Part shown: positions 1-64,000 of the stretch, piece by piece | How positions within the stretch are numbered: position 1 is the stretch's first letter | How the letters are laid out: every line of letters starts with the position of its first letter | From: an uncultured Methanomassiliicoccus sp. | GTDB lineage: Archaea > Thermoplasmatota > Thermoplasmata > Methanomassiliicoccales > UBA472 | Length of the DNA stretch: 64,000 nt | NCBI GenBank assembly: GCA_964585915.1 | Contig: CAZPFU010000005.1 | Span: 7,452-71,451, forward strand | Reading direction: 5' to 3' | Made by a program: the position numbers and the translations under genes | The notes under the pieces: generated by a model | Told to the model about the DNA's origin: nothing | The model's database searches: none | The model's input: only the letters and a program-made list of their open reading frames with translations

Positions 1-1
1 G

Positions 2-190
2 GTGCTGGATTCGCTGCCCCGCACCGAGCGGAACGTGGACGTCACCGGCAGCATATTCGCTAAAATTCGCTATATGATAGACATGGCCTCGCTTACTGGC
101 GAATGCCTTGTTCTGAACGGGAAGGTACCCGGAAGGCTGGAGGCGGCCATCCGCGGCGAGGACGTTATAGCCTCCAAGGTGGTTTCATGA
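2..190 (+). CDS. Isopentenyl phosphate kinase, C-terminal fragment (gene runs off the window start)
   Basis: NVDVTGSIFAKI matches the DVTGGM-x-x-K motif of amino-acid-kinase-family IPK; its stop overlaps the fni start (ATGA); mevalonate/isoprenoid cluster context. Confidence 0.75.
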   Translation: MLDSLPRTERNVDVTGSIFAKIRYMIDMASLTGECLVLNGKVPGRLEAAIRGEDVIASKVVS

Positions 191-1245
191 AGAAGATCGA
201 GAGGCGCAAATCGGACCACATCGAAGTGACGCTCAAAGAGAAGGTCGTGCCCGACTACGATTACTGGTCGGACGTCAAGCTGGTCCACCGCGCTTTACCC
301 GAGGTCGATATGGACGATATCGACACCTCGGTGACGATCTTCGGCAAGAGACTGGAGATGCCCCTGGTGGTTACGGCCATAACCGGCGGGTTCCCGCTGG
401 CCAAGAAGATCAATCAGAACCTGGCGGAAGCGTGCGCTAAGGCGGGCGTCGGACTGGGCGTCGGCAGCCAGAGGCCGGCCATCGAGAGCGGGGACGATGG
501 AACATACTCGGTGGTCAAGGATTACGATGTCCCATTGGTCATAGGTAACGTAGGAGCGCCTCAGCTGGTCAAGCAGAAGAAAAAGAAGGCATTCAGCGTG
601 GAGGATGTTCTTAGAGCGCAGGAGGTCGTTGGGGCGGACATCATGGCCGTGCACCTTAACTTCCTGCAGGAAGTGGTACAGCCGGAGGGCGACCTGAACG
701 CCAAGGGATGCCTGGACGGCATCAGGGCGATCGCTCGCGAAGGTCCGACCATGGTCAAGGAGACCGGGGCCGGCATCTCTCGGGAGACCGCGCTTCTGTT
801 GAAAGGGACCGGAATACGGGGAATGGACGTCTCGGGCGTCGGGGGCACCAGCTTCGCCGCGGTGGAGATGTACCGGGCCGAGGCGCAGGAGAACCGTGTG
901 GCGTCCACCCTGGGACGAACGTTCTTGGATTGGGGGATCCCCGCCCCGGCGGCGGTGCTGGAGGCGGACGTCGGACTGGAGATCATCGCCAGCGGTGGCG
1001 TTGACGATGGATTAAGGATGGCCAAGGGATTGTCCATCGGGGCCAACGCCGCCGGCTGCGCACGTGCCGTCCTGGCGGAAGCGATGGAATCCAGCCAGGC
1101 GGTGCTTGACAAGCTCAATATCATGAAGGCCGAACTGAAGGCGGCCATGTTCCTGACCGGCTGCGCCAGCGTGAACGAGCTGCGCCAGCGCCGGGTGATA
1201 GTAAGCGGGCGGACCGCTGACTGGCTGACCGCCTCGGAGGACTGA
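187..1245 (+). CDS. fni: Type 2 isopentenyl-diphosphate delta-isomerase (FMN-dependent)
   Basis: RRKSDHI, TAITGG, GVGSQR, HLNFLQE, VKETGAG, GVGGTSFA motifs; ATG at 187 overlaps the upstream stop. Confidence 0.95.
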   Translation: MKKIERRKSDHIEVTLKEKVVPDYDYWSDVKLVHRALPEVDMDDIDTSVTIFGKRLEMPLVVTAITGGFPLAKKINQNLAEACAKAGVGLGVGSQRPAIESGDDGTYSVVKDYDVPLVIGNVGAPQLVKQKKKKAFSVEDVLRAQEVVGADIMAVHLNFLQEVVQPEGDLNAKGCLDGIRAIAREGPTMVKETGAGISRETALLLKGTGIRGMDVSGVGGTSFAAVEMYRAEAQENRVASTLGRTFLDWGIPAPAAVLEADVGLEIIASGGVDDGLRMAKGLSIGANAAGCARAVLAEAMESSQAVLDKLNIMKAELKAAMFLTGCASVNELRQRRVIVSGRTADWLTASED

Positions 1246-2237
1246 TGCTCATGGACCATCAACAGAGAACCAAGGAGATGATCAAGGAGGTCGACCGCGC
1301 CCTGATGAAGTACGTGGAGCGAGGCAAGCACGAGAAGCTGATACGGGCCATGCGCCATTACCCGGAAGCGGGGGGAAAGCGCATGAGGCCGGTCATGGCC
1401 ATGCTGGTGGCCGAGGCGGTCGGCAAGCGCGGAAAGGAAGCGCTGCCCTTCGGATGTTCCCTGGAGATCATCCACAACTTCACGCTGGTCCACGACGATG
1501 TCATCGACAAAGATCCCGTAAGACGTGGCCGGCCGGCGGTGCACATCGCCTTCGACGAGTCGACGGCCATCATCGCCGGGGACGCCCTCTTCGCCATCGC
1601 CTACGACGTGCTGGCAACAACGGACGTTGACGGCGAACGCCTGAGAAGGATGCTGCACACCGTCTCCGACACCGTGTTCCTGGTGGCGGAAGGCCAGCAG
1701 ATGGACGTGGACAACGAGGACCGCCCGACCGTATCCAGGGAGGAGTACCTGGACATGGTGGAGAAGAAGACCGCGGTGCTCTTCGCCTGCGCTGCGGAGG
1801 GCGGGGCGATCGTCGGCCACGGAACGGAGAAGCAGATCGCCGACATGAAGGAGTACGCGAGACTCTTGGGCATCGGCTTCCAGATCTGGGACGATGTGCT
1901 CGGAATTAAAGGGGATGCCAAGAAGGTCGGCAAGCCCATCGGCTCCGACATTCGGAACGGAAAGCGCACCCTGATCGTGTTGGACGCCCTGGAACGACTG
2001 GAGAAGGACAAGCGCAAGCATGTGCTCACCGACGCCCTGGGCAATGAGACGGCTAGTGACGAGCAGGTCAAGGCGGCCATCAAGCTATTGGAGGACATCG
2101 GTTCGATAGAGCATGCCCGCCAGTTCGCCCTGGACTACGCGAAACGCGCCAAGGACCTGCTCTCCTGCCTGAAGGACTCGGAGGAGAAGGAGATGCTGCG
2201 GGAGATGGTCGATTACGCGGTGGGACGGGAGCTCTGA
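1245..2237 (+). CDS. idsA: Geranylgeranyl diphosphate synthase (polyprenyl synthetase)
   Basis: GGKRMRP, FTLVHDDVIDKDPVRRG (FARM), FQIWDD (SARM), GKPIGSDIRNGK. Confidence 0.9.
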   Translation: MLMDHQQRTKEMIKEVDRALMKYVERGKHEKLIRAMRHYPEAGGKRMRPVMAMLVAEAVGKRGKEALPFGCSLEIIHNFTLVHDDVIDKDPVRRGRPAVHIAFDESTAIIAGDALFAIAYDVLATTDVDGERLRRMLHTVSDTVFLVAEGQQMDVDNEDRPTVSREEYLDMVEKKTAVLFACAAEGGAIVGHGTEKQIADMKEYARLLGIGFQIWDDVLGIKGDAKKVGKPIGSDIRNGKRTLIVLDALERLEKDKRKHVLTDALGNETASDEQVKAAIKLLEDIGSIEHARQFALDYAKRAKDLLSCLKDSEEKEMLREMVDYAVGREL

Positions 2238-2923
2238 GGCTCGGCCTCGATCCCCTTGTCGGTGAGATAGAATATCCCGAGCCGACCCTCGGCCAGGTGG
2301 CGGTGCTTCATCAGCAACGCACGGCGCTTGCTGGGGGCCAGCCTTTCCACCTTTATTATCGTCTTGGCGTTGTGATGCAGCACGTTGCCGCCTAGCGCCT
2401 CGAACGCTCCTGTCTCCACGTCAGTGTAGACCTGCGAGGTCACCACCACCGGAAGGTTGAGCTTCCTTGCGGCCGTCAACAGTTTGGCGCTCTGCCCGGC
2501 CAGAACGCGCCTTTCCGCCCGTTCGTCGTCCTTGCTCGCCAGCCGATAGAACATGGTCATCGAGTCGACCACTATGAGACCGACGTCCGGGTTCCCCTCG
2601 GCCAGTTTTATCGCTTTGACGATCATGCGGTCCTGGTCCTCCAGGCTGTGCACCTCGCTGACCAGCACCTCCCTGAGCACCTTCTCCTGGTCCTCCCCGG
2701 CGATCATGCGCAGCCTGAGCAGCGAGACGCCCTCCGAGTCCACATAGACCGTCTTGCGGCCCTCGAGGGCCAGGTTCTTGGCCAAGGTCAAGCAGAGATT
2801 GGTCTTGCCGGTCCCCGCCTCCCCGTAGATCAGGGTGAGGCATCCGCTCTCGATGCCCCCGGACATCATGTCGTCCAGGGGCTGGCATTTGAAGGGGACC
2901 AGCTTGAGCTCCTCCAAGTTCAC
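2213..2923 (-). CDS. radB: DNA repair and recombination protein RadB
   Basis: GGIESGCLTLIYGEAGTGKT Walker A, LIVVDSMT Walker B, KHRH basic patch typical of RadB. Confidence 0.92.
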   Translation of the reverse strand: MNLEELKLVPFKCQPLDDMMSGGIESGCLTLIYGEAGTGKTNLCLTLAKNLALEGRKTVYVDSEGVSLLRLRMIAGEDQEKVLREVLVSEVHSLEDQDRMIVKAIKLAEGNPDVGLIVVDSMTMFYRLASKDDERAERRVLAGQSAKLLTAARKLNLPVVVTSQVYTDVETGAFEALGGNVLHHNAKTIIKVERLAPSKRRALLMKHRHLAEGRLGIFYLTDKGIEAEPQSSRPTA

Positions 2924-3159
2924 TTCCTCTCCTGGTCCTTGGGGTCATTGAGCTGCTCCAAGGTGTACGATCCCGGCTGGGAGTCCCGTCCGCGCTTGGT
3001 CAAGTAGTAGGGAATGGCAGCCAGCCCGCCCAGCACCGCTACCAGAGCCAGAACGAGAACGGCCACGGCGACTATGACGATGATGGCCGCCACCAGCCAT
3101 TCCAGGTACCACAAGGCAAGCAGGGCCACGGCTATCACCCCGATTACCAGCAGGGCCAC
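2920..3159 (-). CDS. Small membrane protein of unknown function
   Basis: 79 aa, two hydrophobic helices and a charged tail; stop overlaps the radB start. Confidence 0.7.
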   Translation of the reverse strand: MALLVIGVIAVALLALWYLEWLVAAIIVIVAVAVLVLALVAVLGGLAAIPYYLTKRGRDSQPGSYTLEQLNDPKDQERK

Positions 3160-3190
3160 GATGGTGGCGTCCAGGGCCTTGGACGTTCGC

Positions 3191-3868
3191 TCACCCTCTG
3201 TTCGGCAGATACGGAACCAGGGAATTGGCCAGCTTGGACATGGTCATGGACTGCAGCACGATGCGCCCCGGACCGGTGAGGGTGGTGACGAACAGCCCCT
3301 CACCGCCGAACAGGGCGGTCTTGATGCCCAGGCTCTGGATGTCATAGGAGACGCTAGCTTCCCAGGCTGCGACGTTCGCAGTGGAGACCTTCATCACCTG
3401 TCCGGGAAGCAGGTTGTACTCGATGAAGTCGCCGGAGCCGGATATGAACACGGTGCCTTCGCCGTTAACCTTCTGAAGCACCAGCCCCTCACCGCCGAAG
3501 AGCGCGGCTCCGAACTTTCTTTGGAACGCTATGTCCAGGCTGACATGGGCCTCGGCCGCCAGGAACGCCGTCTTCTGCAATATCCATTGCCTTCCGCCCC
3601 GTAGGTCGATGGCCATGACCTTTCCCGGCACGTTTCCTCCGAAGCCTACCAGCCCCGGTCCGCCGTCGGCGTAGAAGTTGGTGACGAAGAAGGATTCCCC
3701 GGACACCGCCCTCTTCAGGCCGCCCATGATGCCGCCGGCGGCCTTGGTCTCCAGGCGGACGTTGCCGCTCATGTAGATCATGCTGCCCGCCTCGGAATAT
3801 ATCATCTCCCCTGGCATGAACTCCACGTTCACGAACTGCAGGTTATCCCCAGTGATGCTGTACTTCAT
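3191..3868 (-). CDS. AIM24/TIGR00266 family protein
   Basis: Three repeated units with the GESFF / FGGEGL / FGGEGLF pattern. Confidence 0.85.
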   Translation of the reverse strand: MKYSITGDNLQFVNVEFMPGEMIYSEAGSMIYMSGNVRLETKAAGGIMGGLKRAVSGESFFVTNFYADGGPGLVGFGGNVPGKVMAIDLRGGRQWILQKTAFLAAEAHVSLDIAFQRKFGAALFGGEGLVLQKVNGEGTVFISGSGDFIEYNLLPGQVMKVSTANVAAWEASVSYDIQSLGIKTALFGGEGLFVTTLTGPGRIVLQSMTMSKLANSLVPYLPNRG

Positions 3869-3980
3869 CGTATCCCTGCTGATGGTTACGTGCTTGATGA
3901 TATTTCCACTTATTCCGAGGTTGTGGACGTAGGTTCATCGTAACGGAAAGGCCCTACCAGGGCGGCAAAGATGGAAGCGC

Positions 3981-5678
3981 ATGAACGGAGACATGGACCT
4001 GTTCCCCTTCCCTTCTGCCCGGCGGGGACAGTCCGATTTTCTACGCGAGGCTCGCGAATGCGCTGACCAGGGGAGGGTCCTGGTGGCCCACGCCCCCACC
4101 GGCCTGGGCAAGACCGCGGTGGCGCTCACGGCCTCCCTGGAGGCTTCGCTCCGGGACGGCGGCCGGACGGTGTTCCTCACGCCCAGGCAGTCCCAGCACC
4201 GGGCGGTCATCGAGACGGTGAAGATGATGCCCCGGAACATTGGGACGGTCGATCTGCTGTCCAGGGAGAGCATGTGCCCCCACGGCCCCCGCTCGCCCTG
4301 CCTGGAGGGAAGGAGATGCCACCTGCAGGCCGACCACAAGATAACGCAGTGCGCCAGGGAGATTTTGGGAAGGCCGATGCACGCCCAGGAGCTTGTGGCC
4401 TTGTGCTTGAGACGGGGAGCCTGCCCGTACCTCTCGGCCAAGATGGCCTCCGGCGGGGCCGACCTCGTGGTCGGCGATGTCTCTCGCGTTTTTGGCAACC
4501 TGCCTGACATCATCCACTTCCGTTCATCCTCCAGGAAGCAGCATCTGGTGGCCGACGAGGCGCATAACCTGCCGACCAGGATCATGGACTCCTTCAGCCG
4601 GGACCTGGTCCTGGACCCTGGTTCGGAGCATCCTTTGCAGGCGGTATGGCGGGACATGCTCTCCAGCGGCCATCGTATCGTCCCGATGGGCGAGCTGCGC
4701 TCTCTTCTGGACCGCTACGGGCTGCCGGAGCCGGAGGAGCTGGCCGATACGGACGCCATGGTCGGGGACTGGATACGCCTGGGCGAGGCGGCCGTTCGCA
4801 TTGCCTACCCGAACGAGGGGCGGATATCGCTGCGATTCCTGGAACCGGACCTGGTGGTCAGGAACGTGGTCCAGGATTGCCACGGGGCCATCTTCATGAG
4901 CGGGACGCTGCATCCGCCGGAGGTCTTCGCTTCCCGTATGGGTATTACGGAAGCGGAATGCCGCTCCTATCCCTCGCCGTTCGATCCGGCGCGGAGGCTT
5001 GCCCTGGTCGTACCGGACGTGGGCACCAGGTTCCGCGACCGCTGCCGGCGGACGACGACGGAGATGGCCTTGCGCATCGGCGAGCTGGCCGAACAGGTCC
5101 CGGGCAACCTGATGGTCTTCCTTCCCTCGTACACCTACATGAGCGCCGTTCACCGCACGCTGCGGCGCCTGGGGCAGAGAAAGCTGTTGTTGTGCGAAAG
5201 TCCGCTCATGAGCAAGGCCGACCGGGACGGGCTGGCCGACCTTTTAGGCGGAGGAAGGGAGGTACTTATGCTCTGCAACATCCGCGGCTCCTTCTCGGAG
5301 GGGGTGGACCTTCCGGCGGGATGCCTGTCGGCGGTGATGGTGGCCGGACTGCCGCTGACCCCGCCGAGCCTGGAGCGGAGGGAGATGCTGTTGCGCGCAT
5401 CCACCAGGGTCGGGGAACGTTACGATCTGGAAACGTACGAGGCGCTTAGCCGGGTGCTGCAGGCCTGCGGCCGGGCCATAAGAAGGGAGGAGGACCGGGC
5501 GGCGGTGATCCTCCTGGACTCCAGGTACCTGGAGGCAAAGGTGCGGCGCATGCTTCCCCCGGACCTGCGCTTCGCCGAAGGCGATCCGGTGGAACTGCTG
5601 AGCGATTTCTTCGGAACCTCCATGGAAACGCCATGGAAGCTCCAGCAGGAGGGTGAAAGGATAATAACCGGGCATTGA
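3981..5678 (+). CDS. xpd: XPD/Rad3 (DinG family) Fe-S DNA helicase
   Basis: APTGLGKT, Cys cluster (CPHG..C..C..CPY), DEAH, MSGTL, SEGVD, QACGRAIR helicase motifs. Confidence 0.85.
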   Translation: MNGDMDLFPFPSARRGQSDFLREARECADQGRVLVAHAPTGLGKTAVALTASLEASLRDGGRTVFLTPRQSQHRAVIETVKMMPRNIGTVDLLSRESMCPHGPRSPCLEGRRCHLQADHKITQCAREILGRPMHAQELVALCLRRGACPYLSAKMASGGADLVVGDVSRVFGNLPDIIHFRSSSRKQHLVADEAHNLPTRIMDSFSRDLVLDPGSEHPLQAVWRDMLSSGHRIVPMGELRSLLDRYGLPEPEELADTDAMVGDWIRLGEAAVRIAYPNEGRISLRFLEPDLVVRNVVQDCHGAIFMSGTLHPPEVFASRMGITEAECRSYPSPFDPARRLALVVPDVGTRFRDRCRRTTTEMALRIGELAEQVPGNLMVFLPSYTYMSAVHRTLRRLGQRKLLLCESPLMSKADRDGLADLLGGGREVLMLCNIRGSFSEGVDLPAGCLSAVMVAGLPLTPPSLERREMLLRASTRVGERYDLETYEALSRVLQACGRAIRREEDRAAVILLDSRYLEAKVRRMLPPDLRFAEGDPVELLSDFFGTSMETPWKLQQEGERIITGH

Positions 5679-5690
5679 CTTCCCTTAGGC

Positions 5691-6302
5691 GTGATCATAA
5701 GAAGAGGGGCGGAGGCGGAGATCCGCCGGGACGTGTTCATGGGACGAAGCGTCCTAGTAAAGAGCAGGGTGCCCAAGTCCTACCGCCATCCCGCGCTGGA
5801 CCAGTCGCTGCGCGCCCACCGTACCAGGGTGGAGGCCAGATTGCTGCAGGAGGCCCGCTCCTGCGGGGTGCCCACCCCGATAATCTACGATATCGACACG
5901 GTGAAGGCGGAGATCTGGATGCAGGAGATCGCGGGACCGAGGGCCAAGGACGCTCTGCTGACGGCGGGTCCGGAGGAGGTCCGCGCGATATCCCAGGAGA
6001 TCGGGCGGATGGTGGCCAGGCTTCATTCCCACGGCATGACGCATGGGGACCTGACGACATCCAACATGATCCTCCGCGGCGGCAAGGTGTTCTTCATCGA
6101 CCTCTCGCTGGGAAGCAAGGCCGCCAGCCTGGAGGAGATGGGAGTGGACCTTCATCTTCTCCGTGAGGCGTTCCAGTCCGCCCATTCCGACATGATGTAC
6201 GCTTACGACATCATCGCCGAGACGTACGCTTCCGAATACGGCGGAGGAAAGGAGGTCCTGTCCAAGGTGAAGGACATCGAGGAAAGGGGGCGGTACGCCT
6301 GA
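5691..6302 (+). CDS. bud32: KEOPS complex kinase Bud32 (stand-alone, not fused to Kae1)
   Basis: RGAEAEI, KSYRHP.LD, HGDLTTSN, FIDLSL, VDLHLL, IEERGRY. Confidence 0.92.
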   Translation: MIIRRGAEAEIRRDVFMGRSVLVKSRVPKSYRHPALDQSLRAHRTRVEARLLQEARSCGVPTPIIYDIDTVKAEIWMQEIAGPRAKDALLTAGPEEVRAISQEIGRMVARLHSHGMTHGDLTTSNMILRGGKVFFIDLSLGSKAASLEEMGVDLHLLREAFQSAHSDMMYAYDIIAETYASEYGGGKEVLSKVKDIEERGRYA

Positions 6303-6865
6303 AGCTCTCCCTCGTGACCTCCAACAAGCACAAACTGGAGGAGTACCGCCACGGCCTGGAGCGTTTGGGGGTGGACATCGAGCTGCTGAAGGCGGACTGC
6401 GAGGAGATCCAGACCGACACGCTGCAGAAGGTGGTGCGGTCCTGCGTGGAGCAGCTCAAGGACCAGGGACACCGCAACTTCATGCTGGACGACTCCGGGC
6501 TGTTCGTACCATCGTTGAACGGTTTTCCGGGAGTGTACTCGGCGTACGTCATGGAGACCATCGGCTGCCAGGGCATGCTCCGCCTCATCGACGGACTGGA
6601 CCGCAGGGCGCGCTTCGAGTGCTGCATCGGCGTATGCTCGGACGAGCTTGGCGAGTTCTCGGTGACCGGGGTGTCGCCTGGACGCATCATCTACGAGGAA
6701 AGGGGGACCGGGGGCTTTGGCTACGACCCCATTTTCGTGCCGGACGGCGAGGAGAGGACCTTCGCCCAGATGGACATGCTGGCAAAGAACCATCATTCCC
6801 ACCGCGGAAGAGCGATGGTCCTACTGGCCGCGGAGATAAAGAAAAGGATGGGGAAGCGGAAATGA
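6299..6865 (+). CDS. rdgB: Non-canonical purine NTP pyrophosphatase (RdgB/Ham1, dITP/XTPase)
   Basis: TSNKHK, EEIQTD, DDSGL, GFPGVYSA, GFGYDPIF, SHRGRA; start either CTG 6299 or GTG 6314. Confidence 0.9.
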   Translation: MKLSLVTSNKHKLEEYRHGLERLGVDIELLKADCEEIQTDTLQKVVRSCVEQLKDQGHRNFMLDDSGLFVPSLNGFPGVYSAYVMETIGCQGMLRLIDGLDRRARFECCIGVCSDELGEFSVTGVSPGRIIYEERGTGGFGYDPIFVPDGEERTFAQMDMLAKNHHSHRGRAMVLLAAEIKKRMGKRK

Positions 6866-7824
6866 AGATCAGAGGAAGCAACATAGTGGTCACCGGATGC
6901 GCGGGGTTCATCGGAAGTCATCTTACGGACGCGTTGCTGGCCATGGGCAACCACGTGGTGGGCGTGGACAACCTCAGCGCCGGGCGCCGGGAGTTCATGG
7001 AGGAAGCAGAGGGCTATCAGGACTTCCGGTTCGTGCAGGCCGACCTGTTGAACGATGACCTGAGGCCGATATTCAAGGGGGCGGACGCCGTGATGCACAT
7101 GGCCGCCAATCCCGACGTGCGTTCGGGGGCCAAGGACACCCTGTCGCATTACCGGCAGAACATAGAGGTTACGTACAAAGTGCTGGAGGCCATGAAGGAG
7201 ACCGGGGTCAAGGACATACTGTTCCCTTCCACGTCCACCGTGTACGGGGAGCCGGCGGTCATTCCCACCCCGGAGGAGTATGGTCCGCTGGTGCCCATCT
7301 CCGTCTACGGAGCGACGAAGTTGGCCTGCGAAGCGCTGATCTGCTCCTACGCCCACTCCTTCGACATGAACGGGGTGATCTTCAGGTTCGCCAACGTGGT
7401 GGGCACCAGGAGCACGCACAACGTGCTGCACGACTTCATCAACAAACTGAAGGCCGACCCCGGGCGCCTGGAGATACTGGGCTCGGAGCCGGGCACCACC
7501 AAATCGTACGTGCACGTGGAGGATTGCGTGCGCGGCATGCTCATCGGCGCGGAGTACGCAAGGAACAAGGTGGAGATCTTCAACCTGGGCTCCAACGACC
7601 GCCTTTCGGTGAAGGACATCGCCGACACCGTGGTGCAGGTCATGGGTCTGCGCGGCGTCCGTTACGAATGGACCGGCGGGGTGCAGGGCGGGCGGGGCTG
7701 GATAGGGGACGTGAAGAACATGCTGCTGGCCTCGGACAAGCTGCGCTCCTACGGCTGGGAGCCGACCATGAACAGCTCCCAGGCCATCAAGAAGGCGGTG
7801 CGCGAGATTGTGCGGAACGCCTAG
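6862..7824 (+). CDS. NAD-dependent epimerase/dehydratase (UDP-glucose 4-epimerase-like)
   Basis: TGCAGFIG Rossmann motif, STSTVYG, YGATK catalytic motif. Confidence 0.9.
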   Translation: MKIRGSNIVVTGCAGFIGSHLTDALLAMGNHVVGVDNLSAGRREFMEEAEGYQDFRFVQADLLNDDLRPIFKGADAVMHMAANPDVRSGAKDTLSHYRQNIEVTYKVLEAMKETGVKDILFPSTSTVYGEPAVIPTPEEYGPLVPISVYGATKLACEALICSYAHSFDMNGVIFRFANVVGTRSTHNVLHDFINKLKADPGRLEILGSEPGTTKSYVHVEDCVRGMLIGAEYARNKVEIFNLGSNDRLSVKDIADTVVQVMGLRGVRYEWTGGVQGGRGWIGDVKNMLLASDKLRSYGWEPTMNSSQAIKKAVREIVRNA

Positions 7825-8960
7825 AACAGCGTGAACACGGTCTCCCCGGTGACGTCTATCAGCTTGATCCAGTCGCCGTCCTCGAAGTTCCAGTTGACCC
7901 CGCCCGATGGACCTTTAGCAGGGGAGGAGGAGGCCGGATGACCGCCGACGTAGGGCAGGCCGTTGGTGTCTATCACAAGCCAGTAACCGAGATCGTCCAG
8001 CGTGTAGTACACCGGCACCGGGTTCCCGTAATAGGTCTGGATAGCGTCGACCACCTCGCCTATGACCGAGGCGTTCCCGACGTACACCGTGGGGAAGGCG
8101 TGCCCGGCGATCAGGTTCACCCGGCAGGTCCCCCCCAGCACGGTGATCAGGGACCCCAGCAGCAGGGAGTGGTCCTCGCAGTCCCCAGAACCGAGCGCGA
8201 TGGTCTCGGCCGGCGATTGCCAATGGTTGTTCTCGTCCTCGGCGTACGCTATCCTCTGGCCGACCAGCTCGTACGCCTCTATCACCTGCAATAGACTGTA
8301 GTTCCCGGGGACGACGGAGCGCACCTCATCGGCCAGCGATCCAACGACCTCCAGGTCGATCAGCTCGTTCACCTTGTTGTAGTAATTCACGGGATTCCTT
8401 TCCACGTCCCATTCCCGCGGGGCATCCTCATCGACCACATCTATTTCGATCGTGCCGACGGATATCTCGCCCTGGTCGTCCCACAGCTCGCCGTCCGACG
8501 AGGATGTCCATATCTCGGCCCATACCTCCAGGGTGGCCGGCCCGGCCTTCCCCGGACCGGCGAAATAAAGATCCCCCAGATACTCTAGACCACCGGGCGA
8601 GATATGGCGAGAGCAGTTCACCTGGAAGGTTTCGTTCCCGCCCTCCCAGACCGCGAAGTAGTGATGCACATAGGCGTCGTTGCTCCCATCGTTCCCGATG
8701 AGCAGTTCCAACGCACCTCCGAAGGAGACGTACACTGTAGGAAAGTAGTTGATCGCGGGCAGCACATGCATGGGATAGTTCATTCCGCTCAACGGGCCCG
8801 GGTACCCTTCGTCGCGGAAGATGTCGTTGATGAAAGGGGCGTTGAGATCGCCCTCGTCGAATCCGGATGCGGTCTGGACGAATCCTTGGAAGAGGAAAAC
8901 GACCAGGAGCATGACCACCACCGCTGCCGCCACCGCAATGGCTGCCCAGGCCTTCTTCAT
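7821..8960 (-). CDS. Membrane-anchored transglutaminase-like cysteine protease domain protein
   Basis: N-terminal TM/signal helix; WQSPAET..GSGDCEDHSLL (catalytic Cys), GHAF (His), W.VID (Asp). Confidence 0.75.
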   Translation of the reverse strand: MKKAWAAIAVAAAVVVMLLVVFLFQGFVQTASGFDEGDLNAPFINDIFRDEGYPGPLSGMNYPMHVLPAINYFPTVYVSFGGALELLIGNDGSNDAYVHHYFAVWEGGNETFQVNCSRHISPGGLEYLGDLYFAGPGKAGPATLEVWAEIWTSSSDGELWDDQGEISVGTIEIDVVDEDAPREWDVERNPVNYYNKVNELIDLEVVGSLADEVRSVVPGNYSLLQVIEAYELVGQRIAYAEDENNHWQSPAETIALGSGDCEDHSLLLGSLITVLGGTCRVNLIAGHAFPTVYVGNASVIGEVVDAIQTYYGNPVPVYYTLDDLGYWLVIDTNGLPYVGGHPASSSPAKGPSGGVNWNFEDGDWIKLIDVTGETVFTLF

Positions 8961-9042
8961 GCAGGGTGTTTGCCGTTGCGGATTATTTATTTCTTGCCAG
9001 GTCAGCAACTATTTATTACCGGACATTCCATCCCGCCGCCGA

Positions 9043-9120
9043 GGGGCCGTGGGGTAGCTTGGTCCATCCTTCGGGCTTTGGGAGCCTGAGACTCCGATTC
9101 AAATTCGGACGGCCTCACCA
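9043..9120 (+). tRNA. tRNA-Pro (TGG), CCA encoded
   Basis: Acceptor GGGGCCG/CGGCCTC, anticodon arm CGGGC-TT-TGG-GA-GCCTG, T arm TCCGA-TTCAAAT-TCGGA, ends ACCA. Confidence 0.95.
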
Positions 9121-9202
9121 TGACCTTTTCATTCCCGCCCGGACCATCAGGGGATAGCTTGATTCATCAGGCCTTCCTATCAAGGACCGACGAGGTGTTG
9201 TT

Positions 9203-9358
9203 TTGTTCGGAAGGGGTAGAGGACGGACCGGGGACCCGCCATCCGAGTGCTTGTGCCCCAACTGCGGCCACAGCGAGCCGCACGAGCGGGGGAGACCGTG
9301 CTCCAGCCTGAAGTGCCCGAGGTGCGGCACCAGGATGATCGGGAAATGGGAGAGATGA
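9203..9358 (+). CDS. 51-aa Cys-rich zinc-ribbon microprotein (not in the ORF track)
   Basis: TTG start after GAGGTG; MFGRGRGRTGDPPSECLCPNCGHSEPHERGRPCSSLKCPRCGTRMIGKWER; stop overlaps the CDF ATG (ATGA). Confidence 0.8.
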   Translation: MFGRGRGRTGDPPSECLCPNCGHSEPHERGRPCSSLKCPRCGTRMIGKWER

Positions 9359-10614
9359 GCGAGGCGGATGGGGCTCTGCGCCTGGGGGAGAGGGTGGCCC
9401 TCACGTCCACCCTGGTCACCGCGCTTCTGGCCCTGGGCAAGGGCGCGGGGGGGCTGCTGACCGGTTCGCTGGTCCTGTTGTCCGATGCGGTGCATTCGGC
9501 CATGGACGTGATGCCGGTGGCCGCCTCCTGGCTTGGATTGAGGGTCAGCCGGAGGAAGCCCGACGAGCGCTTCCCCTATGGCTACTTCAAGGCCGAATCG
9601 GTGGCCACCCTGTTCATATCGCTGTTCATAATATTCGCCGCTCTGGAGCTGGTCGTGGAAGGCTACTCCCGGCTGTTCCAGGCCTCGGAGGTCTCCGAGC
9701 CCCTCCTGGCCGCAGGGGTGTCCCTGGCCTCGGCGATCGCATCGGCCTTGCTGGCCAGGTATCAGGGGGCAGCCGGAGAGCGCATCGGCTCCCAGTCCCT
9801 CATCATCAACGCACGGGACACCTACATGGACGTGTTCGTCTCCCTGATGGTGGTCGCGGCCATCGCCCTTGCGTACTATGAGGTGCCTTACGTGGAGGGC
9901 CTGGCCATCATGGCCATCTCCGTGTTCATCCTCAAGATCGGTCTGGAGTCCATCAAGGACGCGGTGTTCGCCCTGATGGACATCTCCCCGAGCAAGGAGG
10001 TGGAGCAGAGGGTCATCAGGATCATCGGCGGCGTGGCCGGAGTGGAGGGTTTCGCCGGCCTCAAGCTCCGGCGCTCCGGTCCCTTCCTGTTCGGCGAGGT
10101 GGTCGTGAAAGTGCGCAGGCAGCTGGACGTCGAGAGGGCCCACGGGATCTCCGCCCGCCTGGAAGAGGAACTGAGAAGAGAGGTTCGGCAGCTGGAGTCC
10201 ATCACGGTGCACATCGAGCCCTGCGAGGTGCGGGAGGCACGGGTGGTGGTCCCCCTGGCGGAGGACCGGGGCATGGCCTCGATACCTTCGGAGAAGTTCG
10301 GTAGGGCGCCCTTCTTCGCCCTGGCCACGGTGGACCGCGATGAACGCAGGGTGCGGGACCTGGTCATCCTCCCCAACCCGGAGGCCGTTCGGGAGGCGCG
10401 CGCCGGCCTGCACGCGGTCCGGGCCCTGGTGCAGGAAAAGATCGACGTCCTGATAACCCCGGACATCGGGGAGATAGCCTTCCATGCCCTGCGGGACCAC
10501 CTGGTGACCGTTCATGTTCTCCGAGGCCGCCAGCTCGATGAGGTGCTCGACAACTTCCTGAGGGATGAACTGGAGCAGATATTGCAGCCCACCAAGGTGG
10601 ACCAGGATGGTTGA
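9355..10614 (+). CDS. Cation diffusion facilitator fused to a C-terminal NifB/NifX (Fe-Mo cofactor-binding-like) domain
   Basis: LSDAVHSAMD, KPDERFPYGYFKAE CDF motifs, dimerisation domain, then SEKFGRAPFF...IGEIAF NifX-like domain. Confidence 0.85.
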   Translation: MSEADGALRLGERVALTSTLVTALLALGKGAGGLLTGSLVLLSDAVHSAMDVMPVAASWLGLRVSRRKPDERFPYGYFKAESVATLFISLFIIFAALELVVEGYSRLFQASEVSEPLLAAGVSLASAIASALLARYQGAAGERIGSQSLIINARDTYMDVFVSLMVVAAIALAYYEVPYVEGLAIMAISVFILKIGLESIKDAVFALMDISPSKEVEQRVIRIIGGVAGVEGFAGLKLRRSGPFLFGEVVVKVRRQLDVERAHGISARLEEELRREVRQLESITVHIEPCEVREARVVVPLAEDRGMASIPSEKFGRAPFFALATVDRDERRVRDLVILPNPEAVREARAGLHAVRALVQEKIDVLITPDIGEIAFHALRDHLVTVHVLRGRQLDEVLDNFLRDELEQILQPTKVDQDG

Positions 10615-10697
10615 GCGCGGCAATAATTCATTTTTATTGGTACTAAAATTCATTGAAATAATTACTAATAAATAGTGGCAAGGGGAAGACCTTCGCC

Positions 10698-12065
10698 ATG
10701 GCCGATCAACCACCGAGGACCATCACCAGGATGCTCATGGAGAGGCCGGACGGCATAGCCGAGCTGTTCAGCTCAGCGGCCAATCCGGCCAGGGTCAGAA
10801 TGATGGCCCTGATGGCCTGCGGGGAACAGGGGCTGGCGGACCTGATGAACGTCGCCGGCCTGTCCAAGAACGCGGCGGTGAACCACCTCACCAAGCTGAT
10901 GGGCATGGGCATGGTACAGCGGGTGAGCCGTGGTCGTTACGCCCTCACCGACGATGGGCGGGGGCTGATACTGACCGGCACCAGATTGTTCATGGACTCC
11001 AACCAGCGTGGGGAGTTGGAGAGGGAGCGGCTGCGCCAGCTGTACATACGGGGGAGGGAGGAGGGACTGGAGATGGAAAGGAGGACCGTGACTAGAAAGG
11101 GCAGCTACATGTGCTGCTGGATATCATTCAACGGGGCCGTGGGCGGGGCGCTCAGGGCCTTGGGCGTGGATTGCGACCTGGTCGATGTTTCCGGAAGGAC
11201 CGGCTACGCCTTCCTGCTGAACGTGCCCAAGGGCAGGATGTGCCCTTCGGCGCCGACCGCCATGATGGATTCGGTTTACCGGGAGATGGTCAAGGGCGCC
11301 GGGGAACTAGGGGCGGAAGGCCGACTGTGGACGGAACCAGGCGGATACCTGGGCAACGAGGACCCGTCCGATTCGGACCGGGAAAGGGCCAGACGGCTGT
11401 TCGATAGGGTGAGGCATGAGATAGACACATTGGGACGCCCGGTGGTGCTATGGGGTCTGCCCATCCCGGAGTTCGGGATCGTCAACGGATACGAGGGCAG
11501 CAGGTACGTAGCTAGCACCTACCGGTCCATGGATGCCCCGGAAAAGGAGGAGCTGGTGGAGGCGGAGGCCTTGCAGGCCCCGGGATGCCTGATGACGGTG
11601 TCGTTCGCTCCCGCGCCCGATAGTGGGGGGAGATGGCTGGCCAGGGCGGTGGAGATGGCCTCTGGGAAGGTGGAGGTCTGCGAGGGTTACCTAGCGGGAC
11701 CCAAGGCCGCCCAGGAATGGTCCGTCTGCCTGTCGAAGGCGGATGATTCGGAATACATCGGCAACTCGTATACGGCCGCTTGCTGGTCCGAGGGAAGGTC
11801 CAACGCCGGGGTGTTCCTGCGGCGAATGGCCAGGAGGCAGCGCGGACGAGTGAACCGCGAACTGCTGGAGGCGGCCGGCGCCTATGCCAAAGGGGCGCAG
11901 GTCATGGAAGAGTACGTCGGGCTGTTCCCTTTCAACTTCCAGGGCCGGATAGGCGACCAGGCCAGGGAAAGGGGTTCGGCGCTACTGATGGAGCTGAAGG
12001 GATACGAGGAGGACGCCGTGCTGCACATGAAGGAGGCGCTGCTCCACTGGCCCCGGGAAGGTTGA
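10698..12065 (+). CDS. ArsR-type winged-helix regulator fused to a large uncharacterised C-terminal domain
   Basis: ANPARVRMM...LSKNAAVNHLTKL...RGRYALT wHTH in the first ~100 aa; ~330 aa unassigned remainder. Confidence 0.75.
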   Translation: MADQPPRTITRMLMERPDGIAELFSSAANPARVRMMALMACGEQGLADLMNVAGLSKNAAVNHLTKLMGMGMVQRVSRGRYALTDDGRGLILTGTRLFMDSNQRGELERERLRQLYIRGREEGLEMERRTVTRKGSYMCCWISFNGAVGGALRALGVDCDLVDVSGRTGYAFLLNVPKGRMCPSAPTAMMDSVYREMVKGAGELGAEGRLWTEPGGYLGNEDPSDSDRERARRLFDRVRHEIDTLGRPVVLWGLPIPEFGIVNGYEGSRYVASTYRSMDAPEKEELVEAEALQAPGCLMTVSFAPAPDSGGRWLARAVEMASGKVEVCEGYLAGPKAAQEWSVCLSKADDSEYIGNSYTAACWSEGRSNAGVFLRRMARRQRGRVNRELLEAAGAYAKGAQVMEEYVGLFPFNFQGRIGDQARERGSALLMELKGYEEDAVLHMKEALLHWPREG

Positions 12066-12102
12066 CGAACCTATTATTATCCGTTCCATCCTTTCATCTC
12101 CC

Positions 12103-12606
12103 GTGACGGAGGACCTGGTGGGAAAGCCATTTACTGACCGCGTGATGGTGAACGAGCTTGGCCATGAGGTACGCCTCAGCGAGGAATGGTCAAAGGGCAC
12201 CGTACTCCTGCTGGTGTTCTCCTCGGCCTTCGGGTTCGTGTGCAACCTGGAGATGTTGACCTTCACCGCCATGAAGAAGGCCTTTGCTGAGGCTCGTTGC
12301 GAAATATTCGGGGTCAGCAACGACACCCAGAGGTCGTTGGGCGCCTACAGCGAGAACCTGAAGATCGGATTCCACCTGCTGACCGATGAGGATGCGAAGA
12401 TGGCTCGGAGCCTGAAGGCCATGGAGCCGGACGATGGCCCTTGGCCGGGGTTCCCCAAGCGCTCCGAGTTCATGATAGATCGTCGTGGCATCCTCCGCTA
12501 CGCACATATCCCCCCGGACTCCAACTGGGAGCCGGACTACGACGAGATATTGGCTTGGGCCAGGAAGCTGGCTCAGGAGTATGAGGAAGAGGACCAAAAG
12601 AAGTGA
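12103..12606 (+). CDS. Peroxiredoxin/AhpC-TSA family redoxin (atypical active site)
   Basis: LLVFSSAFGFVCNLEM, FGVSND, PKRSEFMIDRRGILRY. Confidence 0.75.
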   Translation: MTEDLVGKPFTDRVMVNELGHEVRLSEEWSKGTVLLLVFSSAFGFVCNLEMLTFTAMKKAFAEARCEIFGVSNDTQRSLGAYSENLKIGFHLLTDEDAKMARSLKAMEPDDGPWPGFPKRSEFMIDRRGILRYAHIPPDSNWEPDYDEILAWARKLAQEYEEEDQKK

Positions 12607-13100
12607 TCAAGATGGACCTGCAGAAGATGCCCAGGGTCGGCGACCTTGCCCCGGATTTTGAGCTTCCCGATGATGCGGGGAAGATGCTCCGCCTAAGCGA
12701 CCTGTGCCGGGAACGTGTGGTCCTTCTTCTTTTCTACCCGGCCGACTTCGGCATGATCTGCAGCATTCAGATGGGCGAGCTGCGGGACATTAACGAGGAG
12801 TTCCTGGCCGCCGGGGTCATGGTGCTGCCGCTGGGCACCAATAGCATACGTTCGCACGCGGCCTGGAAGGAAGCGATGCGTTTGCCCTTCCCCCTGTTGG
12901 CAGATGAAGATGCCAGGGTCACCAGGGAGTGGAACATGGCCTGCGATGACGATGACCTGCTGAGGAACCGCGCCTGCCGCGGCGCTTTCATCATCGACCG
13001 GAAAGGGATCGTCCGTTATCGCTGGATCCCGCCCACCCCGCACCAGGGTCCGGACGTGCCTTCGTTGCTTCGAGAGTCGACGGCTATCGCGAAGCGGTGA
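12603..13100 (+). CDS. Peroxiredoxin/AhpC-TSA family redoxin (atypical active site)
   Basis: VGDLAPDFEL, FYPADFGMICSIQM, FPLLAD, RGAFIIDRKGIVRY. Confidence 0.8.
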   Translation: MIKMDLQKMPRVGDLAPDFELPDDAGKMLRLSDLCRERVVLLLFYPADFGMICSIQMGELRDINEEFLAAGVMVLPLGTNSIRSHAAWKEAMRLPFPLLADEDARVTREWNMACDDDDLLRNRACRGAFIIDRKGIVRYRWIPPTPHQGPDVPSLLRESTAIAKR

Positions 13101-13752
13101 GCTTGCCGATACGCAGCTGGCCCGAATCCCTGACGAACTCCACCTGGACCTCCTGTGCCACCAGCGGATAAGCGTGCATCGGCGAATCCAGGACCAGGGT
13201 CTCGTATTCCCCGCCCTCGCCGGAGACGTTCATTCCCCTTCTTTCTGCCAAAGATGAGAGCTGATCGACCGCGCCACGATCAAGCGTCCTGCCCAGCCAT
13301 TCCTGGCCCAGGCCGTCGGAGTAGACGCCGACTATCATCGCCTTCATCCCGGCCTGCAGCATGTCGTTCAGCAAGGTCAGCTGGTCCTTGCGCCACAGCG
13401 GCGAGAAGACCCTGAGCCCGATCTCGTGGCAGACGCCGTTGATGCGGTCCCACTGGTAATCGGAGGCGATCGCCCCGGTGACCACCCCTTCCACGTCCAG
13501 ACCGGACAGGGCGGACCTCAGGGCTTCCAGGTCGGCTCCCTCCTCGCCGCTGGACGGGACGGCGATGAGGTCCTTGCCCATCGCCATGGCCATCTCCGGA
13601 AGGTGCTCCAGATTGAGCGTGTGGAAGACCCAGGAATGGGGGTCCTCCGGCACCACGGTCACCAGGCAGACCACCTCATGTCCGGCCTGCTCCATGAGAT
13701 GGGCGGCGTACGTGGAGTCCTTGCCGCCGGAGAAGAGACAGGCCAAGCGCAT
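13084..13752 (-). CDS. dph6: Diphthine--ammonia ligase (PP-loop ATPase)
   Basis: LFSGGKDS, GAIASDYQ, PLWRKDQ, GEGGEYETLV. Confidence 0.9.
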   Translation of the reverse strand: MRLACLFSGGKDSTYAAHLMEQAGHEVVCLVTVVPEDPHSWVFHTLNLEHLPEMAMAMGKDLIAVPSSGEEGADLEALRSALSGLDVEGVVTGAIASDYQWDRINGVCHEIGLRVFSPLWRKDQLTLLNDMLQAGMKAMIVGVYSDGLGQEWLGRTLDRGAVDQLSSLAERRGMNVSGEGGEYETLVLDSPMHAYPLVAQEVQVEFVRDSGQLRIGKLTASR

Positions 13753-13836
13753 GAACCTGGAATTGCGTTAGCGGATTTAATCCATGCGGGGCAAGGATTG
13801 AAATTGATTTCCGGGCATAACCCCTGCGGTACGAGA

Positions 13837-14001
13837 ATGCCCTTACACTGCCCGCGCTGCAAAAAGAACATCGACAAGGCCAAGGTCGATGAGATCGACG
13901 CCCAGCTGATGAGCACATACCACAACGACGCTCTGAGACGCGGGCTGTGCCCGGTCTGCATGACCCCTCTCATCGACACCGAGAAGAAGGTGAAGGAATG
14001 A
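13837..14001 (+). CDS. 54-aa zinc-finger microprotein (CPRC...CPVC)
   Basis: MPLHCPRCKK...GLCPVCMTPL; ATGA-coupled to the creatininase gene. Confidence 0.75.
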   Translation: MPLHCPRCKKNIDKAKVDEIDAQLMSTYHNDALRRGLCPVCMTPLIDTEKKVKE

Positions 14002-14705
14002 GAATGGACGAGATGTCCTCCGCTTTCTTCGCCGAAGCGGTGAAGAAGGACCCGATAGTCTTCCTACCCATGGGCGCCATGGAAGCGCACGGCCCGCACC
14101 TACCTCTGGGCACGGACACCTTCCAGCCCGAGTTCGTCGTCAAGGCCGTGAGCGAAAACGTCGGCGGGATCGTCGCCCCCACCATCAACTACGGCCAGCA
14201 CTCCTCCACCCGTAACTTCCCGGGGACCATCGACATCAGCTTCGATACCCTGCGTTCTTTGGTCATGGACATCCTGGACGCCTTCCAGAGGAACGGCATA
14301 AGGAAGGTGGTCATCGTCTCCGGCCATCTCGGCTCCGTTCACCGCGCCGCCATCAAGCTGGCCTGCGAGAGGGCGGCCAGACAGGGCCTTAAGGTAATGT
14401 TCCTCAGCGATTACGAGCTGGCGTATCTGAAGAAACCTGACGTTTGCGAGGGACTGCCGGACGGACACGGCGGAATAATCGAAACGTCCAGGATAATCGA
14501 TATCCGGCCGGACCTGGTGAAGGAGGAGCGTACCGCCGGGGAGTTCGTGGACACCCATTTCATGGTCCGGGCGGACGCTGAAAGCTGTTTGCCGCAGGGG
14601 TTCGGCGGGGATGCCAGGAGAGCGAGCAAGGAGAAGGGCAGGTTCGTCAATCAGTTCGTCATCGACGCGTTGACCGACCTGGTCCGCCAGAACTTCGAGG
14701 GTTAG
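13998..14705 (+). CDS. Creatininase/creatinine amidohydrolase family protein
   Basis: PMGAMEAHGPHLPLGTD, GHLG, DGHGGIIETS. Confidence 0.88.
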   Translation: MRMDEMSSAFFAEAVKKDPIVFLPMGAMEAHGPHLPLGTDTFQPEFVVKAVSENVGGIVAPTINYGQHSSTRNFPGTIDISFDTLRSLVMDILDAFQRNGIRKVVIVSGHLGSVHRAAIKLACERAARQGLKVMFLSDYELAYLKKPDVCEGLPDGHGGIIETSRIIDIRPDLVKEERTAGEFVDTHFMVRADAESCLPQGFGGDARRASKEKGRFVNQFVIDALTDLVRQNFEG

Positions 14706-14706
14706 G

Positions 14707-15381
14707 ATGAGCGAAAAGAAGAGGCTGGCCGCGGAGAAGGCCGTGGAGCTGGTGCAGGACGGCATGAAGGTCGGGCTCGGGACCGGAAGCACCGCCTTTT
14801 TCGCTATCGAGGCCATCGGCCGGCTGGTCAAGGACGGCTATAAGATATTGGCCGTGCCGACCTCGACGGTCAGCGAGAAGCAGGCCCGGGAGCTAGGCAT
14901 ACCTTTGGCGACCCTGGAGGAGGCCGGTACGCTGGACATCACCATAGACGGGGCGGACGAGGTGGACGCCAACCTCGACCTCATCAAGGGCATGGGCGGG
15001 GCGCTTCTGCGGGAGAAAATAGTCGCCCACTCCACCCGTATGGAGGTCATCGTGGTGGACGATTCCAAGATGGTGTCGAAGCTAGGGACCAAGTTCCCTC
15101 TTCCTGTGGAGGTGGTGCCGTTCTCGCATGGACGGACCAGAACGTACATGGAGGAGCTGGGCTGCCGGGCCGAGCTGCGCGGCGGGGACACTCCCTTCGT
15201 CACGGACAACGGCAATTACATCTATCACCTTCATTTCGAGCACGGGATCAGGGACCCCTACGACCTTCAGAAGAGGCTCAAGGAAATACCGGGAGTGGTG
15301 GAGACCGGCCTGTTCCTGAACATGGCCAAAAGGGTGATAGTGGCTTCCGATTCAGGTATAAGGGTGATGGAAAGGGTTTGA
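14707..15381 (+). CDS. rpiA: Ribose-5-phosphate isomerase A
   Basis: GLGTGST, DGADEVD, IKGMGGALLREKIVA, TDNGNYI, PGVVETGLF. Confidence 0.95.
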   Translation: MSEKKRLAAEKAVELVQDGMKVGLGTGSTAFFAIEAIGRLVKDGYKILAVPTSTVSEKQARELGIPLATLEEAGTLDITIDGADEVDANLDLIKGMGGALLREKIVAHSTRMEVIVVDDSKMVSKLGTKFPLPVEVVPFSHGRTRTYMEELGCRAELRGGDTPFVTDNGNYIYHLHFEHGIRDPYDLQKRLKEIPGVVETGLFLNMAKRVIVASDSGIRVMERV

Positions 15382-15753
15382 TCAGGGGTTCAGGGAGAGC
15401 GCCTTGAGCTGATCGATGTTCTTCTCGATCGACTCCATCCGCTTCCTCTCTTCCTTCTCCAAGGTCTCGATGATCTTGTCGAAGGGGATGGCCAACTTGT
15501 AGGCGTGCACCGGCCTGCCCTTTCCTTCCTTCTTGATGTCCCTCTTGATTACCCACTTGCGGCGGCGAAGCTCCTGCATAGCGATGGAGACCTCAGGCTG
15601 ACGGAGAGCGGTCATGATCTCTATTTCGACAGATGTCGTTTCTTCCTTCTTGCGCAGGAACGCCAAAGTTTTCGCGACGTTCTTGGGCATTCCGGTGTTC
15701 ACCAGCAGGTCTACTAGAGATTCGTCCTTCTTGTTGAAGCCTTTGTCGGCCAT
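15382..15753 (-). CDS. Archaeal winged-helix transcriptional regulator
   Basis: SVEIEIMTALRQPEVSIAMQEL...GKGRPVHAY wHTH pattern with a coiled C-terminus. Confidence 0.8.
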   Translation of the reverse strand: MADKGFNKKDESLVDLLVNTGMPKNVAKTLAFLRKKEETTSVEIEIMTALRQPEVSIAMQELRRRKWVIKRDIKKEGKGRPVHAYKLAIPFDKIIETLEKEERKRMESIEKNIDQLKALSLNP

Positions 15754-16243
15754 GTCACATCACCCTATTTTTTATTTATAAATACATATCAATTATTATT
15801 TGATTGATATATATTACTTTCTATTCGCATAATATTTTAATTTGCTGGCCATACTACTGGCTATGTGGATTTAAGCTCTGTTAAACTTAAATGGCATACA
15901 GCGAATATTATGTTGGGAAATCCCCGAGAATTACAGCCCTATTATAAACTTTCGTTTATTATTTGACTAGTGATAAAGATTAGCATAGGTAACCCCGGCC
16001 TTTCGACCTTCGATCCGCTCAATTCAGATAATTAATAAATATAAAAAATAAATTCATTATATATCATAGATGAATGTTGGAAAATACCGATTTCATATAG
16101 CAATCGACGTAATTCTTGGACCCCGGAACCCTTATACTCCCGGGATAACCTACCCAGCATGCTCGGGCATGGTTTTTTTCCATGCTAAGGGTTTAAATAG
16201 AGAATGAGTATTAAGGCATTTTTGCTCCAATGGGATGAATATT

Positions 16244-16522
16244 ATGAAGATGCCTAGGTCCATCAAGACTTACTGTCCATCCTGCAAGACTCATACCGAT
16301 CACGAGGTCGAGAGGGTTAAGAAGAAGAAGGCCAGCGAGATGAAGTGGGGTCAGAGAAGGTTCCGCAGGGCTACCGCCGGTTACGGAGGTTTCCCCAGGC
16401 CAAAGCCTGAAGGGCGCGAGAAGCCCACCAAGAGGATCTCCCTGAGATACCGCTGTAAGAAGTGCAAAAAGGCCCACCAGAGCGCTTGCTTCCGGGCCAA
16501 GAAGTTCGAGCTGACGGAGTGA
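16244..16522 (+). CDS. rpl44e: 50S ribosomal protein L44e
   Basis: [31 protein letters not shown]. Confidence 0.95.
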
Positions 16523-16527
16523 TTTTC

Positions 16528-16701
16528 ATGGCCACCACCGGTAAGTTCATAAAAGTGAAGTGTCAGGATTGCGGAAACGAGCAGATCACCTACAAGAAGC
16601 CGGCCATGAACGTGGCCTGCGCGGTGTGCGGCTCTACCCTGGTCAAGTCCCGCGGAGGCGAGGGCGAGGTCAGGGGAGAGCTGCTTGAGGTGGTCGACTA
16701 A
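16528..16701 (+). CDS. rps27e: 30S ribosomal protein S27e
   Basis: FIKVKCQDCGNEQ..Y...CAVCG zinc ribbon; operon position. Confidence 0.93.
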   Translation: MATTGKFIKVKCQDCGNEQITYKKPAMNVACAVCGSTLVKSRGGEGEVRGELLEVVD

Positions 16702-17483
16702 TGGCTAGGGTCGGCGAGTTCCCCGAGGAAGGGGAGCTCGTGGTCTGCACTGTGCAGAACGTCAAGAACTTCGGGGCGTTCGTAACGCTCGACGAGTACG
16801 GCGGCAAGGAAGGCTTCATTCACGTTCGGGATGTGGCGACCGGATGGGTCAAGTACATCCGTGACTACGTGAGGGAAGGCCAGAAGGTCGTCTGCAAGGT
16901 TCTGGGTGTGGACTCGACCAAGGGACATATCGATCTTTCCTTAAAATCCGTCAACGAGCACCAGCGCCGGGAGAAGGTCCAGCAGTGGAAGAACGAGACC
17001 AAGGCCGAGAAGCTATTGGAGATCGTCGCCACCCGGCTGGAGAAGACCCCCGACCAGTGCTGGGAGGAGTTCGGATATCTTTTAGTGGACGCCTTCGGAA
17101 CTTTGTACGGGGCGTTCGAGAGCTGCGCCATTGACGATAACGCCCTGGAGGAGGCCGAACTCTCCGGGGATTGGACCGACGCGTTCATCGAGGTGGCCAA
17201 GGAGAACGTCACCCCGCCCTTCGTTCAGATAGCCGGGATATTGGAGCTGCGCTCTCCCGCCCCGGACGGAGTGGACCGCATCAAGGCCGCCCTGAAGAAA
17301 GGTCAGGAATCCTCGGAAGAGGAGCTTCAGATCCAGTACATCGGCGCTCCCCGCTACCGCCTGGTAATGAGCGCCCCGGACTATAAGACCGCGGAGGAGG
17401 CCTTGAAGGAGGTCACCAACTTGGTCATCGCCGAGATCAAAGAGACCGGCGGGGACGGCGCGTTCCACCGGGACGCCAAGTGA
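16701..17483 (+). CDS. eif2a: Translation initiation factor aIF2 alpha subunit
   Basis: FPEEGELVVCTV S1 domain, KGHIDLSLK, YIGAPRYR. Confidence 0.95.
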   Translation: MARVGEFPEEGELVVCTVQNVKNFGAFVTLDEYGGKEGFIHVRDVATGWVKYIRDYVREGQKVVCKVLGVDSTKGHIDLSLKSVNEHQRREKVQQWKNETKAEKLLEIVATRLEKTPDQCWEEFGYLLVDAFGTLYGAFESCAIDDNALEEAELSGDWTDAFIEVAKENVTPPFVQIAGILELRSPAPDGVDRIKAALKKGQESSEEELQIQYIGAPRYRLVMSAPDYKTAEEALKEVTNLVIAEIKETGGDGAFHRDAK

Positions 17484-17543
17484 TTGTACGGCAAAGTGAT
17501 TTATCGAGGTCTAGTCTTATACTGGTCCGCAGGCGATAGGACA

Positions 17544-17705
17544 ATGAAGACCACCCTGAGGAAATGCGATAGGTGCCGGGAGTACACTCTCAAGGACACC
17601 TGCCCCAGGTGCGGTTCCCAGACCTCCACGCCCATACCCCCTCGGTTCTCCCCGGACGACAGGTACGGCGAGTACCGGAGGAGGGCGCGTCAGGAGAACA
17701 GGTGA
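17544..17705 (+). CDS. nop10: H/ACA RNP component Nop10
   Basis: C..C..YTLK..CP.CG, PPRFSPDDRYGEYR. Confidence 0.93.
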   Translation: MKTTLRKCDRCREYTLKDTCPRCGSQTSTPIPPRFSPDDRYGEYRRRARQENR

Positions 17706-17710
17706 TTCAC

Positions 17711-18469
17711 ATGGATAGCGTCATAATGGTCATGCATGAGCGGCCCGAGCTGCGCGCCCCCGTACTCATCGAGGGGTTGCCAGGGGTCGGCAACGTCGGC
17801 AAGCTGGCGGCGGAACACCTGGTTGAGCAGGTCAAGGCGACGAAGTTCGCCGACATCTACTCCAAGCACTTCCCACCGCAGGTGCTGCTGGACGACGACG
17901 GCGTCATCCGCCTGGTCAACAACGAGCTTCACTATTACCGCGGCGAGGGCGACCGCCCCGACATCATCATAATGACCGGGGACTACCAGGGAATGACGCC
18001 CGATGGACAGTACGAGCTTTCGCATCACGCCATCCAGGTCTGCAAGGACCTGGGCGTCAGCCGCATCTACACCCTGGGCGGCTACGGGGTCGGGAAGATA
18101 GTGGAGAAGCCGCGGGTGCTGGGCGCAGTGACGGACATCGCCCTCTGCGAGGAGATGACCAACCATGGGGTCATTTTCTCCAAGGGAGAGCCGGGCAGCG
18201 GCATCGTCGGCGCCTCCGGGCTGATGCTCGGGCTGGGGAAGATGGAAGGGATACAAGCGGTCTGCCTCATGGGCGAGACCTCCGGTTACTTCGTCGATCC
18301 CAAGGGGGCGGAGGCGGTGCTGCGCGTGCTGATGTCCTTGATGCACATCGAGCTGGACCTTTCCGCGCTCACGGACAAGGCCGAGCAGATCGACCTCATC
18401 GCCAGCAAGCTGAAGGAGGCCGAGACGCCCGACGCGCCGAAGCGCGAGGACCTGGGCTACATCGGCTAA
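17711..18469 (+). CDS. Proteasome assembly chaperone PAC2 family protein
   Basis: LIEGLPGVGNVGK, TLGGY, GASGL, MGETSGY; conserved position after nop10. Confidence 0.9.
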   Translation: MDSVIMVMHERPELRAPVLIEGLPGVGNVGKLAAEHLVEQVKATKFADIYSKHFPPQVLLDDDGVIRLVNNELHYYRGEGDRPDIIIMTGDYQGMTPDGQYELSHHAIQVCKDLGVSRIYTLGGYGVGKIVEKPRVLGAVTDIALCEEMTNHGVIFSKGEPGSGIVGASGLMLGLGKMEGIQAVCLMGETSGYFVDPKGAEAVLRVLMSLMHIELDLSALTDKAEQIDLIASKLKEAETPDAPKREDLGYIG

Positions 18470-18470
18470 A

Positions 18471-18500
18471 CCCTTTCAATTTTAAAAAAAAGAAAAAAGA
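18471..18500. terminator. T-tract/A-tract between convergent genes, probable bidirectional terminator
   Basis: CCCTTTCAATTTTAAAAAAAAGAAAAAAGA directly after the PAC2 stop and downstream of the convergent RHH gene. Confidence 0.5.
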
Positions 18501-18562
18501 GGGGAGGTTACTGGGGGGGAACCTCGGGCCTGACTAGGTGCATCCCATCCCTTCCTAACAGG

Positions 18563-18802
18563 CTACTTCCTCATATACCGCTCTTCGTAGGCTTCCATCT
18601 CCGCCAGGACCCGCTCGGCCTCTTCCATCTTCTTCATCTTGTCGGCGACCAGGTCGACCCTAGCGTAAATGAAGTCCCTGATGGCAGCTCTGATGGCTTC
18701 TGATCTGGAGGGGAAGTCGTCTACCTGCACTAGGAAATCCAGAGCCCGGATGTGCCTAGCCGGCAATCGCAACGTGACCTTCTCCAGGTCGCCTTCTTCC
18801 AT
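18563..18802 (-). CDS. Ribbon-helix-helix regulator, CdrS-like
   Basis: EKVTLRLP...FPSRSEAIRAAIRD RHH signature; ATG 18802 (alternative TTG 18817). Confidence 0.85.
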   Translation of the reverse strand: MEEGDLEKVTLRLPARHIRALDFLVQVDDFPSRSEAIRAAIRDFIYARVDLVADKMKKMEEAERVLAEMEAYEERYMRK

Positions 18803-18838
18803 CGTACTTCCTGACAACGTAGGTCGTTTAGACCTCTA

Positions 18839-18849
18839 TTGTCCGACAA
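18839..18849. promoter_or_regulatory. Palindrome TTGTC-C-GACAA at the predicted RHH transcription start
   Basis: Perfect 5-bp inverted repeat about 20-25 nt downstream of the minus-strand TATA (TTATATAT, 18866-18873); related half-sites at 18812, 18882 and 18907-18916. Confidence 0.45.
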
Positions 18850-18990
18850 CACTATGACTTGGTCCATATATAATGGTTGTTTTGTCGGCTCCCTTTCCCC
18901 CAGGCCGTCTGGACAATGCTTAGGACGGGAAATCCGCCCACGGGCACACGATAATTGATAAATACGCTATCGGTATTATGGTGGCTTACA

Positions 18991-19102
18991 CCCGACTTAG
19001 CTCAGTCTGGCTAGAGCGGCTGACTGTAGTGGGATCCCGGCTTGCCGGTCCTCAGCCGCCGATATCAGCAGGTGCCCGGTTCAAATCCGGGAGTCGGGAC
19101 CA
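18991..19102 (+). tRNA. tRNA-Tyr (GTA) with a 34-nt intron at 37/38 (19030-19063), CCA encoded
   Basis: Acceptor CCCGACT/AGTCGGG, anticodon arm GCTGA-CT-GTA-G[intron]A-TCAGC, T arm CCCGG-TTCAAAT-CCGGG. Confidence 0.93.
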
Positions 19103-19110
19103 CCCTTTCT

Positions 19111-20409
19111 TTACTTCCTCTTGGCCGATATGGCCGCCATGGCCTTCTGCCCATCCTCGATGACCTTGACGAGGTCCATGTTCTGCGGCACGCGGTCCTT
19201 GACCACGATATCGCCGAAGCATAGGACGGTCCTTACGTCGCCACGGCCGGCCGAATAGACCACGTTGGAGACGGCGTTCTCCAGGGTGAGCGGCCGCAGC
19301 GTCGGCGAGCGGGAGTCCATGATCACGATGTCCGCGCGCTTTCCGACCTCGATCGAACCGATCTCCTTTTGCAGCCCTAGCGCCTTCGCGGCGTTCACCG
19401 TGGCGAAATCGAGTGCCTCCTGGGCCTTGACCACCGTGGGGTCCCAGCGGTTGGACTTCTGCAACAGCGCCAGCGTCTTCATCTCCCCGAACATGTCCAT
19501 GGAGTTGTTGGTGGTCGAACCGTCCGTGCCGATGGTGACGTTGACGCCTTCCCTGATCATCTCAGGTATGGGGGCCACGCCGCCGGTGGCCAGCTTCATG
19601 TTGGACACCGGGCAGGAGGAGATGGACGCCCCGGCCCTGGCCAAGGCGCGCACCTCGTTGATGGTGAGCCAGGCGGAATGGGCGGCCAGGCATCTCTCGT
19701 TCAAAAAGCCGATGGAGGAGAGCCAATCGCCCGGGCGCTTGCCGGTCTTGTTCTTGTGCTCGTAAACCTCGCCGCGCGTTTCGGACAGATGGAAGGTCAT
19801 TAGGGCGCCGCTGCGGTCGGAGAACTCGCGGGAGCCCATGAACGTCTCCTCCGAGCAGACGTAAACGCCCTGGAGCCCTATACCGGGCACGATGTTCCTG
19901 TCCCCGAAAAAACGGGAGAAGAACGCCTTGCAGTTGTCCAGAGGCACCCCGTTCTGGGTGGTGAACTGCTGATCGAGCACGGCCCAGCACAGCACTCCGC
20001 GCATGCCCGCCTCTTTCACGGCCTGAGCGATGACATCCTGGGAATAGTAGAGGTCAACGAAGGTGGTGGTACCGCCCGTGAGCATCTCCAGGCATCCCAG
20101 GCGGGCACCGGCCAGCAGGTCCTCGTCCTTGCGATCGGAATCGATGGCGAACACCCGGTTCAGGAAATCGCCGAACGGCAGGTCGTCGGCCATTCCCTTC
20201 ATGACCGACATCGCCACATGGCAGTGGGTGTTGATCAGGCCTGGTAGAACCGGAGCGCCCTGGGCGTCGATCTCCTCGTCGGCTCCGCCTCGCACCTTCC
20301 CGACCTCGGCGATGATGCCGTCCTCCACCAGAACATCCCCGACGAACACCTTGCGGGAACGGTCCTGGGTGATGATGGTCCCGTTCCTTATCAGCACGCT
20401 CTTTGCCAT
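19111..20409 (-). CDS. Amidohydrolase, 5'-deoxyadenosine/MTA/SAH deaminase family
   Basis: PGLINTHCH, FHLSET, AAHSAW, CPVSNMKLATG, IGTDG, GSIEVGKRAD. Confidence 0.85.
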   Translation of the reverse strand: MAKSVLIRNGTIITQDRSRKVFVGDVLVEDGIIAEVGKVRGGADEEIDAQGAPVLPGLINTHCHVAMSVMKGMADDLPFGDFLNRVFAIDSDRKDEDLLAGARLGCLEMLTGGTTTFVDLYYSQDVIAQAVKEAGMRGVLCWAVLDQQFTTQNGVPLDNCKAFFSRFFGDRNIVPGIGLQGVYVCSEETFMGSREFSDRSGALMTFHLSETRGEVYEHKNKTGKRPGDWLSSIGFLNERCLAAHSAWLTINEVRALARAGASISSCPVSNMKLATGGVAPIPEMIREGVNVTIGTDGSTTNNSMDMFGEMKTLALLQKSNRWDPTVVKAQEALDFATVNAAKALGLQKEIGSIEVGKRADIVIMDSRSPTLRPLTLENAVSNVVYSAGRGDVRTVLCFGDIVVKDRVPQNMDLVKVIEDGQKAMAAISAKRK

Positions 20410-20513
20410 CGGCCCTGGAAGGCCTTCCGGCGATAATAATTCTATGCCGGGGTAGCAAGTTTAATTTTCCAGTTCCCGCATGGGAGCATGCAAAGTTAGG
20501 ATCCGGAGCTGCT

Positions 20514-21308
20514 ATGACCAAGTTGGTGTTCCTGGGCACGGGCGGTGGGCGTTTCTCCACCATCTACCAGATCAGGTCCACCGGCGGTCTGTACCTGATG
20601 GACGGGGTCAACATGCACATCGACCCCGGTCCGTCCGCCGCTCACCAGATGCACCGGATGAAGCTTGACCCGGCCAAGACCGACGCGGTGCTGGTCTCGC
20701 ACTGCCACCCCGACCACTACACCGACGCCGAGGTGATGATCGAGGGGATGTCCCGCGGCGGCCTTAAGAAAAGAGGGACGCTGCTGGCCTCCCGCTCCGT
20801 CCTGGAAGGTACGCAGATGCACGGTCCGGCCATATCCAACTACCACCGCTCGCTGCTGGGCCGCATCGAGATGGCCTCGCCGGGCGGAAGCGCCGATGTC
20901 GATGGTGTGAAGATAAGATATACCAGCACCAAGCACAGCGACCCCACCGGCGTGGGCTTCTCCATAGAAACGCGTGACGGCCTGGTCTCCTACGTCAGCG
21001 ACACCGAGATGGACGAGGGCATCGCCCGGGACCAGGAGGGCAGCCGGCTGTTGATATTGCCGCTCACCCGCCCCTGGGGGGCCAGGATCCCCAATCACCT
21101 GTGCACCGAGGACGCCCTGGAGTTCGTTAAGCTGGCCAAACCGGAAATGGCCATCCTCACCCACTTTGGCGCTAAGCTCATCCACGCCGGGGCGGAGAAG
21201 CAGGCGAGCATGATCGAGAAAGCTACGGGCGTGCGGACCGTCGCCGCCCACGACCTGATGAGCGTGCAACTGGGAAAGGCGATCCGCATCCATCGTTCGG
21301 GGTCTTAA
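20514..21308 (+). CDS. MBL-fold metallo-hydrolase
   Basis: FLGTGGGR, HIDPGP, SHCHPDH, TKHSD. Confidence 0.88.
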   Translation: MTKLVFLGTGGGRFSTIYQIRSTGGLYLMDGVNMHIDPGPSAAHQMHRMKLDPAKTDAVLVSHCHPDHYTDAEVMIEGMSRGGLKKRGTLLASRSVLEGTQMHGPAISNYHRSLLGRIEMASPGGSADVDGVKIRYTSTKHSDPTGVGFSIETRDGLVSYVSDTEMDEGIARDQEGSRLLILPLTRPWGARIPNHLCTEDALEFVKLAKPEMAILTHFGAKLIHAGAEKQASMIEKATGVRTVAAHDLMSVQLGKAIRIHRSGS

Positions 21309-21431
21309 ACAGTTATTATTATATAGTAGCGCTTACATAGTATGGATTGCAGCGCACGAAGGCCGGTGGATCTTCCTCCTATAGTTTTGAATCCCCACCA
21401 CCATCGGCCCGCTGCGGATTTTTCCTAAAAG

Positions 21432-22787
21432 ATGATAATGCCCTTCCCCAATGCCCAATCCATGTCCTTGGAGGAAGAGGTCCTTGGCGAGCTGACGCCG
21501 AAGGCTAGAACCGTGCGCCGCCTGGAAGAGGCGGTAGGTCAGCTTCGCCGCTCCACTGACGAATCCATCTCCCGCGCCGGACTGGACCTCAAGACCATGC
21601 TGGTAGGCTCGGTGGCCAAGGGCACTTACGTCGGCGAGCCGGACATCGACCTGTTCGTGCTTTTCCCTGAATCGGTGGAGAGGAGGGACCTTGAGCGGAT
21701 CGGCCTGCGCATAGGCCAGGAGGTGCTGGGAGGGGAGACCAGATATGCCGAGCACCCTTACACCCACGGCAAGATCGGCGGCTTCGAGGTGGACCTGGTG
21801 CCCTGTTATGAGGTGCGGGACGCCTCCATGATCAGATCGGCGGTGGACCGCACCCCCTTCCACACCAGGTTCGTGCTTTCCAATTTGGACGATAAGAAGA
21901 GAGAGCAGGTCCTGCTGCTCAAGCAGTTCATGAAAGGGGTCGGCGTTTACGGGGCGGAGGCCAAGGTGCAGGGCTTCTCCGGCTACCTCACCGAGCTGAT
22001 GATCATCAAGTTCGGGGACCTGCAGAGCGTGCTCAAGGCGGCCTCTGGATGGAGGCCGGGCATGGTGATGGACATGGACAGCGTGAAAAGGTCAGGCGGG
22101 AACGCCCCGCTGACCTTCTGGGACCCGGTGGACCCCAAGCGCAACGTCTCGTCAGCCCTATCCCTGGACCAGTTCAGCCTCTTCATTCACGCCTGCCGGG
22201 AGTATCTGCGTTCTCCCAGCGAACGCTTCTTCTTCCCCCGGGCGCGGCCGCTGATGGACCTGGAGACCATCGAGACCACCTTCAGGAACAGGGGCACCTC
22301 GCCCTTCGTGATAGTTCTTGAACGCCCGGACCTGGTGGATGACAACCTCTACCCCCAGGTCCAGAGAAGCATGCTGGGCCTCAGGAAGCTCCTGGAGATG
22401 AACGACTTTCAGGTGCTGGACATGAGGTGCTCGATCTTGAAGGAAATAAGAATGGTCTTTGAGCTGGTCAGCACCGAGCTGCCGCCCTCGCGACTGCACC
22501 TGGGCCCTCCGGCCTGGACGGACACTGCGGACCATTTCGTGGAGAAGTGGAGGATGGCCGGCATCGGCCAGCCTTTCCTGGTCGACGGAAGGTGGACGGT
22601 CTTCGCCAAAAGGGAGCACAGAGAGCCGGCATCGCTCATCATGGCCAAAGGGAAGGAGGCGGCGCTGGGGAACGATCTCCGCGATCTCCCCGGATTGAGG
22701 TGCTACTCTGGAAAGAACGCCTACAAAGCGCCCAACCGGAGGGCCTTCACCCTCCTGCTGGATAAAAGAGAGGCTTGGCGGGCCTAG
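21432..22787 (+). CDS. cca: Archaeal CCA-adding enzyme (class I)
   Basis: VGSVAKGTY...DIDLF, YAEHPY, SAVDRTPFH, GVYGAE, GFSGYLTEL. Confidence 0.95.
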   Translation: MIMPFPNAQSMSLEEEVLGELTPKARTVRRLEEAVGQLRRSTDESISRAGLDLKTMLVGSVAKGTYVGEPDIDLFVLFPESVERRDLERIGLRIGQEVLGGETRYAEHPYTHGKIGGFEVDLVPCYEVRDASMIRSAVDRTPFHTRFVLSNLDDKKREQVLLLKQFMKGVGVYGAEAKVQGFSGYLTELMIIKFGDLQSVLKAASGWRPGMVMDMDSVKRSGGNAPLTFWDPVDPKRNVSSALSLDQFSLFIHACREYLRSPSERFFFPRARPLMDLETIETTFRNRGTSPFVIVLERPDLVDDNLYPQVQRSMLGLRKLLEMNDFQVLDMRCSILKEIRMVFELVSTELPPSRLHLGPPAWTDTADHFVEKWRMAGIGQPFLVDGRWTVFAKREHREPASLIMAKGKEAALGNDLRDLPGLRCYSGKNAYKAPNRRAFTLLLDKREAWRA

Positions 22788-22791
22788 ACCG

Positions 22792-23463
22792 TCAGAATTG
22801 ATTTATCACCAATATAGATGAAGTGAAGGTCTGGGTATTGCCCGCTTCGTCCGTGGCGATCACTGCGAAGTTGTAGGTGCCGGCCGTGGTGAAGTCGTAG
22901 GTGAACTCGTAGCGGCCGTCTTCCCCTAGCACCATATCGAACGTTTGCGGATTGGAGCCGGTGAAGCTGAACTGCACCTTTGCCAGTTTGCCGTTGTCGA
23001 TGACGGTGGCGTTGAAGGTCACCTCGCCAAGGGGCACATTGTTGTAAGGCCGGTTATACTGAACGTCGCCGGCCCAGACCTCCATATCGTGTATCTGGGG
23101 GTCCACGGTGTCCCCGAACGGGGGGTTCAGCAGCAGGACCCAGATCCCCAAGGCCAGGAAGAAGAACATGGCCCCGTTCCCAAGCCAGGTCTTGATCTCC
23201 ACCGAGCTGAGATCGACCGGCAGGAACTGGAATATCCATTTCAAAGCTACCGCCCCGACGACTATGAGCAGCAGTCCGATCACGAAGGAGATGTCAGTGG
23301 TGAAGTAGGCCACCACTCCGAATATCACGGCCAGGAGCGCGCTGATCAGGACCGTCTTGGTGACCGTTATGTCCTTTTCCAAGAACTCCTTCTCGTTGAA
23401 GTCCGGAGGCGTGAAGTTGTACTCCTCCTTGACCTCTGGCTCCTTACGCTTCTTCTGGGCCAT
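22792..23463 (-). CDS. Membrane protein with three TM helices and a C-terminal Ig-like domain
   Basis: TPPDFNEKEF N-terminus, three hydrophobic helices, beta-rich tail ending ATDEAGN. Confidence 0.75.
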   Translation of the reverse strand: MAQKKRKEPEVKEEYNFTPPDFNEKEFLEKDITVTKTVLISALLAVIFGVVAYFTTDISFVIGLLLIVVGAVALKWIFQFLPVDLSSVEIKTWLGNGAMFFFLALGIWVLLLNPPFGDTVDPQIHDMEVWAGDVQYNRPYNNVPLGEVTFNATVIDNGKLAKVQFSFTGSNPQTFDMVLGEDGRYEFTYDFTTAGTYNFAVIATDEAGNTQTFTSSILVINQF

Positions 23464-23634
23464 GGACTTCCCTAATAAGAACTCGGTAATAAACCCTTTT
23501 GATTCGCCGAACGCCGATTGTAACCGTCATCGCTTAATCCCCGGGAGGGCATGCTTCATCCGACCGAATCACTTTCGGCATACCCCCAAACACCTTTTTA
23601 ATATGCTCAAGGATAAGGAAGGATAGGTGCAGAC

Positions 23635-24576
23635 ATGGCGAACGCCAACATTGAAGAGTTGCCTGGAGTAGGACCCGCAACTGCCGATAAGCTCAGAGAA
23701 GCAGGATACACAAACCTCATGACCATAGCGGTGGAGTCGCCCAAGACCTTGGCCGACGCCTGCGACATAGGGGAGGCCACCGCGATCAAGATCATCGACG
23801 CCGCCAAGAAGGCCGCCGACGTGGGCGGTTTCGAATCTGGAGACGTCATTTTCGAAAGGAGAAAGAACCTCGACCGCCTGACCACCGGTTCAAAGGCCTT
23901 CGACGAACTGTTGGGCCATGGACTGGAGTCCCAGGCCATACACGAGTTCTACGGAGAGTTCGGCAGCGGCAAGACCCAGATATGCTTCCAGCTGGCAGTG
24001 AACGCCACCCTGCCCAAGGAGAAGGGCGGATTGGACGGTGACGTGGTCATAATCGACACCGAGAACACCTTCCGTCCGGAGAGGATAGTGCAGATGGCCA
24101 ACGGCATGGGGGCGGACCCGGAAGAGGTATTGAAGCGCATCCATGTCGCCCGGGCTTACAACTCCTCGCACCAGATGCTGCTGGTGGAGAAGGCCGCGGA
24201 CGTAGGCAAGCTGCACCCGGTCCGCCTGCTGATAGTGGATTCCCTGACCGCCCACTTCCGGGCCGAGTTCGTAGGCCGCGGTACGCTGGCGGAAAGGCAG
24301 GGTCTGCTGAACAAGCATATGCACGAGCTGCTGTCCTTCGCCGAGGTCAATAACGCGGTGATCGCCGTCACCAACCAGGTGTCCGCAAAGCCGGACGCTT
24401 TCTTCGGCGACCCCACCCGCCCGGTGGGCGGCCACGTGGTCGGGCACGCCTCCACCTACCGCGTATATCTGCGCAAGAGCAAGGGCACCCGCAGGATAGC
24501 CAGGCTCATCGATTCCCCTGACCGGCCTGAGGCAGAAGTGGTCATCAACGTGACCGAGGAAGGCGTCAGGGACTGA
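23635..24576 (+). CDS. radA: DNA repair and recombination protein RadA (no intein)
   Basis: [12 protein letters not shown] Hh[39 protein letters not shown]. Confidence 0.97.
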
Positions 24577-24584
24577 TCGCCCCC

Positions 24585-25580
24585 ATGCACCTGACCCCGG
24601 TCCTGTTCGAGCTTTCGGGGGAACACCCGACCCTGCCAGTAGCGGAAGTGCTGGCCTGCCTTCAGGCGGAGTCACAAGGACCTCGCCGCCTCGCTCAGGG
24701 ACCCGGATATCTGCTTGCGGAATGCGAGGCCGCTTCGCTTCCTGGGGTGGCCGGACGATTGGGCTTGACCCACCGCCTGGGACCTTACCTGGGCTCGTGC
24801 GGCCTCGACGAGCTGGAATCGACCGTGTCCGAGCTAGAGCTTCCTGAGGGTAGCGTCTGCGTGCGGGCCAGGAAGGTCGAGGGATCGTTTCCGCAAGTGA
24901 ACACACACGATGTGGTCAGGACGGTGGGCAGGGCCCTATCCCTGAAGCATGAAATAGATCTCACCGCTCCGGACCTCACGATCAGGGCACTTCTCTCGGA
25001 TAAGGTGCACCTGTTCATCTCCGAGCAGGAGATAGATAGGAAGGATTTCGACCGACGCAAGGTGGCGGAGAGGCCGTTCTTCTCCCCGATATCGCTGCAC
25101 CCGCGTTACGCCAGGGCGCTGATCAACTTGACCGGGGCGAGGCGGGGGGATACGCTGCTCGACCCGTTCTGCGGTACCGGCGGTATCGTTCTGGAGGCGG
25201 CATTGCTGGGAATGAGGGCGATCGGCTCGGACATCGACCCCGAGATGGTGGACGGCTGCCGGCGCAACCTGGAGCATTTCGGCGTCGAGGCCGAGGTGCA
25301 GGTGGCCGACGTGGGCGACATTCCGGCCATGTTCGGAAAGGTGGGAGCGGTGGCCACCGACCCTCCTTACGGAAGGGCGGCCAGCACCAAGAAGGAGGAT
25401 ATCGACCTTCTTTACCGCCGGGGCATCCGGGCCACGGCTGAAGTGCTGAATCCGGGAGGCAGGGCGGGCATCGTCCTACCCCGGGAGGTCACGGCGGAGG
25501 GGATGGAATTGCTGGAGATGCACCGGCAGCGGGTGCACCGCTCGCTCACCCGTCACTACCACATCTTCATTCGACGGTGA
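24585..25580 (+). CDS. trm11: tRNA (guanine-10-N2) methyltransferase (THUMP + SAM domain)
   Basis: ELSGEHP, RPFFSPISLHP, DPFCGTGG, TDPPYGR, HRSLTR. Confidence 0.88.
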   Translation: MHLTPVLFELSGEHPTLPVAEVLACLQAESQGPRRLAQGPGYLLAECEAASLPGVAGRLGLTHRLGPYLGSCGLDELESTVSELELPEGSVCVRARKVEGSFPQVNTHDVVRTVGRALSLKHEIDLTAPDLTIRALLSDKVHLFISEQEIDRKDFDRRKVAERPFFSPISLHPRYARALINLTGARRGDTLLDPFCGTGGIVLEAALLGMRAIGSDIDPEMVDGCRRNLEHFGVEAEVQVADVGDIPAMFGKVGAVATDPPYGRAASTKKEDIDLLYRRGIRATAEVLNPGGRAGIVLPREVTAEGMELLEMHRQRVHRSLTRHYHIFIRR

Positions 25581-27027
25581 AGGTGAAAAGGTACTCGTCG
25601 CTCTGATAGACCGAGCCGTTGCTGTTGAAGGACCTCATATCGATCAACAGGTCCCAGACCCCTCCCCCTTCTTCATCGGGGACGCTGACCTTCATCACGA
25701 CGGTTATACCATCCTCGTAAGGCACCAGGACCTCCAGTAGGTTCGTGGCGTTCTCCTCGTCCCCCCCTTGCAGGAAGAGCGAGACGCTCCAGCCGTGCGG
25801 TATCTGCATGGCGTTCAGCTCCATGGTGGTGTTGCTGTTGCCGGTGTTGTCCACCAGCATGGTGACGTAAACGGAAGTGCCGGCTAGCATGGTGGTCTCG
25901 TTGCCGCCCGGCAGCTCCACGTCGAAGGAGTGGTCGGGAGCGATCTCCACCAACGGTATAGGAGAGAAGGTTATCAGAAGTATGGCCATGGTCACCACCC
26001 CCAGCATCTTGGTCTTGTTGCTCAGCCTGCTCACGTCGTTCAGGGGGGCGGGGTGGCGCAGTCCCAGGAACAGGATCAGCATGGCGAAGATGAGCCATCC
26101 CGTGTAGTAGAGACCGAGCACCAGAAGCAGGCCCACCGTGGCGTAGCTGAGGTACTTGGCCTTGTCGCCGAGCAGCCCGCGTACCACGTGGCCGCCGTCC
26201 AGCTGTCCGGCCGGAAGAAGGTTGATGGCGGTGACCAGGAAACCCACCCATGCAGCGAAAGCGGTGGGGTGCAGGGTGACGTTCTCCGGCAGCGGTACGA
26301 GAAGCGAGAGCAGGGCGTACAACGGCTGTATGGATATTGCCACGGCCCCGGCGTCGCCCACCATGCCGCTGCCCGGATCGCCCATTGACGTCAGCCACAG
26401 TCCCAGGAAGGAGACCGGAATGGTCACCAGCAGCCCGCCTATCGGACCGGCGGCGCCGATGATCACCAGGGAGCGGCGGTCCGGTAGAGGGTCCCTCATG
26501 GAGATGAAGGCGCCGAAGGTCCCCAGCGGCGGGATCGACGGTATGAAGAACGGGAGCGAAGCCGCCACGCCGCACTTCTTGGCCGCCAGGTAATGGCTGA
26601 GCTCGTGCGTGCCGAGTATGGCCATCAGCGGCACGGCGAAGAAAAGCGCCCCCCAAAGATAGTTCTCCGGCCGGGTCAGATCGTTGTTTCCGCCGTACGA
26701 GGCCCAAAGCACCGCCCCGGCGATGATGGTGGTGATCAGCGTGACGATGAGCAGGACGCTGTTCAGCCAAAGGCCGCGGGCCCTCATCTCGGGCCGCTTG
26801 ACCACGCTGATGGTGTACTCCCCGCCGTGGTAGCGCAGCACCGGGACCAGCATGCGGGATTTGAACTCGTTCCGCAGCTGGTCGAACCTTCCCTGCAGGC
26901 TTGACTGCTCGGGAGTTATGAAGAAGGTGAGAGAGTCGTAGCTCACCCGCACGTCGTAGACAGGGAAATACTTGGAGATCGCGGCCTTGATGCTCTCCAC
27001 CTCAGCCGCGGGTCCGGGGGTGGCCAT
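25567..27027 (-). CDS. Site-2 protease (M50) with a C-terminal Ig-like extension
   Basis: HELSH zinc motif, NLLPAGQLDGGH, C-terminal beta-rich domain of ~120 aa. Confidence 0.9.
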   Translation of the reverse strand: MATPGPAAEVESIKAAISKYFPVYDVRVSYDSLTFFITPEQSSLQGRFDQLRNEFKSRMLVPVLRYHGGEYTISVVKRPEMRARGLWLNSVLLIVTLITTIIAGAVLWASYGGNNDLTRPENYLWGALFFAVPLMAILGTHELSHYLAAKKCGVAASLPFFIPSIPPLGTFGAFISMRDPLPDRRSLVIIGAAGPIGGLLVTIPVSFLGLWLTSMGDPGSGMVGDAGAVAISIQPLYALLSLLVPLPENVTLHPTAFAAWVGFLVTAINLLPAGQLDGGHVVRGLLGDKAKYLSYATVGLLLVLGLYYTGWLIFAMLILFLGLRHPAPLNDVSRLSNKTKMLGVVTMAILLITFSPIPLVEIAPDHSFDVELPGGNETTMLAGTSVYVTMLVDNTGNSNTTMELNAMQIPHGWSVSLFLQGGDEENATNLLEVLVPYEDGITVVMKVSVPDEEGGGVWDLLIDMRSFNSNGSVYQSDEYLFTFTVE

Positions 27028-27147
27028 GTGTGCCTTATTTCAGGAGGACTTATTATTAAATTTTCCTTCCACGGATTTCCAGGGACCAGGGCCAGGAGGT
27101 GAGACCATATCGCCAACGCTTTTGTATGGGCATCGCGATGTTCGGCC

Positions 27148-27963
27148 GTGAACACGCTCCTGCAGCTGTTCCGGATCGGCAACGCCGTGATGGGCATAGT
27201 CGGGCTCCTGATGGGAGTGCTCATCGCCGCCGGCACCGGAATATTGGATCACTGGCAGCCCATAGCGTTCGCGGCCGTGGCTGTCTTTTCCTTCATCGCC
27301 GGCGGAAATTCGCTGAACGATTACACCGACCGGGAGGTGGATAAGCTGGCGCATCCGGAGCGGCCGCTTCCCTCCGGGCGCATGACCCCCAGACAGGTAC
27401 TGTTCATATCCATAGCCAGCTTCGTCATCTCCTTCGTATCGTCCCTATTCCTGAACCTGGAATCGATCGTCATCGTGGTGTTGGCGATACTGTTGATGCT
27501 GTCCTACGAGGCCAAGCTGAAGAGGGACGCGTTGTCAGGAAACCTGGAGATCGCGCTGCTCACCGGAATGCTGTTCCTGCTCGGCGGGGCGGTGGTGGGC
27601 ATGATGGAGAGGACGTACATCATCGCCCTGCTGGCGTTCCTGGCCATACTGGGCCGGGAGATCGTCAAGGACATCGAGGACATGGCAGGGGATTTCGATC
27701 GGCAGACCCTTCCCAAGCGCATCGGGGCGAGGAACGCGGGAGTCATCGCCAGCCTCTCGTTCTTGGTGGCGGTGGCCCTTAGCCCGATACCTTACTTCGA
27801 CGGCACGTTCGGCATCTGGTATCTTGCCGCGGTGGCCTTCGCGGATGCAATATTTATATACTGCTCCATTGTTCATTTTGAAAACCCCACCAGGGGACAG
27901 AAGCTGGCCAAGTACGGCATGCTCCTGGCGCTGGTGGCCTTCCTCATCGGAGGGATACTGTGA
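27148..27963 (+). CDS. Digeranylgeranylglyceryl phosphate synthase (UbiA family)
   Basis: NDYTDREVDKLAHPERPLPSG, REIVKDIEDMAGD; adjacent to GGGPS. Confidence 0.88.
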   Translation: MNTLLQLFRIGNAVMGIVGLLMGVLIAAGTGILDHWQPIAFAAVAVFSFIAGGNSLNDYTDREVDKLAHPERPLPSGRMTPRQVLFISIASFVISFVSSLFLNLESIVIVVLAILLMLSYEAKLKRDALSGNLEIALLTGMLFLLGGAVVGMMERTYIIALLAFLAILGREIVKDIEDMAGDFDRQTLPKRIGARNAGVIASLSFLVAVALSPIPYFDGTFGIWYLAAVAFADAIFIYCSIVHFENPTRGQKLAKYGMLLALVAFLIGGIL

Positions 27964-28700
27964 CGGTCAAGGATTACATCTACGAGAAGGTTAAGAAGGG
28001 GACCATGCACATGACGCTCCTGGACCCTGCCAAGCAGAGCCCGGAGCACGCCGCCGAGATGGCCGCCGTGGCCGAATCCATGGACACCGACGCCATCATG
28101 GTGGGGGGTTCCACCGGCGTTACCCAGGAGAACCTGGACGCCACTATCCTGGCCATCAAGAAGAGGGTCAAGATACCGGTCATCTACTTCCCGTCCGGCG
28201 CCCATGCCATTTCACCGTTCGCGGACGCCATGTACTTCATGAGCATGCTGAACTCCATGGTCGTGGAGAACGTCATCCTGCAGCAGGTGAAGGGCGCCCC
28301 CATCGTCAAGAAGATCAACGTCGAACCGCTCTCGATGGGATACATCATCGTCGAGCCGGGAATGAAGGTCGGGGAGGTCGGCAAGGCCAGGCCGATCCCT
28401 CGTAACGAGCCGAAGACCGCCGCGGCGTTCGCTTTGGCCGCCGAGTACATGGGAATGGGATTGGTCTACCTGGAGGCGGGCAGCGGCGCTCCGCAGGCTG
28501 TTCCGGAAGAAATGATCGCCACCTGCAAGAAGAGCATCACCGTTCCGCTCATCGTGGGCGGGGGGATCCGTGACGCGGAGACCGCGGCCAGGGTCCGCAA
28601 GGCCGGCGCGGACGTCGTGGTCACCGGGACGGTCGTGGAGGACTCCGACCTTGGCGAGGACCTCAGAAACCTGATCAAGGCGGCCAAAGGCACCGCCTGA
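27960..28700 (+). CDS. Geranylgeranylglyceryl phosphate synthase (PcrB family)
   Basis: HMTLLDP, MVGGSTG, YLEAGSGA, VGGGIR, VVTGT. Confidence 0.93.
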   Translation: MTVKDYIYEKVKKGTMHMTLLDPAKQSPEHAAEMAAVAESMDTDAIMVGGSTGVTQENLDATILAIKKRVKIPVIYFPSGAHAISPFADAMYFMSMLNSMVVENVILQQVKGAPIVKKINVEPLSMGYIIVEPGMKVGEVGKARPIPRNEPKTAAAFALAAEYMGMGLVYLEAGSGAPQAVPEEMIATCKKSITVPLIVGGGIRDAETAARVRKAGADVVVTGTVVEDSDLGEDLRNLIKAAKGTA

Positions 28701-28713
28701 TCGTTCCTATTTC

Positions 28714-29304
28714 TTAAATCAAGGAAAACAACAACTGGTGCACCCTGGTATCGTTGGTGAGCTCAGGGTGGAAGGACAGCGCCAGGACGTTGTCCTGCCT
28801 GGCCATCACGGCTTCGCCCTGATGCCTGCATACGACACTGCAGCTGCCCCAGGTGCCGGTGATCAGCGGGGCGCGGATGAAGACGCCGGGAAAAGGCGAA
28901 TCCAGGCCTTCGATCTCCAGCGGCGCCTCGAAGGAATCCCTCTGTCTCCCGAAGGCGTTGCGGTCCACCGACATGTCCATAAGGCCCAGCAGTTCCGTTC
29001 CGGTGCGCTCCGCCTGCTCGCCGCCCTTCTTGGCCAGAAGAACGCATCCGGCGCAGGTGCCCATTATCGGCACCCCGTCCATGCCCATGGCCACTATCTC
29101 CTCGAAAAGATCGAACTTGCGCAGAAGCTTTGATATGGTGGTGCTCTCCCCACCCGGGATTATGAGACAATCCACGCTGCGCAGGTCGTCCAGACGGCGA
29201 ACGGCGATGGCCTCGCCCTTCCTCCCCATTGCCTCCATCGCCCTTTGGGACATGTGCAGGTGTTCGGGCACCGCGCCCTGAACGGAGATCACTCCGACCT
29301 TCAT
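28714..29304 (-). CDS. pdxT: Pyridoxal 5'-phosphate synthase glutaminase subunit
   Basis: GVISVQGA, PGGESTT, GTCAG, RNAFGRQ, FIRAP, FHPEL. Confidence 0.95.
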   Translation of the reverse strand: MKVGVISVQGAVPEHLHMSQRAMEAMGRKGEAIAVRRLDDLRSVDCLIIPGGESTTISKLLRKFDLFEEIVAMGMDGVPIMGTCAGCVLLAKKGGEQAERTGTELLGLMDMSVDRNAFGRQRDSFEAPLEIEGLDSPFPGVFIRAPLITGTWGSCSVVCRHQGEAVMARQDNVLALSFHPELTNDTRVHQLLFSLI

Positions 29305-29342
29305 CGCCAGGGCGATTCCGGGAATGATAGATAATCCTATTC

Positions 29343-30797
29343 CTAGGAATCGAACCTCTTGCGCTGATCGATGATCGGCCTCATCTTCGGGGTGAACTCC
29401 TTGGACACTTCCTTCATCTCCACCTCGATTGGGTCGAGCAGGTCGTTGTCCAGCCCGCTGCGGATCTCCTCCAGCTCCGTGATCGCCTTGAGGACCTCTT
29501 CCTTCCCCTTCTCCATGTCGCCGTTGTACTCCACGGTGAAGCGCAGATGGTCCCTGAACGACGGCTTGGTCAGCACCAGCTGATAGTTGAGCACGCCGTG
29601 CACCTTCATTATCGCCTCGTCGAACAGCGTCGGGAATATATGCTCGCCCAGGCCGATCTTGGTGGCCGCGTTGCGCCGCCCCTTGGGCTTGCCGATCTTT
29701 CCCACGGTCACATGCCCGCATTCGCAGGGCGGCGGAATGAACTTGGAGATGTCGTACGAACGATAGCGGAGGAGGGGGGAACCTTGGAAGGACAGCGACG
29801 TCCAGACCAGCTCGCCCTCCTCGCCTGGCGGAAGCTTCCTGCCGGTGTCCGGATCGATGACCTCCACCATGAAGTCCGCCTCGTTGATGTGCAGCCCGGT
29901 TTGGACGTGGCACTCGATGGTGGTGGCCAGACCCATCTCGGTCAGCCCGTACTGGCTCAGACACTTGCAGCCCCAGGCCTCCTCCATCTCGTGACGGACC
30001 GCCTCGGACAAAGGCTCGGACGAGCAGATTATGGCCTTGAGACCGAGGGAGCGCAGGTCATACTTGTCCCTGGCCAGGACCGTGATCCGGTAGATGAAGG
30101 AGGTGAGGCCGATGATTACCTTGGTCTTCTGCTCCTGCATCACCCTCAGCTGCTCGTCCACGTTGACGTCTGAGCATACCAGGGACTTGAGCCCGGCCAC
30201 CTTGCAGGCGCTCTCCAGCATCAGGCTGGGGTCCCAGGCCACCACCGCCGGGAACATGATGTGCAGCGTCTCGTTGCTCTTCAGCCCGGCGGAGCGCAGC
30301 GCGGCGGCGATGGAGTCGACGATGTTCAGAAGGTCGTCGCTGGTGTAGAAGAGCCTCTTGGGTTTTCCGGACGTTCCGGAGGTGGAGAAGGTGCGGGAGA
30401 TCTTGCTCTGGGACATGCACAGGAAAAGGAAAGGTTCCTCGGCCAGGTCGTCCGGGTCCGTCAGCGGGACCTTGTCCAGGTCGGCCATGGTCCGGATGTC
30501 CTCCGGTCTGATCCCGGCCTCGCCGTACTTCTTCTGGTAGAACGGGCTGTTATCCATGACGTAGGCCATCTGCTTGCGGAACTTGTACAGCTGGTATTCC
30601 TCGAACGTCCTCCGGTCGATCTCGCCCAGCTCGTTCCGTCCAAGGGCCTTGCGGAACCCGTCCTCGCGCTTGAAGGTGTTGCGCACCTTGAGCTGCACCC
30701 AATCGTGCAACGGGTTCTCCACGTCCTCCGACACCTTGCGGGAGGTGAGCTTGGTGCGGGCGTAGGCCATGATGATGCGTTTCTTGAGGCTCATCAC
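29343..30797 (-). CDS. Phenylacetate-CoA ligase-like AMP-dependent ligase (DVU_1553-like)
   Basis: PLHDW...EYQLYKF...SPFY N-terminus, STSGTSGKPK P-loop, YGLTEMG, PLLRYRSYD. Confidence 0.85.
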   Translation of the reverse strand: MMSLKKRIIMAYARTKLTSRKVSEDVENPLHDWVQLKVRNTFKREDGFRKALGRNELGEIDRRTFEEYQLYKFRKQMAYVMDNSPFYQKKYGEAGIRPEDIRTMADLDKVPLTDPDDLAEEPFLFLCMSQSKISRTFSTSGTSGKPKRLFYTSDDLLNIVDSIAAALRSAGLKSNETLHIMFPAVVAWDPSLMLESACKVAGLKSLVCSDVNVDEQLRVMQEQKTKVIIGLTSFIYRITVLARDKYDLRSLGLKAIICSSEPLSEAVRHEMEEAWGCKCLSQYGLTEMGLATTIECHVQTGLHINEADFMVEVIDPDTGRKLPPGEEGELVWTSLSFQGSPLLRYRSYDISKFIPPPCECGHVTVGKIGKPKGRRNAATKIGLGEHIFPTLFDEAIMKVHGVLNYQLVLTKPSFRDHLRFTVEYNGDMEKGKEEVLKAITELEEIRSGLDNDLLDPIEVEMKEVSKEFTPKMRPIIDQRKRFDS

Positions 30798-30871
30798 TGG
30801 CGAATGCCCTCCTGCTCATATATTATTTTCAAACCGCAGGACTATTAAGAACGAAGTCCCATTTCCAGGTC

Positions 30872-31648
30872 ATGGCGGACGCGTCGTTGGAGGCTTGGGC
30901 CAGGGACTTCCGTGCGGAGCTGAACCTGGGGACCTATCCGGTGGGTGTGAAGCTCTTCGAGAAAGCCTCCGAGGCCTTGGCCGTGAAGGGAGCCAAGGTT
31001 ATGCGCTCCACGGCCACCTGCCACATGGCCGCGCTCGCCCGCCACTACCGGGAAGATGGCATCACCGTCACCGCCGCCCAGGGCATGAAGTGCCTTTGGG
31101 GCCTGGCCTGCCTAGGGCTCATCGAAACGCCTGAACGTTTGGCCCGGGGAGACCTGAACCTTCCTTTCACCAAGGACGAGCACGCCGCCCGGACGCTCCA
31201 GGGCCACATCTTCATGCTCGGCAATGATGGACGCAAATACAACGGCATGCTAATGGCCCCCCTGGACCTGATGCCGGTGAAGCCGGATGCCATCGTTGCC
31301 TACCTGACGCCCGGGCAGTCGCTGAAGGTGCTGCTCGGTTACGAGTACAAGGAGGGAAGGGTGCTGAAAGGGACGACCATCACCGGCCAATCCTCGGTCT
31401 GCTCAGCGATCGCCCGGGTGATCAACGGAGAGGACATGGTGCTGGACATTCCCTGCGTGGGCGATCGGACCTGGGGCCTCGTCCCTGATCAGGAATTGGT
31501 GGTGGCGATCTCGCCCAAGGTCTTCGGGGAGGTGCTGGAGGGCATGAAGGCGACCGATAGGTTCGCTAGGCACCCGTTCCGGCCGTTCCTCAACTGGTCG
31601 GTGATCTTCCCCCCGGACATGGAGCCCCTCCCGAAGGAGCTGGAATGA
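30872..31648 (+). CDS. DUF169 family protein
   Basis: YPVGVKL, CHMAALAR, KCLWG, PLDLMPVKPD, CSAIA, IPCVGDR. Confidence 0.8.
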   Translation: MADASLEAWARDFRAELNLGTYPVGVKLFEKASEALAVKGAKVMRSTATCHMAALARHYREDGITVTAAQGMKCLWGLACLGLIETPERLARGDLNLPFTKDEHAARTLQGHIFMLGNDGRKYNGMLMAPLDLMPVKPDAIVAYLTPGQSLKVLLGYEYKEGRVLKGTTITGQSSVCSAIARVINGEDMVLDIPCVGDRTWGLVPDQELVVAISPKVFGEVLEGMKATDRFARHPFRPFLNWSVIFPPDMEPLPKELE

Positions 31649-31724
31649 CGAAAGTTCCTTATAGAAACGTAAACGGGGGAAAAGCAATATATTATGAGCG
31701 TGGTTATGCTGCCAGAGTGATAAA

Positions 31725-32030
31725 ATGCCGCTGACACCGGAATTGCGCAGAGCGGGAGTGACGCCGGAACTGATGAACACCACCAGACGTTTCGCCTGCC
31801 CTAATTGCGGTAAGGAGTTCAGCCTCATGCAGTCTCGCGCCATCGCCTGCCGCGGCTGTCGTTTCGCCAACACCAATTGCCGTTATGCCCGCTGCCCCTA
31901 CTGTGACAAGGAGTTCCCGATGGAGCAGGTCATCACCAAGAACAAGTATGGCGAGAAGTATCTGGCCAGCTACGCCAACAACATCCTGAACAACTACTAC
32001 AACCAGTTCGGGAAGAGGAACTCTCGGTAA
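31725..32030 (+). CDS. Small Cys-rich (7 Cys) metal-binding protein
   Basis: CPNCG, CRGC, C, CPYC motifs; followed by a T/A tract. Confidence 0.75.
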   Translation: MPLTPELRRAGVTPELMNTTRRFACPNCGKEFSLMQSRAIACRGCRFANTNCRYARCPYCDKEFPMEQVITKNKYGEKYLASYANNILNNYYNQFGKRNSR

Positions 32031-32066
32031 TTGAAATTGTTTTAAAAAAATGGGGCGTGAGCCCCT

Positions 32067-33461
32067 TTACTTACTGTTCTCGCTGAACTTCGACCACATC
32101 TCGTGCCGGTACAGCGTCTTCCCTTCCATGGAGTTGATGTTGAACAGGCAGAAGGGGATCAGCTTGCCATCCGGCGTGACGGTATGGATGCAGCAGTTGC
32201 GGAAGCGCTCGGTCTCCGAGGTCCAGGCGTCCTGGAAGGCCATGGTGGAGACGGTCAGATAATGCGTCTTCGCCCTGTCCACGAAATCGCCCCACTCGTT
32301 GGTGTTGCCGTCATCCTCCTCGACGATGAGCGAGTCCTCGATGAAGCGCCAGAGGTCGGATATCTCCTTGCGGGTCTTGTCCGCCACGTTCGCGGTCTCC
32401 TTGGGCGGACCGAAGGCCCTGCTCGTTAACGGGAACAGAGAGCCGTCCTCCATGACCACCGACATGGACTTGGCGTCGCAGTGGACGTTCGAGCATGATG
32501 TCGGAATGAAGTTGTCCACCCGGAGCTCGCCGTTGGTCTGGTCCTCGATGGCCTTCAGCAGGTCGGGGATGGTCACCCGGTCGCTGTCCTTGGGGGATAT
32601 CGGAAACCTGCCGAAGTAGGCGATGGGCTGGAAATGCACCCCTTTGATGGTAGGCACCTTGGACTTGGCGAAGTTGATGACCTCGCCCACCCGGTCCAGG
32701 TTGATGTTCGGGGAAACGACCGTCACCAGTGTTATGCCCATGCCCACCTTCTCACAGTTCTCGATGCATTTGAGCTTCTGCGCCAGGATGTCGCGTCCAC
32801 AGGTCTGCTTGTAGATGTCTCCGTGAAGCCCGTCGAAGGAGAAGTACAGATCGTCCGCCCCGGCCTCCTTGACCTTCCTGAGGAACTCGATGTCCTCGGC
32901 GAAGCGGATGCCATTGGTGTTGATCTCGATGTAATCGATGCCCATCTCCTTGCCCATGCGGATGATGTCGGGAAGATCGTCCCTGATGGTGGGCTCGCCT
33001 CCGCTGATCTGAACGACAATGGGGTGGTCCACATAGTCCAGCATGGTCTGGTACATTCCCTTGATTACCTCCAGCGAGGGGCTGAACTTGTAGAACTGAT
33101 TGGCGGAGGCGAAGCACACCGGGCACTTCAGATTGCAGCCGTTGGTGATCTCCATGACCACCAGGCAGGTGTGCTGGACGTGGTCCGGACATAGACCGCA
33201 TATCTGCGGGCAGTTGTCCTTCTCCTGCACGGCGAGCTTCAGGGGCCTGGACTGTACGGCCGCGTAGCGGTACATGTCCTGATAGTCATCCTTGCCCCTC
33301 CATGCCAGCACCTTCCATGTTCCGTGCTCAGGGCACTCCTTGATGAGATAGACCTTGTCCTCCTCGACCACCTTGGTGACCGGGATGGTCTTCAAGCATT
33401 TGGGGCACAACCCATTGGTATGACCGATGACCTCGCTCATTTCATTCACCGTGATATCCAA
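32067..33461 (-). CDS. Radical SAM enzyme of the TrsS/Tes (COG1964-type) superfamily
   Basis: CPKC...CPEHG, CPQICGLCPDH, CNLKCPVC (CxxxCxxC), HFQPIAYFGR, MAFQDAW, CCIH...IPFC. Confidence 0.88.
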   Translation of the reverse strand: MDITVNEMSEVIGHTNGLCPKCLKTIPVTKVVEEDKVYLIKECPEHGTWKVLAWRGKDDYQDMYRYAAVQSRPLKLAVQEKDNCPQICGLCPDHVQHTCLVVMEITNGCNLKCPVCFASANQFYKFSPSLEVIKGMYQTMLDYVDHPIVVQISGGEPTIRDDLPDIIRMGKEMGIDYIEINTNGIRFAEDIEFLRKVKEAGADDLYFSFDGLHGDIYKQTCGRDILAQKLKCIENCEKVGMGITLVTVVSPNINLDRVGEVINFAKSKVPTIKGVHFQPIAYFGRFPISPKDSDRVTIPDLLKAIEDQTNGELRVDNFIPTSCSNVHCDAKSMSVVMEDGSLFPLTSRAFGPPKETANVADKTRKEISDLWRFIEDSLIVEEDDGNTNEWGDFVDRAKTHYLTVSTMAFQDAWTSETERFRNCCIHTVTPDGKLIPFCLFNINSMEGKTLYRHEMWSKFSENSK

Positions 33462-33528
33462 CTGGAATGACGTGCGGCACTATTCTACTTTTTGTTGAGA
33501 ACGTGGGCGGCGCCTCCGCATCGCTGGT

Positions 33529-33561
33529 AAAAATAAAAGGAAAGGCCGCGTTTAGCGGCCT
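33529..33561 (-). terminator. Hairpin plus U-tract terminator
   Basis: AGGCCGC-GTTTA-GCGGCCT stem followed on the minus strand by TTTCCTTTTATTTTT, just after the 33571 stop. Confidence 0.65.
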
Positions 33562-33570
33562 GAAGTGGTT

Positions 33571-34020
33571 TTAAGCGCGCTTCTTCTCGAAGAGACCCTC
33601 GGCAGCGGCCAGGGTCTTGATGGCCAAGTACTCTTCAACCCAGGCGTCCCCGGTAGCGGGGTCGATGAGGGCCGGACCGTTCCTCTTGACGGTCATGTAC
33701 TCCATCTCGACGTGTCCCTGAGCGATCGGCTTGCCATCCTTGGTCTTCCAGTTGGTCTCTGCCATGACGTTGACGACCTTGCCCAAGTGCATCTTGTGCG
33801 CGTAGGCGGTCTTGACCACGGCGGTTCCCTTTCCGGAGAGGTCGCTGACGACGTAGACGGTGAGTCCGCCGATGACCTTCTTGGCCAGTCCGTCGTTTCC
33901 GTTCTTGATGTACTTGCCGGTCTGGCAAGCGGTGTTCACGACGTCATTGACGTCGGATTCCTTCAGGCCCCTCTTCGCGATGAGCTCCTTCACGTTGGCG
34001 GGTATAGTAATAGTTACCAT
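33571..34020 (-). CDS. Uncharacterised 149-aa protein resembling the DVU_1557 redox family but without its Cys pairs
   Basis: Strong RBS GGTGAGGTG, highly biased codons, C-terminal VEMEY...DPATG..WVEEYLA....EGLFEKK pattern. Confidence 0.7.
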   Translation of the reverse strand: MVTITIPANVKELIAKRGLKESDVNDVVNTACQTGKYIKNGNDGLAKKVIGGLTVYVVSDLSGKGTAVVKTAYAHKMHLGKVVNVMAETNWKTKDGKPIAQGHVEMEYMTVKRNGPALIDPATGDAWVEEYLAIKTLAAAEGLFEKKRA

Positions 34021-34030
34021 TTTTGTCACC

Positions 34031-35161
34031 TCACCATGTTCCGTAGGTACCGAAGTCCCTAGCCGCCTTGACCAAGGCCAACATCTGACCGGGTATGGTG
34101 TACGGAGGAGTCTCGCAAGCAGTACCCAGGATGTAACCCTTCTTGGAGTCACGGCCCTGGAGCAGCTGCTCCTTAGCCTGGTTGTACACCTTGTTCGGGT
34201 TGTTGTCGATCATCAGCTTGGTGTCGACGGAACCCATGCAGGTCGCCTTGTCCTGGAAGGTCTCCTTCAGCAGGGCGGACGGGAAGACGTTCCTTCCCTG
34301 GTAACCGGCGTGGATCACAGTGAACGGGGACCACATCAAGCCGTCCTTGAACAGCTTGTAGTCGGTCTGGTGGTTACCGCAGAGGTGATAGAACACCTGC
34401 GGGCCGGCCCCGTGCTTGAAGCAGCCGTCCACGTACCTGAACATGTTCTTCACGGAGTACCTCTCGACGCCCTCGTCGCTGAAGATATCGTTGTTGGCCA
34501 GAACGGACCCGACGATCAGCATCGCCATTCCGTACTTGTCGGCCATCGCCTCAGCTCCGTTGATGGCGGTGTCGGTGTATATCTGCACCAGCTTTTCCGC
34601 TTGGTCGGCCTCGGTGAAGGTCCACATGATGAAGTTCTCGACACCGACCATCTCAGCCGCGGCTCCGACCAGGTCGAAACCGTAGGAGATCGGCACCAGG
34701 GTCATCGGCAGGTTCTTGGCGACATAGTCGTAGATCCTGAAGAACCTGGGTACGGTGGCGAACTCACCGGTGGTCTTCACAAGCTCCTCCTTGGAGATCA
34801 CGCGCATCTTGTCGACATCCTCGGGGTCCGAGTATATCGGTCCCTTCGAGATCGGCGGCAGCGTCTCCTTGTAGTGCAGCTTCAGCCCAAGCTCAGTGAC
34901 CCACGGCAACGAGAAGAACCAGTGCGTCACTGGCAGTAGGTCAAAGAGATGGGATATGTAGCCCACGCAGTGGATACCCAACTCCGGTTTTTCATAGAAG
35001 TCCCTAATGGTATACCCGCAGGCCACAGCGGCGTTGGACAAGATGATCGGGTCCACGTCTATGCGGTCATGTGGGTTGTCCACAAAGGGGCTCGCAAAGC
35101 GCTTGGCGGCATTACCGTGCCACCTGCTATCCATGGCTGGAAACATTTCTTCGTAGCCCAT
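34031..35161 (-). CDS. MtaA/MtbA/CmuA-type (UroD-fold) corrinoid:thiol methyltransferase
   Basis: YHLCG (H-x-C zinc ligands) and GTACETP (third Cys), MGSVD, AAAEMVGVENFIMW. Confidence 0.8.
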   Translation of the reverse strand: MGYEEMFPAMDSRWHGNAAKRFASPFVDNPHDRIDVDPIILSNAAVACGYTIRDFYEKPELGIHCVGYISHLFDLLPVTHWFFSLPWVTELGLKLHYKETLPPISKGPIYSDPEDVDKMRVISKEELVKTTGEFATVPRFFRIYDYVAKNLPMTLVPISYGFDLVGAAAEMVGVENFIMWTFTEADQAEKLVQIYTDTAINGAEAMADKYGMAMLIVGSVLANNDIFSDEGVERYSVKNMFRYVDGCFKHGAGPQVFYHLCGNHQTDYKLFKDGLMWSPFTVIHAGYQGRNVFPSALLKETFQDKATCMGSVDTKLMIDNNPNKVYNQAKEQLLQGRDSKKGYILGTACETPPYTIPGQMLALVKAARDFGTYGTW

Positions 35162-35367
35162 AGAAATCCCCGAGCCTCTAACCTCGTCGACCATATATAA
35201 TGGTTGTTCAAGCCCTATGAAAAAAAATTTCATTAACGTAGTATACGGAAGTACGAAATAGAAATTAATTTCATAATTTATGGTACTAATTAAAAATAGT
35301 TACAAAAAATACGCAACTTTTTATCATCATGATATTTTTTAATGATCGCACCCTGGAGAGTTGTGGC

Positions 35368-36192
35368 TCAGGCCAGGCGTTGGTAGGCGGCCACGAACAG
35401 GAAGATACCGGCGGCACTGAAGACGATCACTCCACTGGTGGAGACGCTGAACAGCACGGAGAGAACTATACCTAGTACTGCAGCCCCCACCCCGAAGACG
35501 GTGGACGCTATCAAAGTGGACTTGAAGGACCTCTTGAGCTGCAGGGCGGTGAGCCCGGGCAGCACCATGAGCGCCACGACCAGGATTATTCCTATCACCT
35601 TTATCGACAGAGCTATGGTCACCGCCACCAGGAGGTTGAAGGCCATGGTCATCGCCTCCACCGGTATGCCCTGAAGGCGAGCGCCATCCTCGTCGAAGGT
35701 CACGGCCAGCATCTCCTTGTAGAAGAAGACCATGAACCCGATTATGACCAGGGCGAGAATGACCAGCACTGTCAGGTCGGTGCTGTCGATGGTGAGTATC
35801 GAGCCGAACAGGTAGCTGAAAAGTTCCACGTTGAAACCGTTGGCCAGAGAGATCACGATCATACCCACCGAGAAGCCCATGGCCATCATGACCGCTATGG
35901 CCGCGTCGGATTGCGCCAGCCCCTTCCTTCGCATATAGGTTATGCCGAGCACCGCCGCGGCCGAGACCGCCATCGCGCCAAGCATGGGGTCTATGCCGAT
36001 GAGAAGGCCTACCGCAACGCCCCCGAAGGCGGTGTGCGCCACCCCGTCCACCAGCATCGATTCCTTGCGCAGGATCAGGAACAGCCCTATCCAGGCGGAT
36101 ACGACCGCGGCGAGTATCCCGCCGACCAGGGCCATCTGCAGGAACTGATACTGGAATAAGGAGGGAAGGTCGAAGACGTCAAAGCTGCTCAT
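35368..36192 (-). CDS. Metal ABC transporter permease (ZnuB/MntB type)
   Basis: DGVAHTAFGG, YLFGSIL, TFDEDGA, IKVIGIILV. Confidence 0.9.
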   Translation of the reverse strand: MSSFDVFDLPSLFQYQFLQMALVGGILAAVVSAWIGLFLILRKESMLVDGVAHTAFGGVAVGLLIGIDPMLGAMAVSAAAVLGITYMRRKGLAQSDAAIAVMMAMGFSVGMIVISLANGFNVELFSYLFGSILTIDSTDLTVLVILALVIIGFMVFFYKEMLAVTFDEDGARLQGIPVEAMTMAFNLLVAVTIALSIKVIGIILVVALMVLPGLTALQLKRSFKSTLIASTVFGVGAAVLGIVLSVLFSVSTSGVIVFSAAGIFLFVAAYQRLA

Positions 36193-36967
36193 CGACGAAC
36201 ACCCCCTTGCATTGATGCCTGTGGAAGGCGAAGTGGAAGTGTTCGCCATATCCGCGCTTGAGCACGTCGTCAGGAACCGTGCCCTCGACGATGGTGCTGC
36301 TGTGCACCTGCCGGTTGACGCAGAGCACACGTGACATCCGGCAGAAGACCGCGGTGAGGTCGTGCGAGATGATGAGGATGGTGAGGCCTTTATTCTGATT
36401 GAGGTTCGCCAGCTGCATGAAGAACTTCTCCTGGGTCATGGGATCGAAGCCGGTGACCGGCTCGTCCAGGACCAGCAGTTCCGGGTGGCTGACCAGGGAT
36501 TTGGCGACGAAGGCCCTCTGTCTCTGCCCGCCCGAGAGCATGCCGATGCGCTTGTCCGCCAGATCGGATATGCCCATGAGATGGAGCGCTTCATTGACGG
36601 CCTTCCAGTCATCCTTGTTCCGGAAGCGGCCCATGTTCCTCTTGTTGACCCGTCCCAGCCCCACCAGCTCCTTGACCGTCAGGGGAAATTGGGAATCGAA
36701 GTTGATGGCGAACTGCGACACGTAACCGACCTTCTCCCACTGGTCGAAGGACTCGATCTCCTGTCCCATTATCCGGATGCTGCCCTCGGCCTTCGGCAGA
36801 AGCCCGAGCAACGCCAGCACCAGGGTCGTCTTCCCCCCGCCGTTGGGACCGACGATCCCGACGTAATCGCCCCTCTCTATCGAGAAATCGGCCTTGGTTA
36901 TCGCCTCGGTGCTGCCGCGCCTGACCGTCAATCCCTTGACTTCGATTATCGGCTCCATCTTCATCAC
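36179..36967 (-). CDS. Metal ABC transporter ATP-binding subunit (ZnuC type)
   Basis: GPNGGGKTT, LSGGQRQR, LDEP, ISHD, His-rich C-terminus. Confidence 0.92.
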   Translation of the reverse strand: MMKMEPIIEVKGLTVRRGSTEAITKADFSIERGDYVGIVGPNGGGKTTLVLALLGLLPKAEGSIRIMGQEIESFDQWEKVGYVSQFAINFDSQFPLTVKELVGLGRVNKRNMGRFRNKDDWKAVNEALHLMGISDLADKRIGMLSGGQRQRAFVAKSLVSHPELLVLDEPVTGFDPMTQEKFFMQLANLNQNKGLTILIISHDLTAVFCRMSRVLCVNRQVHSSTIVEGTVPDDVLKRGYGEHFHFAFHRHQCKGVFVDEQL

Positions 36968-37884
36968 TGCGGTACGCCTAGCCCGGTCCTCAGGTTGATC
37001 AGGTTCTGGGATAGCTGCTCCAGATAGTCCAGCTCCTCATAGGGGCCCAGTGTGAGGAACATCTCCAGCACCGACACCTCCTGACCGGTCCTCGATTCCA
37101 GTTCCTGTTTCAGGATCTGGGCGTAGTCCCGCTTGTACACCGGGTCCACGTAGACGGTGTAGATGCTCTCGTTCTCCATGATCTCCACCAGGTCGGCGAT
37201 GGCCGCGACGGTCGGCTCCTGGTCCGCGCTGAGGCCGATGACCCCGTACTGACTGAAGTTGTAATCGTACGCCACGTATCCCAGTGCGGAATGGGATACG
37301 ATCACGCCGGACACCGTGGCATTGTTCAGGGAACGGTACTGTTCGTCAAGGGACGCCAGGGTAGCGTTCAAGGCGCCGAACCTTTCGGTGAAGTACTCCT
37401 CGCCCTCGGGGTCCGCCTCGCATAAGGCGTGGTAAACGTTCCTGGCCTGGACCATGGCCCTCCCGGGGCTAAGCCAGGTGTGCGGGTCCGTCCCGCCCTC
37501 CTCGCCGCCGGCGATGTAGGAGACGCCCAGTGTCGTGTTGACTATCACCTTTCCCGCGTCGTTGACCGCGGGGAGCACGTCATCGACCAACCAATGGTCG
37601 GCCGGACCGCCGTTATAGAGTATGACATCCGCATCGTCCGCCCTTATGATGTCCTGAGGGGCGGGCTGCCAGGAGTGCAGCTCGGCGTTGTAGGGGACCA
37701 TGGACGAAACGCTCACCCGGTCGCCCCCGATGCTTTCCGCCATGTAGGCCAGGGGATAGAACGTCGCCACTACCTGGGTCCTGTCCTCATCGCCGTCCTG
37801 GTTACGGAGGACGGATGATGCTAATATGAGGATGATGACCGCCACGAAAGAACCAATGACCAAGATGAGCTGCTTGCGATTCAT
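36964..37884 (-). CDS. Metal ABC transporter substrate-binding protein (ZnuA/TroA type)
   Basis: ATFYPL, ELHSWQP, DPHTWLSP, SHSALGY; N-terminal anchor; no His-rich loop. Confidence 0.9.
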   Translation of the reverse strand: MNRKQLILVIGSFVAVIILILASSVLRNQDGDEDRTQVVATFYPLAYMAESIGGDRVSVSSMVPYNAELHSWQPAPQDIIRADDADVILYNGGPADHWLVDDVLPAVNDAGKVIVNTTLGVSYIAGGEEGGTDPHTWLSPGRAMVQARNVYHALCEADPEGEEYFTERFGALNATLASLDEQYRSLNNATVSGVIVSHSALGYVAYDYNFSQYGVIGLSADQEPTVAAIADLVEIMENESIYTVYVDPVYKRDYAQILKQELESRTGQEVSVLEMFLTLGPYEELDYLEQLSQNLINLRTGLGVPQ

Positions 37885-38064
37885 GTGCCCATGAATGCCT
37901 AATGCAAGCTAGTTAATAACATTTTCCTAATTAATTAATAAATTGGCCTCGCAGCTTGTATGCCCCACCTCAGTACCCATTCAGCCTTATCTGAAATAAC
38001 TGGATAGCAGGATCGGCCCTGATGATCTATAAGTGTATTATTAACGTTGATGTAGAAGTATATA

Positions 38065-38085
38065 TATCAATTAATAACATTGATA
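38065..38085. promoter_or_regulatory. Inverted repeat TATCAAT-N7-ATTGATA between the TATA box and start of nikR
   Basis: Perfect 7-bp arms; the core TTAATAACATT is repeated at 37913-37923 in the divergent znuA-like promoter. Confidence 0.5.
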
Positions 38086-38090
38086 CGAAC

Positions 38091-38474
38091 ATGCCGATCA
38101 TCAGCGTCTCCCTGACCGATAAGAACGTGGAGGACCTAGAGTCACTGCAGAAGGACCTTGGTTTCGGCGGCCGCTCGGAGGCCATCCGTGCGGCGATGCG
38201 GGCCCTTGTAGCGGAGACGAGCGAGCGCCGTTCCATGGTGGGCCAGGTGGACGGCGTACTGATAATGGTCAACGATGCCTGCGCATCCGGGTCCATCCAC
38301 GACATCTATCATGACAACCACCTTCTGATCAAGACCCACGTGCACAACCACCTGGGCAACCACAAGTGCATGAACATGATGGTGCTCAGCGGAGATGCCG
38401 CGGACATCAACGAGCTCCTGGACCAGATGCACCGTCTGGAGGGGATCGCCTACTTGAAGTTCATACGCTCCTGA
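38091..38474 (+). CDS. nikR: NikR-like RHH-ACT metal-responsive regulator
   Basis: ISVSL...GRSEAIRAA RHH domain; H..HVHNH...C metal ligands in the ACT domain. Confidence 0.8.
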   Translation: MPIISVSLTDKNVEDLESLQKDLGFGGRSEAIRAAMRALVAETSERRSMVGQVDGVLIMVNDACASGSIHDIYHDNHLLIKTHVHNHLGNHKCMNMMVLSGDAADINELLDQMHRLEGIAYLKFIRS

Positions 38475-39831
38475 GCTTCTCCAAAGGGTAACCGTTGGCC
38501 ATCCATGCTACGACCCCGCCCAGCATTATCCTGACGTTCTTGATGCCGCTGTTGCGCAGCATGCTCGCCGCGATACCGCCGCGATATCCGGAGCCGCAGA
38601 AGAGGACCAGCTCCTTGTCCGCGGGAAGCTCCGAGGACCTCTCTATTATCTTTCCGAGATGCAGAAGCATCGCACCCGGTATGAGGCCGGAATCGAGCTC
38701 CCGTCGGTCCCGCAGGTCGACCAGCAGCATCTCGTCCCCGGCTAGCTGCCTCCGGCGGATCTCATGAACCGTGGACGCCCCGATGGCGGAGGTGGCGTGC
38801 CCGCCCTTGATCCAGGATTCCATGCCATGGCCCAGATGGCCGGCGATCTCCTCGTACCCGATGCGGATCAGATATCGGACGGCGATGTCCACCTCCTGCT
38901 GCCTTTCCGCCACGATGATCAGTGGCCGCCCGTAGGGGATAGCGTACCCGCCGTATACCGGGAGGCCGTTCAACCAGACATTGAGCGAGCGGGGTATGTG
39001 CGCCGCGGCGAAGTTGTGCGGCTCCCGCACGTCCAGGACCAAAGCCCCGTTCTCCTGGGCCTTGATGATCTTTTTAGGGGAGAGCGGGGGCGGCTGGGGC
39101 AGCGTGCCCATTATTATCGGGCCGTTGAGGTTCAGGGCCTCCATCCTGGTGAAGTAGGGAGGCCTCTCCATGCCCTCACCCATCTTGGCCATCATGAAGT
39201 CCAGTTTCTTCAGCGATAGCGCGTGATTGTCCCTGAGCTCCAGCCCGATGGTGGTCATCTCCCTGTCGGAGATGGCGTGCCCGCAGGCCGAGCCGGCCCC
39301 GTGCGCGGGAAGCACCATGATCTCAGGGCCCAGGGGAACGATCCGTTTATGCAGCGATTCGAAAAGCTTTTCCGACAGGTCCCGGGTGCTCTCCGGCCCG
39401 GTCAGGTCCGTCCGGCCGACGTCGCCCGAGAAGAGCGTATCCCCGGAGAAGAGGAGGAACGGGCCCCTTTCGTCAGACACCAGGAAGCAATGGCTCTCGT
39501 AGGTGTGACCCGGGGTGTGGACCGCCCTGAAGGTCAGGTCGCCCAATTGGAACTCCTGCCCGTCCACAAGCGGGTTACCGTAACCGAACTCCAGCTGGTC
39601 GCCGTGGTATATGGCCGCGCCGGTGGCATTGGCCAGCTCTAGCGCCCCGGAGACGTAGTCCTCGTTGCGGTGCGTCTCCAGCACCAGCACCACCCTGGCG
39701 TCCCTTTCCTTAGCCAGTGATAGATAATCGTCAACGTCCCGGCGCGGGTCGATCACTGCCGCCTCTCCGCCTGACTCCAGAAAGTAGGAGATATGCGCCA
39801 GACCCTCCGACCTTACCTTCTTCAAGAACAT
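38461..39831 (-). CDS. MBL-fold hydrolase with two rhodanese domains (persulfide dioxygenase/sulfurtransferase type)
   Basis: ETHRNED, HTPGHT, GDTLF, PAHGAGSACG, LDVR, FCGSGYRG. Confidence 0.88.
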   Translation of the reverse strand: MFLKKVRSEGLAHISYFLESGGEAAVIDPRRDVDDYLSLAKERDARVVLVLETHRNEDYVSGALELANATGAAIYHGDQLEFGYGNPLVDGQEFQLGDLTFRAVHTPGHTYESHCFLVSDERGPFLLFSGDTLFSGDVGRTDLTGPESTRDLSEKLFESLHKRIVPLGPEIMVLPAHGAGSACGHAISDREMTTIGLELRDNHALSLKKLDFMMAKMGEGMERPPYFTRMEALNLNGPIIMGTLPQPPPLSPKKIIKAQENGALVLDVREPHNFAAAHIPRSLNVWLNGLPVYGGYAIPYGRPLIIVAERQQEVDIAVRYLIRIGYEEIAGHLGHGMESWIKGGHATSAIGASTVHEIRRRQLAGDEMLLVDLRDRRELDSGLIPGAMLLHLGKIIERSSELPADKELVLFCGSGYRGGIAASMLRNSGIKNVRIMLGGVVAWMANGYPLEKLRSV

Positions 39832-39872
39832 AACATGACGGAATTGGCGGGATGGGGTAAAAACCCATCACC

Positions 39873-40226
39873 TCAGCCCTTCCGTTCAAATCCGTCCTTC
39901 ATCAATGCCTTGACCGCCTCCTCCTGACGGTCCAAGGGAACCAGGATGTGATCGTATCGGTATGTGGATATGACGAACACCGGTATGCCGGCCCCGGCCA
40001 GGGCCGCCGAGGCCTGGGCCAGTATCCCGACCAGCGAGAGTTCGAACGGACCCATGGTCAGACACGCGTAAGGACCGTTGGCCTTCGGACCGGTGTCCGG
40101 GGAGATCACCGTCATCTCGTCCCCTTCGTCCACGGTGGCGAAGCGTTCCCCTTTGAACGCCTCGTTACGCGCCAGGTGGTGAACGTAGAGAGGCGGTCGG
40201 TCCAACCAGAATTTCGCCATGAACAT
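39873..40226 (-). CDS. ACT domain protein
   Basis: GPFELSLVGILA...LAGAGIPVFVISTYRYDHILV. Confidence 0.8.
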   Translation of the reverse strand: MFMAKFWLDRPPLYVHHLARNEAFKGERFATVDEGDEMTVISPDTGPKANGPYACLTMGPFELSLVGILAQASAALAGAGIPVFVISTYRYDHILVPLDRQEEAVKALMKDGFERKG

Positions 40227-40543
40227 CTATCGGAGTTCGCTCTGATAAGGGTGTGTGTCGAGACGCCTCGTCGGCCTACGCCGGCGGTGCATGGGGCTGT
40301 CGGCCCGGGCCGACCGGGATGGACAAGGACGCGGGGCGGCGACCGTGGTGCAGATGGACCTTGGACATGAAGAGATGGACCCGGGGGCGTTCATGAGCGT
40401 TCCGATGGAGAGAGAGTATTTACCCCATTCACCGGGATGACCGAAAGTGCCCGGCGAGGGTGACACTGGTTCTAATATGTACGAACGGCATTGGGTCGAC
40501 GTCACACCAGGAAGTCGGGCCTGGGGAGGATGAGCGCGGACCG

Positions 40544-41758
40544 ATGGAAAAAGGGGCGGGGATGAATGGCGAGGCCGGACCGGTGGAGCGGTTCCTGGAC
40601 CGGACGCTGCGGGGCGACCTCAAGCGCAAGCTCCTGGCCATCGTCATCTTCGGCCTGCTGATCTATGCGACCGTCATCGCCGTGGACGGGCTTCTGCTTA
40701 GGCCGCTGTTCGGCGACGTGCTCAGCGACCCCACCGACCTCAATTTCTATCGAGCGAGAGCGGAGAACATTCTGGACGGTAAGATACCGTACGTGGACTT
40801 CTACTCGGAGTCGCCGCCGCTGATCATGTACCTGTTCCTGATACCCCAGCTGGCCGGCGGGTCCACGCAGGCCTACCAGCTGTACTTCGCCGCCTTCGCA
40901 ATCATGACCTCGTTAGCTTTCTTCCTTCTCCTGCGGAAGATCGACGAACGCAAGGCCATGGCCGCCTCTCTGTTGTACCTGGTGTATCCGTTGGGATGGA
41001 TGGAGTTCGGCTTCGGGGTGCAGGACGAGGCCATCACCATCTTCCTTTTCGTGCTGCCATTATTGCTTCTTCTTCATGGAAAGGCTGCCGCCTCCGGGGC
41101 GGCGTCCTTCATCGGCGTGCTCACCAAGATGTTCAACGTGGTCGTGCTGCCCTGGACCTTCCTTCACTGCGATGACCGGGGACGGGCCAGGATGGTACTG
41201 GCGTTCGCTCTGCTGGCCCTCCTATTCATCGTCCCGTTCATGATCCTGTTCCCGGGCGAGCTGCCTTCCTTCGCCTACTACTTCCTGAGCGACCCGGATT
41301 CACCTACCGGTGGGTCGTCCATAAGCCCCTGGCATTTCATTGGCGAGCTGGGGTTCGGCCTTCCAGGCTGGGCGGGAGTAGCGCTGACCTTGATAGGATT
41401 GGCCGCCTCTTCGCTCTTCGCCTACTGGAAGAAGATGTCCCTTTGGCAGGGCGCGGCGCTGGTGACCATGGCCTTCTTCCTGACCTACCCGAAGATCCTG
41501 CTGGTCTACTTCATGATGCCTGCCGTGCTGCTGCTGATGTGGGGCGTGGAGGACCGCAAGGTGGTTCTCAAGTTGACCGCGATGCTGGTCCCCCTGTTCC
41601 TTTCCGTGGCCGTCACCGGGAACGGCAAGAACCCGCTAATGGACGAGCCTTGGGTCTGGCTCTTGGGCATAGTGCTCAGCCTGATCGGCTGGGCGCTTTT
41701 CGTGCACGCCTGGTGGAAGATCAAGGACCAGAGACCGTTCTTCGAGCGTGATGAATGA
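40544..41758 (+). CDS. GT87/DUF2029-like membrane glycosyltransferase
   Basis: PTDLNFY...G.IPYVDFYSESPP, multiple TM helices; start 40544 or 40562. Confidence 0.7.
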   Translation: MEKGAGMNGEAGPVERFLDRTLRGDLKRKLLAIVIFGLLIYATVIAVDGLLLRPLFGDVLSDPTDLNFYRARAENILDGKIPYVDFYSESPPLIMYLFLIPQLAGGSTQAYQLYFAAFAIMTSLAFFLLLRKIDERKAMAASLLYLVYPLGWMEFGFGVQDEAITIFLFVLPLLLLLHGKAAASGAASFIGVLTKMFNVVVLPWTFLHCDDRGRARMVLAFALLALLFIVPFMILFPGELPSFAYYFLSDPDSPTGGSSISPWHFIGELGFGLPGWAGVALTLIGLAASSLFAYWKKMSLWQGAALVTMAFFLTYPKILLVYFMMPAVLLLMWGVEDRKVVLKLTAMLVPLFLSVAVTGNGKNPLMDEPWVWLLGIVLSLIGWALFVHAWWKIKDQRPFFERDE

Positions 41759-41764
41759 TCCCGA

Positions 41765-42127
41765 TCACTTGCTGGTGACCTGCACCCCGACGATCCCGAC
41801 CACGATCAGCAGCACGAAGAACAGGCGCAGAAGGTCGGAGGGTTCGTTGAACAGCAGGATGCCGACTATCAGCGCGCCTATCGCACCGATCCCGACCCAG
41901 ACCGCGTAAGCCGTGCCCATCGGAATGTTCATCTTCAGCGACTTGCCGAGAAGGTACATGCTGAAGAACAGGGCGATGAAGGTGGCGGCCGCCCAAACGA
42001 TATCCGTGAAACCTTCCGAAAGCTTCATGGCGGTGACCCAGACCGGCTCCAGGAGACCGGCCATGACCAGCAGGGTCCAGGCGGAGTCCTTGGTTCCATC
42101 TCCCGTGATCGGAACGTCCTCGGTCAT
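41765..42127 (-). CDS. SMR family (Gdx/SugE-like) transporter subunit
   Basis: AW.LL..AGLLEPVW, SEGF, GTAYAVWVGIG. Confidence 0.9.
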   Translation of the reverse strand: MTEDVPITGDGTKDSAWTLLVMAGLLEPVWVTAMKLSEGFTDIVWAAATFIALFFSMYLLGKSLKMNIPMGTAYAVWVGIGAIGALIVGILLFNEPSDLLRLFFVLLIVVGIVGVQVTSK

Positions 42128-42128
42128 C

Positions 42129-42461
42129 TCACACCCCCGCCGTCATCTGCACGCCGGCGATCCCAATCACGATCAGCAGGATGAAGCACATCCTTACAAC
42201 TTCCGCCTTCTCTTTGAAGAGGGCTATCCCGGCCACCAGGGCGCCCACGGCGCCTATGCCGGTCCAGACCGCGTAAGCGGTCCCCATCGGCAGGTCCATG
42301 TCGATGGCCAGGGCCAAAAAGTACATGCTGGCGAAGATGAAGGCCATGGTGAAGGCGCTCCAGCCTATACGCTTGAAGCCTTCGGACCTCTTGAGCCCGA
42401 TGACCCAGCATGGTTCCATGAGCCCAGCTATCACCAGGAACATCCAGGCCAGTGAGATCAT
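42129..42461 (-). CDS. SMR family (Gdx/SugE-like) transporter subunit
   Basis: AWMFLVIAGLMEPCW, SEGF, GTAYAVWTGIG. Confidence 0.9.
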   Translation of the reverse strand: MISLAWMFLVIAGLMEPCWVIGLKRSEGFKRIGWSAFTMAFIFASMYFLALAIDMDLPMGTAYAVWTGIGAVGALVAGIALFKEKAEVVRMCFILLIVIGIAGVQMTAGV

Positions 42462-42550
42462 GTGTCCGGGGAGGAACAACTTCCTATTTGCAGGTATCCT
42501 AGATGCTCCCAAGACCGCTTCCGACGCCCCGGCAGGTGAAGTTCTAATAC

Positions 42551-43375
42551 ATGACGCTGCAAGGACGCCCTGTGAGCGACGCGGCCGCTAGGGTTCCGAT
42601 AATCGACGCTTCCTCCCTTAGCAAAAGGTACGGGCGCCGGGGCGAGGTCCGGGCGGTGGACAATATTTCTCTGACGGTATACCCAGGAGAGACCTTCGGC
42701 CTCCTGGGACCGAACGGTTCGGGAAAGACCACCACCATCCGCATGCTGAACGGGATAATCAGGCCCACCTCCGGCCGGGCATTGGTGAACGGATATGACA
42801 TCGCGACGCGGATGGACGACGTGAAGCGGTCCACCGGTCTGCTGGCCGAATCGCCTGGTCTTTATGAGAAGCTCAGCCCGAGGGAGTACCTGGAGTTCGT
42901 TGGTTCGCTCTACGACGTAGATCGGACGCTGCTGAAGGACCGGGCGGACCGGTTGCTGGAGCTTTTCGACCTGAGACAGAGAGGCGATGACCTGCTGGAG
43001 GGGTTCAGCCGGGGCATGAAGCAGAAGGTGCTCATCGCCGCGGCGCTGATACACGACCCGCCGATAATCTTCCTGGACGAGCCCACCTCCGCCCTGGACC
43101 CCTTGGCCTCACTGGTCGTCCGGGACCTCATCAAGGACCTGGCGGAGAAGGCCGGCAAGACCGTGTTCGTCAGCAGCCACATCCTGCCGCTGATGGAGGA
43201 GGTGTGCGACCGCATAGCCATCATCGACCGCGGGAAGGTGACCGCGGTGGGCACCGTGGCCGAGATAATCGAAAAGGCGGGCGCCTCGACCCTGGAGGGC
43301 GCCTTCATCAGACTGACCGGGGTCGCCGGGCGCCCGGACGCCCTGTCCTGGAGGAAAGCGGTTGCCAAGGCCTAA
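42551..43375 (+). CDS. ABC exporter ATP-binding subunit
   Basis: GPNGSGKTT, FSRGMKQK, LDEPTS, SSH. Confidence 0.92.
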   Translation: MTLQGRPVSDAAARVPIIDASSLSKRYGRRGEVRAVDNISLTVYPGETFGLLGPNGSGKTTTIRMLNGIIRPTSGRALVNGYDIATRMDDVKRSTGLLAESPGLYEKLSPREYLEFVGSLYDVDRTLLKDRADRLLELFDLRQRGDDLLEGFSRGMKQKVLIAAALIHDPPIIFLDEPTSALDPLASLVVRDLIKDLAEKAGKTVFVSSHILPLMEEVCDRIAIIDRGKVTAVGTVAEIIEKAGASTLEGAFIRLTGVAGRPDALSWRKAVAKA

Positions 43376-44924
43376 ATGGTTGCTCATCGCCAGGAACGAG
43401 TATCTGCTGAAGACCAGCGGGATCAGGAGATGGCGCAGGCTCTTCCCTTTTCTCATGGTGGCGCTGCTCGCCTGGTACGTGATTTACGCCGCCCCGGCGG
43501 TGTTCTCTTTGGCCTCCGACCTCACTAAGGACCTGCTGCTCTCCGAGGCGGCGCTGTCCTTCATGCAGGTGATGCTGTTCATCATCTTCATCAGCGTGTT
43601 CACCGTCCCGATAATCCAGACCCTGCAGGACACCAACCTGGCGCCGTTGGAGACCCTGCTCTCCGCGCCGGTGCGTCCTGCGGACGTGCTGCTGGGCAAG
43701 TTCCTGGGCATGCTGCCCACCTATTCCATCCTGATCACCGTCCTGGCCGGGACGTTCCTGGCGCTGTTCATCCCTTTCGGGATGACCCTGGACCAGGTGC
43801 TGCTGTCGATCGTGGTCTTCGTCATGGTGGTCCTTATCGCGCTTTGGCTGGGGCTGCTCGCCGCGGCCATGCTGAAGGCTAGGCTTAACAGGAGCCAGAG
43901 GGGAAGGGAGGCCGGTCAGGCTTTGGCGCTGATGATCGCCCTCCCCCTGGTGGGTCTGATGTACCTCTCCATGAACGGAGAGATGATGGACGCCCTGCAG
44001 GGGAAGGGCGCCTCGCTCTCGGACGCCTTCTGGCTTCTCCCCAGCTCCTGGGGGGCGGACCTGGTGCTGCGCTTCCTGCGGCACCCGGGGGACCTGGGCT
44101 TCGAGATGGGAAGCACCCTGCTGGGGATGGCCGGCCTGGCTGGCACGCTGATGATCTCCCTGGCGGTGGGCGCCCGGTTGTCCGGACGCGCCTACGACCT
44201 GGAGCCGGTGTCCTTCGCCACCCCGCGGGCCGCGCCGGAAGGTCATTTGTACAAATACGCCCGCACGCTGGCTGGGAACAGGCATCTGGCGACCGTGCTG
44301 GTCACGGTGATGAAGGACTACGGACGTCGTTTGGAGAACCTGTCGCGGGTGGTCTACATCCTGGGCCTGGTGGTCATGATGGAGGTCTTCATGCTCGGTT
44401 CCCTCCCGCCGGGCAACTATGTCACCCTGGCATTGTTGACCGCCTCCTGGCTGATGGCCTTCCTCTGCGTCTTCGTGGTCGGCGAGGTCACCGCCCGGGG
44501 AAAGGACAATCTGTTCATCTACCGGAAGGCGCCGAGGGGAGAGACCAGACTGGTGCTCGCCAGGATCCTGCAGGGCCTGCTGGTGGTGCAGCCAGTAGCG
44601 GCCATATCGGCCTTGGTGGTGCTCCTGCCGGCCGGATTGGAAATCATCGACATCCTGCTGCTGACCGGATTGATGGTAGCGGTGTCCTCCTTCTACGTGG
44701 TCATGTCCATCGGGCTGTTCCTGCTCTTCCCGGCCTTCAGCGAGAAGCCGATGGAGGTGCTCGGCAACGCCGTATTGATGATGGCCCTGTCGTTCGTTCT
44801 CTTCATCTTCAGCTTCGCCTTCTTTGGGGAGAACGGGGGGCTGTACGCCCTGCTGATATCGAGCGCGGTCCTGGGCACGTCCTTCCTGCTGGCCGGATGG
44901 AGGAAGCTCACCCTCCTGGAATGA
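43362..44924 (+). CDS. ABC-2 type exporter permease (two fused halves)
   Basis: About 12 TM helices, LETLLSAPV motif, overlaps the ATPase stop. Confidence 0.8.
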   Translation: MPRPKWLLIARNEYLLKTSGIRRWRRLFPFLMVALLAWYVIYAAPAVFSLASDLTKDLLLSEAALSFMQVMLFIIFISVFTVPIIQTLQDTNLAPLETLLSAPVRPADVLLGKFLGMLPTYSILITVLAGTFLALFIPFGMTLDQVLLSIVVFVMVVLIALWLGLLAAAMLKARLNRSQRGREAGQALALMIALPLVGLMYLSMNGEMMDALQGKGASLSDAFWLLPSSWGADLVLRFLRHPGDLGFEMGSTLLGMAGLAGTLMISLAVGARLSGRAYDLEPVSFATPRAAPEGHLYKYARTLAGNRHLATVLVTVMKDYGRRLENLSRVVYILGLVVMMEVFMLGSLPPGNYVTLALLTASWLMAFLCVFVVGEVTARGKDNLFIYRKAPRGETRLVLARILQGLLVVQPVAAISALVVLLPAGLEIIDILLLTGLMVAVSSFYVVMSIGLFLLFPAFSEKPMEVLGNAVLMMALSFVLFIFSFAFFGENGGLYALLISSAVLGTSFLLAGWRKLTLLE

Positions 44925-44972
44925 TCCGGGGTGATTCGGCAGGATTATCCCATCACAACGACATGACGGGGC

Positions 44973-45710
44973 ATGCCGAGGCCGGCCGTCACGTCCGAGC
45001 GCCAATTGAGACGACAGGTCTCCTGGCTGGGACAGTACTGGGAATGGACCATGCGAACCCTGGTCAGGGAACGACCGGGAATGACCGCCCTGGAGGTCGG
45101 CTGCGGTCCCGGGCTGGTGATGGAGCTGTTCTCCCCGATGCTCGAGGTGACCGGGCTGGACATCGACCAGGGGATGGTCCGGCGGGTCCGAGAAAAGGGG
45201 ATGGAAGCGGTGCTTGGGGACGCGCAGGACCTACCCTTCGGAGATGAAAGCTTCGACTTCGTCTACTGCTCCTTCACCATGATGTGGCTACCGGACCAGC
45301 AAAGGGCCATGACGGAGATGGCCAGGGTGGCCCGACAATGCGTGCTGTGTCTGGCTGAACCGGACTACGGCAGGAGATCGTGCTCACCTCCGGAAGTGGC
45401 ACGGTTGGACAAAGCGCTGATCCGATCGCTGCGGGCGGAGGGGGCCGACCCGTACACCGGAAGGAAACTGAAGCGCCTGATGATGAGGGCCGGCCTGGAA
45501 GTGGACTTTGGGGCGCACGGCGGAAAATGGACCGGCGCTCAGCTCAAGGAAGAGGCGGAGGCGGAATGGAATGCGCTGTCCCAGTCCGTGGAGAGGTTCG
45601 TGGACCCTGAGACCCTGGAAAGGGCGAGGTTCGCCTGGGACGAGGCCCTGGCAGATGATACCCTGGTGCTCATCAACCCCATGTTCCACGCGATTGGCTG
45701 GAAGCGCTGA
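44973..45710 (+). CDS. Class I SAM-dependent methyltransferase
   Basis: LEVGCGPG, GLDID, GDAQDLPF..ESFD. Confidence 0.88.
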   Translation: MPRPAVTSERQLRRQVSWLGQYWEWTMRTLVRERPGMTALEVGCGPGLVMELFSPMLEVTGLDIDQGMVRRVREKGMEAVLGDAQDLPFGDESFDFVYCSFTMMWLPDQQRAMTEMARVARQCVLCLAEPDYGRRSCSPPEVARLDKALIRSLRAEGADPYTGRKLKRLMMRAGLEVDFGAHGGKWTGAQLKEEAEAEWNALSQSVERFVDPETLERARFAWDEALADDTLVLINPMFHAIGWKR

Positions 45711-47060
45711 TCACATGTTCGAGTGCCTGTCGAGGCATATGTAATCGCCGTGCTCTCTGGACAGCGGGCAGCCGCCCCCGCAGACCTCCTTCATGCCGCA
45801 GTCGACGCAATCCCCGTCCAGGTACTCCCGGTTGCGGATGCGCTTGCAGAGGTCGTGTTCCCATATGGCCTTCCAGTCATCGGTCAGGATGTTTCCTAAC
45901 GGTTCGTAATAGCTCTGGCACGGGAGGACCGTCCCGTCCGGTTCGATGGCCATGTTCAGGGCGCAGGCGGTGCACTGTTTGATCCCCAGCCCGTGGTTGA
46001 TGGGATTGAGCTCGTGGTAAGGCGTAGGGGTGTACCAGATTAGTTTGACGTTCTTCTCGACGGCTATGGCCTTCAGCGAATCCAACGCCTTGGCCAGCTC
46101 TTCATAGGAGATGCCTTCGGCGTTGACCCCCTTCCCGGACCGTATCAGCCCGTTGAAGGCGATGTTCTTTACTCCCAAGGAAATAAGGAAGCGCATGGTC
46201 CCCTCCACCCCGTTCAGATTGGAGCGCATGATGGTGGTGTTCGTCGAAACGTAAAGGTCCTCCGCCAGCGCGACCTTGAGCCCTTCGACCGTCTCCTTCC
46301 ATGCGCCCTCACTGCCGACCAGGCGGTCGTGGGCCTCCGCCTCGGACGAAAGCACGGTTATCTGCACATGGTCCAGGCCCCTGACGACCAGGTCGTGAAG
46401 GTATCCCGGCTTGGCGAGATTGCGGCCGTTGCTCACCAGCCCGGTCACCTGCCCGTACTTCTCGGACCAGGAGACCAGATCCGGCAAGGCCTGGCATTCC
46501 GTCGGTTCGCCGCCGGTGAAGACGATGTGCGGTATGCCGAGCTGCCACGTTTTCGTTATCACCTGCTTCCATTGTTCAGCAGTAAGTTCCTTCAGCTCGC
46601 GCGGCTCGTTATAGCAGTGTCCGCAGCGGTTCTGGCAACGATATGTGAGCGCCAGGTCCATGCGGTACGGCGCCGGGAAGTCGTCCTTGCCTATCGACGG
46701 CTTGTCGGGACCGATCATGCCCAGTACCTGGTTGTCCCCTTTCAGGAACTCGACGAGCTGCCCCTTGACCAGGACATGACGCTCTATGGCCTTGTCCTTC
46801 TTCAAATGCTTGTAGCGGCGGCGCAGGTACTTGGCGACCTGCTTATCGTCGCGGTCCTCCAGGACGCAGCGGACGTGGTCCAGGGCGGTGCCGTTCAGGA
46901 AGATTATGCTTGAGGCGTCAACGAGAAGCGCGCCCTTGCTCTCCGAGTCGATGCGCAGATGGAAGCGGTGGCCCTTCAGGTCGCCGAGGCCATCGTACTT
47001 GTGGACGCCGGCGCGGAGCCCTTTTCCGTTAAGCTCCCGCCACCAGTTCCTGAGGGTCAT
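45711..47060 (-). CDS. Radical SAM/SPASM enzyme with a PqqD/RRE-like N-terminal domain
   Basis: CQNRCGHC (CxxxCxxC), FTGGEP, SPASM CTAC...C...CVDC.....CGGGC; ATG overlaps the upstream stop. Confidence 0.9.
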   Translation of the reverse strand: MTLRNWWRELNGKGLRAGVHKYDGLGDLKGHRFHLRIDSESKGALLVDASSIIFLNGTALDHVRCVLEDRDDKQVAKYLRRRYKHLKKDKAIERHVLVKGQLVEFLKGDNQVLGMIGPDKPSIGKDDFPAPYRMDLALTYRCQNRCGHCYNEPRELKELTAEQWKQVITKTWQLGIPHIVFTGGEPTECQALPDLVSWSEKYGQVTGLVSNGRNLAKPGYLHDLVVRGLDHVQITVLSSEAEAHDRLVGSEGAWKETVEGLKVALAEDLYVSTNTTIMRSNLNGVEGTMRFLISLGVKNIAFNGLIRSGKGVNAEGISYEELAKALDSLKAIAVEKNVKLIWYTPTPYHELNPINHGLGIKQCTACALNMAIEPDGTVLPCQSYYEPLGNILTDDWKAIWEHDLCKRIRNREYLDGDCVDCGMKEVCGGGCPLSREHGDYICLDRHSNM

Positions 47061-48691
47061 CGTCCACCCCCGGCGCACGCGCAGGCGCAAGCACAAGCAC
47101 AGGCGCAATGCCCTCCGCTGCGCACCGGTCCAGAACTGGAGACCGGCATCGGATTGGTCACCCTGACCACGTCGTTGGCGATGCCGCGCATGTCGTTCAC
47201 CAGGTTGTTGGCGGCGTTCCGCACGTTGTTCACGTAATCGTTGGCCATCTTGCCCACGTCCGGAATGAAGCCGGAGGTGCCAACCCCGCCGGGGACCGGC
47301 CGGTGTATGAATATCGGCAGGATGAGGATGTCCCTCTGCATGCGCCCGGGATAATCGCGGTCAAGCATCATCCAGTCATTGTTCTTCTGCAGCTGGAACG
47401 CGGCATCCTCCGGCGTCCCGGCCGTCTTTACCTGCTGCCAGGCCTTGTCGCATATCGATTCGTAATACCTCTGGGTGGCCGATTGCTCAAAGCCCTTCAT
47501 CTTCTCCAGGGTGGCGTTGATGAGGCTCACCAGAGCTTTCTTCAGCAGACCGCGGTCCACCGTCCCGTCCGGACCGATGGTGCGAAGATAGTCCGTCTCA
47601 TAGGGGTGTTCGCCGACCTCGGCCAGCTTCTGCAGGCGCATCGGCGCTTGTTCCGACAGCACCCGTACCTTGCCCTTCCTGATCAGGCCGAAGAGGACCA
47701 TGGTGGAGACCATCTCCAGTGGTCTCTCCAGAACGACGGCCGCCTCCACCACGGTCAGGTCGCGCCGCGGACCGGCGCCCACCACGTTCATCACCGGCTC
47801 GTAGTAATCTCCGCGCCGCTTTCTTGCTACGGACACATTGATCACCACGAACAGGGTGGCGAACAAGGCCATGACGATAAGCGGCAACAGCAGCGACACC
47901 AAGGCCCAGATGTCCCCGAAGATGTCCATCTCCGGGTCGGGCAGGAAGTACTGCTCGACGTAAACGGCCGGGAAGCCCACGCCAACGTCGTAGCTGCCGG
48001 CCGCCACGTTGTCAGGATAGACGTTGGAGTCGGTCCACATGGCCACATGCCTTTCCGTGGCGTTGTCCCAATAGAACTGGTCCCAGGGATTGCCTTCGTA
48101 CCAGAGAGCCTGCGTTTCGTCGGTGAAGCCCTCCGGGAATATCAGCCTCTGCACCAGGGTTCCGGTCGGTCCGACCTGGAACTCCGGATCGAACCAGGTG
48201 GGGCGGAAGCTTGCGCCCACGGTGTCGTTGATCATTTCGTTCAGATACACCATGTGCGGGTTGTTCACGTGGAAGTATAGCTCGAAGGAACCGGCGCTCT
48301 CGATGGCGTTCTGAAGCGTATTGCCGAACTCCACCGCCATCCCCACATCGATGTACGGTGATTCGTGTACCTGCGAGGGAGCGTACTGGGTGCTGCCGAC
48401 GAAGATGGTGGCTTCCGCCGAATTCTCATCGTAATGGGAGTTGGGAAGCCCGATGTCCACCCCATCCAGGAAGCCGACGTTGGTGAACAGGAAGTAATAA
48501 TCGATGTCCACGCTGCCATCCCTCAGGATCGTGACGTTGACCTCTTGCCGCTCCACGGAGAAGGAGTAGTCGGCCGCCCTTGCTTCGCCGAAGGGGGATT
48601 GGTTCAGCGTCCCGAGCCCGCTGAGAAGCAGAGATGATATCAGCAGCAACGATAGGACGTTGACCGTGACATAACGCGAAAGTCGTTCCAT
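47057..48691 (-). CDS. Single-pass membrane protein (DUF2207-like ectodomain) with a C-terminal H(CA)6GGGR tail
   Basis: Signal peptide, beta-rich ectodomain (RQEVNVTILRDGSVDIDY), TM helix followed by RKRR, ends SGGHCACACACACACAGGGR. Confidence 0.85.
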   Translation of the reverse strand: MERLSRYVTVNVLSLLLISSLLLSGLGTLNQSPFGEARAADYSFSVERQEVNVTILRDGSVDIDYYFLFTNVGFLDGVDIGLPNSHYDENSAEATIFVGSTQYAPSQVHESPYIDVGMAVEFGNTLQNAIESAGSFELYFHVNNPHMVYLNEMINDTVGASFRPTWFDPEFQVGPTGTLVQRLIFPEGFTDETQALWYEGNPWDQFYWDNATERHVAMWTDSNVYPDNVAAGSYDVGVGFPAVYVEQYFLPDPEMDIFGDIWALVSLLLPLIVMALFATLFVVINVSVARKRRGDYYEPVMNVVGAGPRRDLTVVEAAVVLERPLEMVSTMVLFGLIRKGKVRVLSEQAPMRLQKLAEVGEHPYETDYLRTIGPDGTVDRGLLKKALVSLINATLEKMKGFEQSATQRYYESICDKAWQQVKTAGTPEDAAFQLQKNNDWMMLDRDYPGRMQRDILILPIFIHRPVPGGVGTSGFIPDVGKMANDYVNNVRNAANNLVNDMRGIANDVVRVTNPMPVSSSGPVRSGGHCACACACACACAGGGR

Positions 48692-48696
48692 CGCGC

Positions 48697-49053
48697 TCAC
48701 CACTTGGGCGATTCCTCCAGGGAGGAGATGGTGCCGCAGTACGGACAGGTCATGATGACCCCGCCCTGCACGACCTTGAGGTTCTCGTCCGTGAGCGGCG
48801 CTCCGCAGCTCTTGCAGTTCAGCTCCTTCTTCTCCATCTGCCCGGAACCGCTCATCGTCACATTGAAGTTCTGGGTCACCAGCGTGGGCTTGGACGCCTC
48901 GACCCTTTTACTGCGGTAGACGAAGACCATGAGCACGATGGCCATCAGCACCAGCGCCCCGCCGGTTATGAGGTTCTGCGTACCAGCTGCGATAAGGAAT
49001 ATCACTCCCAGAAGCATCAGGAATATGGCCACGAAGAGGATGACGCTCTCCAT
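48697..49053 (-). CDS. Two-TM membrane protein with a C-terminal zinc ribbon
   Basis: Two hydrophobic helices then CKSCGAPL...CPYCG; its stop overlaps the GGTGAG RBS of the next gene. Confidence 0.8.
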   Translation of the reverse strand: MESVILFVAIFLMLLGVIFLIAAGTQNLITGGALVLMAIVLMVFVYRSKRVEASKPTLVTQNFNVTMSGSGQMEKKELNCKSCGAPLTDENLKVVQGGVIMTCPYCGTISSLEESPKW

Positions 49054-49204
49054 AACGCGGTTCAATAAGTTTCCCCCGGCATCGCATGATGTTCCAGGAT
49101 TTTAAAGGTGATTGAGGATGCGGCCCAAATGATAGGAAGCCGGAAAAGACCAAGGCCTGGGCTGAAGAGAGGGGGGAGCGTTTCACACGCACATCCTTAC
49201 CATC

Positions 49205-51535
49205 TCATTTCCTTAACTTGAACCACCAGACACCTAAGGCGGCTGCCGCCACGATGACCACCACTACGATCGCAATCATCAACGTCTGACCATCGGACCC
49301 GTCATTTTCAGAGGGGACGGTGACGTTCAGAACATTGGACAGAGGTGAGTTGCCAAGGTCGTTCACCGCCTTCACGGCAAAGAAGTACTTGACACCGGGG
49401 TCCAGCCCGGTGACGGTGGCCGATGTACTGGTGTTCGACAACGTTCCTCCGAACTGGGCGTCCGGGGAAACGGTGCCGTAGAACACCGTGTAGCCGGTGA
49501 TCGACAGGTTGCCGTCGTTCTCCGGGCTGGTCCAGGTCAGGGTAACCACGGTACCCTCGGCCGTGGCTGAGACCAGCAGCGGGGAGGATGGTACCGAGAG
49601 CGCCATCGAGGCGATCCCGTTCCAGGTGGGCGAGGTGAAGTTGGCTGCGCCCAGATAGTATTGCACGACCAGCGATCCGTTCAGCATGTGCTTCCAGTTG
49701 ATGTCGGTATCCGGGGCGTCCCCATTGAAGCGCAGGACCTCCAGAGCGGGGAGATCGCAGAAAGAGCGGTACCCGAGATAGGCGACACTCCCAGGAACAA
49801 TAATGTGAGTGAGGTTGCAGGCATTGATGGCCCAATCGCCTATGGTCACCACTCCATCCGGAATATCGTATGCGCCTGTCCAACCAGAGGGGACCTTGAT
49901 CAATATGGTCCTGTTGGCGTTGAACAGCGCCCCGTCCATGCTGGAGTAGTTGACGCCTCCCTCATCGACATTGATCTTCAGCAAGGCGTAGCATTCGTCG
50001 AAGGCCCATTCCCCGATGTAAGTCACACTGCCAGGGATGTTGATCTCGGTGAGCGTTGGACACTCCGAGAAAGCGCCCTCCCCGATGTAGGTCACCCCTT
50101 CAGGGATGGTCACCGAGGTCAAGCTCTGGGCATAGGCCATGCTCCAGTCGCGCAGGGAGGTCACGGTGTCGGGGAAGACGTACGCACCTGCCTTTCCAGA
50201 TGGGTACTGAAGAAGCTCCGTGACATCCTTGTCGAAAAGCACGCCATCCAGGCTGGAATAGATGGGATTGCCCGGATCGACCTCGATCTCGGTGAGGTTC
50301 CTGTCATACGATAGCGCCCATATCGGTATGTCCGTCACGTTCTTCCCTATCCCGACCCGGCTCAGTTCGGGGCAGGAGCTGAAAGCGGCGTCTCCCAGGG
50401 CGGTGACGCTGTCCGGCACATTGTAACTTCCTCCCAGCCCGCAGGGGTACTTGATGAGCCTGGTGAGGTCCTCGTTGAACAGGACCCCTCCGGCGCTCTC
50501 GTATACGGTGTTCGACGGATCGACGTTAATGGACGTCATGGACCAGCAGCCGCTGAAGGTCCGGTCCGCCATGGAGGCGACGCTGCCCGGAATGTCCACG
50601 CTGGTCAGGGACGTGCAGGAGGTGAACGCATAGTTCCCTATTGTGCTCAAGCCCTCGTTCAGGGTCAGGGAGCTCAGAGAGGCGCAGCCCGAGAACGCGC
50701 TCGCCCCGATGGTGAGCACGTTCCCGGGTATCTCCAGGGCAGCCAGCGAGCTGCAGAAGTAGAAGGCGTTGACACCTATGGAGGAGGTGCCGGTCCCTAT
50801 GGTGAGCGAGGACAGGGAGTCGCACACGATGAAGGCGCTGTTCCCTATGGTGTTGACGCTGTCCGGTATGGTTATTGATTCCAGGGCTCGGCAGTAGGCG
50901 AAGGTCCAGTCGGATATGGCGCTGATCCCGCTGCCCAAGGTCACGGAGCTTAGCGATGTGCAGGAGTAGAAGGCCTTCTGTTGGATGAAGGTCACGCTGT
51001 CCGGGATGGTTATTGAGGTTATCTTGCTGCAATAGACGAAGGCCTCGTAACCGATGCTGTCCGTGGTCCCCGGCACATCGTACCCTCCTTCCAATCCCGG
51101 CGGATACATCACCAGGGCACCGAGGTTTTTACTGAAAAGCACCCCGTCCAAGCTGGCGAATTGCGTGCTGTTGCTGTCGACATATATGGCGGTCAGGTTC
51201 CAGCACTCCTGGAAGGCCATGGAGCTGACCCCTCCCAAACTGGATGGAAGGGTAACTGATGTCACGCTCTCCATCTGATAGAACGCATGCCAGTCTATCA
51301 TGGTCACCGGTCTTCCATCTATCAGCTCGGGGATGACCACGTCTCCCCCCGGACCTGTGTAACTGGTGATCTTGACCTCGGTGTCGCCGTTTATGAGCTC
51401 GTACTCATAGTCACCGCTCGCGACCGCCGTGGCGGGGCCGGTGAACACGATCGATACGAATAGCGACACCAGCATTATCAATGATAAAAAGAGAGCGCTT
51501 AACGAGATCAACCTGGATGATCCAATCTCTTCCAC
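49205..51535 (-). CDS. BspA-like leucine-rich-repeat surface protein with FN3 domain and C-terminal TM anchor
   Basis: Repeated L.S.TIP.SV..IG..AF..C units, four DGVLF-type inserts, FN3 (LTWTSP...GYTVFYG...KYFFAVKAVN), TM plus basic tail. Confidence 0.9.
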   Translation of the reverse strand: MEEIGSSRLISLSALFLSLIMLVSLFVSIVFTGPATAVASGDYEYELINGDTEVKITSYTGPGGDVVIPELIDGRPVTMIDWHAFYQMESVTSVTLPSSLGGVSSMAFQECWNLTAIYVDSNSTQFASLDGVLFSKNLGALVMYPPGLEGGYDVPGTTDSIGYEAFVYCSKITSITIPDSVTFIQQKAFYSCTSLSSVTLGSGISAISDWTFAYCRALESITIPDSVNTIGNSAFIVCDSLSSLTIGTGTSSIGVNAFYFCSSLAALEIPGNVLTIGASAFSGCASLSSLTLNEGLSTIGNYAFTSCTSLTSVDIPGSVASMADRTFSGCWSMTSINVDPSNTVYESAGGVLFNEDLTRLIKYPCGLGGSYNVPDSVTALGDAAFSSCPELSRVGIGKNVTDIPIWALSYDRNLTEIEVDPGNPIYSSLDGVLFDKDVTELLQYPSGKAGAYVFPDTVTSLRDWSMAYAQSLTSVTIPEGVTYIGEGAFSECPTLTEINIPGSVTYIGEWAFDECYALLKINVDEGGVNYSSMDGALFNANRTILIKVPSGWTGAYDIPDGVVTIGDWAINACNLTHIIVPGSVAYLGYRSFCDLPALEVLRFNGDAPDTDINWKHMLNGSLVVQYYLGAANFTSPTWNGIASMALSVPSSPLLVSATAEGTVVTLTWTSPENDGNLSITGYTVFYGTVSPDAQFGGTLSNTSTSATVTGLDPGVKYFFAVKAVNDLGNSPLSNVLNVTVPSENDGSDGQTLMIAIVVVVIVAAAALGVWWFKLRK

Positions 51536-51636
51536 CTTGTCTCCCCCTAGAAGATGCTGAAAATCACTCTCGTTTGCTGAGTATATATAAACTAGGAACT
51601 GGGAGAAAGGAAGTAATTGATTTGGCGGAAAGATTC

Positions 51637-53055
51637 TCAGTCTGACTGGTTGGACAGCCCCTTCTCGCCCAGCCGGGAGATGATGGCCCCCACGATCGAT
51701 AGCGCGCCTCCGAAGGCAACGGCGGTGGCGACCGAGTCTGAAAGCTCTCCGGCCAGAGGTCCGCCGGCTATCGCCCCGTAATCCATGGACCCCATCATCA
51801 AGGTCATGAGGATGGTGGCCAGGGAGACGCCGACCGCCAGGGACAGGTTCCTGGTGGTGGCCTGGATGCTGGAAGCGAGACCGCTCTTCTTCATTGGCAG
51901 GGCCATCATCAGCTCGGCGTTGTTCGGGGTCTGGAACAGGCAGCTTCCGACGCCCATGACCGCGAAGGCGATCAGGACGATCGGGATATTGGCGTCCATG
52001 AACCCGTAGGCCATCATGAAGAAGGCGGCGGCGCGGATCAGGTGCGCTAACGTGGTGTACGGGAACATACGCTTGCGGTCGTATATTCGGCCGACCAGGG
52101 GCGAGCCGAACATGGTTATGGCCGGGAGGATCATGAAGATGAAACCTACCGTTACTGGATCATAGACCAGCACCCCTTCGAAGTAGAAGGGGCCGAGGAT
52201 GGTGACCATGTTCATGGAGATGAAGAACACGACCATGCTGAGCACGGTCAAGGAGAAGCGGCGCACCTTGAATACCGAGAGGTCCAGCAGCGGTTCCTCG
52301 ACCCGGCGCTCCCGGCGGATGAAGAGGAGGAACGTGGCTAGGAGCACTATGACCAGGATGGCGGTGTTCGTGTCGACCTTTCCGGTGTTGCCGATCTCGC
52401 CCAGCGCCAGTACGAGCGACGCCATCATCACTATCCACAGGAAGGCGCCGACCAGATCAAGGTGGAACTTATTTGACAGAGTTTCCTCCAGGCGGAGGAA
52501 CTTGAACGCGGCCACGGCGGCGAACAGTCCGATCGGGACGTTGACGAAAAAGATCGACTGCCAGCCAAAGGTGCCGACCAGAACGCCACCGATCACCGGA
52601 CCAGCCATGCCGCCCACGGCGACCGTCGAACCGAGGAACCCCAGGGCCTTGCCGCGGTCCCTTATGCTGAAAAGACGGAAAACGATGGCCGTGGACACGC
52701 TGAACATCATGGACGCGCCAAGACCTTGCAGTAACCGGAACGCGATGAGCTGCGTGAGGTCGGAGGACAAGGCGCACGAGAGCGAGGATAGCGAGAACAC
52801 CACCAGGCCGATGGTGAACAGCTTGGCCTGACCGACCCGTTCGGCGATCTTGCCGCATATGATCAGGAAGCAGGTCTGGACCAGTAGGTAACCGGTGACC
52901 ACCCATTGGGTGTCGGCGACGGTCACCTGGAAATAGGAGGTTATTGCGGGCAGGGCGATGTTCAGAGCGACAGCGTCTAGCACGGACATGAACACCCCCA
53001 GCATGACGATTACCAGGGCTACGTACTTTCCCTTTGTCCCGGTGTCGCCGTTCAT
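51637..53055 (-). CDS. MFS transporter, DHA2 (EmrB/QacA) family
   Basis: FMSVLDAVALNIALP, GKIAERVG, QSIFFVNVPIG; 14-TM pattern. Confidence 0.9.
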   Translation of the reverse strand: MNGDTGTKGKYVALVIVMLGVFMSVLDAVALNIALPAITSYFQVTVADTQWVVTGYLLVQTCFLIICGKIAERVGQAKLFTIGLVVFSLSSLSCALSSDLTQLIAFRLLQGLGASMMFSVSTAIVFRLFSIRDRGKALGFLGSTVAVGGMAGPVIGGVLVGTFGWQSIFFVNVPIGLFAAVAAFKFLRLEETLSNKFHLDLVGAFLWIVMMASLVLALGEIGNTGKVDTNTAILVIVLLATFLLFIRRERRVEEPLLDLSVFKVRRFSLTVLSMVVFFISMNMVTILGPFYFEGVLVYDPVTVGFIFMILPAITMFGSPLVGRIYDRKRMFPYTTLAHLIRAAAFFMMAYGFMDANIPIVLIAFAVMGVGSCLFQTPNNAELMMALPMKKSGLASSIQATTRNLSLAVGVSLATILMTLMMGSMDYGAIAGGPLAGELSDSVATAVAFGGALSIVGAIISRLGEKGLSNQSD

Positions 53056-53163
53056 TTCGCTCGGGGCACCTGAGAGATGGTTCCCTCATAAAGGTTGTGC
53101 ATCCTTAGGACCGGTTGCCAAAACGTTATATCCGGGGGAAGGAGTAGGCCGCACCCGTTCCAG

Positions 53164-54369
53164 ATGGGCGCAGAAAAGAACGTTGAACAGAGGTACCTGG
53201 GTGGAAAGGGGCTCATCGCTCTGCTCGCCGTGCTGTCGGCCTTCGTCCCCCTGTCCACCGACCTGTACCTTCCTGCGCTTCCCAGGATGGGGGATTACTT
53301 CGGAGTGTCGTCCGCCCTCACCAACCTCACCCTGGTGCTGTTCTTCATCTTCTTCAGCCTGGGCATGCTTTTCTGGGGCCCGATGAGCGACAAGTACGGC
53401 CGGCGCAGGGTGCTGCTGGTCGGCCTGTCCCTCTATGTTCTGGCCAGCGCGGGATGCGCGGTCTCCTGGGACATCTTCATGCTCATCGCCTTCCGTGTGC
53501 TGCAGGCGTTGGGGGGCAGCGCCGCTTCGGCCGTGGCCACCGCCATGATCAAGGACGTCTACGAGGGCAGACGCAGGGAGTCGGTGCTGTCCATCGTGCA
53601 ATCGATGGTGGTCATCTCCCCGGCGGTGGCCCCGGTGCTTGGCGCGTTCCTGCTGCCGGTCATGTCCTGGCGCGGCCTCTTCTGGGTGTTGGCGCTGATA
53701 GGGCTGATATCGTTCGCAGGATGCCTGCTGCTGGAGGAGACGCTGAAGACCCGGTTTCAGGGCACCGTGCCGCAGGCCTTGCGCCGCCTGGCAGTGGTGC
53801 TCCGCAACCCCGGGTTCAGCTCGTTGCTGCTGGTGTTCTCCTTGATCAGCTTGGCTTCCCTGGCCTTCATCGCCGATTCGTCGTACATTTACCAGGACGT
53901 GTTCGGCCTGTCCGCCCAGACATACAGCTTTTACTTCGCCCTCAACGCCATGGGCATGCTCCTGGGACCTTTCCTCTACCTATTCCTTTCTCGCTACTAC
54001 ACGCGCCGTTCGATAGTGGTGACCTGCTTTGGGATAATGGCCCTGGCCGGCCTGCTGGTGGCCGTCTTCGGGAACGCCGGCCCGATGTTCTTCGCCCTGG
54101 CCCTGCTGCCGGCCACCCTGATGGGGTCTTGCGTGCGCCCCGCCGGCACCTTCCTGATGCTGGAGCAGCAGAAGGAGGACGCGGGAGCGGCCTCATCCCT
54201 CATCAACTGCTTCGGCCTGGTGATGGGCAGCATGGGAATGATCATCGTTTCGCTGGCTGGCAGCGACCTTCTGCTGGTGCTGGGAATGATAAACGTCATC
54301 GTGGGTTTGACCTGCGCCATGGCCTGGCTGGCCATATGCAGGGCGAAGCTGGCGGTCAGCGCCCGGTGA
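53164..54369 (+). CDS. MFS transporter, Bcr/CflA family
   Basis: PLSTDLYLPALP, GPMSDKYGRR, AMIKDVY. Confidence 0.9.
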   Translation: MGAEKNVEQRYLGGKGLIALLAVLSAFVPLSTDLYLPALPRMGDYFGVSSALTNLTLVLFFIFFSLGMLFWGPMSDKYGRRRVLLVGLSLYVLASAGCAVSWDIFMLIAFRVLQALGGSAASAVATAMIKDVYEGRRRESVLSIVQSMVVISPAVAPVLGAFLLPVMSWRGLFWVLALIGLISFAGCLLLEETLKTRFQGTVPQALRRLAVVLRNPGFSSLLLVFSLISLASLAFIADSSYIYQDVFGLSAQTYSFYFALNAMGMLLGPFLYLFLSRYYTRRSIVVTCFGIMALAGLLVAVFGNAGPMFFALALLPATLMGSCVRPAGTFLMLEQQKEDAGAASSLINCFGLVMGSMGMIIVSLAGSDLLLVLGMINVIVGLTCAMAWLAICRAKLAVSAR

Positions 54370-54597
54370 TCGGCCAGCTGTTCACTGATGGGGCATGGCC
54401 TTGGTCCGCCGCTGCACGGGGGAGGATGCCTTTGGAGCAAAAAAGAGCGCTGACTGGTCCTTCAAAGCGGTCATTATCCGAAATAAGAGATTGTTAGAAA
54501 GGATAAGAGTAAATATTAACGCTCGCTAAGCATCCCGAAACAACTGGGGCTCATGGGAGCTCGTTCCCTGGGCCCGGGCATAGGACAGCTGGTAACC

Positions 54598-55611
54598 GTG
54601 GACGTAGTAACTGAGTTGGCCTGGATAGTATTCATCATAACCTTTGCAGCGCTATTGATACTCGACCTCGGGGTCTTCAACCGCAAGGCGCACATCATCC
54701 GGCCCAGAGAGGCCCTTCTGCAGATGGCCTTCTTCATCGGCGTGGCCATCGCATTCAATGCCGGGATCTACTTCTACATGGGCTCCGGACCCGGACTGGA
54801 GTTCACCACTGGCTACCTGATGGAGCTCATGCTCAGCGTGGACAACCTGTTCGTGATCATACTCATCTTCACCTCCTTCTGCATCCCTCGCAAGTTCCAG
54901 CACAAGGTGCTATTCTACGGTATCCTGGGAGCGCTGATCTTCAGACTGGCCTTCATTCTGGTCGGGGTTACCCTGGTGGAGAGGTTCGAATGGGTGCTCT
55001 ACATCTTCGGTGCTTTCCTGCTCATAACCGCCATCAAGATGGTGGTCGGCAAGGAGAAGGAGGACGTCGACCCGGAGCACAACCTGCTGGTCCGCTTCTT
55101 CCGCAGGTTCCTGAGGGTCACCAAGGACTATCACGATGACAAGTTCTTCGTGCACCTGCCGAACGGCGCCGGGAAGATGGTCATGTTCGCCACCCCGATG
55201 TTCATCGCTTTGCTGGTAATCGAGAGCACGGACATCGTGTTCGCCGTGGACTCCATACCGGCCATCCTGGGCATAACGACGTCGACGTTCATCATCTTCA
55301 GCTCCAACGCCTTCGCCGTGCTCGGCCTGCGTTCCATGTACTTCGCGCTGTCGCACATCATGACCCTGTTCTGCTATCTCAAGTACGGGCTGGCGGGGAT
55401 ACTGGCGTTCGTAGGCGTGAAGATGCTGGCCGGCATCTTCGACTATCACGTGCCGGTGCTGACCTCTCTGATGATCATCGTGACCATCCTCGCTGTCGCC
55501 ATGGCCGCCTCCTGGATCAGGACGCATAAGACCGGTACCTGCCCGGTGATCCAGGAGGTCCAGTCGGAGAGCTGCCCGGCCCTGAAGAGCTTGGGCGACG
55601 AGAAGAAGTGA
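54598..55611 (+). CDS. terC: TerC/Alx family membrane protein
   Basis: MELMLSVDNLFV, QHKVLFYGILGALIFR, DIVFAVDSIPA, SNAFAVLGLRSMYF; start GTG 54598 (ATG 54553 possible). Confidence 0.9.
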   Translation: MDVVTELAWIVFIITFAALLILDLGVFNRKAHIIRPREALLQMAFFIGVAIAFNAGIYFYMGSGPGLEFTTGYLMELMLSVDNLFVIILIFTSFCIPRKFQHKVLFYGILGALIFRLAFILVGVTLVERFEWVLYIFGAFLLITAIKMVVGKEKEDVDPEHNLLVRFFRRFLRVTKDYHDDKFFVHLPNGAGKMVMFATPMFIALLVIESTDIVFAVDSIPAILGITTSTFIIFSSNAFAVLGLRSMYFALSHIMTLFCYLKYGLAGILAFVGVKMLAGIFDYHVPVLTSLMIIVTILAVAMAASWIRTHKTGTCPVIQEVQSESCPALKSLGDEKK

Positions 55612-55752
55612 GCTGCCCCTGTCGCCGGAACCTATCAGCCCTCTGTAATTCAGTTATCTTTATTCATTAAAAGGGAATCGCCGGTGGACTCGGTCTGGGC
55701 CTGCCGCCCGAGGCCGTGAATTACGATCAACGACCGTAATGGAGTGAATAAC

Positions 55753-56193
55753 ATGGGTCTGTTCGACAAGTTCAGCTCGAAGGATGAGAAGGTCAAGCTA
55801 AGCAAGGAAGAGGCTTTCGCCGCGGTGAGCCTGGTGGCCATCGCCGCTGACGGTGTTATAACCGAGGAAGAGGCGCGCGGTATGTTCGTGCAGTTCTACC
55901 GGATGAGGACGTTCGCCGGCTACAACGACAACCAGATGTCGTCGATGCTCAACAAGCTCATCAATATCATAAAGAAGCAGGGTTTGGACGCCTTGGTCGG
56001 ACTGGCCAAGGAATCCCTGCCGGAGAACATGAGGGCCACCGCTTTCGCGGTAGCTACCGACCTCGCCCTGGCGGACGGGGAGATCGCCGAGGAGGAGAAG
56101 AGGTTGCTGACCAAGGTCCAGCAATCCCTCGGGCTCCCGGAGGACGAGGCGGTCAAGATCATCGAGGTCATGATGATCAAGAACAAGGGCTGA
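55753..56193 (+). CDS. terB: Tellurite resistance TerB family protein
   Basis: AIAADGVIT.EE, LALADGEIAEEE, IIEVMMIKN. Confidence 0.85.
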   Translation: MGLFDKFSSKDEKVKLSKEEAFAAVSLVAIAADGVITEEEARGMFVQFYRMRTFAGYNDNQMSSMLNKLINIIKKQGLDALVGLAKESLPENMRATAFAVATDLALADGEIAEEEKRLLTKVQQSLGLPEDEAVKIIEVMMIKNKG

Positions 56194-56283
56194 GGCCCTT
56201 CCAATCCTTTTTCCTATTTTTATCATTAGGCAACCAGATGGGCGGTATGCCTATCAGGTCGTGGCCATCGAACGAAGGACCTC

Positions 56284-57096
56284 TTATGTCCCTCTTTTTG
56301 AGATGATCGCCTGGATGAACACTGCGGTCAAGAATCCCAGGACGATATAACCGCTGATCGATTCAAAGACGGTGACGCTTTTCCCAATACCTACGGGAAC
56401 GATCTCCGATGAGCCCAGGGTGGTGAAGATGAGACCGCTGTAATACATGGCGTCCTCAAAGCTTACCGAGGCCAGGATCGGTCCGGAACCGCCGGTGGAC
56501 GCCGGTGCCCAGGTCAGGAGCCCGTTCACATAGTAGACCGTGGCGAACGTGTACATGATCAGTACTATGGTCAGGAGCACCAGGCCCAGCGGGACCTTCG
56601 ACCCCTTCTGCACGATGCCCTGCCTTATCACCGATTCCACCAGCATGATAACGATAAGCAGTAGCGGGACGAGTATGACCATGGAAGACGTTGCCCTGAG
56701 CACCGCGATGACCTCGTTGCCGGTCAGGAGGGTCGTGAGTATCGTCATCGAATAGAGAATGATCGGTATGGATATCGAAATGCAGATACCTTGGCCGGCC
56801 TTCTTCAGGCGCGGGTCGGCCTCCCTCCTCATGGCCAGGTAGACGACGAATATCATAAGACCGAACATTATGGTCAGCCCCGAGAAGACGGTGGCCGATT
56901 CCAGCTCGCCGGTGGTGCTCTTGTTCGGACCACCAAGCAACGGGACAATAAGGAATATGGAGAAGAAGGCGATCATTATGAACATGGCCGGATAATTTGA
57001 ACCGTGGGCTAGCTTGACGAAGAAGTCGTATATGCCGCTGCTTGAGTAATAGTGCTCCAAGCCGCTTCGGTCCTCGCTCATCGGGTTCGGGTCCAT
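56284..57096 (-). CDS. Membrane protein with a C-terminal two-TM (Ion_trans_2) channel domain
   Basis: SFEDAMYYSGLIFTTLGSSEIVPVG..K.VTVFESISG pore-helix/filter/TM2 layout. Confidence 0.7.
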   Translation of the reverse strand: MDPNPMSEDRSGLEHYYSSSGIYDFFVKLAHGSNYPAMFIMIAFFSIFLIVPLLGGPNKSTTGELESATVFSGLTIMFGLMIFVVYLAMRREADPRLKKAGQGICISISIPIILYSMTILTTLLTGNEVIAVLRATSSMVILVPLLLIVIMLVESVIRQGIVQKGSKVPLGLVLLTIVLIMYTFATVYYVNGLLTWAPASTGGSGPILASVSFEDAMYYSGLIFTTLGSSEIVPVGIGKSVTVFESISGYIVLGFLTAVFIQAIISKRGT

Positions 57097-57214
57097 CTAT
57101 TGCTAAAGATACGATATATTCCTTTGGAACGGCTGGGACGGATGGTCGGAACTTATTTTGATCGTTCCGGGGCTCTGTAGCAATCGACACATCGTGCTCG
57201 CGTTGAGGTCCGAT

Positions 57215-57808
57215 TCATCCCCTCAGCTCTGGCGAGGCTATGAGATACCCTCCGAAGACCAGCATCCAGATGAGACAGGGGAAGGCGATCATCCGTTCCA
57301 CACCGCCGTGCCCGATGCTGCCGGTGACGTCCAGTGAACCGGAGTCAACCATGATCATGACCGGGACGAAGATGATGCCTAGGATGCCCAACAGCAGCGA
57401 TATCCTGTTAAGGGGGAACTTGGCCAGCCGTCCGGCGATCATGGCCTCCACGTTTATGAAGACGAAGGCGAACAGAGCGAACAATCCGTGAACGCCACTG
57501 GGGTGGTCCAGAGGTATGAGGCCGGCGCCCATGGCCCCTATGCCCCCCAGAGCGAAGGCGATCAGGACCTTGCGGTCCCCGATGGCCTTGTAGAGAACAT
57601 AACCCGCCGCGAAGTTCAGCAGTCCTATCAGGAACAGGGATGCGTTGAACAGCAGTTCCGATTCTGCGATGGTCCCCAGGTCGCTGATGGCGTTGTCGTG
57701 CATGCTGTATCCCGGCGCCATGGACTCCCCCAGCATAAGGGCGATCAGGAACTGTCCTGCCGCCAAGGCCAGAAGATAACCGGCAATGGTCTTGTTGAAG
57801 AAATTCAT
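57215..57808 (-). CDS. DUF998 family membrane protein
   Basis: APGYSMHDNAISDLG, HGLFA, GGVERM. Confidence 0.8.
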   Translation of the reverse strand: MNFFNKTIAGYLLALAAGQFLIALMLGESMAPGYSMHDNAISDLGTIAESELLFNASLFLIGLLNFAAGYVLYKAIGDRKVLIAFALGGIGAMGAGLIPLDHPSGVHGLFALFAFVFINVEAMIAGRLAKFPLNRISLLLGILGIIFVPVMIMVDSGSLDVTGSIGHGGVERMIAFPCLIWMLVFGGYLIASPELRG

Positions 57809-58032
57809 CTAAATCCCCACGCGCTCTGATTTACGCGCTATATTAAAAAATATTATGACGCTAATTGAATTAATGGCGTTAACCAGAGATTAATAACTGT
57901 TATCTACAATAAATTTAAAACGTACCTGTGAGCGATTAAACCTCCATGATGATCGGGGGCTCGAGCAAAATCATCCTATATACGTCCTGACCATAATTTC
58001 CGGGAGGGGTAACTCGCCCTAAAGGTGCTGTC

Positions 58033-59805
58033 ATGAAGGTGGAACTCAAGGTATTTTCAGCCGTGTCATTGGTCGTGGTATTGCTGTTCGGATTGTTGCC
58101 GTTGAACGGAGCGCAGGCCGAACCCATGGAAGGAGCCTGGGACGGCGGCCAAGCTTTACAGAGGAGCATGAACAACGGTTTTGACCCTTGGGTCGCCCAA
58201 TCATCTAATGGGAACAAGATCGTGGTTTGGATAGAGAGCGACGCGGCCCCGAACTACTTCCTTTGCTTCTCGATGTACACGCCCTTGACGGGTTGGAGCT
58301 GGCCAGAGACCTTGGCCGGCAATTGGGGCGGCAATATAATGTCCAATCCCCAGGTGGGCATGAGCGATAACGGAAGCGCGGTGGTCAGCTGGATCGCTTA
58401 CGGTTGGGAAGATCATGTTTATTCTCGAACTTTTATAGCTGACTTCGGATGGGGTGATACATTCGACCACGGTCAGACCGCTTCCATCAATTCAAAGGAA
58501 TACAGACTGTCGGTGAATGGCAACGGTGATGCCATACTGGCCCATGAGTCCTTTAACAGCACCGAACGCAGCGTGGCGGTGTGGACATATCATGCAGGAT
58601 CGGGATGGGATGCCGTCCCGGAGGTCTTGGAGACCGTTCCTTTGGCCACCGATCTGTATTACGTTAAAGCAGTACTGAGCGACTCCAGTCGGGCTGCGGC
58701 GGTATGGCAGACCATTGATTCCAATTACAGGGTGATGGTCTCCACTAGGAGCGTGGAAGGTGTTTGGGGGGCCCCCGAGGAGATTGATGACGCTGGAACA
58801 TGGGACTTCACCACCAGGGTGGGAATCGATGATTCCACGGGAGAGTTCATGGTCACCTACAGCAAGTTCGAGACTCCTTACACCAACACCTATTACAGCG
58901 TTACCGACGGTGGTATCTGGTCGACACCGATGCCGGTAGCCGGTGTGACAGAATCCAATTGTTGGAATCAGAACATGGTCATGAACCGCTTAGGCGTAGC
59001 CGTCGTTGTGACCACGGAATACATCAACCCGGGTTGGAACGTAAACGCGACCTTTTACTCGAACGGTGAATGGACGACACCGATCTCCATCGCGACCAAC
59101 CTCACTGGACTTTTCTATCCGGAAGTGGCCATAGATGACCTGGGCAGGGCGGCGGTGTCCTTCACGATAGAGGATGACCGAGTGGTCTCCATATACACCT
59201 CAGGGGATGGATGGACGGAACCTGAACCGGTGGAGGCGGATGCTCTTGGAAGCACCTACAGCTTAGGTTCGATCAGTCTGGTATCTGATTCTATCCTTGT
59301 GGGATACATCTCCTCCTATGGAGTGGGAACAATATGGGCTAGTTTGTTCGAGGCTCCGGACACCAACGCGCCGACGCTTTTAATCGACCAGGCCCTGACC
59401 AGCGATACCGACAGGCCAATGTTCGAGATCACCGGAACGACCGAGCCTGGTGCCACGGTGGATGTGAACGGGAGACCGGTGGCCGTCTCCGCCTCGGGGG
59501 AGTTCTCGATACTGGTCGAACTCTCTGCAGGAGAAAACTCGCTGGTGGTCGTCGCTACTGACGAAGCGGGGAACAACGCCACCAAGACCCTGATGGTGAC
59601 CTACAACGACCCGCTGCCGGGGCTCGAGGAGCGGATCGGTGACCAGCAGGGCGCGATCGACCAGTTGCAGGAGGACCTGGACGCGGCGAACGATAAGATC
59701 GCTGGCGTGGAGTCCACGGCCATGATGTTCGGGATATTGGGCGTCGTGGGTCTGATCGTGGCCATCGTGGCGCTGGTCATGATGTTCCTGCGCCGGAAGG
59801 GATGA
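58033..59805 (+). CDS. Surface protein: signal peptide, beta-propeller-like repeats, Ig-like domain, coiled coil, C-terminal TM
   Basis: Repeated P.V..N.NG.A...W...W..PE units; DTNAP...ITGTTEPGATVDVNG Ig; heptad segment; TM plus RRK. Confidence 0.75.
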   Translation: MKVELKVFSAVSLVVVLLFGLLPLNGAQAEPMEGAWDGGQALQRSMNNGFDPWVAQSSNGNKIVVWIESDAAPNYFLCFSMYTPLTGWSWPETLAGNWGGNIMSNPQVGMSDNGSAVVSWIAYGWEDHVYSRTFIADFGWGDTFDHGQTASINSKEYRLSVNGNGDAILAHESFNSTERSVAVWTYHAGSGWDAVPEVLETVPLATDLYYVKAVLSDSSRAAAVWQTIDSNYRVMVSTRSVEGVWGAPEEIDDAGTWDFTTRVGIDDSTGEFMVTYSKFETPYTNTYYSVTDGGIWSTPMPVAGVTESNCWNQNMVMNRLGVAVVVTTEYINPGWNVNATFYSNGEWTTPISIATNLTGLFYPEVAIDDLGRAAVSFTIEDDRVVSIYTSGDGWTEPEPVEADALGSTYSLGSISLVSDSILVGYISSYGVGTIWASLFEAPDTNAPTLLIDQALTSDTDRPMFEITGTTEPGATVDVNGRPVAVSASGEFSILVELSAGENSLVVVATDEAGNNATKTLMVTYNDPLPGLEERIGDQQGAIDQLQEDLDAANDKIAGVESTAMMFGILGVVGLIVAIVALVMMFLRRKG

Positions 59806-59823
59806 GGACCGTCCGCTAAACCC

Positions 59824-59843
59824 TTTTCAGTTCTCCTTTTTTT
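59824..59843 (+). terminator. U-rich terminator after the surface protein gene
   Basis: TTTTCAGTTCTCCTTTTTTT about 20 nt after the stop. Confidence 0.55.
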
Positions 59844-59901
59844 AACCAGAATGATATCGCCATTAAGTTGTGGTATCTGCCCCTAGGATAAAGCCGGAGA
59901 C

Positions 59902-61719
59902 CTATCGTTCCTCATCGGGATTGGGTGCGCACCTATCCTCCTTCGAACTGTTCGAATTGCGCATCCTTTTTTCTTTATCCATTATGTAGACGAGCAGGAA
60001 CAACCCGAGCGCATTGACCACCGTCATGGGAAGGAAGAGCGCCCTGATCGTTTCGAGCACCACCTCTGTCGATCCTCCTTGCTGAAGCAGCGGGAGGAAA
60101 AGGAGCAGGTGCATGGATTCCGCGAGCACTCCTGTGAACACCGCTTTCCTGTAGTCGATCCGACCTTTCCAATAACGGGACAGGAGACCGGACACTAGTC
60201 CTGCGGAAACAGTGGCGGCGAAGCAGGCGGTGGCTGTCCATCCTCCCATGCTATAACGATAGGCGCCTCCGATGAGACCGACGAACATACCGACCAGCGG
60301 CCCTCCCAGTAGCCCGGCCATCATGGCTCCCAGGTCACGGAAGTTTATCACCAGCCCCGCGAACTCGATCCCGGCCGCGGTGCCGAACACGGAAAAGGCG
60401 GAGAAGATCAGGATCATCGCCGCCATTCCTTTCATCTTCCGGGCGTTTTTCAACAGCCAGGACAGCGCTCCAAACCTCTGCATCGCATACAGGACCGCTC
60501 CGACCGCCATCATCCTGAGGGCCAGCGGCAGGCCGAAGTTCAGGAGGAAGCTCTCCTCCAAGAGCGCCGTTATGAGGAAGAACGAACTGCCTATCAAAGC
60601 AACGACTGTCCAGAGCGTCCCTCCGCGCGCATGCTCTGGCAATCGCATGTCTACGTAGATGATCACGAACCCGGCCATGGCGAACATGGCCGCGGAGACC
60701 GCACTAACGACCCTCATCACGGTGCCTGGGGCTTCAATTATGATGCTTGTGACGATGATGAGCATGAAGACCGTTATCAGCGCCTGATAGGTCTTGCCCT
60801 TATCGCGATTCATGGCCCTGGCCTGTCTGAGCATCTTGCTGACGGCCCTCGCTCTTCCATCCATTCCGGCCATGACCACCCCGAACATCATCACCACCGC
60901 ACCTATCGGTAGCAGCAAGGATGCCGATGGAAGGCCGTCGCTAATGACCGGATCAACGATCAATAATGTCAAAAAGGTGACCACACCCACGATGAAAAAG
61001 CTCAGGCCCAGGCTCCTGCGCACATCCCTTAGCTGATTTTTATAGTCCGCCGCGGTCTTCACGTTCTTGGCCTTATCACTTAGCCAGACCGAATAGAGCA
61101 AAAGGGACAGCCCAGAACCACTTCCCGCTGCGAAGAGGACGTCCAATGGCATTGATTTGGGCGGCTCTATCGATGACACGCTTATCGAGGACGCGACCCC
61201 GCAGATGAGCACGAAAAGAGTGAAAGAGATCACCGCGTACACTGCTATCTCCATCGCTCGTCTGGACCTGAGCAGGAGAAAGCCGGATATCAGCAGAACG
61301 GCAATGAGCGCAAATACCTCCGGGGATGTCAGAAGGTCCATCAAGTCGCCTAGGTTCGAGGTCGCCCCGACCACCTTGCGAGAGTAGACGGACAGTTCTA
61401 GAACGAATACTGTGGTCACCGCCCAGACCGCCCAGTTCTTAGGCCCCGGAAGATAGGACAAACGTGCGAACACGCTCTCGTTCTTGAACAATGTATACCT
61501 GGCCAACCCATCCACGAGGGCGAACTTGAACACCAGCGAGACCAGGGCCACCGCCATGAGCGATAATCCGTACTCCCCGCCCATCCCATAGTACTCGGAG
61601 AAGTTCTTCTCGCTCATCTTGAGAGCGATTATCATCGATGGTCCCAGGAAGGCTGAGGCGCCTAAAAACCAGAGGCTCACCCGACCCCTTCCTGATCCCC
61701 CACCGACCATACGGGCCAA
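59902..61719 (-). CDS. Nramp-like transporter domain fused to a 5TM-5TMR_LYT (LytS/YhcK) sensor domain
   Basis: N-terminal LGPS...GEYG..L...K....DGLARY..; C-terminal NFRDLGAMMAGLLGGPLVG..VGLIGG.YRY..GG. Confidence 0.7.
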   Translation of the reverse strand: MARMVGGGSGRGRVSLWFLGASAFLGPSMIIALKMSEKNFSEYYGMGGEYGLSLMAVALVSLVFKFALVDGLARYTLFKNESVFARLSYLPGPKNWAVWAVTTVFVLELSVYSRKVVGATSNLGDLMDLLTSPEVFALIAVLLISGFLLLRSRRAMEIAVYAVISFTLFVLICGVASSISVSSIEPPKSMPLDVLFAAGSGSGLSLLLYSVWLSDKAKNVKTAADYKNQLRDVRRSLGLSFFIVGVVTFLTLLIVDPVISDGLPSASLLLPIGAVVMMFGVVMAGMDGRARAVSKMLRQARAMNRDKGKTYQALITVFMLIIVTSIIIEAPGTVMRVVSAVSAAMFAMAGFVIIYVDMRLPEHARGGTLWTVVALIGSSFFLITALLEESFLLNFGLPLALRMMAVGAVLYAMQRFGALSWLLKNARKMKGMAAMILIFSAFSVFGTAAGIEFAGLVINFRDLGAMMAGLLGGPLVGMFVGLIGGAYRYSMGGWTATACFAATVSAGLVSGLLSRYWKGRIDYRKAVFTGVLAESMHLLLFLPLLQQGGSTEVVLETIRALFLPMTVVNALGLFLLVYIMDKEKRMRNSNSSKEDRCAPNPDEER

Positions 61720-61776
61720 TTAGGACAATGTTAGAAGAATAAATTATCGCTCAGACTGTGGAATTGCATGATATAA

Positions 61777-61863
61777 TGGTGCGGGGGAAGGGATTCGAAC
61801 CCTTGAACCACTAAGGACAGAATCTTAAGTCCTGCGCCGTTGGCCAAGCTTGGCTACCCCCGC
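61777..61863 (-). tRNA. tRNA-Leu (TAA), CCA encoded
   Basis: GCGGGGG/CCCCCGC acceptor, CAGGA-CT-TAA-GA-TTCTG anticodon arm, long variable arm, AAGGG-TTCGAAT-CCCTT T arm. Confidence 0.95.
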
Positions 61864-61915
61864 GCAGTTCGGCCATGGCCGATTTGACATAATAAATTTG
61901 CCGAAAGCAACGATC

Positions 61916-62764
61916 TCACTTGATGAAGGTCCCGGCCTTCAGCTCGCTGAAGGCCAGGTCCAGCTCCTCCCTGGTATTCATCACGATCGGCCCGCCCCAA
62001 GCTATCGGCTCCTTCAAAGGTTTCGCCGAGGCCAGGATATACTTGGCCGCTCTCCTACCGGTGCCCAGCTTGTACGTGTCGCCGGGTCCGAACACCGCGA
62101 CGCTTCCGGCCGGCACCGTCTTGGGGTGCTCATCCCCGATGATGAGCTCTCCCTCATAGACCATCACGAAACCGTTCCTCTCCGCGGACATCTCGTGCTC
62201 CAGGAAGGTTCGCGGACCAAGTGACATGTCCAGATACTTGACGTCAACCACCAGGTCCTTGACCGGTCCGACCAATCCCTGCGATTCCCCGGCTATGACC
62301 CTTATCTTGGACCCGTTGCCGAGGTCGTATACCGGTATCTCCTCGCTCTTGATCTCCCGATAGCGAGGAGGCATCATCTTGTTGGCCTTGGGCAGGTTCA
62401 CCCAAAGCTGGAGCCCTTGCATCCAGCCCTTGGCCTTCCTGGGCATCTCCTCGTGCAATATGCCGCTCCCGGCGGTCATCCACTGCACGTCGCCAGGGCC
62501 GATGGTGCCGTGGTTCCCCAAAGAATCCTTATGATCGACGTACCCGTCCAGCATGTAGGTTACCGTCTCGATGCCCCGGTGGGGGTGCATCGGGAACCCG
62601 GGCATGTAGTCCTCCGGACGGTCGGAGCCGAAATGGTCCAGCATCAGGAACGGGTCGAGCAAACCGGCCTCATCCCGGCTGAACATCCTGGTCAGTTTAA
62701 CACCGGCCCCGTCGTGAGTCGGATAGCCTTGGATGACCTTGGCCACCTCTCTAATCGATGCCAT
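61916..62764 (-). CDS. Pirin family protein
   Basis: DPFLMLDHF, GFPMHPHRGIETVTY, QWMTAGSGILHEE, QLWVNLP. Confidence 0.95.
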   Translation of the reverse strand: MASIREVAKVIQGYPTHDGAGVKLTRMFSRDEAGLLDPFLMLDHFGSDRPEDYMPGFPMHPHRGIETVTYMLDGYVDHKDSLGNHGTIGPGDVQWMTAGSGILHEEMPRKAKGWMQGLQLWVNLPKANKMMPPRYREIKSEEIPVYDLGNGSKIRVIAGESQGLVGPVKDLVVDVKYLDMSLGPRTFLEHEMSAERNGFVMVYEGELIIGDEHPKTVPAGSVAVFGPGDTYKLGTGRRAAKYILASAKPLKEPIAWGGPIVMNTREELDLAFSELKAGTFIK

Positions 62765-62829
62765 GAAATCTATTATCGTTTAAGGTGGGATATGAATAAA
62801 TCGCCTTTCCACCATCTTACCCACGAAAT

Positions 62830-63024
62830 ATGTCCAAGGAAAAGGTTCGCAAGATAGCCTGGCATTGCGCTGCCGGGCATGACTTTGAGGTCGAGGTGGA
62901 ATGGCAGCAAGAGCGCTGCCCGGTCTGCGGGGGGACGGACCTGCACAGGATCGAGAAGTATGGACCGATAGCCCGTTTTCTTGGACTCGATATTAAACGC
63001 GAAAGGAGCAAGTTCTGGAGGTGA
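62830..63024 (+). CDS. 64-aa zinc-ribbon microprotein
   Basis: CAAGHDF...CPVCGG; ends next to the GGAGGTGAGG RBS of the DJ-1 gene. Confidence 0.7.
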   Translation: MSKEKVRKIAWHCAAGHDFEVEVEWQQERCPVCGGTDLHRIEKYGPIARFLGLDIKRERSKFWR

Positions 63025-63028
63025 GGGT

Positions 63029-63607
63029 TTGGAAGAGGCAAGAATATTTTACCTGCTCTACGAAGGTTATGCTGGTTTCGAACTGGCGTTCGCCGCGAAT
63101 AACCTCATGCGCTTCAAGACCTCGACTGTCGGTTTCGGTAGAACGCCCTGCCGCTCCCTGGAGAACCTATGGACCGTGGTGGACATGGACGTGGAAGAGC
63201 TGGACCCGGAGAAGGTGGACCTCCTGATCATCCCCGGCGGCCATCCGTCGGATATCATCAACGATCCGAAGATGAGGGACAGGGTCAACGTCCTTCTGGA
63301 GAAGATCAGGGAGATAGACCGGCGCGGAGGTAAGCTCGCAGCCATCTGTGGCGGGCCGGAATGGCTGGCCGCGGCCGGTGTTCTCGACGGACGAAGATGC
63401 ACCCACAGCCAGGAACAGCCGGCCAAGGCCTTTGGGAAGGCGATCTTTACGAACGAATATCTAACCATCGACGGCAACATCATCACCGCTCAGGGCCAGG
63501 CCTACGCGGAGTTCGCGGTGGAGATGGGCCGGCAGATGGGCATATACAATACCGAGGATGAGGCCAAGGCCGACCTGGATTGGCTGAGGGACCGCAAAAA
63601 TCAGTGA
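63029..63607 (+). CDS. DJ-1/PfpI family protein
   Basis: LIIPGG, AAICGGP (nucleophile Cys), DGNIITAQG; TTG start after GGAGGTGAGG. Confidence 0.88.
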   Translation: MEEARIFYLLYEGYAGFELAFAANNLMRFKTSTVGFGRTPCRSLENLWTVVDMDVEELDPEKVDLLIIPGGHPSDIINDPKMRDRVNVLLEKIREIDRRGGKLAAICGGPEWLAAAGVLDGRRCTHSQEQPAKAFGKAIFTNEYLTIDGNIITAQGQAYAEFAVEMGRQMGIYNTEDEAKADLDWLRDRKNQ

Positions 63608-63690
63608 TCGATGCGATGACGCGCATCCCAAAGAAATGCCTTCGAGCCCGAAGCCCATCTATTTTATATTAAATCTGAGATAATCCCACC

Positions 63691-64000
63691 CATGCATTAT
63701 CCAGAGGCCAAGAGACCGGTGAACGTTACCGTGCTGTCGGCCTTCGAGGCGTTCTACGGGCTCCTGGGCATCGTGAGCGGGGTCATCCTCATCGCCGACC
63801 CGTCAGGTGCGGGAATGGGTTTCACGTCCGATCTGCTGGACAAGATGCCTTTCCACAGCTTCCTACCCGTCGGCCTGTTCCTCTTCATCGTCTATGGCAT
63901 CGGCGGTCTTTTTCTGGCGTACGGGGCTTTCACCCGCCAGGAGCTTTTTCTGAGATGGCTGAGCGACCGTTCCGGACATCACTGGTCCTGGACCGGGGGC
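63691..64000 (+). CDS. Membrane protein, N-terminal fragment (runs off the window end)
   Basis: MHYPEAKRP...GLLGIVSGVILIADPSGAGMG...PFHSFLPVGLFLF; open to the end of the window. Confidence 0.7.

Follow-up and report, generated by a model that had tools for sequence, protein, structure and literature searches.

A conserved archaeal gene cluster joins a TrsS radical SAM enzyme and an acid-activating ligase to a probably corrinoid-linked zinc methyltransferase

Introduction

The TrsS neighbourhood of anaerobic bacteria has been defined computationally, by NCBIfam models for the radical SAM enzyme TrsS (NF045646), the DVU_1553 ligase (NF045666), DVU_1557 (NF045645) and the DVU_1556 methyltransferase (NF045667), and further for DVU_1555 (NF045669), a dicluster oxidoreductase (NF045663), an aldehyde oxidoreductase (NF045668), NF045665 and NF045664. 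In the literature we found a biochemical characterisation of no TrsS-system protein, which we count against the functional reading preferred below. Components of the cluster described here also resemble tetraether synthase (Tes/GDGT-MAS; PDB 7TOL), the corrinoid systems MtaA/MtbA, MtsA and MtpA with MtpC, and PaaK with its relatives in the F390 synthetase family.

We analysed a 64-kb stretch of DNA (the window) from an uncultured Methanomassiliicoccus sp., in which an earlier note had described a TrsS-like module attached to a corrinoid methyltransferase. The observation is confirmed and its interpretation partly supported: the cluster is a new, corrinoid-linked archaeal variant of a known, uncharacterised system. 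In it, TrsS and a ligase that activates acids are combined with a zinc methyltransferase, which is highly expressed and probably works with vitamin-B12-type proteins.

Results

Gene content of the cluster

All four minus-strand genes named in the earlier note are present at the positions given there. They encode a URO-D-superfamily zinc methyltransferase of 376 aa (34031..35161; Pfam URO-D, 88.8 bits), a 149-aa protein (33571..34020), TrsS (32067..33461) and a PaaK-type adenylate-forming ligase of 484 aa (29343..30797). Two plus-strand genes between TrsS and the ligase had been overlooked and belong to the conserved block, namely a Cys-rich 101-aa protein with weak zinc-ribbon matches and the pattern CxxC...CxxC...C...CxxC (31725..32030) and a 258-aa DUF169 protein (30872..31648; Pfam DUF169, 121 bits), divergent from the ligase. 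Orthologues of the 101-aa gene adjoin TrsS in Methanomassiliicoccales, Hadarchaeum-like loci, L023 and Methanomethylicaceae (tblastn), and the protein is a conserved companion of archaeal TrsS. DUF169 occurs in a good number of archaeal loci, though not in every one (L003-L015, L023 and L086), and is missing from the gut Methanomethylophilaceae loci. A GC-rich hairpin (32052..32065), terminator-like on both strands, separates the stop codons of the convergent TrsS and 101-aa genes.

Like the bacterial neighbourhood, the window has TrsS and the ligase as neighbours, adjoined by NF045663 tail and DVU_1557-like domains. Unlike it, the cluster here lacks the aldehyde oxidoreductase, flavoprotein/dicluster core, C-GCAxxG-C-C protein, SAM methyltransferase, NTP transferase and XdhC, and has the URO-D, 101-aa and DUF169 proteins in addition. 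Searches of the 64 kb by tblastn gave no homologue of the aldehyde oxidoreductase, the NF045663 core, DVU_1555, DVU_1556, DVU_1551 or XdhC. The absence of the molybdopterin aldehyde oxidoreductase, recorded earlier, thus holds, but it does not define the archaeal form since bacterial Dehalococcoidia-type TrsS loci also lack this enzyme. Genes for a corrinoid protein, MtaA or an activase are likewise absent from the 64-kb window, which counts against the reading that we prefer.

The radical SAM protein passes the TrsS model (NF045646, 521.3 bits; cut-off 490), as the earlier description of it as TrsS-like would have it, and falls short of the Tes model (371 bits; cut-off 450). Its Pfam domains are Radical_SAM and Zn_ribbon_HMPTM, and its motifs comprise an N-terminal zinc ribbon, CPxxCGLCPxH, the radical SAM motif CNLKCPVC and a C-terminal CCIH...PFC. 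The open frame begins with TTG, and the ATG at 33440 is the likelier start because orthologues start there (MSEVIG...). Its first 320 residues are about 40% identical to GDGT-MAS (7TOL, E = 4.5e-86), and the two proteins have in common a zinc-ribbon/rubredoxin-like domain at the N-terminus, the radical SAM core and the Cys motifs that bind the clusters. The match is strong over residues 14-321; most of the C-terminal substrate-binding half is unaligned apart from a short match, and the ligase and methyltransferase encoded beside TrsS do not belong to lipid synthesis. In a neighbour-joining tree, the URO-D-linked TrsS genes formed one clade, sister to the bacterial loci without the oxidoreductase. 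Our alignment shows that this archaeal clade lacks the Cys-rich loop of bacterial TrsS and its chemistry may therefore differ, another point against the preferred reading. Fusions of TrsS in other organisms involve DVU_1553-like ligases, class I methyltransferases, MobA-like NTP transferases and DUF5714.

The ligase was correctly placed nearest to DVU_1553, its best family (NF045666, 274.1 bits) ahead of PaaK (215 bits), although the score stays under the cut-off of 300. It has N- and C-terminal ANL domains (AMP-binding and AMP-binding_C_2), and shares the ANL adenylate-forming fold with PaaK and its relatives, PaaK structures matching at E = 1e-49 (2Y27, E = 1.5e-49). Unlike PaaK, it has a 55-residue N-terminal extension. 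The N-terminus reads PLHDW...YQL...SPFY, in agreement with the PLxxW...YQL..SPFY noted before. The TrsS-fused ligase domains of other organisms match it at E = 4e-44 with about 30% identity, and in some archaea the orthologues lack the C-terminal domain (348-350 aa).

The N-terminal domain of the 149-aa protein, which includes the motif AY(S/A)H(R/K)M, matches the C-terminal tail of bacterial NF045663 (positions 679-757, E = 1.6e-5). A DVU_1557/DUF7479-like zinc-ribbon domain (DUF7479, 24.6 bits) has lost its four cysteines in the clade of the window, as seen in an alignment with bacterial sequences, and the C-terminus is an invariant helix, EEYLAxKTLAAAEGLFEKKRA. The AlphaFold2 model has a pLDDT of 87. 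The protein is an NF045663 tail fused to a degenerate DVU_1557-like zinc ribbon. The earlier assignment to DVU_1557 therefore applies to one domain, and there with a marginal model score (E = 0.13, 12 bits; cut-off 60). In bacteria the two domains always precede the methyltransferase/TrsS/ligase genes, and sit between these and an Hdr-like oxidoreductase. That the ligase and the DVU_1557-like domain both score under curated cut-offs was counted against the preferred reading.

The zinc methyltransferase and its transcript

The start of the URO-D gene at the ATG at 35161 is backed by the alignment of orthologues and by RNA contigs ending at 35159-35160. The protein scores just 57-60 bits on the MtaA/CmuA models, for which the cut-offs are 235-244. 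In an alignment of PDB MtaA 4AY7 with the URO-D protein, HLCGN stands opposite HICGN and ACETPP opposite GCGIAP, and every orthologue keeps the triad His259, Cys261 and Cys349, which lines up with that of true MtaA. Identity is 73-75% between the two Methanomassiliicoccales families. The protein retains the URO-D fold and the His-x-Cys...Cys zinc site seen in MtaA/MtbA, MtsA and MtpA, yet it lies far from true MtaA. We consider it a distant MtaA/CmuA relative and probably the corrinoid-dependent methyltransferase of the cluster. The earlier claim that an MT2 enzyme heads the cluster stands as to superfamily and position, and goes too far as to the MT2 activity. One paralogue, 55% identical, stands alone, with neither the 149-aa gene nor TrsS nor the ligase beside it, which was counted against the preferred reading.

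RNA contigs from metatranscriptomes show that the URO-D and 149-aa genes are co-transcribed as a unit of their own. Across three studies, contig depth over this pair was 20-70 as compared to at most 12 elsewhere across 49.5 kb of the window, or about 5-20 times what TrsS, the ligase and the remaining window show, contig depth being just a rough measure of expression. After the 149-aa gene the depth drops about 10-fold or more, with contigs ending at 33565-33576, and a hairpin with a T-rich tail directly after its stop codon (33543..33561, minus strand) is probably the end of the transcript. High expression is a feature that the pair shares with the corrinoid methyl-transfer systems of methanogens. 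Since the two gene pairs form separate units of very different abundance, URO-D/149-aa and TrsS/ligase may not act together stoichiometrically, which again counts against the preferred reading.

Conservation of gene order

To place the arrangement in a wider context, we compared 84 loci. Each of 20 Methanomassiliicoccales loci keeps the order URO-D, 149-aa, TrsS, plus the ligase, as far as its sequence extends, and the first two genes lie directly upstream of TrsS in all 19 that include upstream sequence. In other archaeal lineages the three genes are adjacent in 9/9 loci, in some on opposite strands; the order recurs in Methanosarcinales, Methanomethylicaceae, Hadarchaeum-like and other MCR-bearing archaea. 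Such regularity goes far beyond what chance would produce. The earlier note had named best hits to generic PaaK and unrelated radical SAM families, together with a lack of synteny elsewhere, as the outcome to speak against it. This is not what we observed: synteny of the four genes extends throughout Methanomassiliicoccales and further, and the variant is not confined to that order. Part of the synteny within Methanomassiliicoccales reflects general conservation of gene order, because it reaches unrelated housekeeping genes (GGGPS, RadA); this too was counted against the preferred reading.

None of the about 57 bacterial TrsS loci has the order URO-D, 149-aa, TrsS. They carry an ArsM-like SAM methyltransferase in place of URO-D, usually with the aldehyde oxidoreductase set; the bacterial set is tail, DVU_1557, methyltransferase, TrsS and ligase.

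Also unlike the bacterial neighbourhoods, archaeal relatives of the cluster adjoin genes for corrinoid proteins, MtaA and activases. A Methanomethylicaceae operon consists of a corrinoid protein, a URO-D protein 44% identical to that of the window, a 149-aa homologue and a true MtaA (437 bits; cut-off 400), and adjoins a 101-aa gene, TrsS, DUF169 and a ligase. Corrinoid protein, URO-D and then MtaA is an order resembling mtpCA-type operons, and the position of URO-D between the other two points to a role on the substrate side (MT1-like) or to one that is distinct in some other way. One MCR-bearing archaeon has a RACo/AcsV-like corrinoid activase divergent from URO-D, 149-aa and TrsS, with an MtaA-like gene and mcrBDGA downstream, and L018, L021 and L035 too have a corrinoid protein gene close to the cluster. 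No such constant pairing with a 149-aa protein beside a radical SAM enzyme is a feature of the known corrinoid systems.

Discussion

The identities, order and fusions of the genes, the conserved zinc site, the corrinoid-related neighbours and the pattern of transcripts are shown above; the chemistry at each step and the kind of substrate are inferred. Our favoured reading, which we hold tentatively, is that the locus is an archaeal corrinoid-linked form of the TrsS system with two modules and one adaptor. The first, weakly expressed module would comprise TrsS, the DVU_1553-type ligase, the 101-aa protein and often DUF169. The ligase would adenylate a carboxylic acid, perhaps followed by a CoA or carrier step; TrsS, whose cluster-binding motifs are the same as those of tetraether synthase, would for this reason be expected to take hydrogen from an unactivated carbon of the ligase's molecule, making a new bond of the C-C or C-S/Se type. 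Activation and radical modification of a small acid, as proposed earlier, is accordingly plausible from the gene content. In the second module, URO-D and the 149-aa protein with their own high-level transcript, the zinc enzyme would transfer methyl between a corrinoid protein and a thiol-type atom that acts as a soft nucleophile and is carried by the molecule of the first module or a relative of it. A substrate-side, MT1-like role is most likely, because a true MtaA is encoded beside URO-D in relatives, and the 149-aa protein may act as the adaptor. The bacterial partner methyltransferases are ArsM-like and have two aligned cysteines resembling the arsenic-binding pair of ArsM, which fits a soft-nucleophile acceptor; we take these motifs to be the arsenic-ligand motifs of ArsM.

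A purely biosynthetic TrsS pathway, the model of the earlier note, seems rather unlikely. Here URO-D, as an MT2-type methyl-corrinoid:thiol methyltransferase, would replace the SAM-dependent DVU_1556 enzyme, and the methyl-corrinoid pool of methylotrophic methanogens would supply the methyl group for the ligase/TrsS product. The two methyltransferase types are almost perfectly complementary (URO-D in about 28 archaeal loci and in 0 of about 57 bacterial ones, most of which have the SAM enzyme), the zinc-thiolate site is conserved and the hosts are all methyl-using, MCR-bearing archaea. A simple swap is nevertheless contradicted by one lineage with both enzymes, L088, where an ArsM-like class I methyltransferase overlaps the 3' end of TrsS. 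In addition, URO-D lies upstream of the tail/DVU_1557 gene, which is the bacterial position of the oxidoreductase rather than of the methyltransferase, the true MtaA in L086 means that an MT2 is already there, and expression relative to TrsS/ligase is unusually high for a tailoring methyltransferase.

We think it unlikely that two unrelated functions merely lie side by side by conserved order, URO-D/149-aa being a stand-alone abundant corrinoid methyltransferase, for example a housekeeping or catabolic thiol methyltransferase, and TrsS/ligase serving another purpose. The division into two transcription units, set apart by a terminator and by an at least 10-fold difference in depth, the solitary paralogue, and a Methanomassiliicoccales flanking order broadly kept out to GGGPS, DGGGPS, an M50 peptidase and RadA would all fit. 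Against this, the genes are found side by side again in at least four further archaeal lineages with completely different flanks, and the bacterial-type domains of the 149-aa protein tie it to TrsS independently of URO-D.

Organo-metalloid or chalcogen chemistry is quite unlikely as well. A C-As, C-Se or C-S bond would be formed or processed on a carboxylic acid, the heteroatom being methylated by the ArsM-like enzyme in bacteria and (de)methylated by the corrinoid/URO-D pair in methylotrophic methanogens, possibly feeding methyl groups to methanogenesis. Pairs of radical SAM enzymes and ArsM make organoarsenicals. The partner methyltransferases reach 114-151 bits on arsenite methyltransferase models and have the two cysteines at the ArsM-like NC(V/A)L and (S/T)C(I/L)AGA positions, but none reaches the ArsM cut-off of 263. 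In Methanolobus profundi the ligase gene is followed by one of the aquaglyceroporin family (MIP), seen in that locus only, and no ars genes were seen near the cluster. TrsS and its neighbours are often selenoproteins, to judge from NCBIfam names, and methylotrophic methanogens including Methanomassiliicoccus demethylate dimethylarsenate by enzymes that are unidentified (PMC10579292). The universal presence and high conservation of the cluster in Methanomassiliicoccales, including gut species, and the high URO-D expression in digesters are more in keeping with a core function than with a niche metalloid trait.

A role in membrane lipids is highly improbable. TrsS would be a tetraether synthase, or would methylate the glycerol backbone to yield butanetriol tetraethers (BDGTs), which M. 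luminyensis makes via an unidentified methylation. Its close homology to Tes/GDGT-MAS is accompanied by GGGPS (PcrB) and DGGGPS (UbiA) genes, which follow the ligase downstream at a distance of 0.6 kb in the window and likewise in other Methanomassiliicoccales loci that reach far enough, some gut loci having PcrB only. However, this adjacency is missing outside Methanomassiliicoccales, the protein is above the TrsS cut-off and below that of Tes, and its C-terminal half aligns with Tes in short stretches only. Ether-lipid synthesis offers no obvious substrate to a ligase that activates acids, and orthologous clusters occur in Methanolobus, which makes diethers and is not known to make tetraethers, and in bacteria without archaeal lipids.

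Barely credible, finally, is a role of the module in maturing a molybdenum enzyme or modifying its cofactor: most bacterial loci place TrsS and the ligase between the aldehyde oxidoreductase and MocA-like/XdhC maturation genes, some have Moco riboswitches upstream and some organisms fuse TrsS to MobA-like NTP transferases, but neither the window nor any archaeal locus has a Mo enzyme or Moco gene, the Dehalococcoidia-type loci are also without the oxidoreductase, and the archaeal partner genes are corrinoid-related rather than molybdenum-related.

Gene content of the cluster

The four minus-strand genes reported in the earlier note were all recovered as open reading frames at the same coordinates, namely a URO-D-family gene (34031-35161), a gene for a 149-aa protein (33571-34020), a radical SAM gene (TrsS; 32067-33461, with TTG at 33461) and an adenylate-forming ligase gene (29343-30797). 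Between TrsS and the ligase gene, the plus strand carries two further genes, one for a DUF169 protein (30872-31648) and one for a Cys-rich zinc-ribbon protein of 101 aa (31725-32030), and tblastn searches across loci identified both as part of the conserved block. The start of the URO-D gene (ATG at 35161) was supported by an alignment of orthologues and by RNA contig ends at 35159-35160. The TrsS orthologues begin with MSE(V/L)IG, which makes an ATG at 33440 more probable as the start of the gene than the TTG. The organism belongs to the Methanomassiliicoccales from digester and wastewater samples, and the TrsS of its nearest public MAG shows 94% amino-acid identity to that of the window. The observation made in the earlier note was thereby confirmed; its interpretation, a Trs-like module attached to a corrinoid MT2 methyltransferase, was borne out in part.

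The radical SAM protein and the ligase

TrsS was reportedly named by Haft and Tolstoy in 2025. The window protein scored 521.3 bits on the family model NF045646 (cut-off 490) over model positions 2-441 of 441, so that the TrsS call made from sequence alone held up with a full-length match, and the NCBI annotation pipeline already calls the Methanomassiliicoccales orthologues TrsS. The radical SAM motif CNLKCPVC is located at residues 109-116 (PF04055, 81 bits) and is preceded by an N-terminal zinc ribbon of the HMPTM type (PF23545, 56.7 bits). The score on the Tes model NF045702 was 371.2 bits, as compared with a cut-off of 450, and the best stretch covered model positions 2-313 of 486, while GDGT-MAS (7TOL) aligned with residues 14-321 at about 40% identity (E = 4.5e-86).

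In the TrsS protein alignment, the Cys-rich loop (G-C...C-C) of most bacterial sequences is missing from the window TrsS and from the other archaeal ones, which carry FGPP or LGPP and no Cys (columns ~401-412). This loop is the presumed selenocysteine region of bacterial TrsS, and its status as a family-defining feature is uncertain. No in-frame TGA was found in TrsS in the 84 loci searched, and the selenocysteine site was thus not placed. In one Methanomethylicaceae TrsS (P0124), EYPKIWDPSL replaces the otherwise nearly invariant CPxxCGLCPxH (columns ~115-125); an auxiliary cluster site is probably missing from this protein as a result, although its gene retains the URO-D/149-aa/corrinoid neighbourhood.

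The ligase gene is located 1.3 kb from TrsS. Its best family was indeed DVU_1553, as had been suggested (NF045666, followed by PaaK at 215 bits), but at 274.1 bits it missed the cut-off of 300. Other archaeal orthologues obtained 235-270 bits on the same model, and the bacterial ligases tested were above the cut-off (312 and 458 bits). PaaK structures in the PDB matched the window ligase at E = 1e-49. Within the available sequence, the ligase was found in 17 of the 18 Methanomassiliicoccales loci that extend past TrsS and in 8/9 loci from other archaea.

The 149-aa protein

Residues 2-79 of the 149-aa protein matched the last 80 positions of NF045663, a bacterial pyridine nucleotide-disulfide oxidoreductase/dicluster-binding protein (E = 1.6e-5). 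Residues 96-147 yielded 12.4 bits on the DVU_1557 model NF045645 (E = 0.13, cut-off 60) and the protein 24.6 bits on Pfam DUF7479 (gathering score 27), and the DVU_1557-type member postulated in the earlier note thus failed both thresholds. Many of the orthologues have precomputed PF24292 hits, and a bacterial DVU_1557 used as the tblastn query detected the orthologues in four archaeal loci (L007, L018, L021 and L088) with E = 1e-5 to 1e-8. In a comparison with the Desulfosporosinus locus (L077), the N-terminal half corresponded to the tail of NF045663, with the common motif AY(S/A)H(R/K)M, and the C-terminal third to DVU_1557, where an acidic/basic helix comes after a zinc ribbon. Dehalococcoidia encode the tail and the DVU_1557 domain in two separate small ORFs that are adjacent, and in archaea the two are fused.

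All four Cys (CxxC...CxxC) are gone in the window protein, its close relatives and several other clades; they are retained in most other Methanomassiliicoccales orthologues and in the other archaeal lineages. Among the orthologues, the helix at the C-terminus, EEYLAxKTLAAAEGLFEKKRA, hardly varies. A fold search with an AlphaFold2 model (pLDDT 87) yielded nothing beyond weak BrnT/RelE-like hits for the N-terminal domain (E = 0.2) and gave no functional clue, and sequence searches of the PDB gave no match for either the 149-aa or the DUF169 protein.

The URO-D protein and its corrinoid neighbours

The URO-D fold was recovered with PF01208 (88.8 bits), and the His-x-Cys...Cys zinc triad aligned with that of MtaA (4AY7) and of the true MtaAs that adjoin the orthologues. 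Fold and zinc site thus agree with the MT2 methyltransferase of the earlier note, but the cut-offs of all three MT2 families (MtaA/MtbA) were missed, the scores on TIGR01463, NF040654 and NF041608 being 57.3, 36.5 and 20.1 bits as compared with 235, 400 and 600. On MtaA/CmuA models the protein obtained 57-60 bits (cut-offs 235-244). The MtaA genes next to URO-D orthologues scored 437 and 362 bits.

No corrinoid protein gene was found in the 64-kb window. Such genes adjoin the cluster in two Methanomethylicaceae loci (L086/L087) and are located next to or near it in two Methanomassiliicoccaceae MAGs (L018, L021) and a Methanosarcinales MAG (L035), and a corrinoid activase gene adjoins it in the MCR-bearing archaeon L088. 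The Methanomethylicaceae loci have the order corrinoid protein (TIGR02370 family, 200 bits), URO-D (44% identical to that of the window), 149-aa homologue and true MtaA, the last of these at 437 bits with a cut-off of 400. This operon is divergent from the 101-aa gene and TrsS, which is followed by genes for a CobW-like GTPase, DUF169, a HemN/HutW-like radical SAM protein and a DVU_1553-type ligase. In L088, a RACo/AcsV-like corrinoid reductive activase gene is divergent from URO-D, the 149-aa gene, TrsS and an ArsM-like methyltransferase gene, with an MtaA-like gene, methanogenesis marker 11 and the mcr operon downstream.

We regard these gene neighbours as good evidence for a predicted function of the URO-D protein as a corrinoid-dependent methyltransferase. 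Since a true MT2 is encoded alongside, its role is probably other than that of MtaA. The simplest reading is that it would have a substrate-side, MT1-like role as in the MtsA and MtpA systems, in which the methyl group may move either to or from the corrinoid protein.

A URO-D paralogue with 55% identity was observed alone in a Methanomassiliicoccaceae locus (L085, 7001-8119). It is flanked by a gene for an ABC ATPase and by one without annotation, and neither a 149-aa gene nor TrsS nor a ligase gene is close to it. A gene for a HemN/HutW-like (class C) radical SAM protein, absent from the window, is found together with a corrinoid protein gene beside the cluster in L086 (11323-12630), L018 (643-1882) and L021 (6693-7942).

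Three architectures of TrsS loci

For the comparative analysis we used 80 TrsS loci from a scan of one genome per species, 4 from earlier and 5 from later look-ups, mapped with tblastn. The Desulfosporosinus locus has the order aldehyde oxidoreductase, NF045663, DVU_1557, DVU_1555, DVU_1556 methyltransferase, TrsS, DVU_1553 ligase, DVU_1551 NTP transferase and XdhC, all above their family cut-offs except XdhC (318.6 bits, cut-off 350). Loci of type A, from sulfate reducers, Sporomusa, Clostridia, Anaerolineae and others, contain the full oxidoreductase set. Type B, mainly from Dehalococcoidia, is without the oxidoreductase and is limited to the CCG/dicluster part, the tail and DVU_1557, together with the methyltransferase, TrsS and the ligase. 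Type C, from archaea, consists of URO-D, the 149-aa fusion, TrsS and the ligase. Three TrsS sequence groups in a neighbour-joining tree matched the three architectures; the Tes-like outgroup was interspersed with the TrsS sequences, and we used the grouping into clades and not the rooting.

The type C gene order was kept in 19/19 Methanomassiliicoccales loci with upstream sequence, from both families. It was also found in Methanolobus and other Methanosarcinales, in Methanomethylicaceae, in a Hadarchaeum MAG and a close relative, in a MAG labelled Nitrososphaerales and in the archaeon L088, where the cluster is located beside mcrBDGA. URO-D was found in none of the bacterial TrsS loci. Conversely, tblastn with the Desulfosporosinus set detected no oxidoreductase, NF045663 core, DVU_1555, DVU_1556, DVU_1551 or XdhC in the window or the Methanomassiliicoccales loci, the sole exceptions with this set being weak DVU_1557 hits in three Methanomassiliicoccales loci. 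The molybdopterin aldehyde oxidoreductase, noted as missing from the sequence alone, is accordingly absent from the window.

An Rfam scan of 14 bacterial loci revealed Moco riboswitches upstream of two loci of the oxidoreductase type and nothing informative beside those without the oxidoreductase. In one (L032), tandem Moco riboswitches (1588-1702 and 2122-2242) and in the other (L044) a Moco-II motif (1801-1845) are located upstream of the aldehyde oxidoreductase gene that heads the TrsS cluster. DUF5714 is fused to the C-terminus of TrsS in some organisms (P0125, P0158) and is encoded near Methanosarcinales clusters (L033, L035, L045, L050); its stretch GxCGxxGxCGAxxG resembles the C-GCAxxG-C-C motif, and to judge from this sequence reading it may be a counterpart of DVU_1555. 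In Methanolobus profundi (L047), a gene for a MIP channel of the aquaporin/glycerol-facilitator family (12705-13418) directly follows the ligase gene, and a TauE-like exporter and regulators of the FilR1 and TrmB types are encoded nearby.

Transcription of the cluster

As a rough measure of expression, we used contig depth in four metatranscriptome runs from three studies. The depth was 20-70 for URO-D and the 149-aa gene, 1-12 for TrsS and 0-2 for the ligase gene, a pattern consistent across runs; in two of the four runs, it was never above ~12 in the rest of 49.5 kb of the window. RNA contigs ended at ~35160 and at 33565-33576, the 149-aa stop codon is followed by a hairpin with a T-rich tail, and a second hairpin is located between TrsS and the 101-aa gene, which converge there. 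Taken together, contig ends, hairpins and depths indicate at least four transcription units in the cluster, with URO-D and the 149-aa gene in an abundant bicistronic message. One contig of run X25 touches the window only via two 22-base stretches (43812 and 47176) that are 3.4 kb apart, with 519 unrelated bases in between, and probably stems from a shared short repeat or from chimeric assembly.

Possible functions

A literature search identified no functional study of TrsS, DVU_1553, DVU_1557, DVU_1559, DUF169, DUF5714 or DUF7479, and no description of URO-D and the 149-aa protein as partners, of the latter as a fusion, of the corrinoid neighbours or of the expression pattern, the content of Haft and Tolstoy (2025) lying outside this comparison. 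A 2026 review mentions TrsS only as a selenoprotein family, attributed to Haft and Tolstoy (2025). Anaerobes such as sulfate reducers, acetogens and Dehalococcoidia commonly have TrsS systems, none of whose members has been assigned a function. The archaeal form occurs throughout the Methanomassiliicoccales and in several other methyl-using, MCR-bearing lineages, including gut and digester methanogens, and URO-D/149-aa is the most abundant transcript of the 64-kb window in digester metatranscriptomes.

We propose a mechanism to which, as a whole, we give somewhat less than even credence, and each chemical step of which we infer. TrsS and the ligase, with the 101-aa and DUF169 proteins, would act on one carboxylate-bearing molecule, which the ligase would adenylate. 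TrsS would activate an inert C-H bond, probably for the formation of a C-C or C-S/Se-type bond, as suggested by cluster motifs that are the same as in Tes. URO-D and the 149-aa protein would carry out methyl transfer between a soft nucleophile and a corrinoid protein; zinc-thiolate chemistry is established for the MtaA superfamily, and it is this chemistry, together with the ArsM-like partner methyltransferases of bacteria, that suggests such an acceptor or donor. The 149-aa protein would couple the two modules; the same two domains in bacteria stand between an Hdr-like oxidoreductase and the methyltransferase, TrsS and ligase genes.

A more specific version, which we consider improbable, is that URO-D/149-aa is the substrate-specific methyltransferase of an unrecognised methyl-transfer route in methyl-reducing and methylotrophic methanogens. 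Methyl groups would be transferred from or to a thiol-, selenol- or arsenic-type compound via a dedicated corrinoid protein, with MtaA linking to coenzyme M and TrsS and the ligase making or recycling a carboxylate-bearing partner. If true, methanogenesis would gain a new branch, for a substrate or a cofactor, and the widespread TrsS system its first function. More broadly, the archaeal cluster points to an unrecognised branch of methyl transfer in methanogens relevant to methane emission and possibly to the cycling of methylated sulfur, selenium or arsenic, for which the link to the corrinoid protein, MtaA and activase offers a concrete experimental handle.

Several alternatives were considered. 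URO-D could represent a purely biosynthetic swap for the SAM methyltransferase of the bacterial clusters, and its absence from bacterial TrsS loci is consistent with this. A swap as a general rule was rejected, and one-for-one replacement is weakened, because URO-D and an ArsM-like SAM methyltransferase coexist in L088. Even a housekeeping function would leave the 149-aa fusion as a new partner protein for MtaA-superfamily enzymes. Alternatively, conserved gene order might keep two unrelated modules with separate transcripts side by side. Fusions of TrsS homologues to DVU_1553-like ligases, class I methyltransferases, MobA-like NTP transferases or DUF5714 occur elsewhere, and the ligase domains in such fusions gave E = 4e-44 with the window ligase; functional links of TrsS to the ligase and to a methyltransferase are thus suggested by gene fusion besides adjacency.

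Metalloid or chalcogen chemistry is a third alternative. With 114-151 bits, the bacterial partner methyltransferases stay below the cut-off of the arsenite methyltransferase models, and they retain two aligned cysteines at positions that we take to be those of the arsenic ligands of ArsM; papers on arsenic demethylation named no candidate enzyme that matches the cluster. A lipid function (BDGT/Tes) would be in keeping with the homology of TrsS to Tes and the adjacency of the GGGPS and DGGGPS genes. We downgraded it since orthologous clusters occur in bacteria and in organisms without tetraethers, presumably including Methanolobus, and since this adjacency is specific to Methanomassiliicoccales. 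A molybdenum-cofactor function would suit the riboswitches of the two bacterial loci, which head oxidoreductase genes of the kind that the Methanomassiliicoccales loci lack.

Genes flanking the cluster

Beyond the ligase gene, at a distance of ~0.6 kb, are the genes for the two ether-lipid core enzymes, a UbiA prenyltransferase of the DGGGP synthase type (27148-27963, plus strand) and the GGGP synthase PcrB (27960-28700, plus strand), with a PdxT/SNO glutaminase gene (~28714-29304, minus strand) between PcrB and the ligase. In most other Methanomassiliicoccales loci, too, the ligase gene is followed by PcrB, as a rule together with UbiA, and this is not so in other archaeal lineages. Directly upstream of URO-D is a ZnuABC-type metal ABC transporter (ABC-3 permease, ATPase and ZnuA-like binding protein) with a NikR-like regulator (35368-38474), an adjacency that is not conserved in L001 or L003, two of the compared loci; the Methanomethylicaceae cluster has the CobW-like metallochaperone GTPase instead. 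Further upstream, a 456-aa fusion of a metallo-beta-lactamase and two rhodanese domains, with a persulfide dioxygenase-like architecture (38461-39831, minus strand), lies next to a gene for a small ACT-domain protein (39873-40226). The window RadA (23635-24576, plus strand; 313 aa) is without an intein, and the syntenic RadA of the related L003/L004 genome (from ~17098) contains one (Pfam Intein_splicing; 487-492 aa).

What the first reader, a model, noticed from the sequence alone, without database searches (positions are those of the whole stretch)
45711..49053. Candidate new system: radical SAM/SPASM-RRE enzyme coupled to a large membrane protein with an H(CA)6GGGR tail
Seen: three co-oriented minus-strand genes. 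They encode a two-TM zinc-ribbon protein (48697-49053), a 544-aa single-pass membrane protein ending SGGHCACACACACACAGGGR (47057-48691), and a 449-aa radical SAM enzyme whose ATG overlaps that stop (ATGA at 47057-47060). Established: SPASM radical SAM enzymes with PqqD-like RREs (sactipeptide/ranthipeptide maturases such as CteB/PapB) crosslink Cys thiols in short Cys-rich precursor peptides. Inference: here the precursor may be the cytoplasmic tail of a full-size membrane protein, giving RiPP-type thioether modification of an envelope protein in an archaeon, with the zinc-ribbon protein as partner or sensor. I recall similar CA-repeat tails near radical SAM genes in other anaerobes but cannot verify this and know of no characterised example.
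Basis: partly seen in the sequence, partly recalled or inferred. Interest (0 to 1): 0.9.

Follow-up and report, generated by a model that had tools for sequence, protein, structure and literature searches.

The report
Radical SAM cassette for a membrane-protein tail
A membrane protein whose cytoplasmic end is an invariant Cys-Ala repeat (…CACACAGGGR) is almost always encoded next to a peptide-modifying radical SAM enzyme, a small zinc-ribbon membrane protein and a methyltransferase, in both archaea and several bacterial phyla; this looks like an undescribed system that chemically modifies the tail of a full-size membrane protein.

Summary
Three co-oriented, overlapping minus-strand genes encode a 2-TM zinc-ribbon protein, a 544/548-aa membrane protein ending HCACACACACACAGGGR, and a 449-aa radical SAM/SPASM enzyme.

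- **From the membrane protein:** at least 316 species genomes carry a relative. In 80 loci, about 70 have the enzyme directly downstream and 74 have the zinc-ribbon gene directly upstream.
- **From the enzyme:** in 75 testable metagenome loci (42–90% identity), 68 have a Cys-Ala tail gene ending at the enzyme's start.

The last ten residues are invariant at about 30% overall identity, while their codons vary freely. The tail is predicted to be cytoplasmic and disordered.

New findings:
- A class I methyltransferase is part of the cassette.
- Anaerolineae add a cysteine-less pseudo-radical-SAM paralogue, and one protein fuses that paralogue to the membrane protein.
- The ectodomain has a ribophorin I/M1-aminopeptidase-like fold.

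No Pfam or NCBIfam family and no paper searched covers the system. The most likely mechanism is RiPP-style modification of the tail, probably Cys thioethers plus methylation. The chemistry and the physiological role are untested.

The parts
49100..49106 (-). TTTAAAA, an archaeal TATA-box-like element about 45 nt upstream of the zinc-ribbon ATG; candidate promoter of the three-gene operon
   Evidence: Read by eye. It lies in the only sizeable intergenic gap (49054-49204) upstream of the three overlapping genes. Not tested statistically.
48697..49053 (-). Zinc-ribbon membrane protein (118 aa; alternative TTG start at 49065): two N-terminal TM segments, then a cytoplasmic CxxC...CxxC ribbon ending EESPKW
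   Evidence: ORF. Weak zinc-ribbon Pfam hits. Found directly upstream of the tail gene in 74 of 80 loci. 73 homologues conserve C..CG, CPYC and the EEPKW C-terminus.
47057..48703 (-). Tail-bearing membrane protein (548 aa from GTG 48703; 544 aa from ATG 48691)
   Evidence: AF2 model with mean pLDDT 86.9. No Pfam or NCBIfam family. 471 clusters at E<=1e-30 in the representative library.
47969..48562 (-). Extracellular beta-sandwich domain (residues 44-241 in 544-aa numbering), with the conserved VDxGLPN motif
   Evidence: pLDDT >95. Foldseek matches ribophorin I/Ost1 (6s7o_E, 7.6e-9) and the N-domain of M1 aminopeptidases (about 1e-6). Invariant D79, G81, P83.
47810..47923 (-). Transmembrane helix (residues 257-294), followed by RKRRGDYYEP (positive-inside, so the C-terminal half is cytoplasmic)
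   Evidence: sequence.
47144..47257 (-). Conserved leader-like segment upstream of the tail: two short helices ending in the near-invariant T-N-P-x-P motif (residues 479-516); candidate recognition sequence for the enzyme's RRE
   Evidence: A483 and T512 are invariant, N513 and P514 near-invariant, in 35- and 104-sequence alignments. Helices 479-496 and 501-512. The recognition role is inferred.
47057..47110 (-). Tail H(CA)6GGGR plus stop, preceded by a Gly-rich linker; putative core and modification site
   Evidence: DNA read. The last 10 residues are invariant while synonymous codons and stop codons vary freely. pLDDT <50, i.e. disordered.
45711..47060 (-). Radical SAM/SPASM enzyme (449 aa): N-terminal PqqD-like RRE domain (about residues 18-110), CxxxCxxC at C142-C149 (46614-46637), SPASM cysteines C363-C431 (45768-45974)
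   Evidence: PF04055 3.8e-15 and PF13186 6.3e-9. Best NCBIfam hit is PqqE at 121 bits against a cut-off of 381. PDB sequence matches: PqqE 6c8v, SkfB 6efn, SuiB 5v1q. PqqD domain in 8/10 orthologues. Invariant cysteines.
44973..45710 (+). Class I SAM-dependent methyltransferase (245 aa), convergent with and abutting the radical SAM gene; conserved cassette member
   Evidence: PF08241 1.2e-21. An orthologue lies within the flanks in 54-55 of 80 genome loci. It is convergent and abutting in all archaeal loci, and co-directional downstream in bacteria. It overlaps the stop of the fusion gene in L161.

Best explanation
This is a conserved cassette of three to five genes that post-translationally modifies the cytoplasmic C-terminal tail of a dedicated transmembrane protein.

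The membrane protein is exported through a signal peptide. This leaves a ribophorin-I-like beta-sandwich outside the cell, one TM helix, and a cytoplasmic winged-helix/helical domain. The cytoplasmic part ends in a conserved ...VTNPxP segment, a Gly-rich linker and the invariant core (CA)nGGGR.

I propose these steps:
1. The radical SAM/SPASM enzyme, which is translationally coupled to the membrane protein, docks on the conserved segment through its N-terminal PqqD-like RRE.
2. It uses 5'-deoxyadenosyl radical chemistry on the Cys-Ala core. The most likely product is a set of Cys thioether cross-links to Ala or Gly carbons (sactionine or ranthionine/lanthionine-type).
3. The class I methyltransferase adds a further modification, such as S-methylation or methylation of the C-terminal carboxyl.
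4. In Anaerolineae, a cysteine-less paralogue of the enzyme that keeps the RRE acts as a non-catalytic chaperone for the tail.
5. The zinc-ribbon membrane protein is a membrane-bound partner.

The modified tail stays on the protein and gives it a stable, possibly metal-binding or redox-active, cytoplasmic end.

Shown: gene linkage, domain content, topology, and invariance of the tail. Inferred: that the tail is the substrate, the type of chemistry, the order of steps, and the physiological role.
For: 1. **Two-way synteny.** Starting from the membrane protein, about 70 of 80 loci have the enzyme directly downstream and 74 of 80 have the zinc-ribbon gene upstream. Starting from the enzyme, 61 + 7 of 75 testable loci have a Cys-Ala tail gene ending at the enzyme's start, and 3 more have one within 2 kb.
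2. **Translational coupling.** The window has the ATGA overlap, and the median gap is -4 nt in 47 archaeal-type loci.
3. **Enzyme class.** It has CxxxCxxC, a full SPASM motif and a PqqD-like RRE. Its nearest solved relatives, PqqE, SkfB and SuiB, all modify peptides.
4. **A tail under protein-level selection.** CACACAGGGR is invariant at about 30% overall identity, yet all six Arg codons, all four Gly codons and all three stop codons are used. Of 139 further representatives, 106 end the same way.
5. **Accessibility.** The tail is cytoplasmic and disordered.
6. **Leader-like motif** upstream of the tail.
7. **Rosetta-stone fusion.** One protein fuses the RRE-bearing pseudo-enzyme to the membrane protein, and it is flanked by the active enzyme and the methyltransferase.
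8. **Methyltransferase** conserved in 54-55 of 80 loci in two different orientations.
Against: - There is no biochemical evidence that the tail is modified at all.
- Alternating Cys residues are also typical metal ligands, so the invariance could reflect metal binding by unmodified thiols.
- The enzyme is about equally distant from C-C cross-linkers (PqqE), thioether formers (SkfB, StsB, AlbA) and haem-pathway enzymes (NirJ, AhbD). Sequence therefore does not pick out the chemistry.
- Four tail genes with enough flanking sequence have no enzyme within 8 kb (L024, L030, L047, L050). Two to four enzyme genes have no tail gene nearby (L130, L140; L137 and L146 are ambiguous).
- Cross-links within a strict C-A-C-A repeat would form very small rings, for which I know of no precedent.
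- No protease or exporter is conserved. That argues against a secreted product, but it leaves the purpose of the modification open.
Confidence: 0.62

Rival explanations
1. The (CA)n tail is a metal- or iron-sulfur-binding site that works with free thiols, for example in sensing, buffering or trafficking a thiophilic metal in anaerobes. On this reading the radical SAM enzyme and methyltransferase act on another substrate (a small molecule or the bound ligand), or they use the tail only as a docking or cluster-donor site and do not modify it covalently.
For: The Cys-x-Cys-x-Cys alternation is the universally conserved element across all three tail variants. Such spacing is typical of metallothionein-like ligands (my own knowledge). 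The partner protein carries a zinc ribbon. The cassette is found mostly in anaerobic lineages.
Against: From my own knowledge, RRE-bearing SPASM enzymes that have been characterised act on the adjacent peptide. The Ala, Gly and terminal Arg positions are as invariant as the Cys positions in types I and II, which metal ligation alone does not require. The RRE-bearing pseudo-enzyme is fused to the membrane protein, which points to protein-protein recognition. No transporter or metal-resistance gene is conserved in the neighbourhood.
Confidence: 0.17
2. The membrane protein is a sacrificial scaffold. The tail is modified and then cleaved off to give a small Cys/Ala-derived cofactor or signalling peptide, in the way PQQ derives from PqqA or mycofactocin from the C-terminus of MftA.
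For: The best family-level hits are PqqE, and the mycofactocin maturase also matches. The core sits strictly at the C-terminus, and every homologue stops right after it, as in MftA. A methyltransferase would suit tailoring of a small product.
Against: No peptidase, exporter or other tailoring gene is conserved. Spending a 540-aa, well-folded, conserved two-domain membrane protein (pLDDT 87) per product molecule would be wasteful. Both the ectodomain and the cytoplasmic domain are under purifying selection, so the protein has a function of its own.
Confidence: 0.1
3. The adjacency is incidental. The enzyme is a housekeeping radical SAM protein (for example a cofactor-pathway enzyme mis-annotated as PqqE) that merely happens to sit next to a low-complexity membrane protein.
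For: Some database records name the enzyme PqqE. Its orthologues are more conserved (62-88% identity) than the membrane protein (about 40-85%) within Methanomassiliicoccales.
Against: The linkage holds across two domains of life and at least seven phyla, in both search directions, while other neighbours are not conserved. The genes overlap. A fusion protein exists. PqqE scores 121 bits against a cut-off of 381.
Confidence: 0.02

Closest known systems
Sactipeptide / ranthipeptide (SCIFF) maturation systems: radical SAM/SPASM enzymes with an N-terminal RRE, such as SkfB, AlbA, CteB, PapB
   Same: The domain architecture is the same: PqqD-like RRE, CxxxCxxC barrel and SPASM auxiliary-cluster motif. 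SkfB is the second-best solved relative (6efn, 8.4e-14). The putative substrate is a Cys-rich C-terminal core, preceded by a conserved recognition segment and encoded immediately upstream.
   Different: The 'precursor' here is the tail of a 544-aa folded transmembrane protein, not a peptide of 40-60 aa. No leader peptidase or exporter is conserved. The core is a strict Cys-Ala alternation ending GGGR. The cassette also includes a zinc-ribbon membrane protein, a methyltransferase and, in bacteria, a cysteine-less paralogue. No NCBIfam maturase model reaches its cut-off.
QhpD/QhpC (thioether cross-linking of the gamma subunit of quinohaemoprotein amine dehydrogenase) and anSME/sulfatase (Cys to formylglycine)
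   Same: These are radical SAM/SPASM enzymes whose Cys-containing target is a protein that stays functional after modification, not a secreted natural product (my own knowledge of these systems).
   Different: Their targets are a small periplasmic subunit or a soluble enzyme active site, not a membrane-protein tail. The anSME motif C-x-P/A-x-R is absent from the tail (sequence). Neither family scores near its cut-off.
PqqE/PqqD/PqqA and MftC/MftB/MftA cofactor pathways
   Same: PqqE is the best-scoring family and the best solved structure (121 bits; 6c8v 7.4e-19). Both pathways use a PqqD-type RRE, and MftC acts at the extreme C-terminus of its substrate.
   Different: The score is far below the PqqE cut-off (381). 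The core has no Glu/Tyr or Val-Tyr. No pqqB/C or mftD/E-type genes are conserved nearby.
DUF2207 membrane proteins (PF09972/PF20990)
   Same: The overall build is similar: signal peptide, extracellular beta-rich domain, TM, cytoplasmic region and a Gly-rich C-terminal tail. Faint DUF2207 N- and C-domain hits occur in 2-3 of 35 family members.
   Different: The window's protein has no hit at E<=1. DUF2207 itself is uncharacterised. As far as I know it is not described as carrying a (CA)nGGGR end or a radical SAM partner, and no paper searched holds both terms.
TIGR04347 'pseudo-SAM/SPASM' proteins
   Same: They are a precedent for a radical-SAM-fold paralogue that has lost its cluster cysteines. 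The Anaerolineae paralogue lacks both CxxxCxxC and the SPASM Cys residues.
   Different: The match is only 39 bits against a cut-off of 525, so this is a different family, and here it is paired with an active paralogue.

Membership tests
Radical SAM superfamily (PF04055) | CxxxCxxC motif for the SAM-binding 4Fe-4S cluster; Pfam gathering score | tested here: met
   C142-x3-C146-x2-C149 is invariant in 10 orthologues. PF04055 scores 56.9 bits against a cut-off of 29.5.
SPASM subfamily (PF13186 / TIGR04085-type) | C-terminal seven-Cys motif (Cx9-15Gx4C ... Cx2Cx5Cx3C ... C) for auxiliary clusters | tested here: met
   PF13186 scores 36.4 bits against a cut-off of 21.5. C363...G376...C381 and C418-x2-C421-x5-C427-x3-C431 are invariant. 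A further Cys follows in GDYIC.
RRE-dependent peptide maturases (sacti/ranthipeptide-type) | N-terminal PqqD-like RiPP recognition element | tested here: met
   PF05402 is hit in 8/10 orthologues (best 9.9e-8) and in L032 at residues 73-130 (1.2e-7). The window's own copy is below threshold, but it aligns with invariant R32/H34/L35/R36/G43.
RRE-dependent peptide maturases (sacti/ranthipeptide-type) | Cys-rich substrate encoded next to the enzyme | tested here: met
   A tail gene ends at the enzyme's start in 68/75 testable loci. The substrate is the tail of a 544-aa protein, not a short peptide.
RRE-dependent peptide maturases (sacti/ranthipeptide-type) | Formation of S-C(alpha/beta/gamma) thioether bonds | not testable with these tools
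   This needs anaerobic reconstitution and MS/MS.
PqqE (TIGR02109) | Score at or above the curated cut-off; PqqA Glu-x3-Tyr substrate | tested here: not met
   121.1 bits against a cut-off of 381.35. The adjacent substrate has a Cys-Ala core.
SCIFF / other curated maturase equivalogs (SkfB, AlbA, StsB, GeoRSP, MftC, HxsC, ScmE/F, WgkB) | Score at or above each model's curated cut-off | tested here: not met
   All are far below cut-off for both the archaeal and a bacterial orthologue.
anSME / sulfatase maturation | Target motif (C/S)-x-(P/A)-x-R in the substrate | tested here: not met
   The tail reads CACACAGGGR, and no C-x-P/A-x-R occurs in register.
DUF2207 (PF09972, PF20990) | Pfam gathering score | tested here: not met
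   The window protein gives 0 hits at E<=1. Only 2-3 of 35 relatives give E of about 0.007-0.009.
Class I SAM-dependent methyltransferases (PF08241) | Pfam gathering score | tested here: met
   77.6 bits against a cut-off of 21.2. No specific NCBIfam equivalog is reached; the best is DVU_1556 at 54.8 bits against 155.

The most novel reading that the evidence does not exclude
This is a new class of protein post-translational modification. A RiPP-type radical SAM/RRE machinery, complete with a dedicated pseudo-enzyme chaperone and a methyltransferase, installs a protein-borne poly-thioether or thiolate-derived cofactor (metal-binding or redox-active) on the cytoplasmic end of a receptor-like transmembrane protein. 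The cassette has been exchanged between anaerobic archaea and bacteria. The system would link an extracellular ribophorin-I-like binding domain to a chemically unusual intracellular terminus.
Probability: 0.4. Interest if true: 0.9.

Novelty: new variant of a known kind. Interest (0 to 1): 0.8.

Why it matters
Radical SAM/SPASM enzymes with an RRE are known mainly as makers of small secreted peptides. Here the same machinery is tied, across two domains of life and roughly a thousand 50%-identity sequence clusters (913 at E<=1e-10, 1367 at E<=1e-3), to the end of a large conserved membrane protein. It would extend RiPP logic to membrane-protein maturation.

The substrate is also unusually clean to work with. 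The core is an invariant ten-residue sequence containing only Cys, Ala, Gly and Arg, so it may reveal new radical chemistry such as very small thioether rings or radical-made lanthionine.

It would give a first functional handle on a whole uncharacterised family with a DUF2207-like build. The paired active and inactive enzyme paralogues, and the natural fusion between the inactive one and the membrane protein, are a ready-made case for studying how RRE-bearing pseudo-enzymes present substrates.

The hypothesis can be tested directly by co-expression and mass spectrometry.

Tried and rejected
- **ABC transporter (42551-44924, +) as exporter of the system: rejected.** Orthologues occur only in the two closest relatives, L001 and L002. 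Elsewhere only unrelated, distant ABC ATPases appear.
- **BspA-type LRR/fn3 surface protein upstream (49205-51535): rejected.** It is not conserved beyond close relatives.
- **DNA-level explanation of the CA repeat (structural or slippage element): rejected.** The codons, including Arg and stop codons, vary freely while the peptide is invariant.
- **Upstream extension of the enzyme ORF (TTG 47108, 'MRLCLCLRLR...'): spurious.** It is the repeat DNA read in another frame.
- **Fold of the cytoplasmic domain: no answer.** No significant PDB match was found (best Vps74/GOLPH3, E=0.16).
- **Stand-alone Cys-rich peptides near orphan enzyme genes (L130, L140, L137, L146): none found**.
- **Curated families: none apply.** NCBIfam and Pfam give no family for the membrane protein or the zinc-ribbon protein, in either the archaeal or a bacterial version.
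- **Literature: nothing relevant.** I searched for the motif, for DUF2207 plus radical SAM, and for RiPP, membrane and archaea terms.
- **Methyltransferase specificity: not resolved.** Its PDB relatives are generic class I enzymes. The match to LahSB, a lanthipeptide methyltransferase which I recall acts on the C-terminal carboxyl, is no better than the matches to unrelated enzymes.

Full report
**1. The observation**

- The first ORF (48697-49053, 118 aa) has two hydrophobic segments followed by CKSCG...CPYCG...EESPKW.
- The second ends SGGHCACACACACACAGGGR. The DNA reads cat tgc gcc tgt gct tgt gct tgc gcc tgc gcg tgc gcc ggg ggt gga cgA TGA. The start codon of the third gene is the ATG inside cgATGA.
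- The second gene most likely begins at GTG 48703 (MVSAMERL...), as in its homologues. That start overlaps the stop of the first gene by 7 nt, so both junctions overlap.
- The only sizeable gap upstream (49054-49204) contains a TTTAAAA element about 45 nt before the first ATG (read by eye).
- The third gene encodes a 449-aa protein with PF04055 and PF13186, CxxxCxxC at C142-C149 and a complete SPASM cysteine pattern.
- Names attached to database hits place the window in Methanomassiliicoccales.

**2. Is the tail real and selected?**

A search with the membrane protein found 137 relatives. Essentially every full-length relative ends in (CA)nGGGR.

In a 35-sequence alignment and a 104-sequence alignment, the mean column identity is 44% and 36%. 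Bacterial members are only about 30% identical to the window protein. Yet the last ten residues, CACACAGGGR, are invariant.

In 77 genome loci, those ten codons use both Cys codons, all four Ala and Gly codons, all six Arg codons and all three stop codons. Selection therefore acts on the peptide, not on the DNA.

A profile search of 1.84 billion representative proteins found 471 clusters at E<=1e-30 and 913 at E<=1e-10. Of 139 new top hits, 106 end in CACACAGGGR. The others are near variants, truncated fragments or the type III tail.

Three tail types exist:
- Type I: G-rich linker plus (CA)3-7GGGR. Found in Methanomassiliicoccales and other Thermoplasmatota.
- Type II: CACACACAG-CACACAGGGR. 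Found in bacteria.
- Type III: C[AV]CAC[AV]SCAC[AV]CACVSCACACA[GSH]GG[AV][RGH]. Found on contigs that look archaeal.

The common denominator is the C-x-C-x-C alternation followed by Gly-Gly at the very C-terminus.

**3. Is the enzyme linked to it?**

*Forward, from the membrane protein.* A scan of one genome per GTDB species found at least 316 genomes with a relative of the membrane protein, and 80 loci were retrieved. They come from Methanomassiliicoccales, other Thermoplasmatota, Anaerolineae and other Chloroflexota, Zixibacteria, Cloacimonadota, Acidobacteriota, Fermentibacteria, Edwardsbacteria and others.
- A homologue of the window's enzyme lies directly downstream in about 70 of the 80 loci.
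- The zinc-ribbon gene lies directly upstream in 74 of the 80 loci.
- Most exceptions are contig ends.
- Four loci with enough flanking sequence lack the enzyme (L024, L030, L047, L050).

*Reverse, from the enzyme.* A metagenome scan with an alignment of the enzyme gave 80 loci at 42-90% identity. Of these, 75 have upstream sequence and could be tested.
- In 61, a (CA)nGGGR gene ends at the enzyme's start.
- In 7 more, a type III tail gene does.
- In 3, the tail gene lies about 1.5 kb upstream with an insertion in between.
- In 2 to 4, there is none.

The median gap between the tail gene's stop and the enzyme's start is -4 nt in 47 type I loci.

Other neighbours of the window are not conserved. 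This applies to the ABC transporter, the LRR protein, the MFS gene and the SMR genes.

**4. Additional members of the cassette**

*Methyltransferase.* The class I methyltransferase at 44973-45710 (+; PF08241, 1.2e-21) abuts the 3' end of the enzyme gene. An orthologue lies within the flanks in 54-55 of 80 loci. It is convergent and abutting in every archaeal locus, and co-directional downstream in bacteria.

*Pseudo-enzyme.* Most Anaerolineae loci insert a gene of about 385 aa between the enzyme and the methyltransferase. It is a paralogue of the enzyme (30-35% identity over its full length). It keeps the N-terminal domain and the barrel but has lost both CxxxCxxC and all SPASM cysteines. I therefore call it a pseudo-radical-SAM protein. 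Its N-terminus weakly matches a lasso-peptide PqqD chaperone model.

*Distribution.* Of the type II loci, 48 have both paralogues, 34 have only the active one, 6 have only the inactive type next to the tail gene, and 8 have neither.

*Fusion protein.* One representative protein (P0376, 948 aa) fuses such a cysteine-less, RRE-bearing domain to the N-terminus of a complete tail-bearing membrane protein. On its contig it is preceded by the SPASM end of an active enzyme. It is followed by the methyltransferase, with overlapping stop and start codons. This Rosetta-stone arrangement argues that the enzyme family physically engages the membrane protein.

**5. The enzyme**

The closest curated families are PqqE (121 bits against a cut-off of 381), NirJ2, TIGR04053, AhbD, GeoRSP, SkfB, StsB, MftC and AlbA. 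All fall far below their cut-offs, for the archaeal protein and for a bacterial orthologue.

The closest solved structures by sequence are PqqE (6c8v), SkfB (6efn) and SuiB (5v1q).

Eight of ten orthologues hit Pfam PqqD in the N-terminal 130 residues. The window's copy aligns to them with invariant residues. It is therefore an RRE-SPASM enzyme of the peptide-modifying kind, but it belongs to no described subfamily.

**6. The membrane protein**

The AlphaFold2 model (104-sequence alignment, mean pLDDT 86.9) shows these elements:
- an N-terminal hydrophobic helix that resembles a signal peptide;
- a beta-sandwich at residues 44-241 (pLDDT >95);
- a long TM helix at 257-294, followed by RKRRGDYYEP;
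- a cytoplasmic winged-helix-like unit and helical bundle, up to about residue 455;
- two short helices at 479-512, ending in the near-invariant TNPxP;
- a disordered Gly-rich linker and tail (pLDDT <50).

Foldseek matches the ectodomain to ribophorin I/Ost1 of oligosaccharyltransferase (7.6e-9) and to the N-domain of M1 aminopeptidases (about 1e-6).

The cytoplasmic domain was modelled separately (pLDDT 84). It has no significant structural match.

Faint DUF2207 hits in a few relatives suggest a distant relationship to that uncharacterised family. Some relatives have a duplicated ectodomain (766-838 aa).

**7. Most likely mechanism**

The layout of the C-terminus mirrors a RiPP precursor: a conserved segment (helices plus VTNPxP), a flexible Gly linker, and an invariant Cys-rich core at the free C-terminus. 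Here it is attached to a membrane protein. The tail lies on the same side of the membrane as the enzyme.

I therefore propose the following:
- The RRE docks on the conserved segment.
- The enzyme performs radical chemistry on the core.
- The methyltransferase adds a second modification.
- The pseudo-enzyme, where present, acts as a chaperone.

The core offers only Cys, Ala, Gly and Arg, and Cys-rich cores are the classic SPASM substrates. Thioether formation from Cys sulfur to an Ala or Gly carbon is therefore the most economical guess. Sequence does not discriminate between this and other radical chemistries.

My estimates:
- that the cassette is a functional unit: about 0.95;
- that the tail is the substrate: about 0.6-0.65;
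- that the chemistry is thioether formation: about 0.35.

The physiological role of the protein is unknown. A ligand-binding ectodomain coupled to a chemically special cytoplasmic end is one possibility.

**8. Rivals**

- An unmodified metal-binding tail. This is plausible because of the Cys-x-Cys spacing. It explains less well the invariant Ala, Gly and Arg positions and the RRE fusion.
- A sacrificial scaffold that releases a small product. No peptidase or exporter is conserved, and the scaffold is expensive and well conserved.
- Incidental adjacency. The two-way synteny effectively excludes it.

**9. Comparison with what is known, and novelty**

The system works like a sactipeptide, ranthipeptide or SCIFF system. 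In keeping the product on a protein it resembles QhpD/QhpC or anSME. It is a member of none of the curated families.

Neither the membrane protein nor the zinc-ribbon protein matches any Pfam or NCBIfam model. No paper in the searchable library mentions the motif or the pairing.

I rate it a new variant of a known kind: RRE-dependent radical SAM maturation applied to the tail of a dedicated transmembrane protein, with a conserved partner set.

**10. Verdict**

- The chemistry is untested.
- Interest: 0.8.

Noticed in passing
L032:11099-12268 (also L059:10986-12164, L066:11171-12322 and about 48 other bacterial loci): Anaerolineae cassettes carry a second paralogue of the radical SAM enzyme. 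It keeps the RRE-like N-domain and the barrel but lacks CxxxCxxC and all SPASM cysteines, so it is a pseudo-enzyme. In six loci this inactive type, not the active enzyme, sits next to the tail gene.
   Followed up: partly
L161:486-3332 (protein P0376, assembly GCA_964471355.1): A 948-aa protein fuses a cysteine-less RRE/radical-SAM-like domain to the N-terminus of a complete tail-bearing membrane protein. It is flanked by an active SPASM enzyme upstream and the methyltransferase downstream, with overlapping stop and start codons.
   Followed up: partly
L124:2322-3914, L134:2376-3968, L143, L145, L155, L156, L119: A third, longer tail variant (SCVCACA[NH]CACACACVSCACACA[GH]GGAR, also ...SGGAG or ...GGVGK) occurs in a divergent clade. 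A TBP-like gene next to L155 suggests these contigs are archaeal. In this clade the terminal Arg is not invariant.
   Followed up: partly
P0241-P0244, P0247 (766-838 aa): Some family members have two tandem copies of the ribophorin-I-like ectodomain before the TM helix.
   Followed up: no
P0012/P0039 (both on an 8496-nt contig), P0033/P0044 (both on a 3953-nt contig); P0031 N-terminus MRLCLRLRLRGGW: Equal contig lengths suggest that some genomes carry two tail-bearing paralogues in tandem. So does a membrane-protein ORF whose called N-terminus looks like Cys-Ala repeat DNA read in another frame.
   Followed up: no
L005:~9400-9700 and L057:~9400-9700: In two long-read MAG loci the tail is shifted out of frame within the Gly-codon run that precedes it. 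In L005 this fuses the membrane-protein and enzyme ORFs into one 1011-aa ORF. It is probably an assembly error in a homopolymer-rich stretch, but programmed or natural frameshifting was not excluded.
   Followed up: no
window 49205-51535 (-): A 776-aa surface protein with six BspA-type LRR_5 repeats (1.4e-92), an fn3 domain and a C-terminal TM anchor lies directly upstream of the cassette. It is conserved only in close relatives.
   Followed up: partly
window 41765-42127 and 42129-42512 (-); 42551-44924 (+); 51637-53055 (-): By eye, without a domain scan, two adjacent small ORFs look like a paired SMR-type (small multidrug resistance) transporter, followed by an ORF pair resembling an ABC ATPase plus a large permease. 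A putative 472-aa MFS-type transporter lies on the other side of the cassette. None of these genes is conserved with the cassette beyond the closest relatives.
   Followed up: partly
window 18991-19099 (+) and 9043-9120 (+): Rfam reports a 109-nt tRNA at 18991-19099 that ARAGORN misses; it probably contains an intron. ARAGORN reports a tRNA-Pro at 9043-9120 that the Rfam gathering-threshold scan does not list.
   Followed up: no
window 43308-45005 (-), 47108-48280 (+) and other long antisense ORFs: Long ORFs antisense to real genes (565 aa and 390 aa) are typical shadow ORFs of this ~60% G+C sequence and should not be annotated as genes.
   Followed up: no

What the first reader, a model, noticed from the sequence alone, without database searches (positions are those of the whole stretch)
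47057..47110. Alternating Cys-Ala hexarepeat maintained at the protein level
Seen: codons CAT TGC GCC TGT GCT TGT GCT TGC GCC TGC GCG TGC GCC GGG GGT GGA CGA TGA. Cys and Ala codons vary synonymously, so this is not DNA slippage. Topology (signal peptide, ectodomain, TM helix, RKRR) puts the tail in the cytoplasm. DUF2207-like proteins usually end in a Gly-rich tail. Inference: the six thiols are either a crosslinking substrate or a metal/Fe-S binding or polymerisation element, with all Cys side chains on one face of an extended strand.
Basis: partly seen in the sequence, partly recalled or inferred. Interest (0 to 1): 0.7.

Follow-up and report, generated by a model that had tools for sequence, protein, structure and literature searches.

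The report
Cys-Ala tail with dedicated radical-SAM enzyme
A membrane protein ends in a near-invariant run of alternating cysteines and alanines that hangs in the cytoplasm beside a co-encoded radical-SAM peptide-modifying enzyme, which suggests an undescribed protein modification that is widespread in anaerobic bacteria and archaea, including Asgard archaea.

Summary
On the minus strand, ORF 47057..48703 (548 aa) ends H-(Cys-Ala)6-Gly-Gly-Gly-Arg-stop. It is not a local oddity. Every full-length homologue ends in (CA)n…GGGR or a close variant, and tail columns are 98% conserved against 30-66% for the rest of the protein. A DNA scan for the tail alone found it in over 120 species genomes across about 12 phyla, and wherever the carrier could be read it was this family.

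The stop codon overlaps the start (ATGA) of a radical SAM/SPASM enzyme with an N-terminal PqqD-like peptide-recognition domain. Its closest solved relatives are the RiPP maturases SkfB, SuiB, CteB and PqqE. That gene lies directly downstream of the tail in 74 of 97 testable loci. A small membrane Zn-ribbon protein and a SAM methyltransferase complete the cassette, and bacteria add a cysteine-less pseudo-radical-SAM paralogue.

Topology (positive-inside in 44/44 members) and the AF2 model (disordered tail on a Gly/Ser tether) put the tail in the cytoplasm, within the enzyme's reach.

Best reading: the tail is a substrate built into the protein for this maturase, most likely cross-linked through its thiols. 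The chemistry is untested. No description was found in NCBIfam, Pfam or the literature library.

The parts
47057..47110 (-). The reported feature: H532-(Cys-Ala)6-Gly-Gly-Gly-Arg548-stop. (CA)6 = nt 47072-47107, GGGR = 47060-47071, TGA = 47057-47059.
   Evidence: Invariant or near-invariant columns C535-R548 in a 44-member alignment. Tail conservation 0.98. Disordered in AF2.
47108..47149 (-). Gly/Ser-rich flexible linker (residues 519-532, MPVSSSGPVRSGGH) between the conserved T-N-P-x-P motif (516-520) and the tail.
   Evidence: Across the family the linker is 10-34 aa (median 18), 37% Gly and 24% Ser. pLDDT <50 from residue 523.
47057..48703 (-). Tail-bearing type-I membrane protein, 548 aa: signal/anchor 12-30, beta-sandwich ectodomain 48-245, TM helix about 261-299 followed by RKRR, cytoplasmic winged-helix (318-359) plus helical domain (367-516), linker, tail.
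   Evidence: 117 homologues. 1449 clusters at 50% identity. No Pfam or NCBIfam hit. Weak DUF2207 signal in 7/44 members. Ribophorin I/Ost1 are the best whole-length structural matches.
45711..47060 (-). Radical SAM/SPASM maturase, 449 aa. Its ATG (47058-47060) overlaps the tail gene's TGA (ATGA). Longer ORF calls starting at TTG 47108 read through the CA repeat in another frame (MRLCLCLRLRV...) and are artefacts.
   Evidence: Pfam Radical_SAM 3.8e-15 and SPASM 6.3e-9. All NCBIfam equivalogs far below cutoff. Closest PDB sequences PqqE, SkfB, SuiB. Full-length Foldseek matches SkfB, SuiB, CteB.
46743..47009 (-). N-terminal RRE-like (PqqD-like) domain of the maturase, residues about 18-106.
   Evidence: AF2 topology: strands 32-37, 43-47, 51-55, then helices 59-67, 72-82, 88-106. 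PqqD (PF05402) is hit by 9/10 divergent orthologues, 5 above the gathering score, but not by the window's own copy. Conserved motif RxHLRxxxxGxGxLxxxAxxxxxLNxTA.
46614..46637 (-). CX3CX2C radical-SAM cluster motif (C142, C146, C149: CQNRCGHC).
   Evidence: Conserved 82/82.
45735..45974 (-). SPASM auxiliary-cluster region: C363/C366...G...C381, C418-x2-C421-x5-C427-x3-C431, C442.
   Evidence: C363 and C381 82/82; C418, C421, C427 81/82; C431 80/82. A terminal Cys is present in only 35/82 orthologues, including the window.
48697..49065 (-). Small membrane protein, 122 aa: two N-terminal hydrophobic helices, then a cytoplasmic CxxC...CxxC zinc ribbon. Its stop overlaps the tail gene's start by 7 nt.
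   Evidence: Homologue directly upstream of the tail gene in L001-L005, L126/L127 and most 8-kb blocks.
44973..45710 (+). Class-I SAM-dependent methyltransferase, 245 aa, convergent with and abutting the maturase gene.
   Evidence: Methyltransf_11 1.2e-21. Best NCBIfam hit is the DVU_1556 family, below cutoff. Homologue present in 59/123 blocks and in the same position in archaeal loci L001, L013, L022, L065, L126, L127.

Best explanation
The (Cys-Ala)n-GGGR tail is a substrate built into the C-terminus of a single-pass membrane protein. It is modified in the cytoplasm by the radical SAM/SPASM maturase encoded immediately downstream. SHOWN: the tail is the most conserved part of the family and, wherever the carrier could be read, was found only on this family. 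It is cytoplasmic, disordered, and held on a 10-34-residue Gly/Ser tether. The downstream enzyme has a radical-SAM cluster motif, a SPASM auxiliary-cluster domain and an N-terminal PqqD-like peptide-recognition domain. The two genes are adjacent across about 12 phyla and overlap (ATGA) here. A methyltransferase and a small Zn-ribbon membrane protein travel with them, and bacteria add a Cys-less paralogue of the maturase. INFERRED: the recognition domain docks on the tail protein, possibly at the conserved segment ending in T-N-P-x-P before the tether. The tail threads into the active site, a Cys thiolate engages an auxiliary Fe-S cluster, and 5'-deoxyadenosyl radical abstracts a hydrogen from a neighbouring residue (Ala or Gly). 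The sulfur then forms an intramolecular thioether, as in sactipeptide and ranthipeptide synthases, and this repeats along the tail. The methyltransferase then caps what remains (free thiols or the C-terminal carboxylate); in bacteria the Cys-less paralogue, which keeps the recognition domain, may recruit it. My confidence is about 0.6 that the tail is the maturase's substrate, and about 0.35-0.4 that the chemistry is thioether cross-linking. What the matured tail does for the cell is unknown. The architecture (ectodomain, TM helix, cytoplasmic winged-helix/helical domain, tail) suggests a signalling or scaffold protein whose cytoplasmic end is made rigid, redox-active or metal-binding.
For: Tail conservation. 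Tail restricted to this family: 123/123 pattern matches end at a true stop. 96/97 loci with enough upstream sequence carry a homologue of the window protein, and the exceptions resolve to a frameshift, a remnant or divergent members. Linkage: the maturase is directly downstream in 74/97 loci with at least 1.6 kb of downstream sequence and elsewhere in the 8-kb block in 5 more. It is adjacent in all 5 loci L001-L005 and in the three chromosome-scale records L044, L065 and L096. The reverse test from two maturase orthologues recovers the tail protein both times. The ATGA overlap is shown. Enzyme class; only RRE-bearing RiPP maturases (SkfB, SuiB, CteB) align over the full length. Accessibility: positive-inside topology in 44/44 members; tail and linker disordered. 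Accessory genes acting on the same target: the Cys-less paralogue keeps the recognition domain and most often sits beside the methyltransferase. An RNA-library contig spans the gene junction.
Against: There is no biochemical or mass-spectrometric evidence, so the substrate assignment rests on gene linkage and enzyme class. 18 of 97 testable loci show no maturase within the 8-kb block; some are second copies (L034 and L086 come from one MAG), others are unresolved. The window's own N-terminal domain does not reach PqqD by HMM; its RRE assignment rests on orthology and an AF2 model of moderate confidence (pLDDT 75.5). Known RRE-type radical-SAM maturases act on short free peptides, not on 550-aa membrane proteins. 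No enzyme-tail complex could be modelled. The co-conserved 122-aa Zn-ribbon protein is an alternative Cys-containing substrate. Most bacterial orthologues lack the terminal SPASM Cys, so the cluster complement is uncertain.
Confidence: 0.6

Rival explanations
1. Same substrate, different chemistry. The maturase acts on the tail but does not make thioethers. It might epimerise Ala or Cys (as YydG/EpeE do), oxidise Cys to formylglycine or a dehydro residue (as anSME does), or make C-C or other cross-links (as SuiB and PqqE do). The methyltransferase might S-methylate the thiols.
For: The closest relatives by sequence and fold include non-thioether enzymes: PqqE, SuiB, anSME and EpeE. No NCBIfam equivalog is reached, so the chemistry cannot be transferred by homology. 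A methyltransferase is part of the cassette.
Against: The invariant feature is the cysteines. Among characterised SPASM maturases, Cys-rich targets are typically thioether substrates (established knowledge of SkfB, CteB, AlbA, PapB and QhpD; not tested here). The anSME motif C-x-P/A-x-R is absent from the tail (read directly from the sequence).
Confidence: 0.22
2. The tail is a metal- or Fe-S-binding element (a run of metallothionein-like C-x-C motifs) that works unmodified. The neighbouring radical-SAM enzyme acts on something else, or merely exchanges clusters with it.
For: Repeated C-x-C is the classic metal-thiolate motif (established knowledge). The tail is flexible and cytoplasmic. The carriers are anaerobes rich in Fe-S proteins.
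Against: In metal-binding C-x-C motifs the x position is free, but here it is Ala in nearly every case (Val or Ser in one clade), and the GGGR end is also fixed. That points to recognition by an enzyme. This reading gives no role to an RRE-bearing maturase, a Cys-less paralogue that keeps the RRE, or a methyltransferase linked across about 12 phyla.
Confidence: 0.12
3. The real substrate of the maturase is the co-conserved 122-aa Zn-ribbon membrane protein, or an unannotated small peptide, and the Cys-Ala tail has a separate role.
For: The small protein is encoded directly upstream in most loci and carries four Cys. RiPP precursors are usually small proteins.
Against: It is much less conserved than the tail: 23-57% identity in all but the closest relative (L013, 95%), with no family-wide invariant motif apart from the CxxC pairs. 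In the window the translational coupling is between the tail gene and the maturase. Where gene order changes, the maturase stays with the cassette, but the tail is the only near-invariant peptide in it.
Confidence: 0.08
4. The tail is the precursor of a released small molecule or peptide (a cofactor or a RiPP, as PQQ comes from PqqA and mycofactocin from MftA), and the membrane protein serves as a disposable scaffold.
For: The enzyme resembles PqqE and MftC-type maturases that build cofactors from peptide C-termini. The tail lies at the extreme C-terminus behind a flexible linker.
Against: No protease or exporter is conserved in the cassette. Spending a 550-aa two-domain membrane protein per product molecule is implausible. 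The rest of the protein is itself conserved (wHTH region 0.66), which suggests the protein is the functional unit.
Confidence: 0.07
5. The repeat is a low-complexity or slippage artefact with no specific function.
For: The repeat number varies between 4 and 6 among close relatives.
Against: The tail is near-invariant down to 27% overall identity. It is present across about 12 phyla, uses synonymous codons, and always ends at a stop.
Confidence: 0.01

Closest known systems
Sactipeptide / ranthipeptide systems (SkfA-SkfB, SCIFF CteA-CteB, subtilosin AlbA, PapA-PapB)
   Same: A radical SAM enzyme with an N-terminal RRE and auxiliary Fe-S clusters is encoded next to a Cys-rich target. SkfB, SuiB and CteB are the only solved structures that align over the whole maturase model, and SkfB and PqqE are the closest by sequence. 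PapA-type substrates also carry a short Cys motif repeated several times (from knowledge).
   Different: The target here is the last 12-19 residues of a 550-aa membrane protein, not a 40-60-aa leader-core peptide. No protease or exporter is present. The motif is Cys-Ala alternation with a GGGR end. The cassette adds a methyltransferase, a Zn-ribbon membrane protein and, in bacteria, a Cys-less pseudo-radical-SAM. No NCBIfam model for these systems is reached.
Protein-level SPASM maturases: anSME (sulfatase Cys/Ser to formylglycine) and QhpD (thioether cross-links in the QhpC subunit)
   Same: A radical SAM/SPASM enzyme modifies Cys in a full-length protein rather than in a natural-product precursor. 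anSME is a structural match.
   Different: anSME has no RRE and recognises C/S-x-P/A-x-R, which is absent here. QhpC is a small soluble subunit of an enzyme complex, and no amine dehydrogenase genes are present in the cassette.
DUF2207 (PF09972 / PF20990) membrane proteins
   Same: Same overall layout: signal sequence, beta-rich ectodomain, TM helix, cytoplasmic domain and Gly-rich C-terminal region. There is weak HMM similarity in 7/44 (N-terminal domain) and 2/44 (C-terminal domain) members.
   Different: The window protein matches neither model. It has only one TM helix after the ectodomain. It ends in an invariant Cys-Ala tail and is linked to a radical SAM maturase. The literature search found no paper mentioning DUF2207 together with radical SAM or SPASM.
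His-Xaa-Ser (Hxs) and other in-silico-defined radical-SAM/repeat-peptide systems (Haft & Basu type)
   Same: A very short motif repeated in tandem serves as the presumed target of a linked radical SAM maturase, defined by comparative genomics before any chemistry was known (from knowledge). HxsC and HxsC4 are among the sub-threshold NCBIfam hits.
   Different: Different motif, a different carrier (membrane protein against small peptide) and different accessory genes. Scores are far below the Hxs cutoffs.
Ribophorin I / Ost1 (eukaryotic oligosaccharyltransferase subunit)
   Same: These are the best whole-length structural matches to the tail protein model (8b6l_O E 4e-11, 6s7o_E, 6ezn_A and others, about 510-520 aligned columns). 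They share the beta-sandwich ectodomain, single TM helix and cytosolic helical domain.
   Different: TM-scores are only about 0.26 and sequence identity about 13%. No OST genes are in the cassette. Ribophorin has no Cys-Ala tail. The relationship is unverified.

Membership tests
RRE-bearing radical SAM/SPASM peptide maturase (sacti/ranthipeptide-synthase-like) | CX3CX2C motif for the radical-SAM [4Fe-4S] cluster | tested here: met
   C142-x3-C146-x2-C149. Conserved 82/82. Pfam Radical_SAM 3.8e-15.
RRE-bearing radical SAM/SPASM peptide maturase (sacti/ranthipeptide-synthase-like) | SPASM seven-Cys motif CX9-15GX4C ... CX2CX5CX3C ... C | tested here: met
   Complete in the window (C366...C381; C418/421/427/431; C442). 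Pfam SPASM 6.3e-9. Six Cys are conserved in at least 80/82 orthologues, but the terminal Cys in only 35/82.
RRE-bearing radical SAM/SPASM peptide maturase (sacti/ranthipeptide-synthase-like) | N-terminal PqqD-like RiPP recognition element | tested here: met
   9/10 divergent orthologues hit PF05402, 5 above the gathering score; the window copy does not. The AF2 model of the window copy shows the beta-beta-beta-alpha-alpha-alpha topology. Full-length fold matches are SkfB, SuiB and CteB.
RRE-bearing radical SAM/SPASM peptide maturase (sacti/ranthipeptide-synthase-like) | Short free leader-core precursor peptide as substrate | tested here: not met
   The only near-invariant Cys-rich peptide in the cassette is the C-terminus of a 548-aa membrane protein.
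RRE-bearing radical SAM/SPASM peptide maturase (sacti/ranthipeptide-synthase-like) | Cys-to-acceptor-carbon thioether in the product | not testable with these tools
   Needs mass spectrometry or NMR of the modified tail.
Named NCBIfam equivalogs (PqqE, NirJ/AhbD, SkfB, AlbA, MftC, ScmE/F, GeoRSP, HxsC) | Score at or above the curated cutoff | tested here: not met
   The best hit is PqqE at 121 bits against a cutoff of 381, and all others are further below theirs. One database orthologue labelled 'PqqE' (P0145) is therefore misnamed.
DUF2207 (PF09972 / PF20990) | HMM match of the protein to the family model | tested here: not met
   The window protein has no hit at E<=1. 7/44 relatives hit PF09972 (best E 1.1e-4) and 2/44 hit PF20990 (best E 0.045), so this is at most a remote relationship.
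DUF2207 (PF09972 / PF20990) | Architecture: signal, ectodomain, TM, cytoplasmic domain, Gly-rich tail | tested here: inconclusive
   The layout is similar, but typical DUF2207 tails and TM counts were recalled from memory, not compared here.
anSME / sulfatase maturation | Target motif C/S-x-P/A-x-R, and a maturase without an RRE | tested here: not met
   The tail reads ...CACAGGGR and contains no C-x-P/A-x-R. The enzyme has an RRE.
SCIFF (six cysteines in forty-five residues) | A roughly 45-aa peptide matching the SCIFF model, paired with its maturase | tested here: not met
   The tail protein hits no NCBIfam model. The SCIFF maturase model is not among the best 25 maturase hits listed.
Metallothionein-like C-x-C metal-binding peptide | Clustered C-x-C motifs with a variable x position, and metal binding | tested here: inconclusive
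   C-x-C spacing is present, but x is nearly always Ala. Metal binding cannot be tested here.

The most novel reading that the evidence does not exclude
This is a new class of radical-SAM-installed modification on a full-length membrane protein, in effect a RiPP core peptide fused to a receptor-like, ribophorin-I-like protein. A dedicated maturase, a pseudo-enzyme adaptor and a methyltransferase would convert a (Cys-Ala)n tail into a polycyclic thioether, or some other sulfur-based cofactor-like structure. That structure would serve as the cytoplasmic output or redox element of a widespread system in anaerobes, including Asgard archaea.
Probability: 0.35. Interest if true: 0.85.

Novelty: new variant of a known kind. 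Interest (0 to 1): 0.72.

Why it matters
Radical SAM/SPASM maturases with recognition domains are known almost entirely from small secreted natural products. If this tail is their substrate, the same machinery is also used to modify a large housekeeping-type membrane protein in place. The system would span over 1,400 sequence clusters in methanogens of digesters and guts, in Anaerolineae, in Planctomycetota and in Asgard archaea. That would define a new post-translational modification, give a first functional handle on a DUF2207-like family of unknown function, and supply a short, repetitive, easily synthesised substrate for studying radical thioether (or other) chemistry. The Cys-less paralogue that keeps only the recognition domain would be a natural example of a maturase turned into an adaptor.

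Tried and rejected
1. Pfam and NCBIfam scans of the tail protein found nothing. A lenient scan of 44 members gave only weak DUF2207 hits, so I did not file it as DUF2207.
2. NCBIfam naming of the maturase failed: 58 families matched, all far below cutoff.
3. Five literature searches (radical SAM + SPASM + DUF2207; radical SAM + Cys-Ala + repeat; DUF2207 alone; CACACAGGGR; SPASM + membrane protein + C-terminal tail + cysteine-rich + maturase) found no description. The DUF2207 papers concern unrelated proteins.
4. I considered the tail as a hydrophobic tail-anchor, because Kyte-Doolittle averages reach 1.6-2.1 over the bipartite bacterial tails. I rejected this: the hydrophobic run is only 10-17 small residues, the archaeal tails fall below threshold, and AF2 leaves it disordered.
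5. I looked for free-standing tail peptides or other carrier families among the pattern hits and found none. The short ORFs are a frameshift in a G-run (L092) and a remnant (L106).
6. I looked for a pseudo-radical-SAM in the window. Only the true maturase and an unrelated radical-SAM-like gene at about 32.6-33.4 kb matched.
7. RNA evidence is thin. Contigs from RNA-labelled libraries cover parts of the cassette at low depth, and DNA carry-over cannot be excluded.


Full report
OBSERVATION. They form the C-terminus of a 548-aa ORF, 47057..48703(-), which ends ...TNPMPVSSSGPVRSGG-H532-(CA)6-GGGR548-TGA. The (TGY-GCN)3 pattern occurs four times (overlapping) in the window and never in 100 dinucleotide-preserving shuffles.

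CONSERVATION. A protein search returned 117 homologues, from Methanomassiliicoccales/Thermoplasmata archaea and Anaerolineae bacteria. Every full-length one ends in a Cys-X repeat. The archaeal clade has a Gly-rich linker followed by CACACACACAGGGR. The bacterial clade has CACACACAGCACACAGGGR. A third clade has CVCACASCACACACVSCACACAHGGAR. Proteins lacking the tail are short or partial entries, or look frameshifted. In a 44-member alignment, 10 of the 23 invariant columns lie in the last 10 residues. Mean column conservation is 0.98 for the tail, against 0.49 (ectodomain), 0.30 (TM), 0.66 (winged helix) and 0.53 (helical domain). A profile search of 1.84 billion cluster representatives found 1449 related clusters (478 at E<=1e-30). 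Of 141 new representatives listed, 116 end in the canonical tail, 15 carry variant tails (for example ...CACACASGGAG, without Arg), and 10 are fragments. Repeat number varies from 4 to 6 among close relatives of the window protein. Units are therefore gained and lost, but the alternation and the ending are under strong selection.

A FAMILY-BLIND TEST. All 123 matches end in a true stop; none reads TGG. Cys and Ala codons are used synonymously (TGC 480 / TGT 344; GCC 449 / GCT 152 / GCG 150 / GCA 72). Of 97 matches with at least 1.2 kb of upstream sequence, 96 sit on a homologue of the window protein. The remaining odd cases are a 1-nt frameshift in a G-run of a long-read MAG (L092), a remnant tail next to a PIN-like gene (L106), and family members cut by block edges or too divergent for my threshold. 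The tail therefore belongs to this one family. The hosts are mostly uncultured anaerobes: Chloroflexota (mainly Anaerolineae), Thermoplasmatota, Asgard archaea (Heimdall-, Hod- and Promethearchaeota), Planctomycetota, Acidobacteriota/Aminicenantes, Hydrogenedentes, Sabulitectum/Hyd24-12, Zixibacteria, Coatesbacteria, Clostridia and Polyangiaceae. One cultured species is included, Ornatilinea apprima P3M-1. The closest locus to the window is Methanomassiliicoccaceae archaeon UBA472 (83-95% protein identity). The window sequence itself recurs in sludge, digester and wastewater metagenomes.

THE PROTEIN. Hydropathy shows an N-terminal signal or anchor segment and one strong TM helix (about 270-288), followed within 15 residues by 3-8 Lys/Arg in all 44 members. 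The C-terminal half is therefore cytoplasmic. The AF2 model (mean pLDDT 83.9) has a beta-sandwich ectodomain (48-245), a long TM helix (261-299), a winged-helix-like unit (318-359), and helices to residue 516. From residue 523 to the end, pLDDT is about 38. The segment between the conserved T-N-P-x-P motif and the first Cys is 10-34 residues long (median 18) and 61% Gly+Ser, which makes it a flexible tether. The window protein hits no Pfam or NCBIfam model. Only 7 of 44 members weakly hit DUF2207 (best E 1e-4) and 2 of 44 hit DUF2207_C. Unexpectedly, the best whole-length structural matches are ribophorin I/Ost1 of the eukaryotic oligosaccharyltransferase (E down to 4e-11, TM about 0.26), which has the same ectodomain-TM-cytosolic-helices layout.

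The TGA of the tail gene overlaps the ATG of the next gene (cgATGAcc). That gene, 45711..47060(-), encodes a 449-aa radical SAM/SPASM protein (Pfam Radical_SAM 3.8e-15, SPASM 6.3e-9). It has CX3CX2C at residues 142-149 and a complete SPASM motif (C366...G...C381; C418-x2-C-x5-C-x3-C431; C442). In 82 linked orthologues the three radical-SAM Cys and six SPASM Cys are conserved in at least 80; the terminal Cys is present in 35. No curated NCBIfam equivalog is approached (best is PqqE at 121 bits against a cutoff of 381). Databases call these proteins 'radical SAM protein', and one is mislabelled PqqE. The first 110 or so residues form a PqqD-like RiPP recognition element. Nine of ten divergent orthologues hit PF05402, five above the gathering score, though the window's copy does not. 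The AF2 model of the window copy shows three strands followed by three helices ahead of the barrel. By sequence the closest solved proteins are PqqE, SkfB and SuiB. By fold, only SkfB, SuiB and CteB align over the full length. All of these modify ribosomal peptides.

LINKAGE. In five loci retrieved through diverse tail-protein homologues, the order is small protein (111-122 aa), tail protein, radical SAM/SPASM. Among the pattern-derived loci with at least 1.6 kb downstream, the maturase lies directly downstream in 74 of 97. It is elsewhere in the 8-kb block in 5, with the order small, maturase, (pseudo), tail protein, methyltransferase. It is absent from the block in 18. At least one of those 18 is a second copy in a genome that has a full cassette elsewhere (L034 and L086). 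All three chromosome-scale records (L044, L065, L096) have the adjacent maturase. Starting instead from two maturase orthologues recovered the 122-aa protein, a 543/557-aa protein ending CACACACACACAGGGR, and a convergent methyltransferase.

ACCESSORY GENES. The 122-aa protein (48697..49065, -) has two hydrophobic helices and a CxxC...CxxC zinc ribbon. A class-I methyltransferase (44973..45710, +) abuts the maturase convergently. Homologues occur in 59 of 123 blocks, and directly after the tail gene in 8 of the 23 loci where the maturase is not directly downstream. Its closest solved relatives are generic, and the LahSB lanthipeptide methyltransferase is among them. Bacterial cassettes contain a further gene, a paralogue of the maturase (29% identity, E 5e-48). 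It keeps the RRE-like N-terminus and the SAPYR(L/M)D motif but has lost CX3CX2C and all the SPASM cysteines. It usually sits next to the methyltransferase. The commonest architectures are small>tail>rSAM (19 loci), small>tail>rSAM>pseudo>MT (16) and tail>rSAM>pseudo>MT (9). Tail type tracks lineage. Thermoplasmatota are 8/8 single-run, Bacteria are 103/106 bipartite, and Asgard are mixed.

EXPRESSION. Contigs from RNA-labelled sludge libraries cover parts of the cassette. One, from a metatranscriptomic cDNA run, spans 46892-47187 across the stop/start overlap with one mismatch. This is weak evidence, because depth is low and DNA carry-over cannot be excluded.

MECHANISM. Shown: a near-invariant, cytoplasmic, disordered Cys-Ala tail on a flexible tether, and a translationally coupled, phylogenetically linked radical SAM/SPASM enzyme with a peptide-recognition domain, together with a methyltransferase and a recognition-domain-only paralogue. 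Inferred: the tail is the enzyme's substrate in cis (confidence about 0.6). By analogy with SkfB, CteB, AlbA, PapB and QhpD (established knowledge), the most likely chemistry is radical thioether formation between Cys sulfur and a carbon of a neighbouring Ala or Gly, repeated along the tail (about 0.35-0.4). Methylation would follow, with the pseudo-paralogue possibly acting as an adaptor for the methyltransferase. Alternatives are other chemistry on the same substrate, an unmodified metal-binding tail, the small Zn-ribbon protein as the true substrate, or a released tail-derived product. The near-invariance of Ala at the x position and of the GGGR end fits enzyme recognition better than metal binding alone.

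COMPARISON AND NOVELTY. The enzyme meets the sequence and fold criteria for an RRE-bearing radical SAM/SPASM peptide maturase. The system fails the criterion of a short free precursor peptide, reaches no curated family, and is not detectably DUF2207. Five literature searches found no description. I rate it a new variant of a known kind: known enzymology applied to a new type of substrate (the tail of a large membrane protein), with new accessory parts and unknown chemistry.

CAVEATS. All functional statements are inferences from comparative genomics and predicted structures. The genome loci are fixed 8-kb blocks, so absences are soft. The family counts come from metagenome-derived proteins. 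The literature library does not cover subscription-only papers.

Noticed in passing
window 47057-48703 (-); AF2 model mc00a4892cd5a: The best whole-length structural matches of the tail protein are ribophorin I/Ost1 of the eukaryotic oligosaccharyltransferase (8b6l_O E 4e-11, 6s7o_E, 6ezn_A; about 510-520 aligned columns, TM about 0.26). Next come the N-terminal beta domains of M1 aminopeptidases. The family also occurs in Asgard archaea. This hints at a DUF2207-like to ribophorin I relationship.
   Followed up: no
L002 11570-12721, L003 11397-12560, and about 30 other bacterial loci: A Cys-less paralogue of the maturase keeps the RRE-like N-terminus but has lost CX3CX2C and all the SPASM cysteines. 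It usually lies next to the methyltransferase and is absent from the window.
   Followed up: partly
window 47061-47108 (-) and 46959-47237 (+): Other reading frames of the CA repeat produce spurious ORF extensions. One is MRLCLCLRLRV... upstream of the maturase's true ATG; the same artefact appears in L032, and database entries of 464-466 aa are probably mis-called in the same way. The other is an antisense ORF with AQAQAQAQAQ.
   Followed up: partly
window 18991-19099 (+) and 9043-9120 (+): Rfam calls a tRNA spanning 109 nt at 18991-19099 that ARAGORN does not report; it may be an intron-containing archaeal tRNA. ARAGORN calls tRNA-Pro at 9043-9120, which Rfam does not list at gathering score.
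   Followed up: no
window about 32595-33416 (-): A second radical-SAM-like gene is weakly similar to the pseudo-paralogue query (22-36% identity, E about 1e-6). It is apparently unrelated to the cassette.
   Followed up: no
window 49205-51535 (-): A large surface protein with six BspA-type leucine-rich repeat regions, an fn3 domain and a C-terminal TM anchor lies just upstream of the cassette. It is not conserved in other loci.
   Followed up: no
L106 18-50 (-); L092 7140-7172 (-): L106 carries a 39-codon remnant ORF ending ...GGGCACACAGGGR next to a PIN-domain-like gene, downstream of an intact tail gene. L092 has a 1-nt frameshift in the Gly-codon run that separates the body from the tail, probably a long-read homopolymer error.
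   Followed up: partly
P0238-P0244 (766-838 aa): Some family members are about 220-290 residues longer and match the profile in two stretches, which suggests a duplicated or extra N-terminal ectodomain. All keep the bipartite Cys-Ala tail.
   Followed up: no
L098, L110 and L034/L086: Some genomes carry two tail-protein genes, either in tandem (L098, L110) or at separate loci (L034 without a maturase and L086 with one, in the same MAG). This suggests one maturase can serve several substrates.
   Followed up: partly
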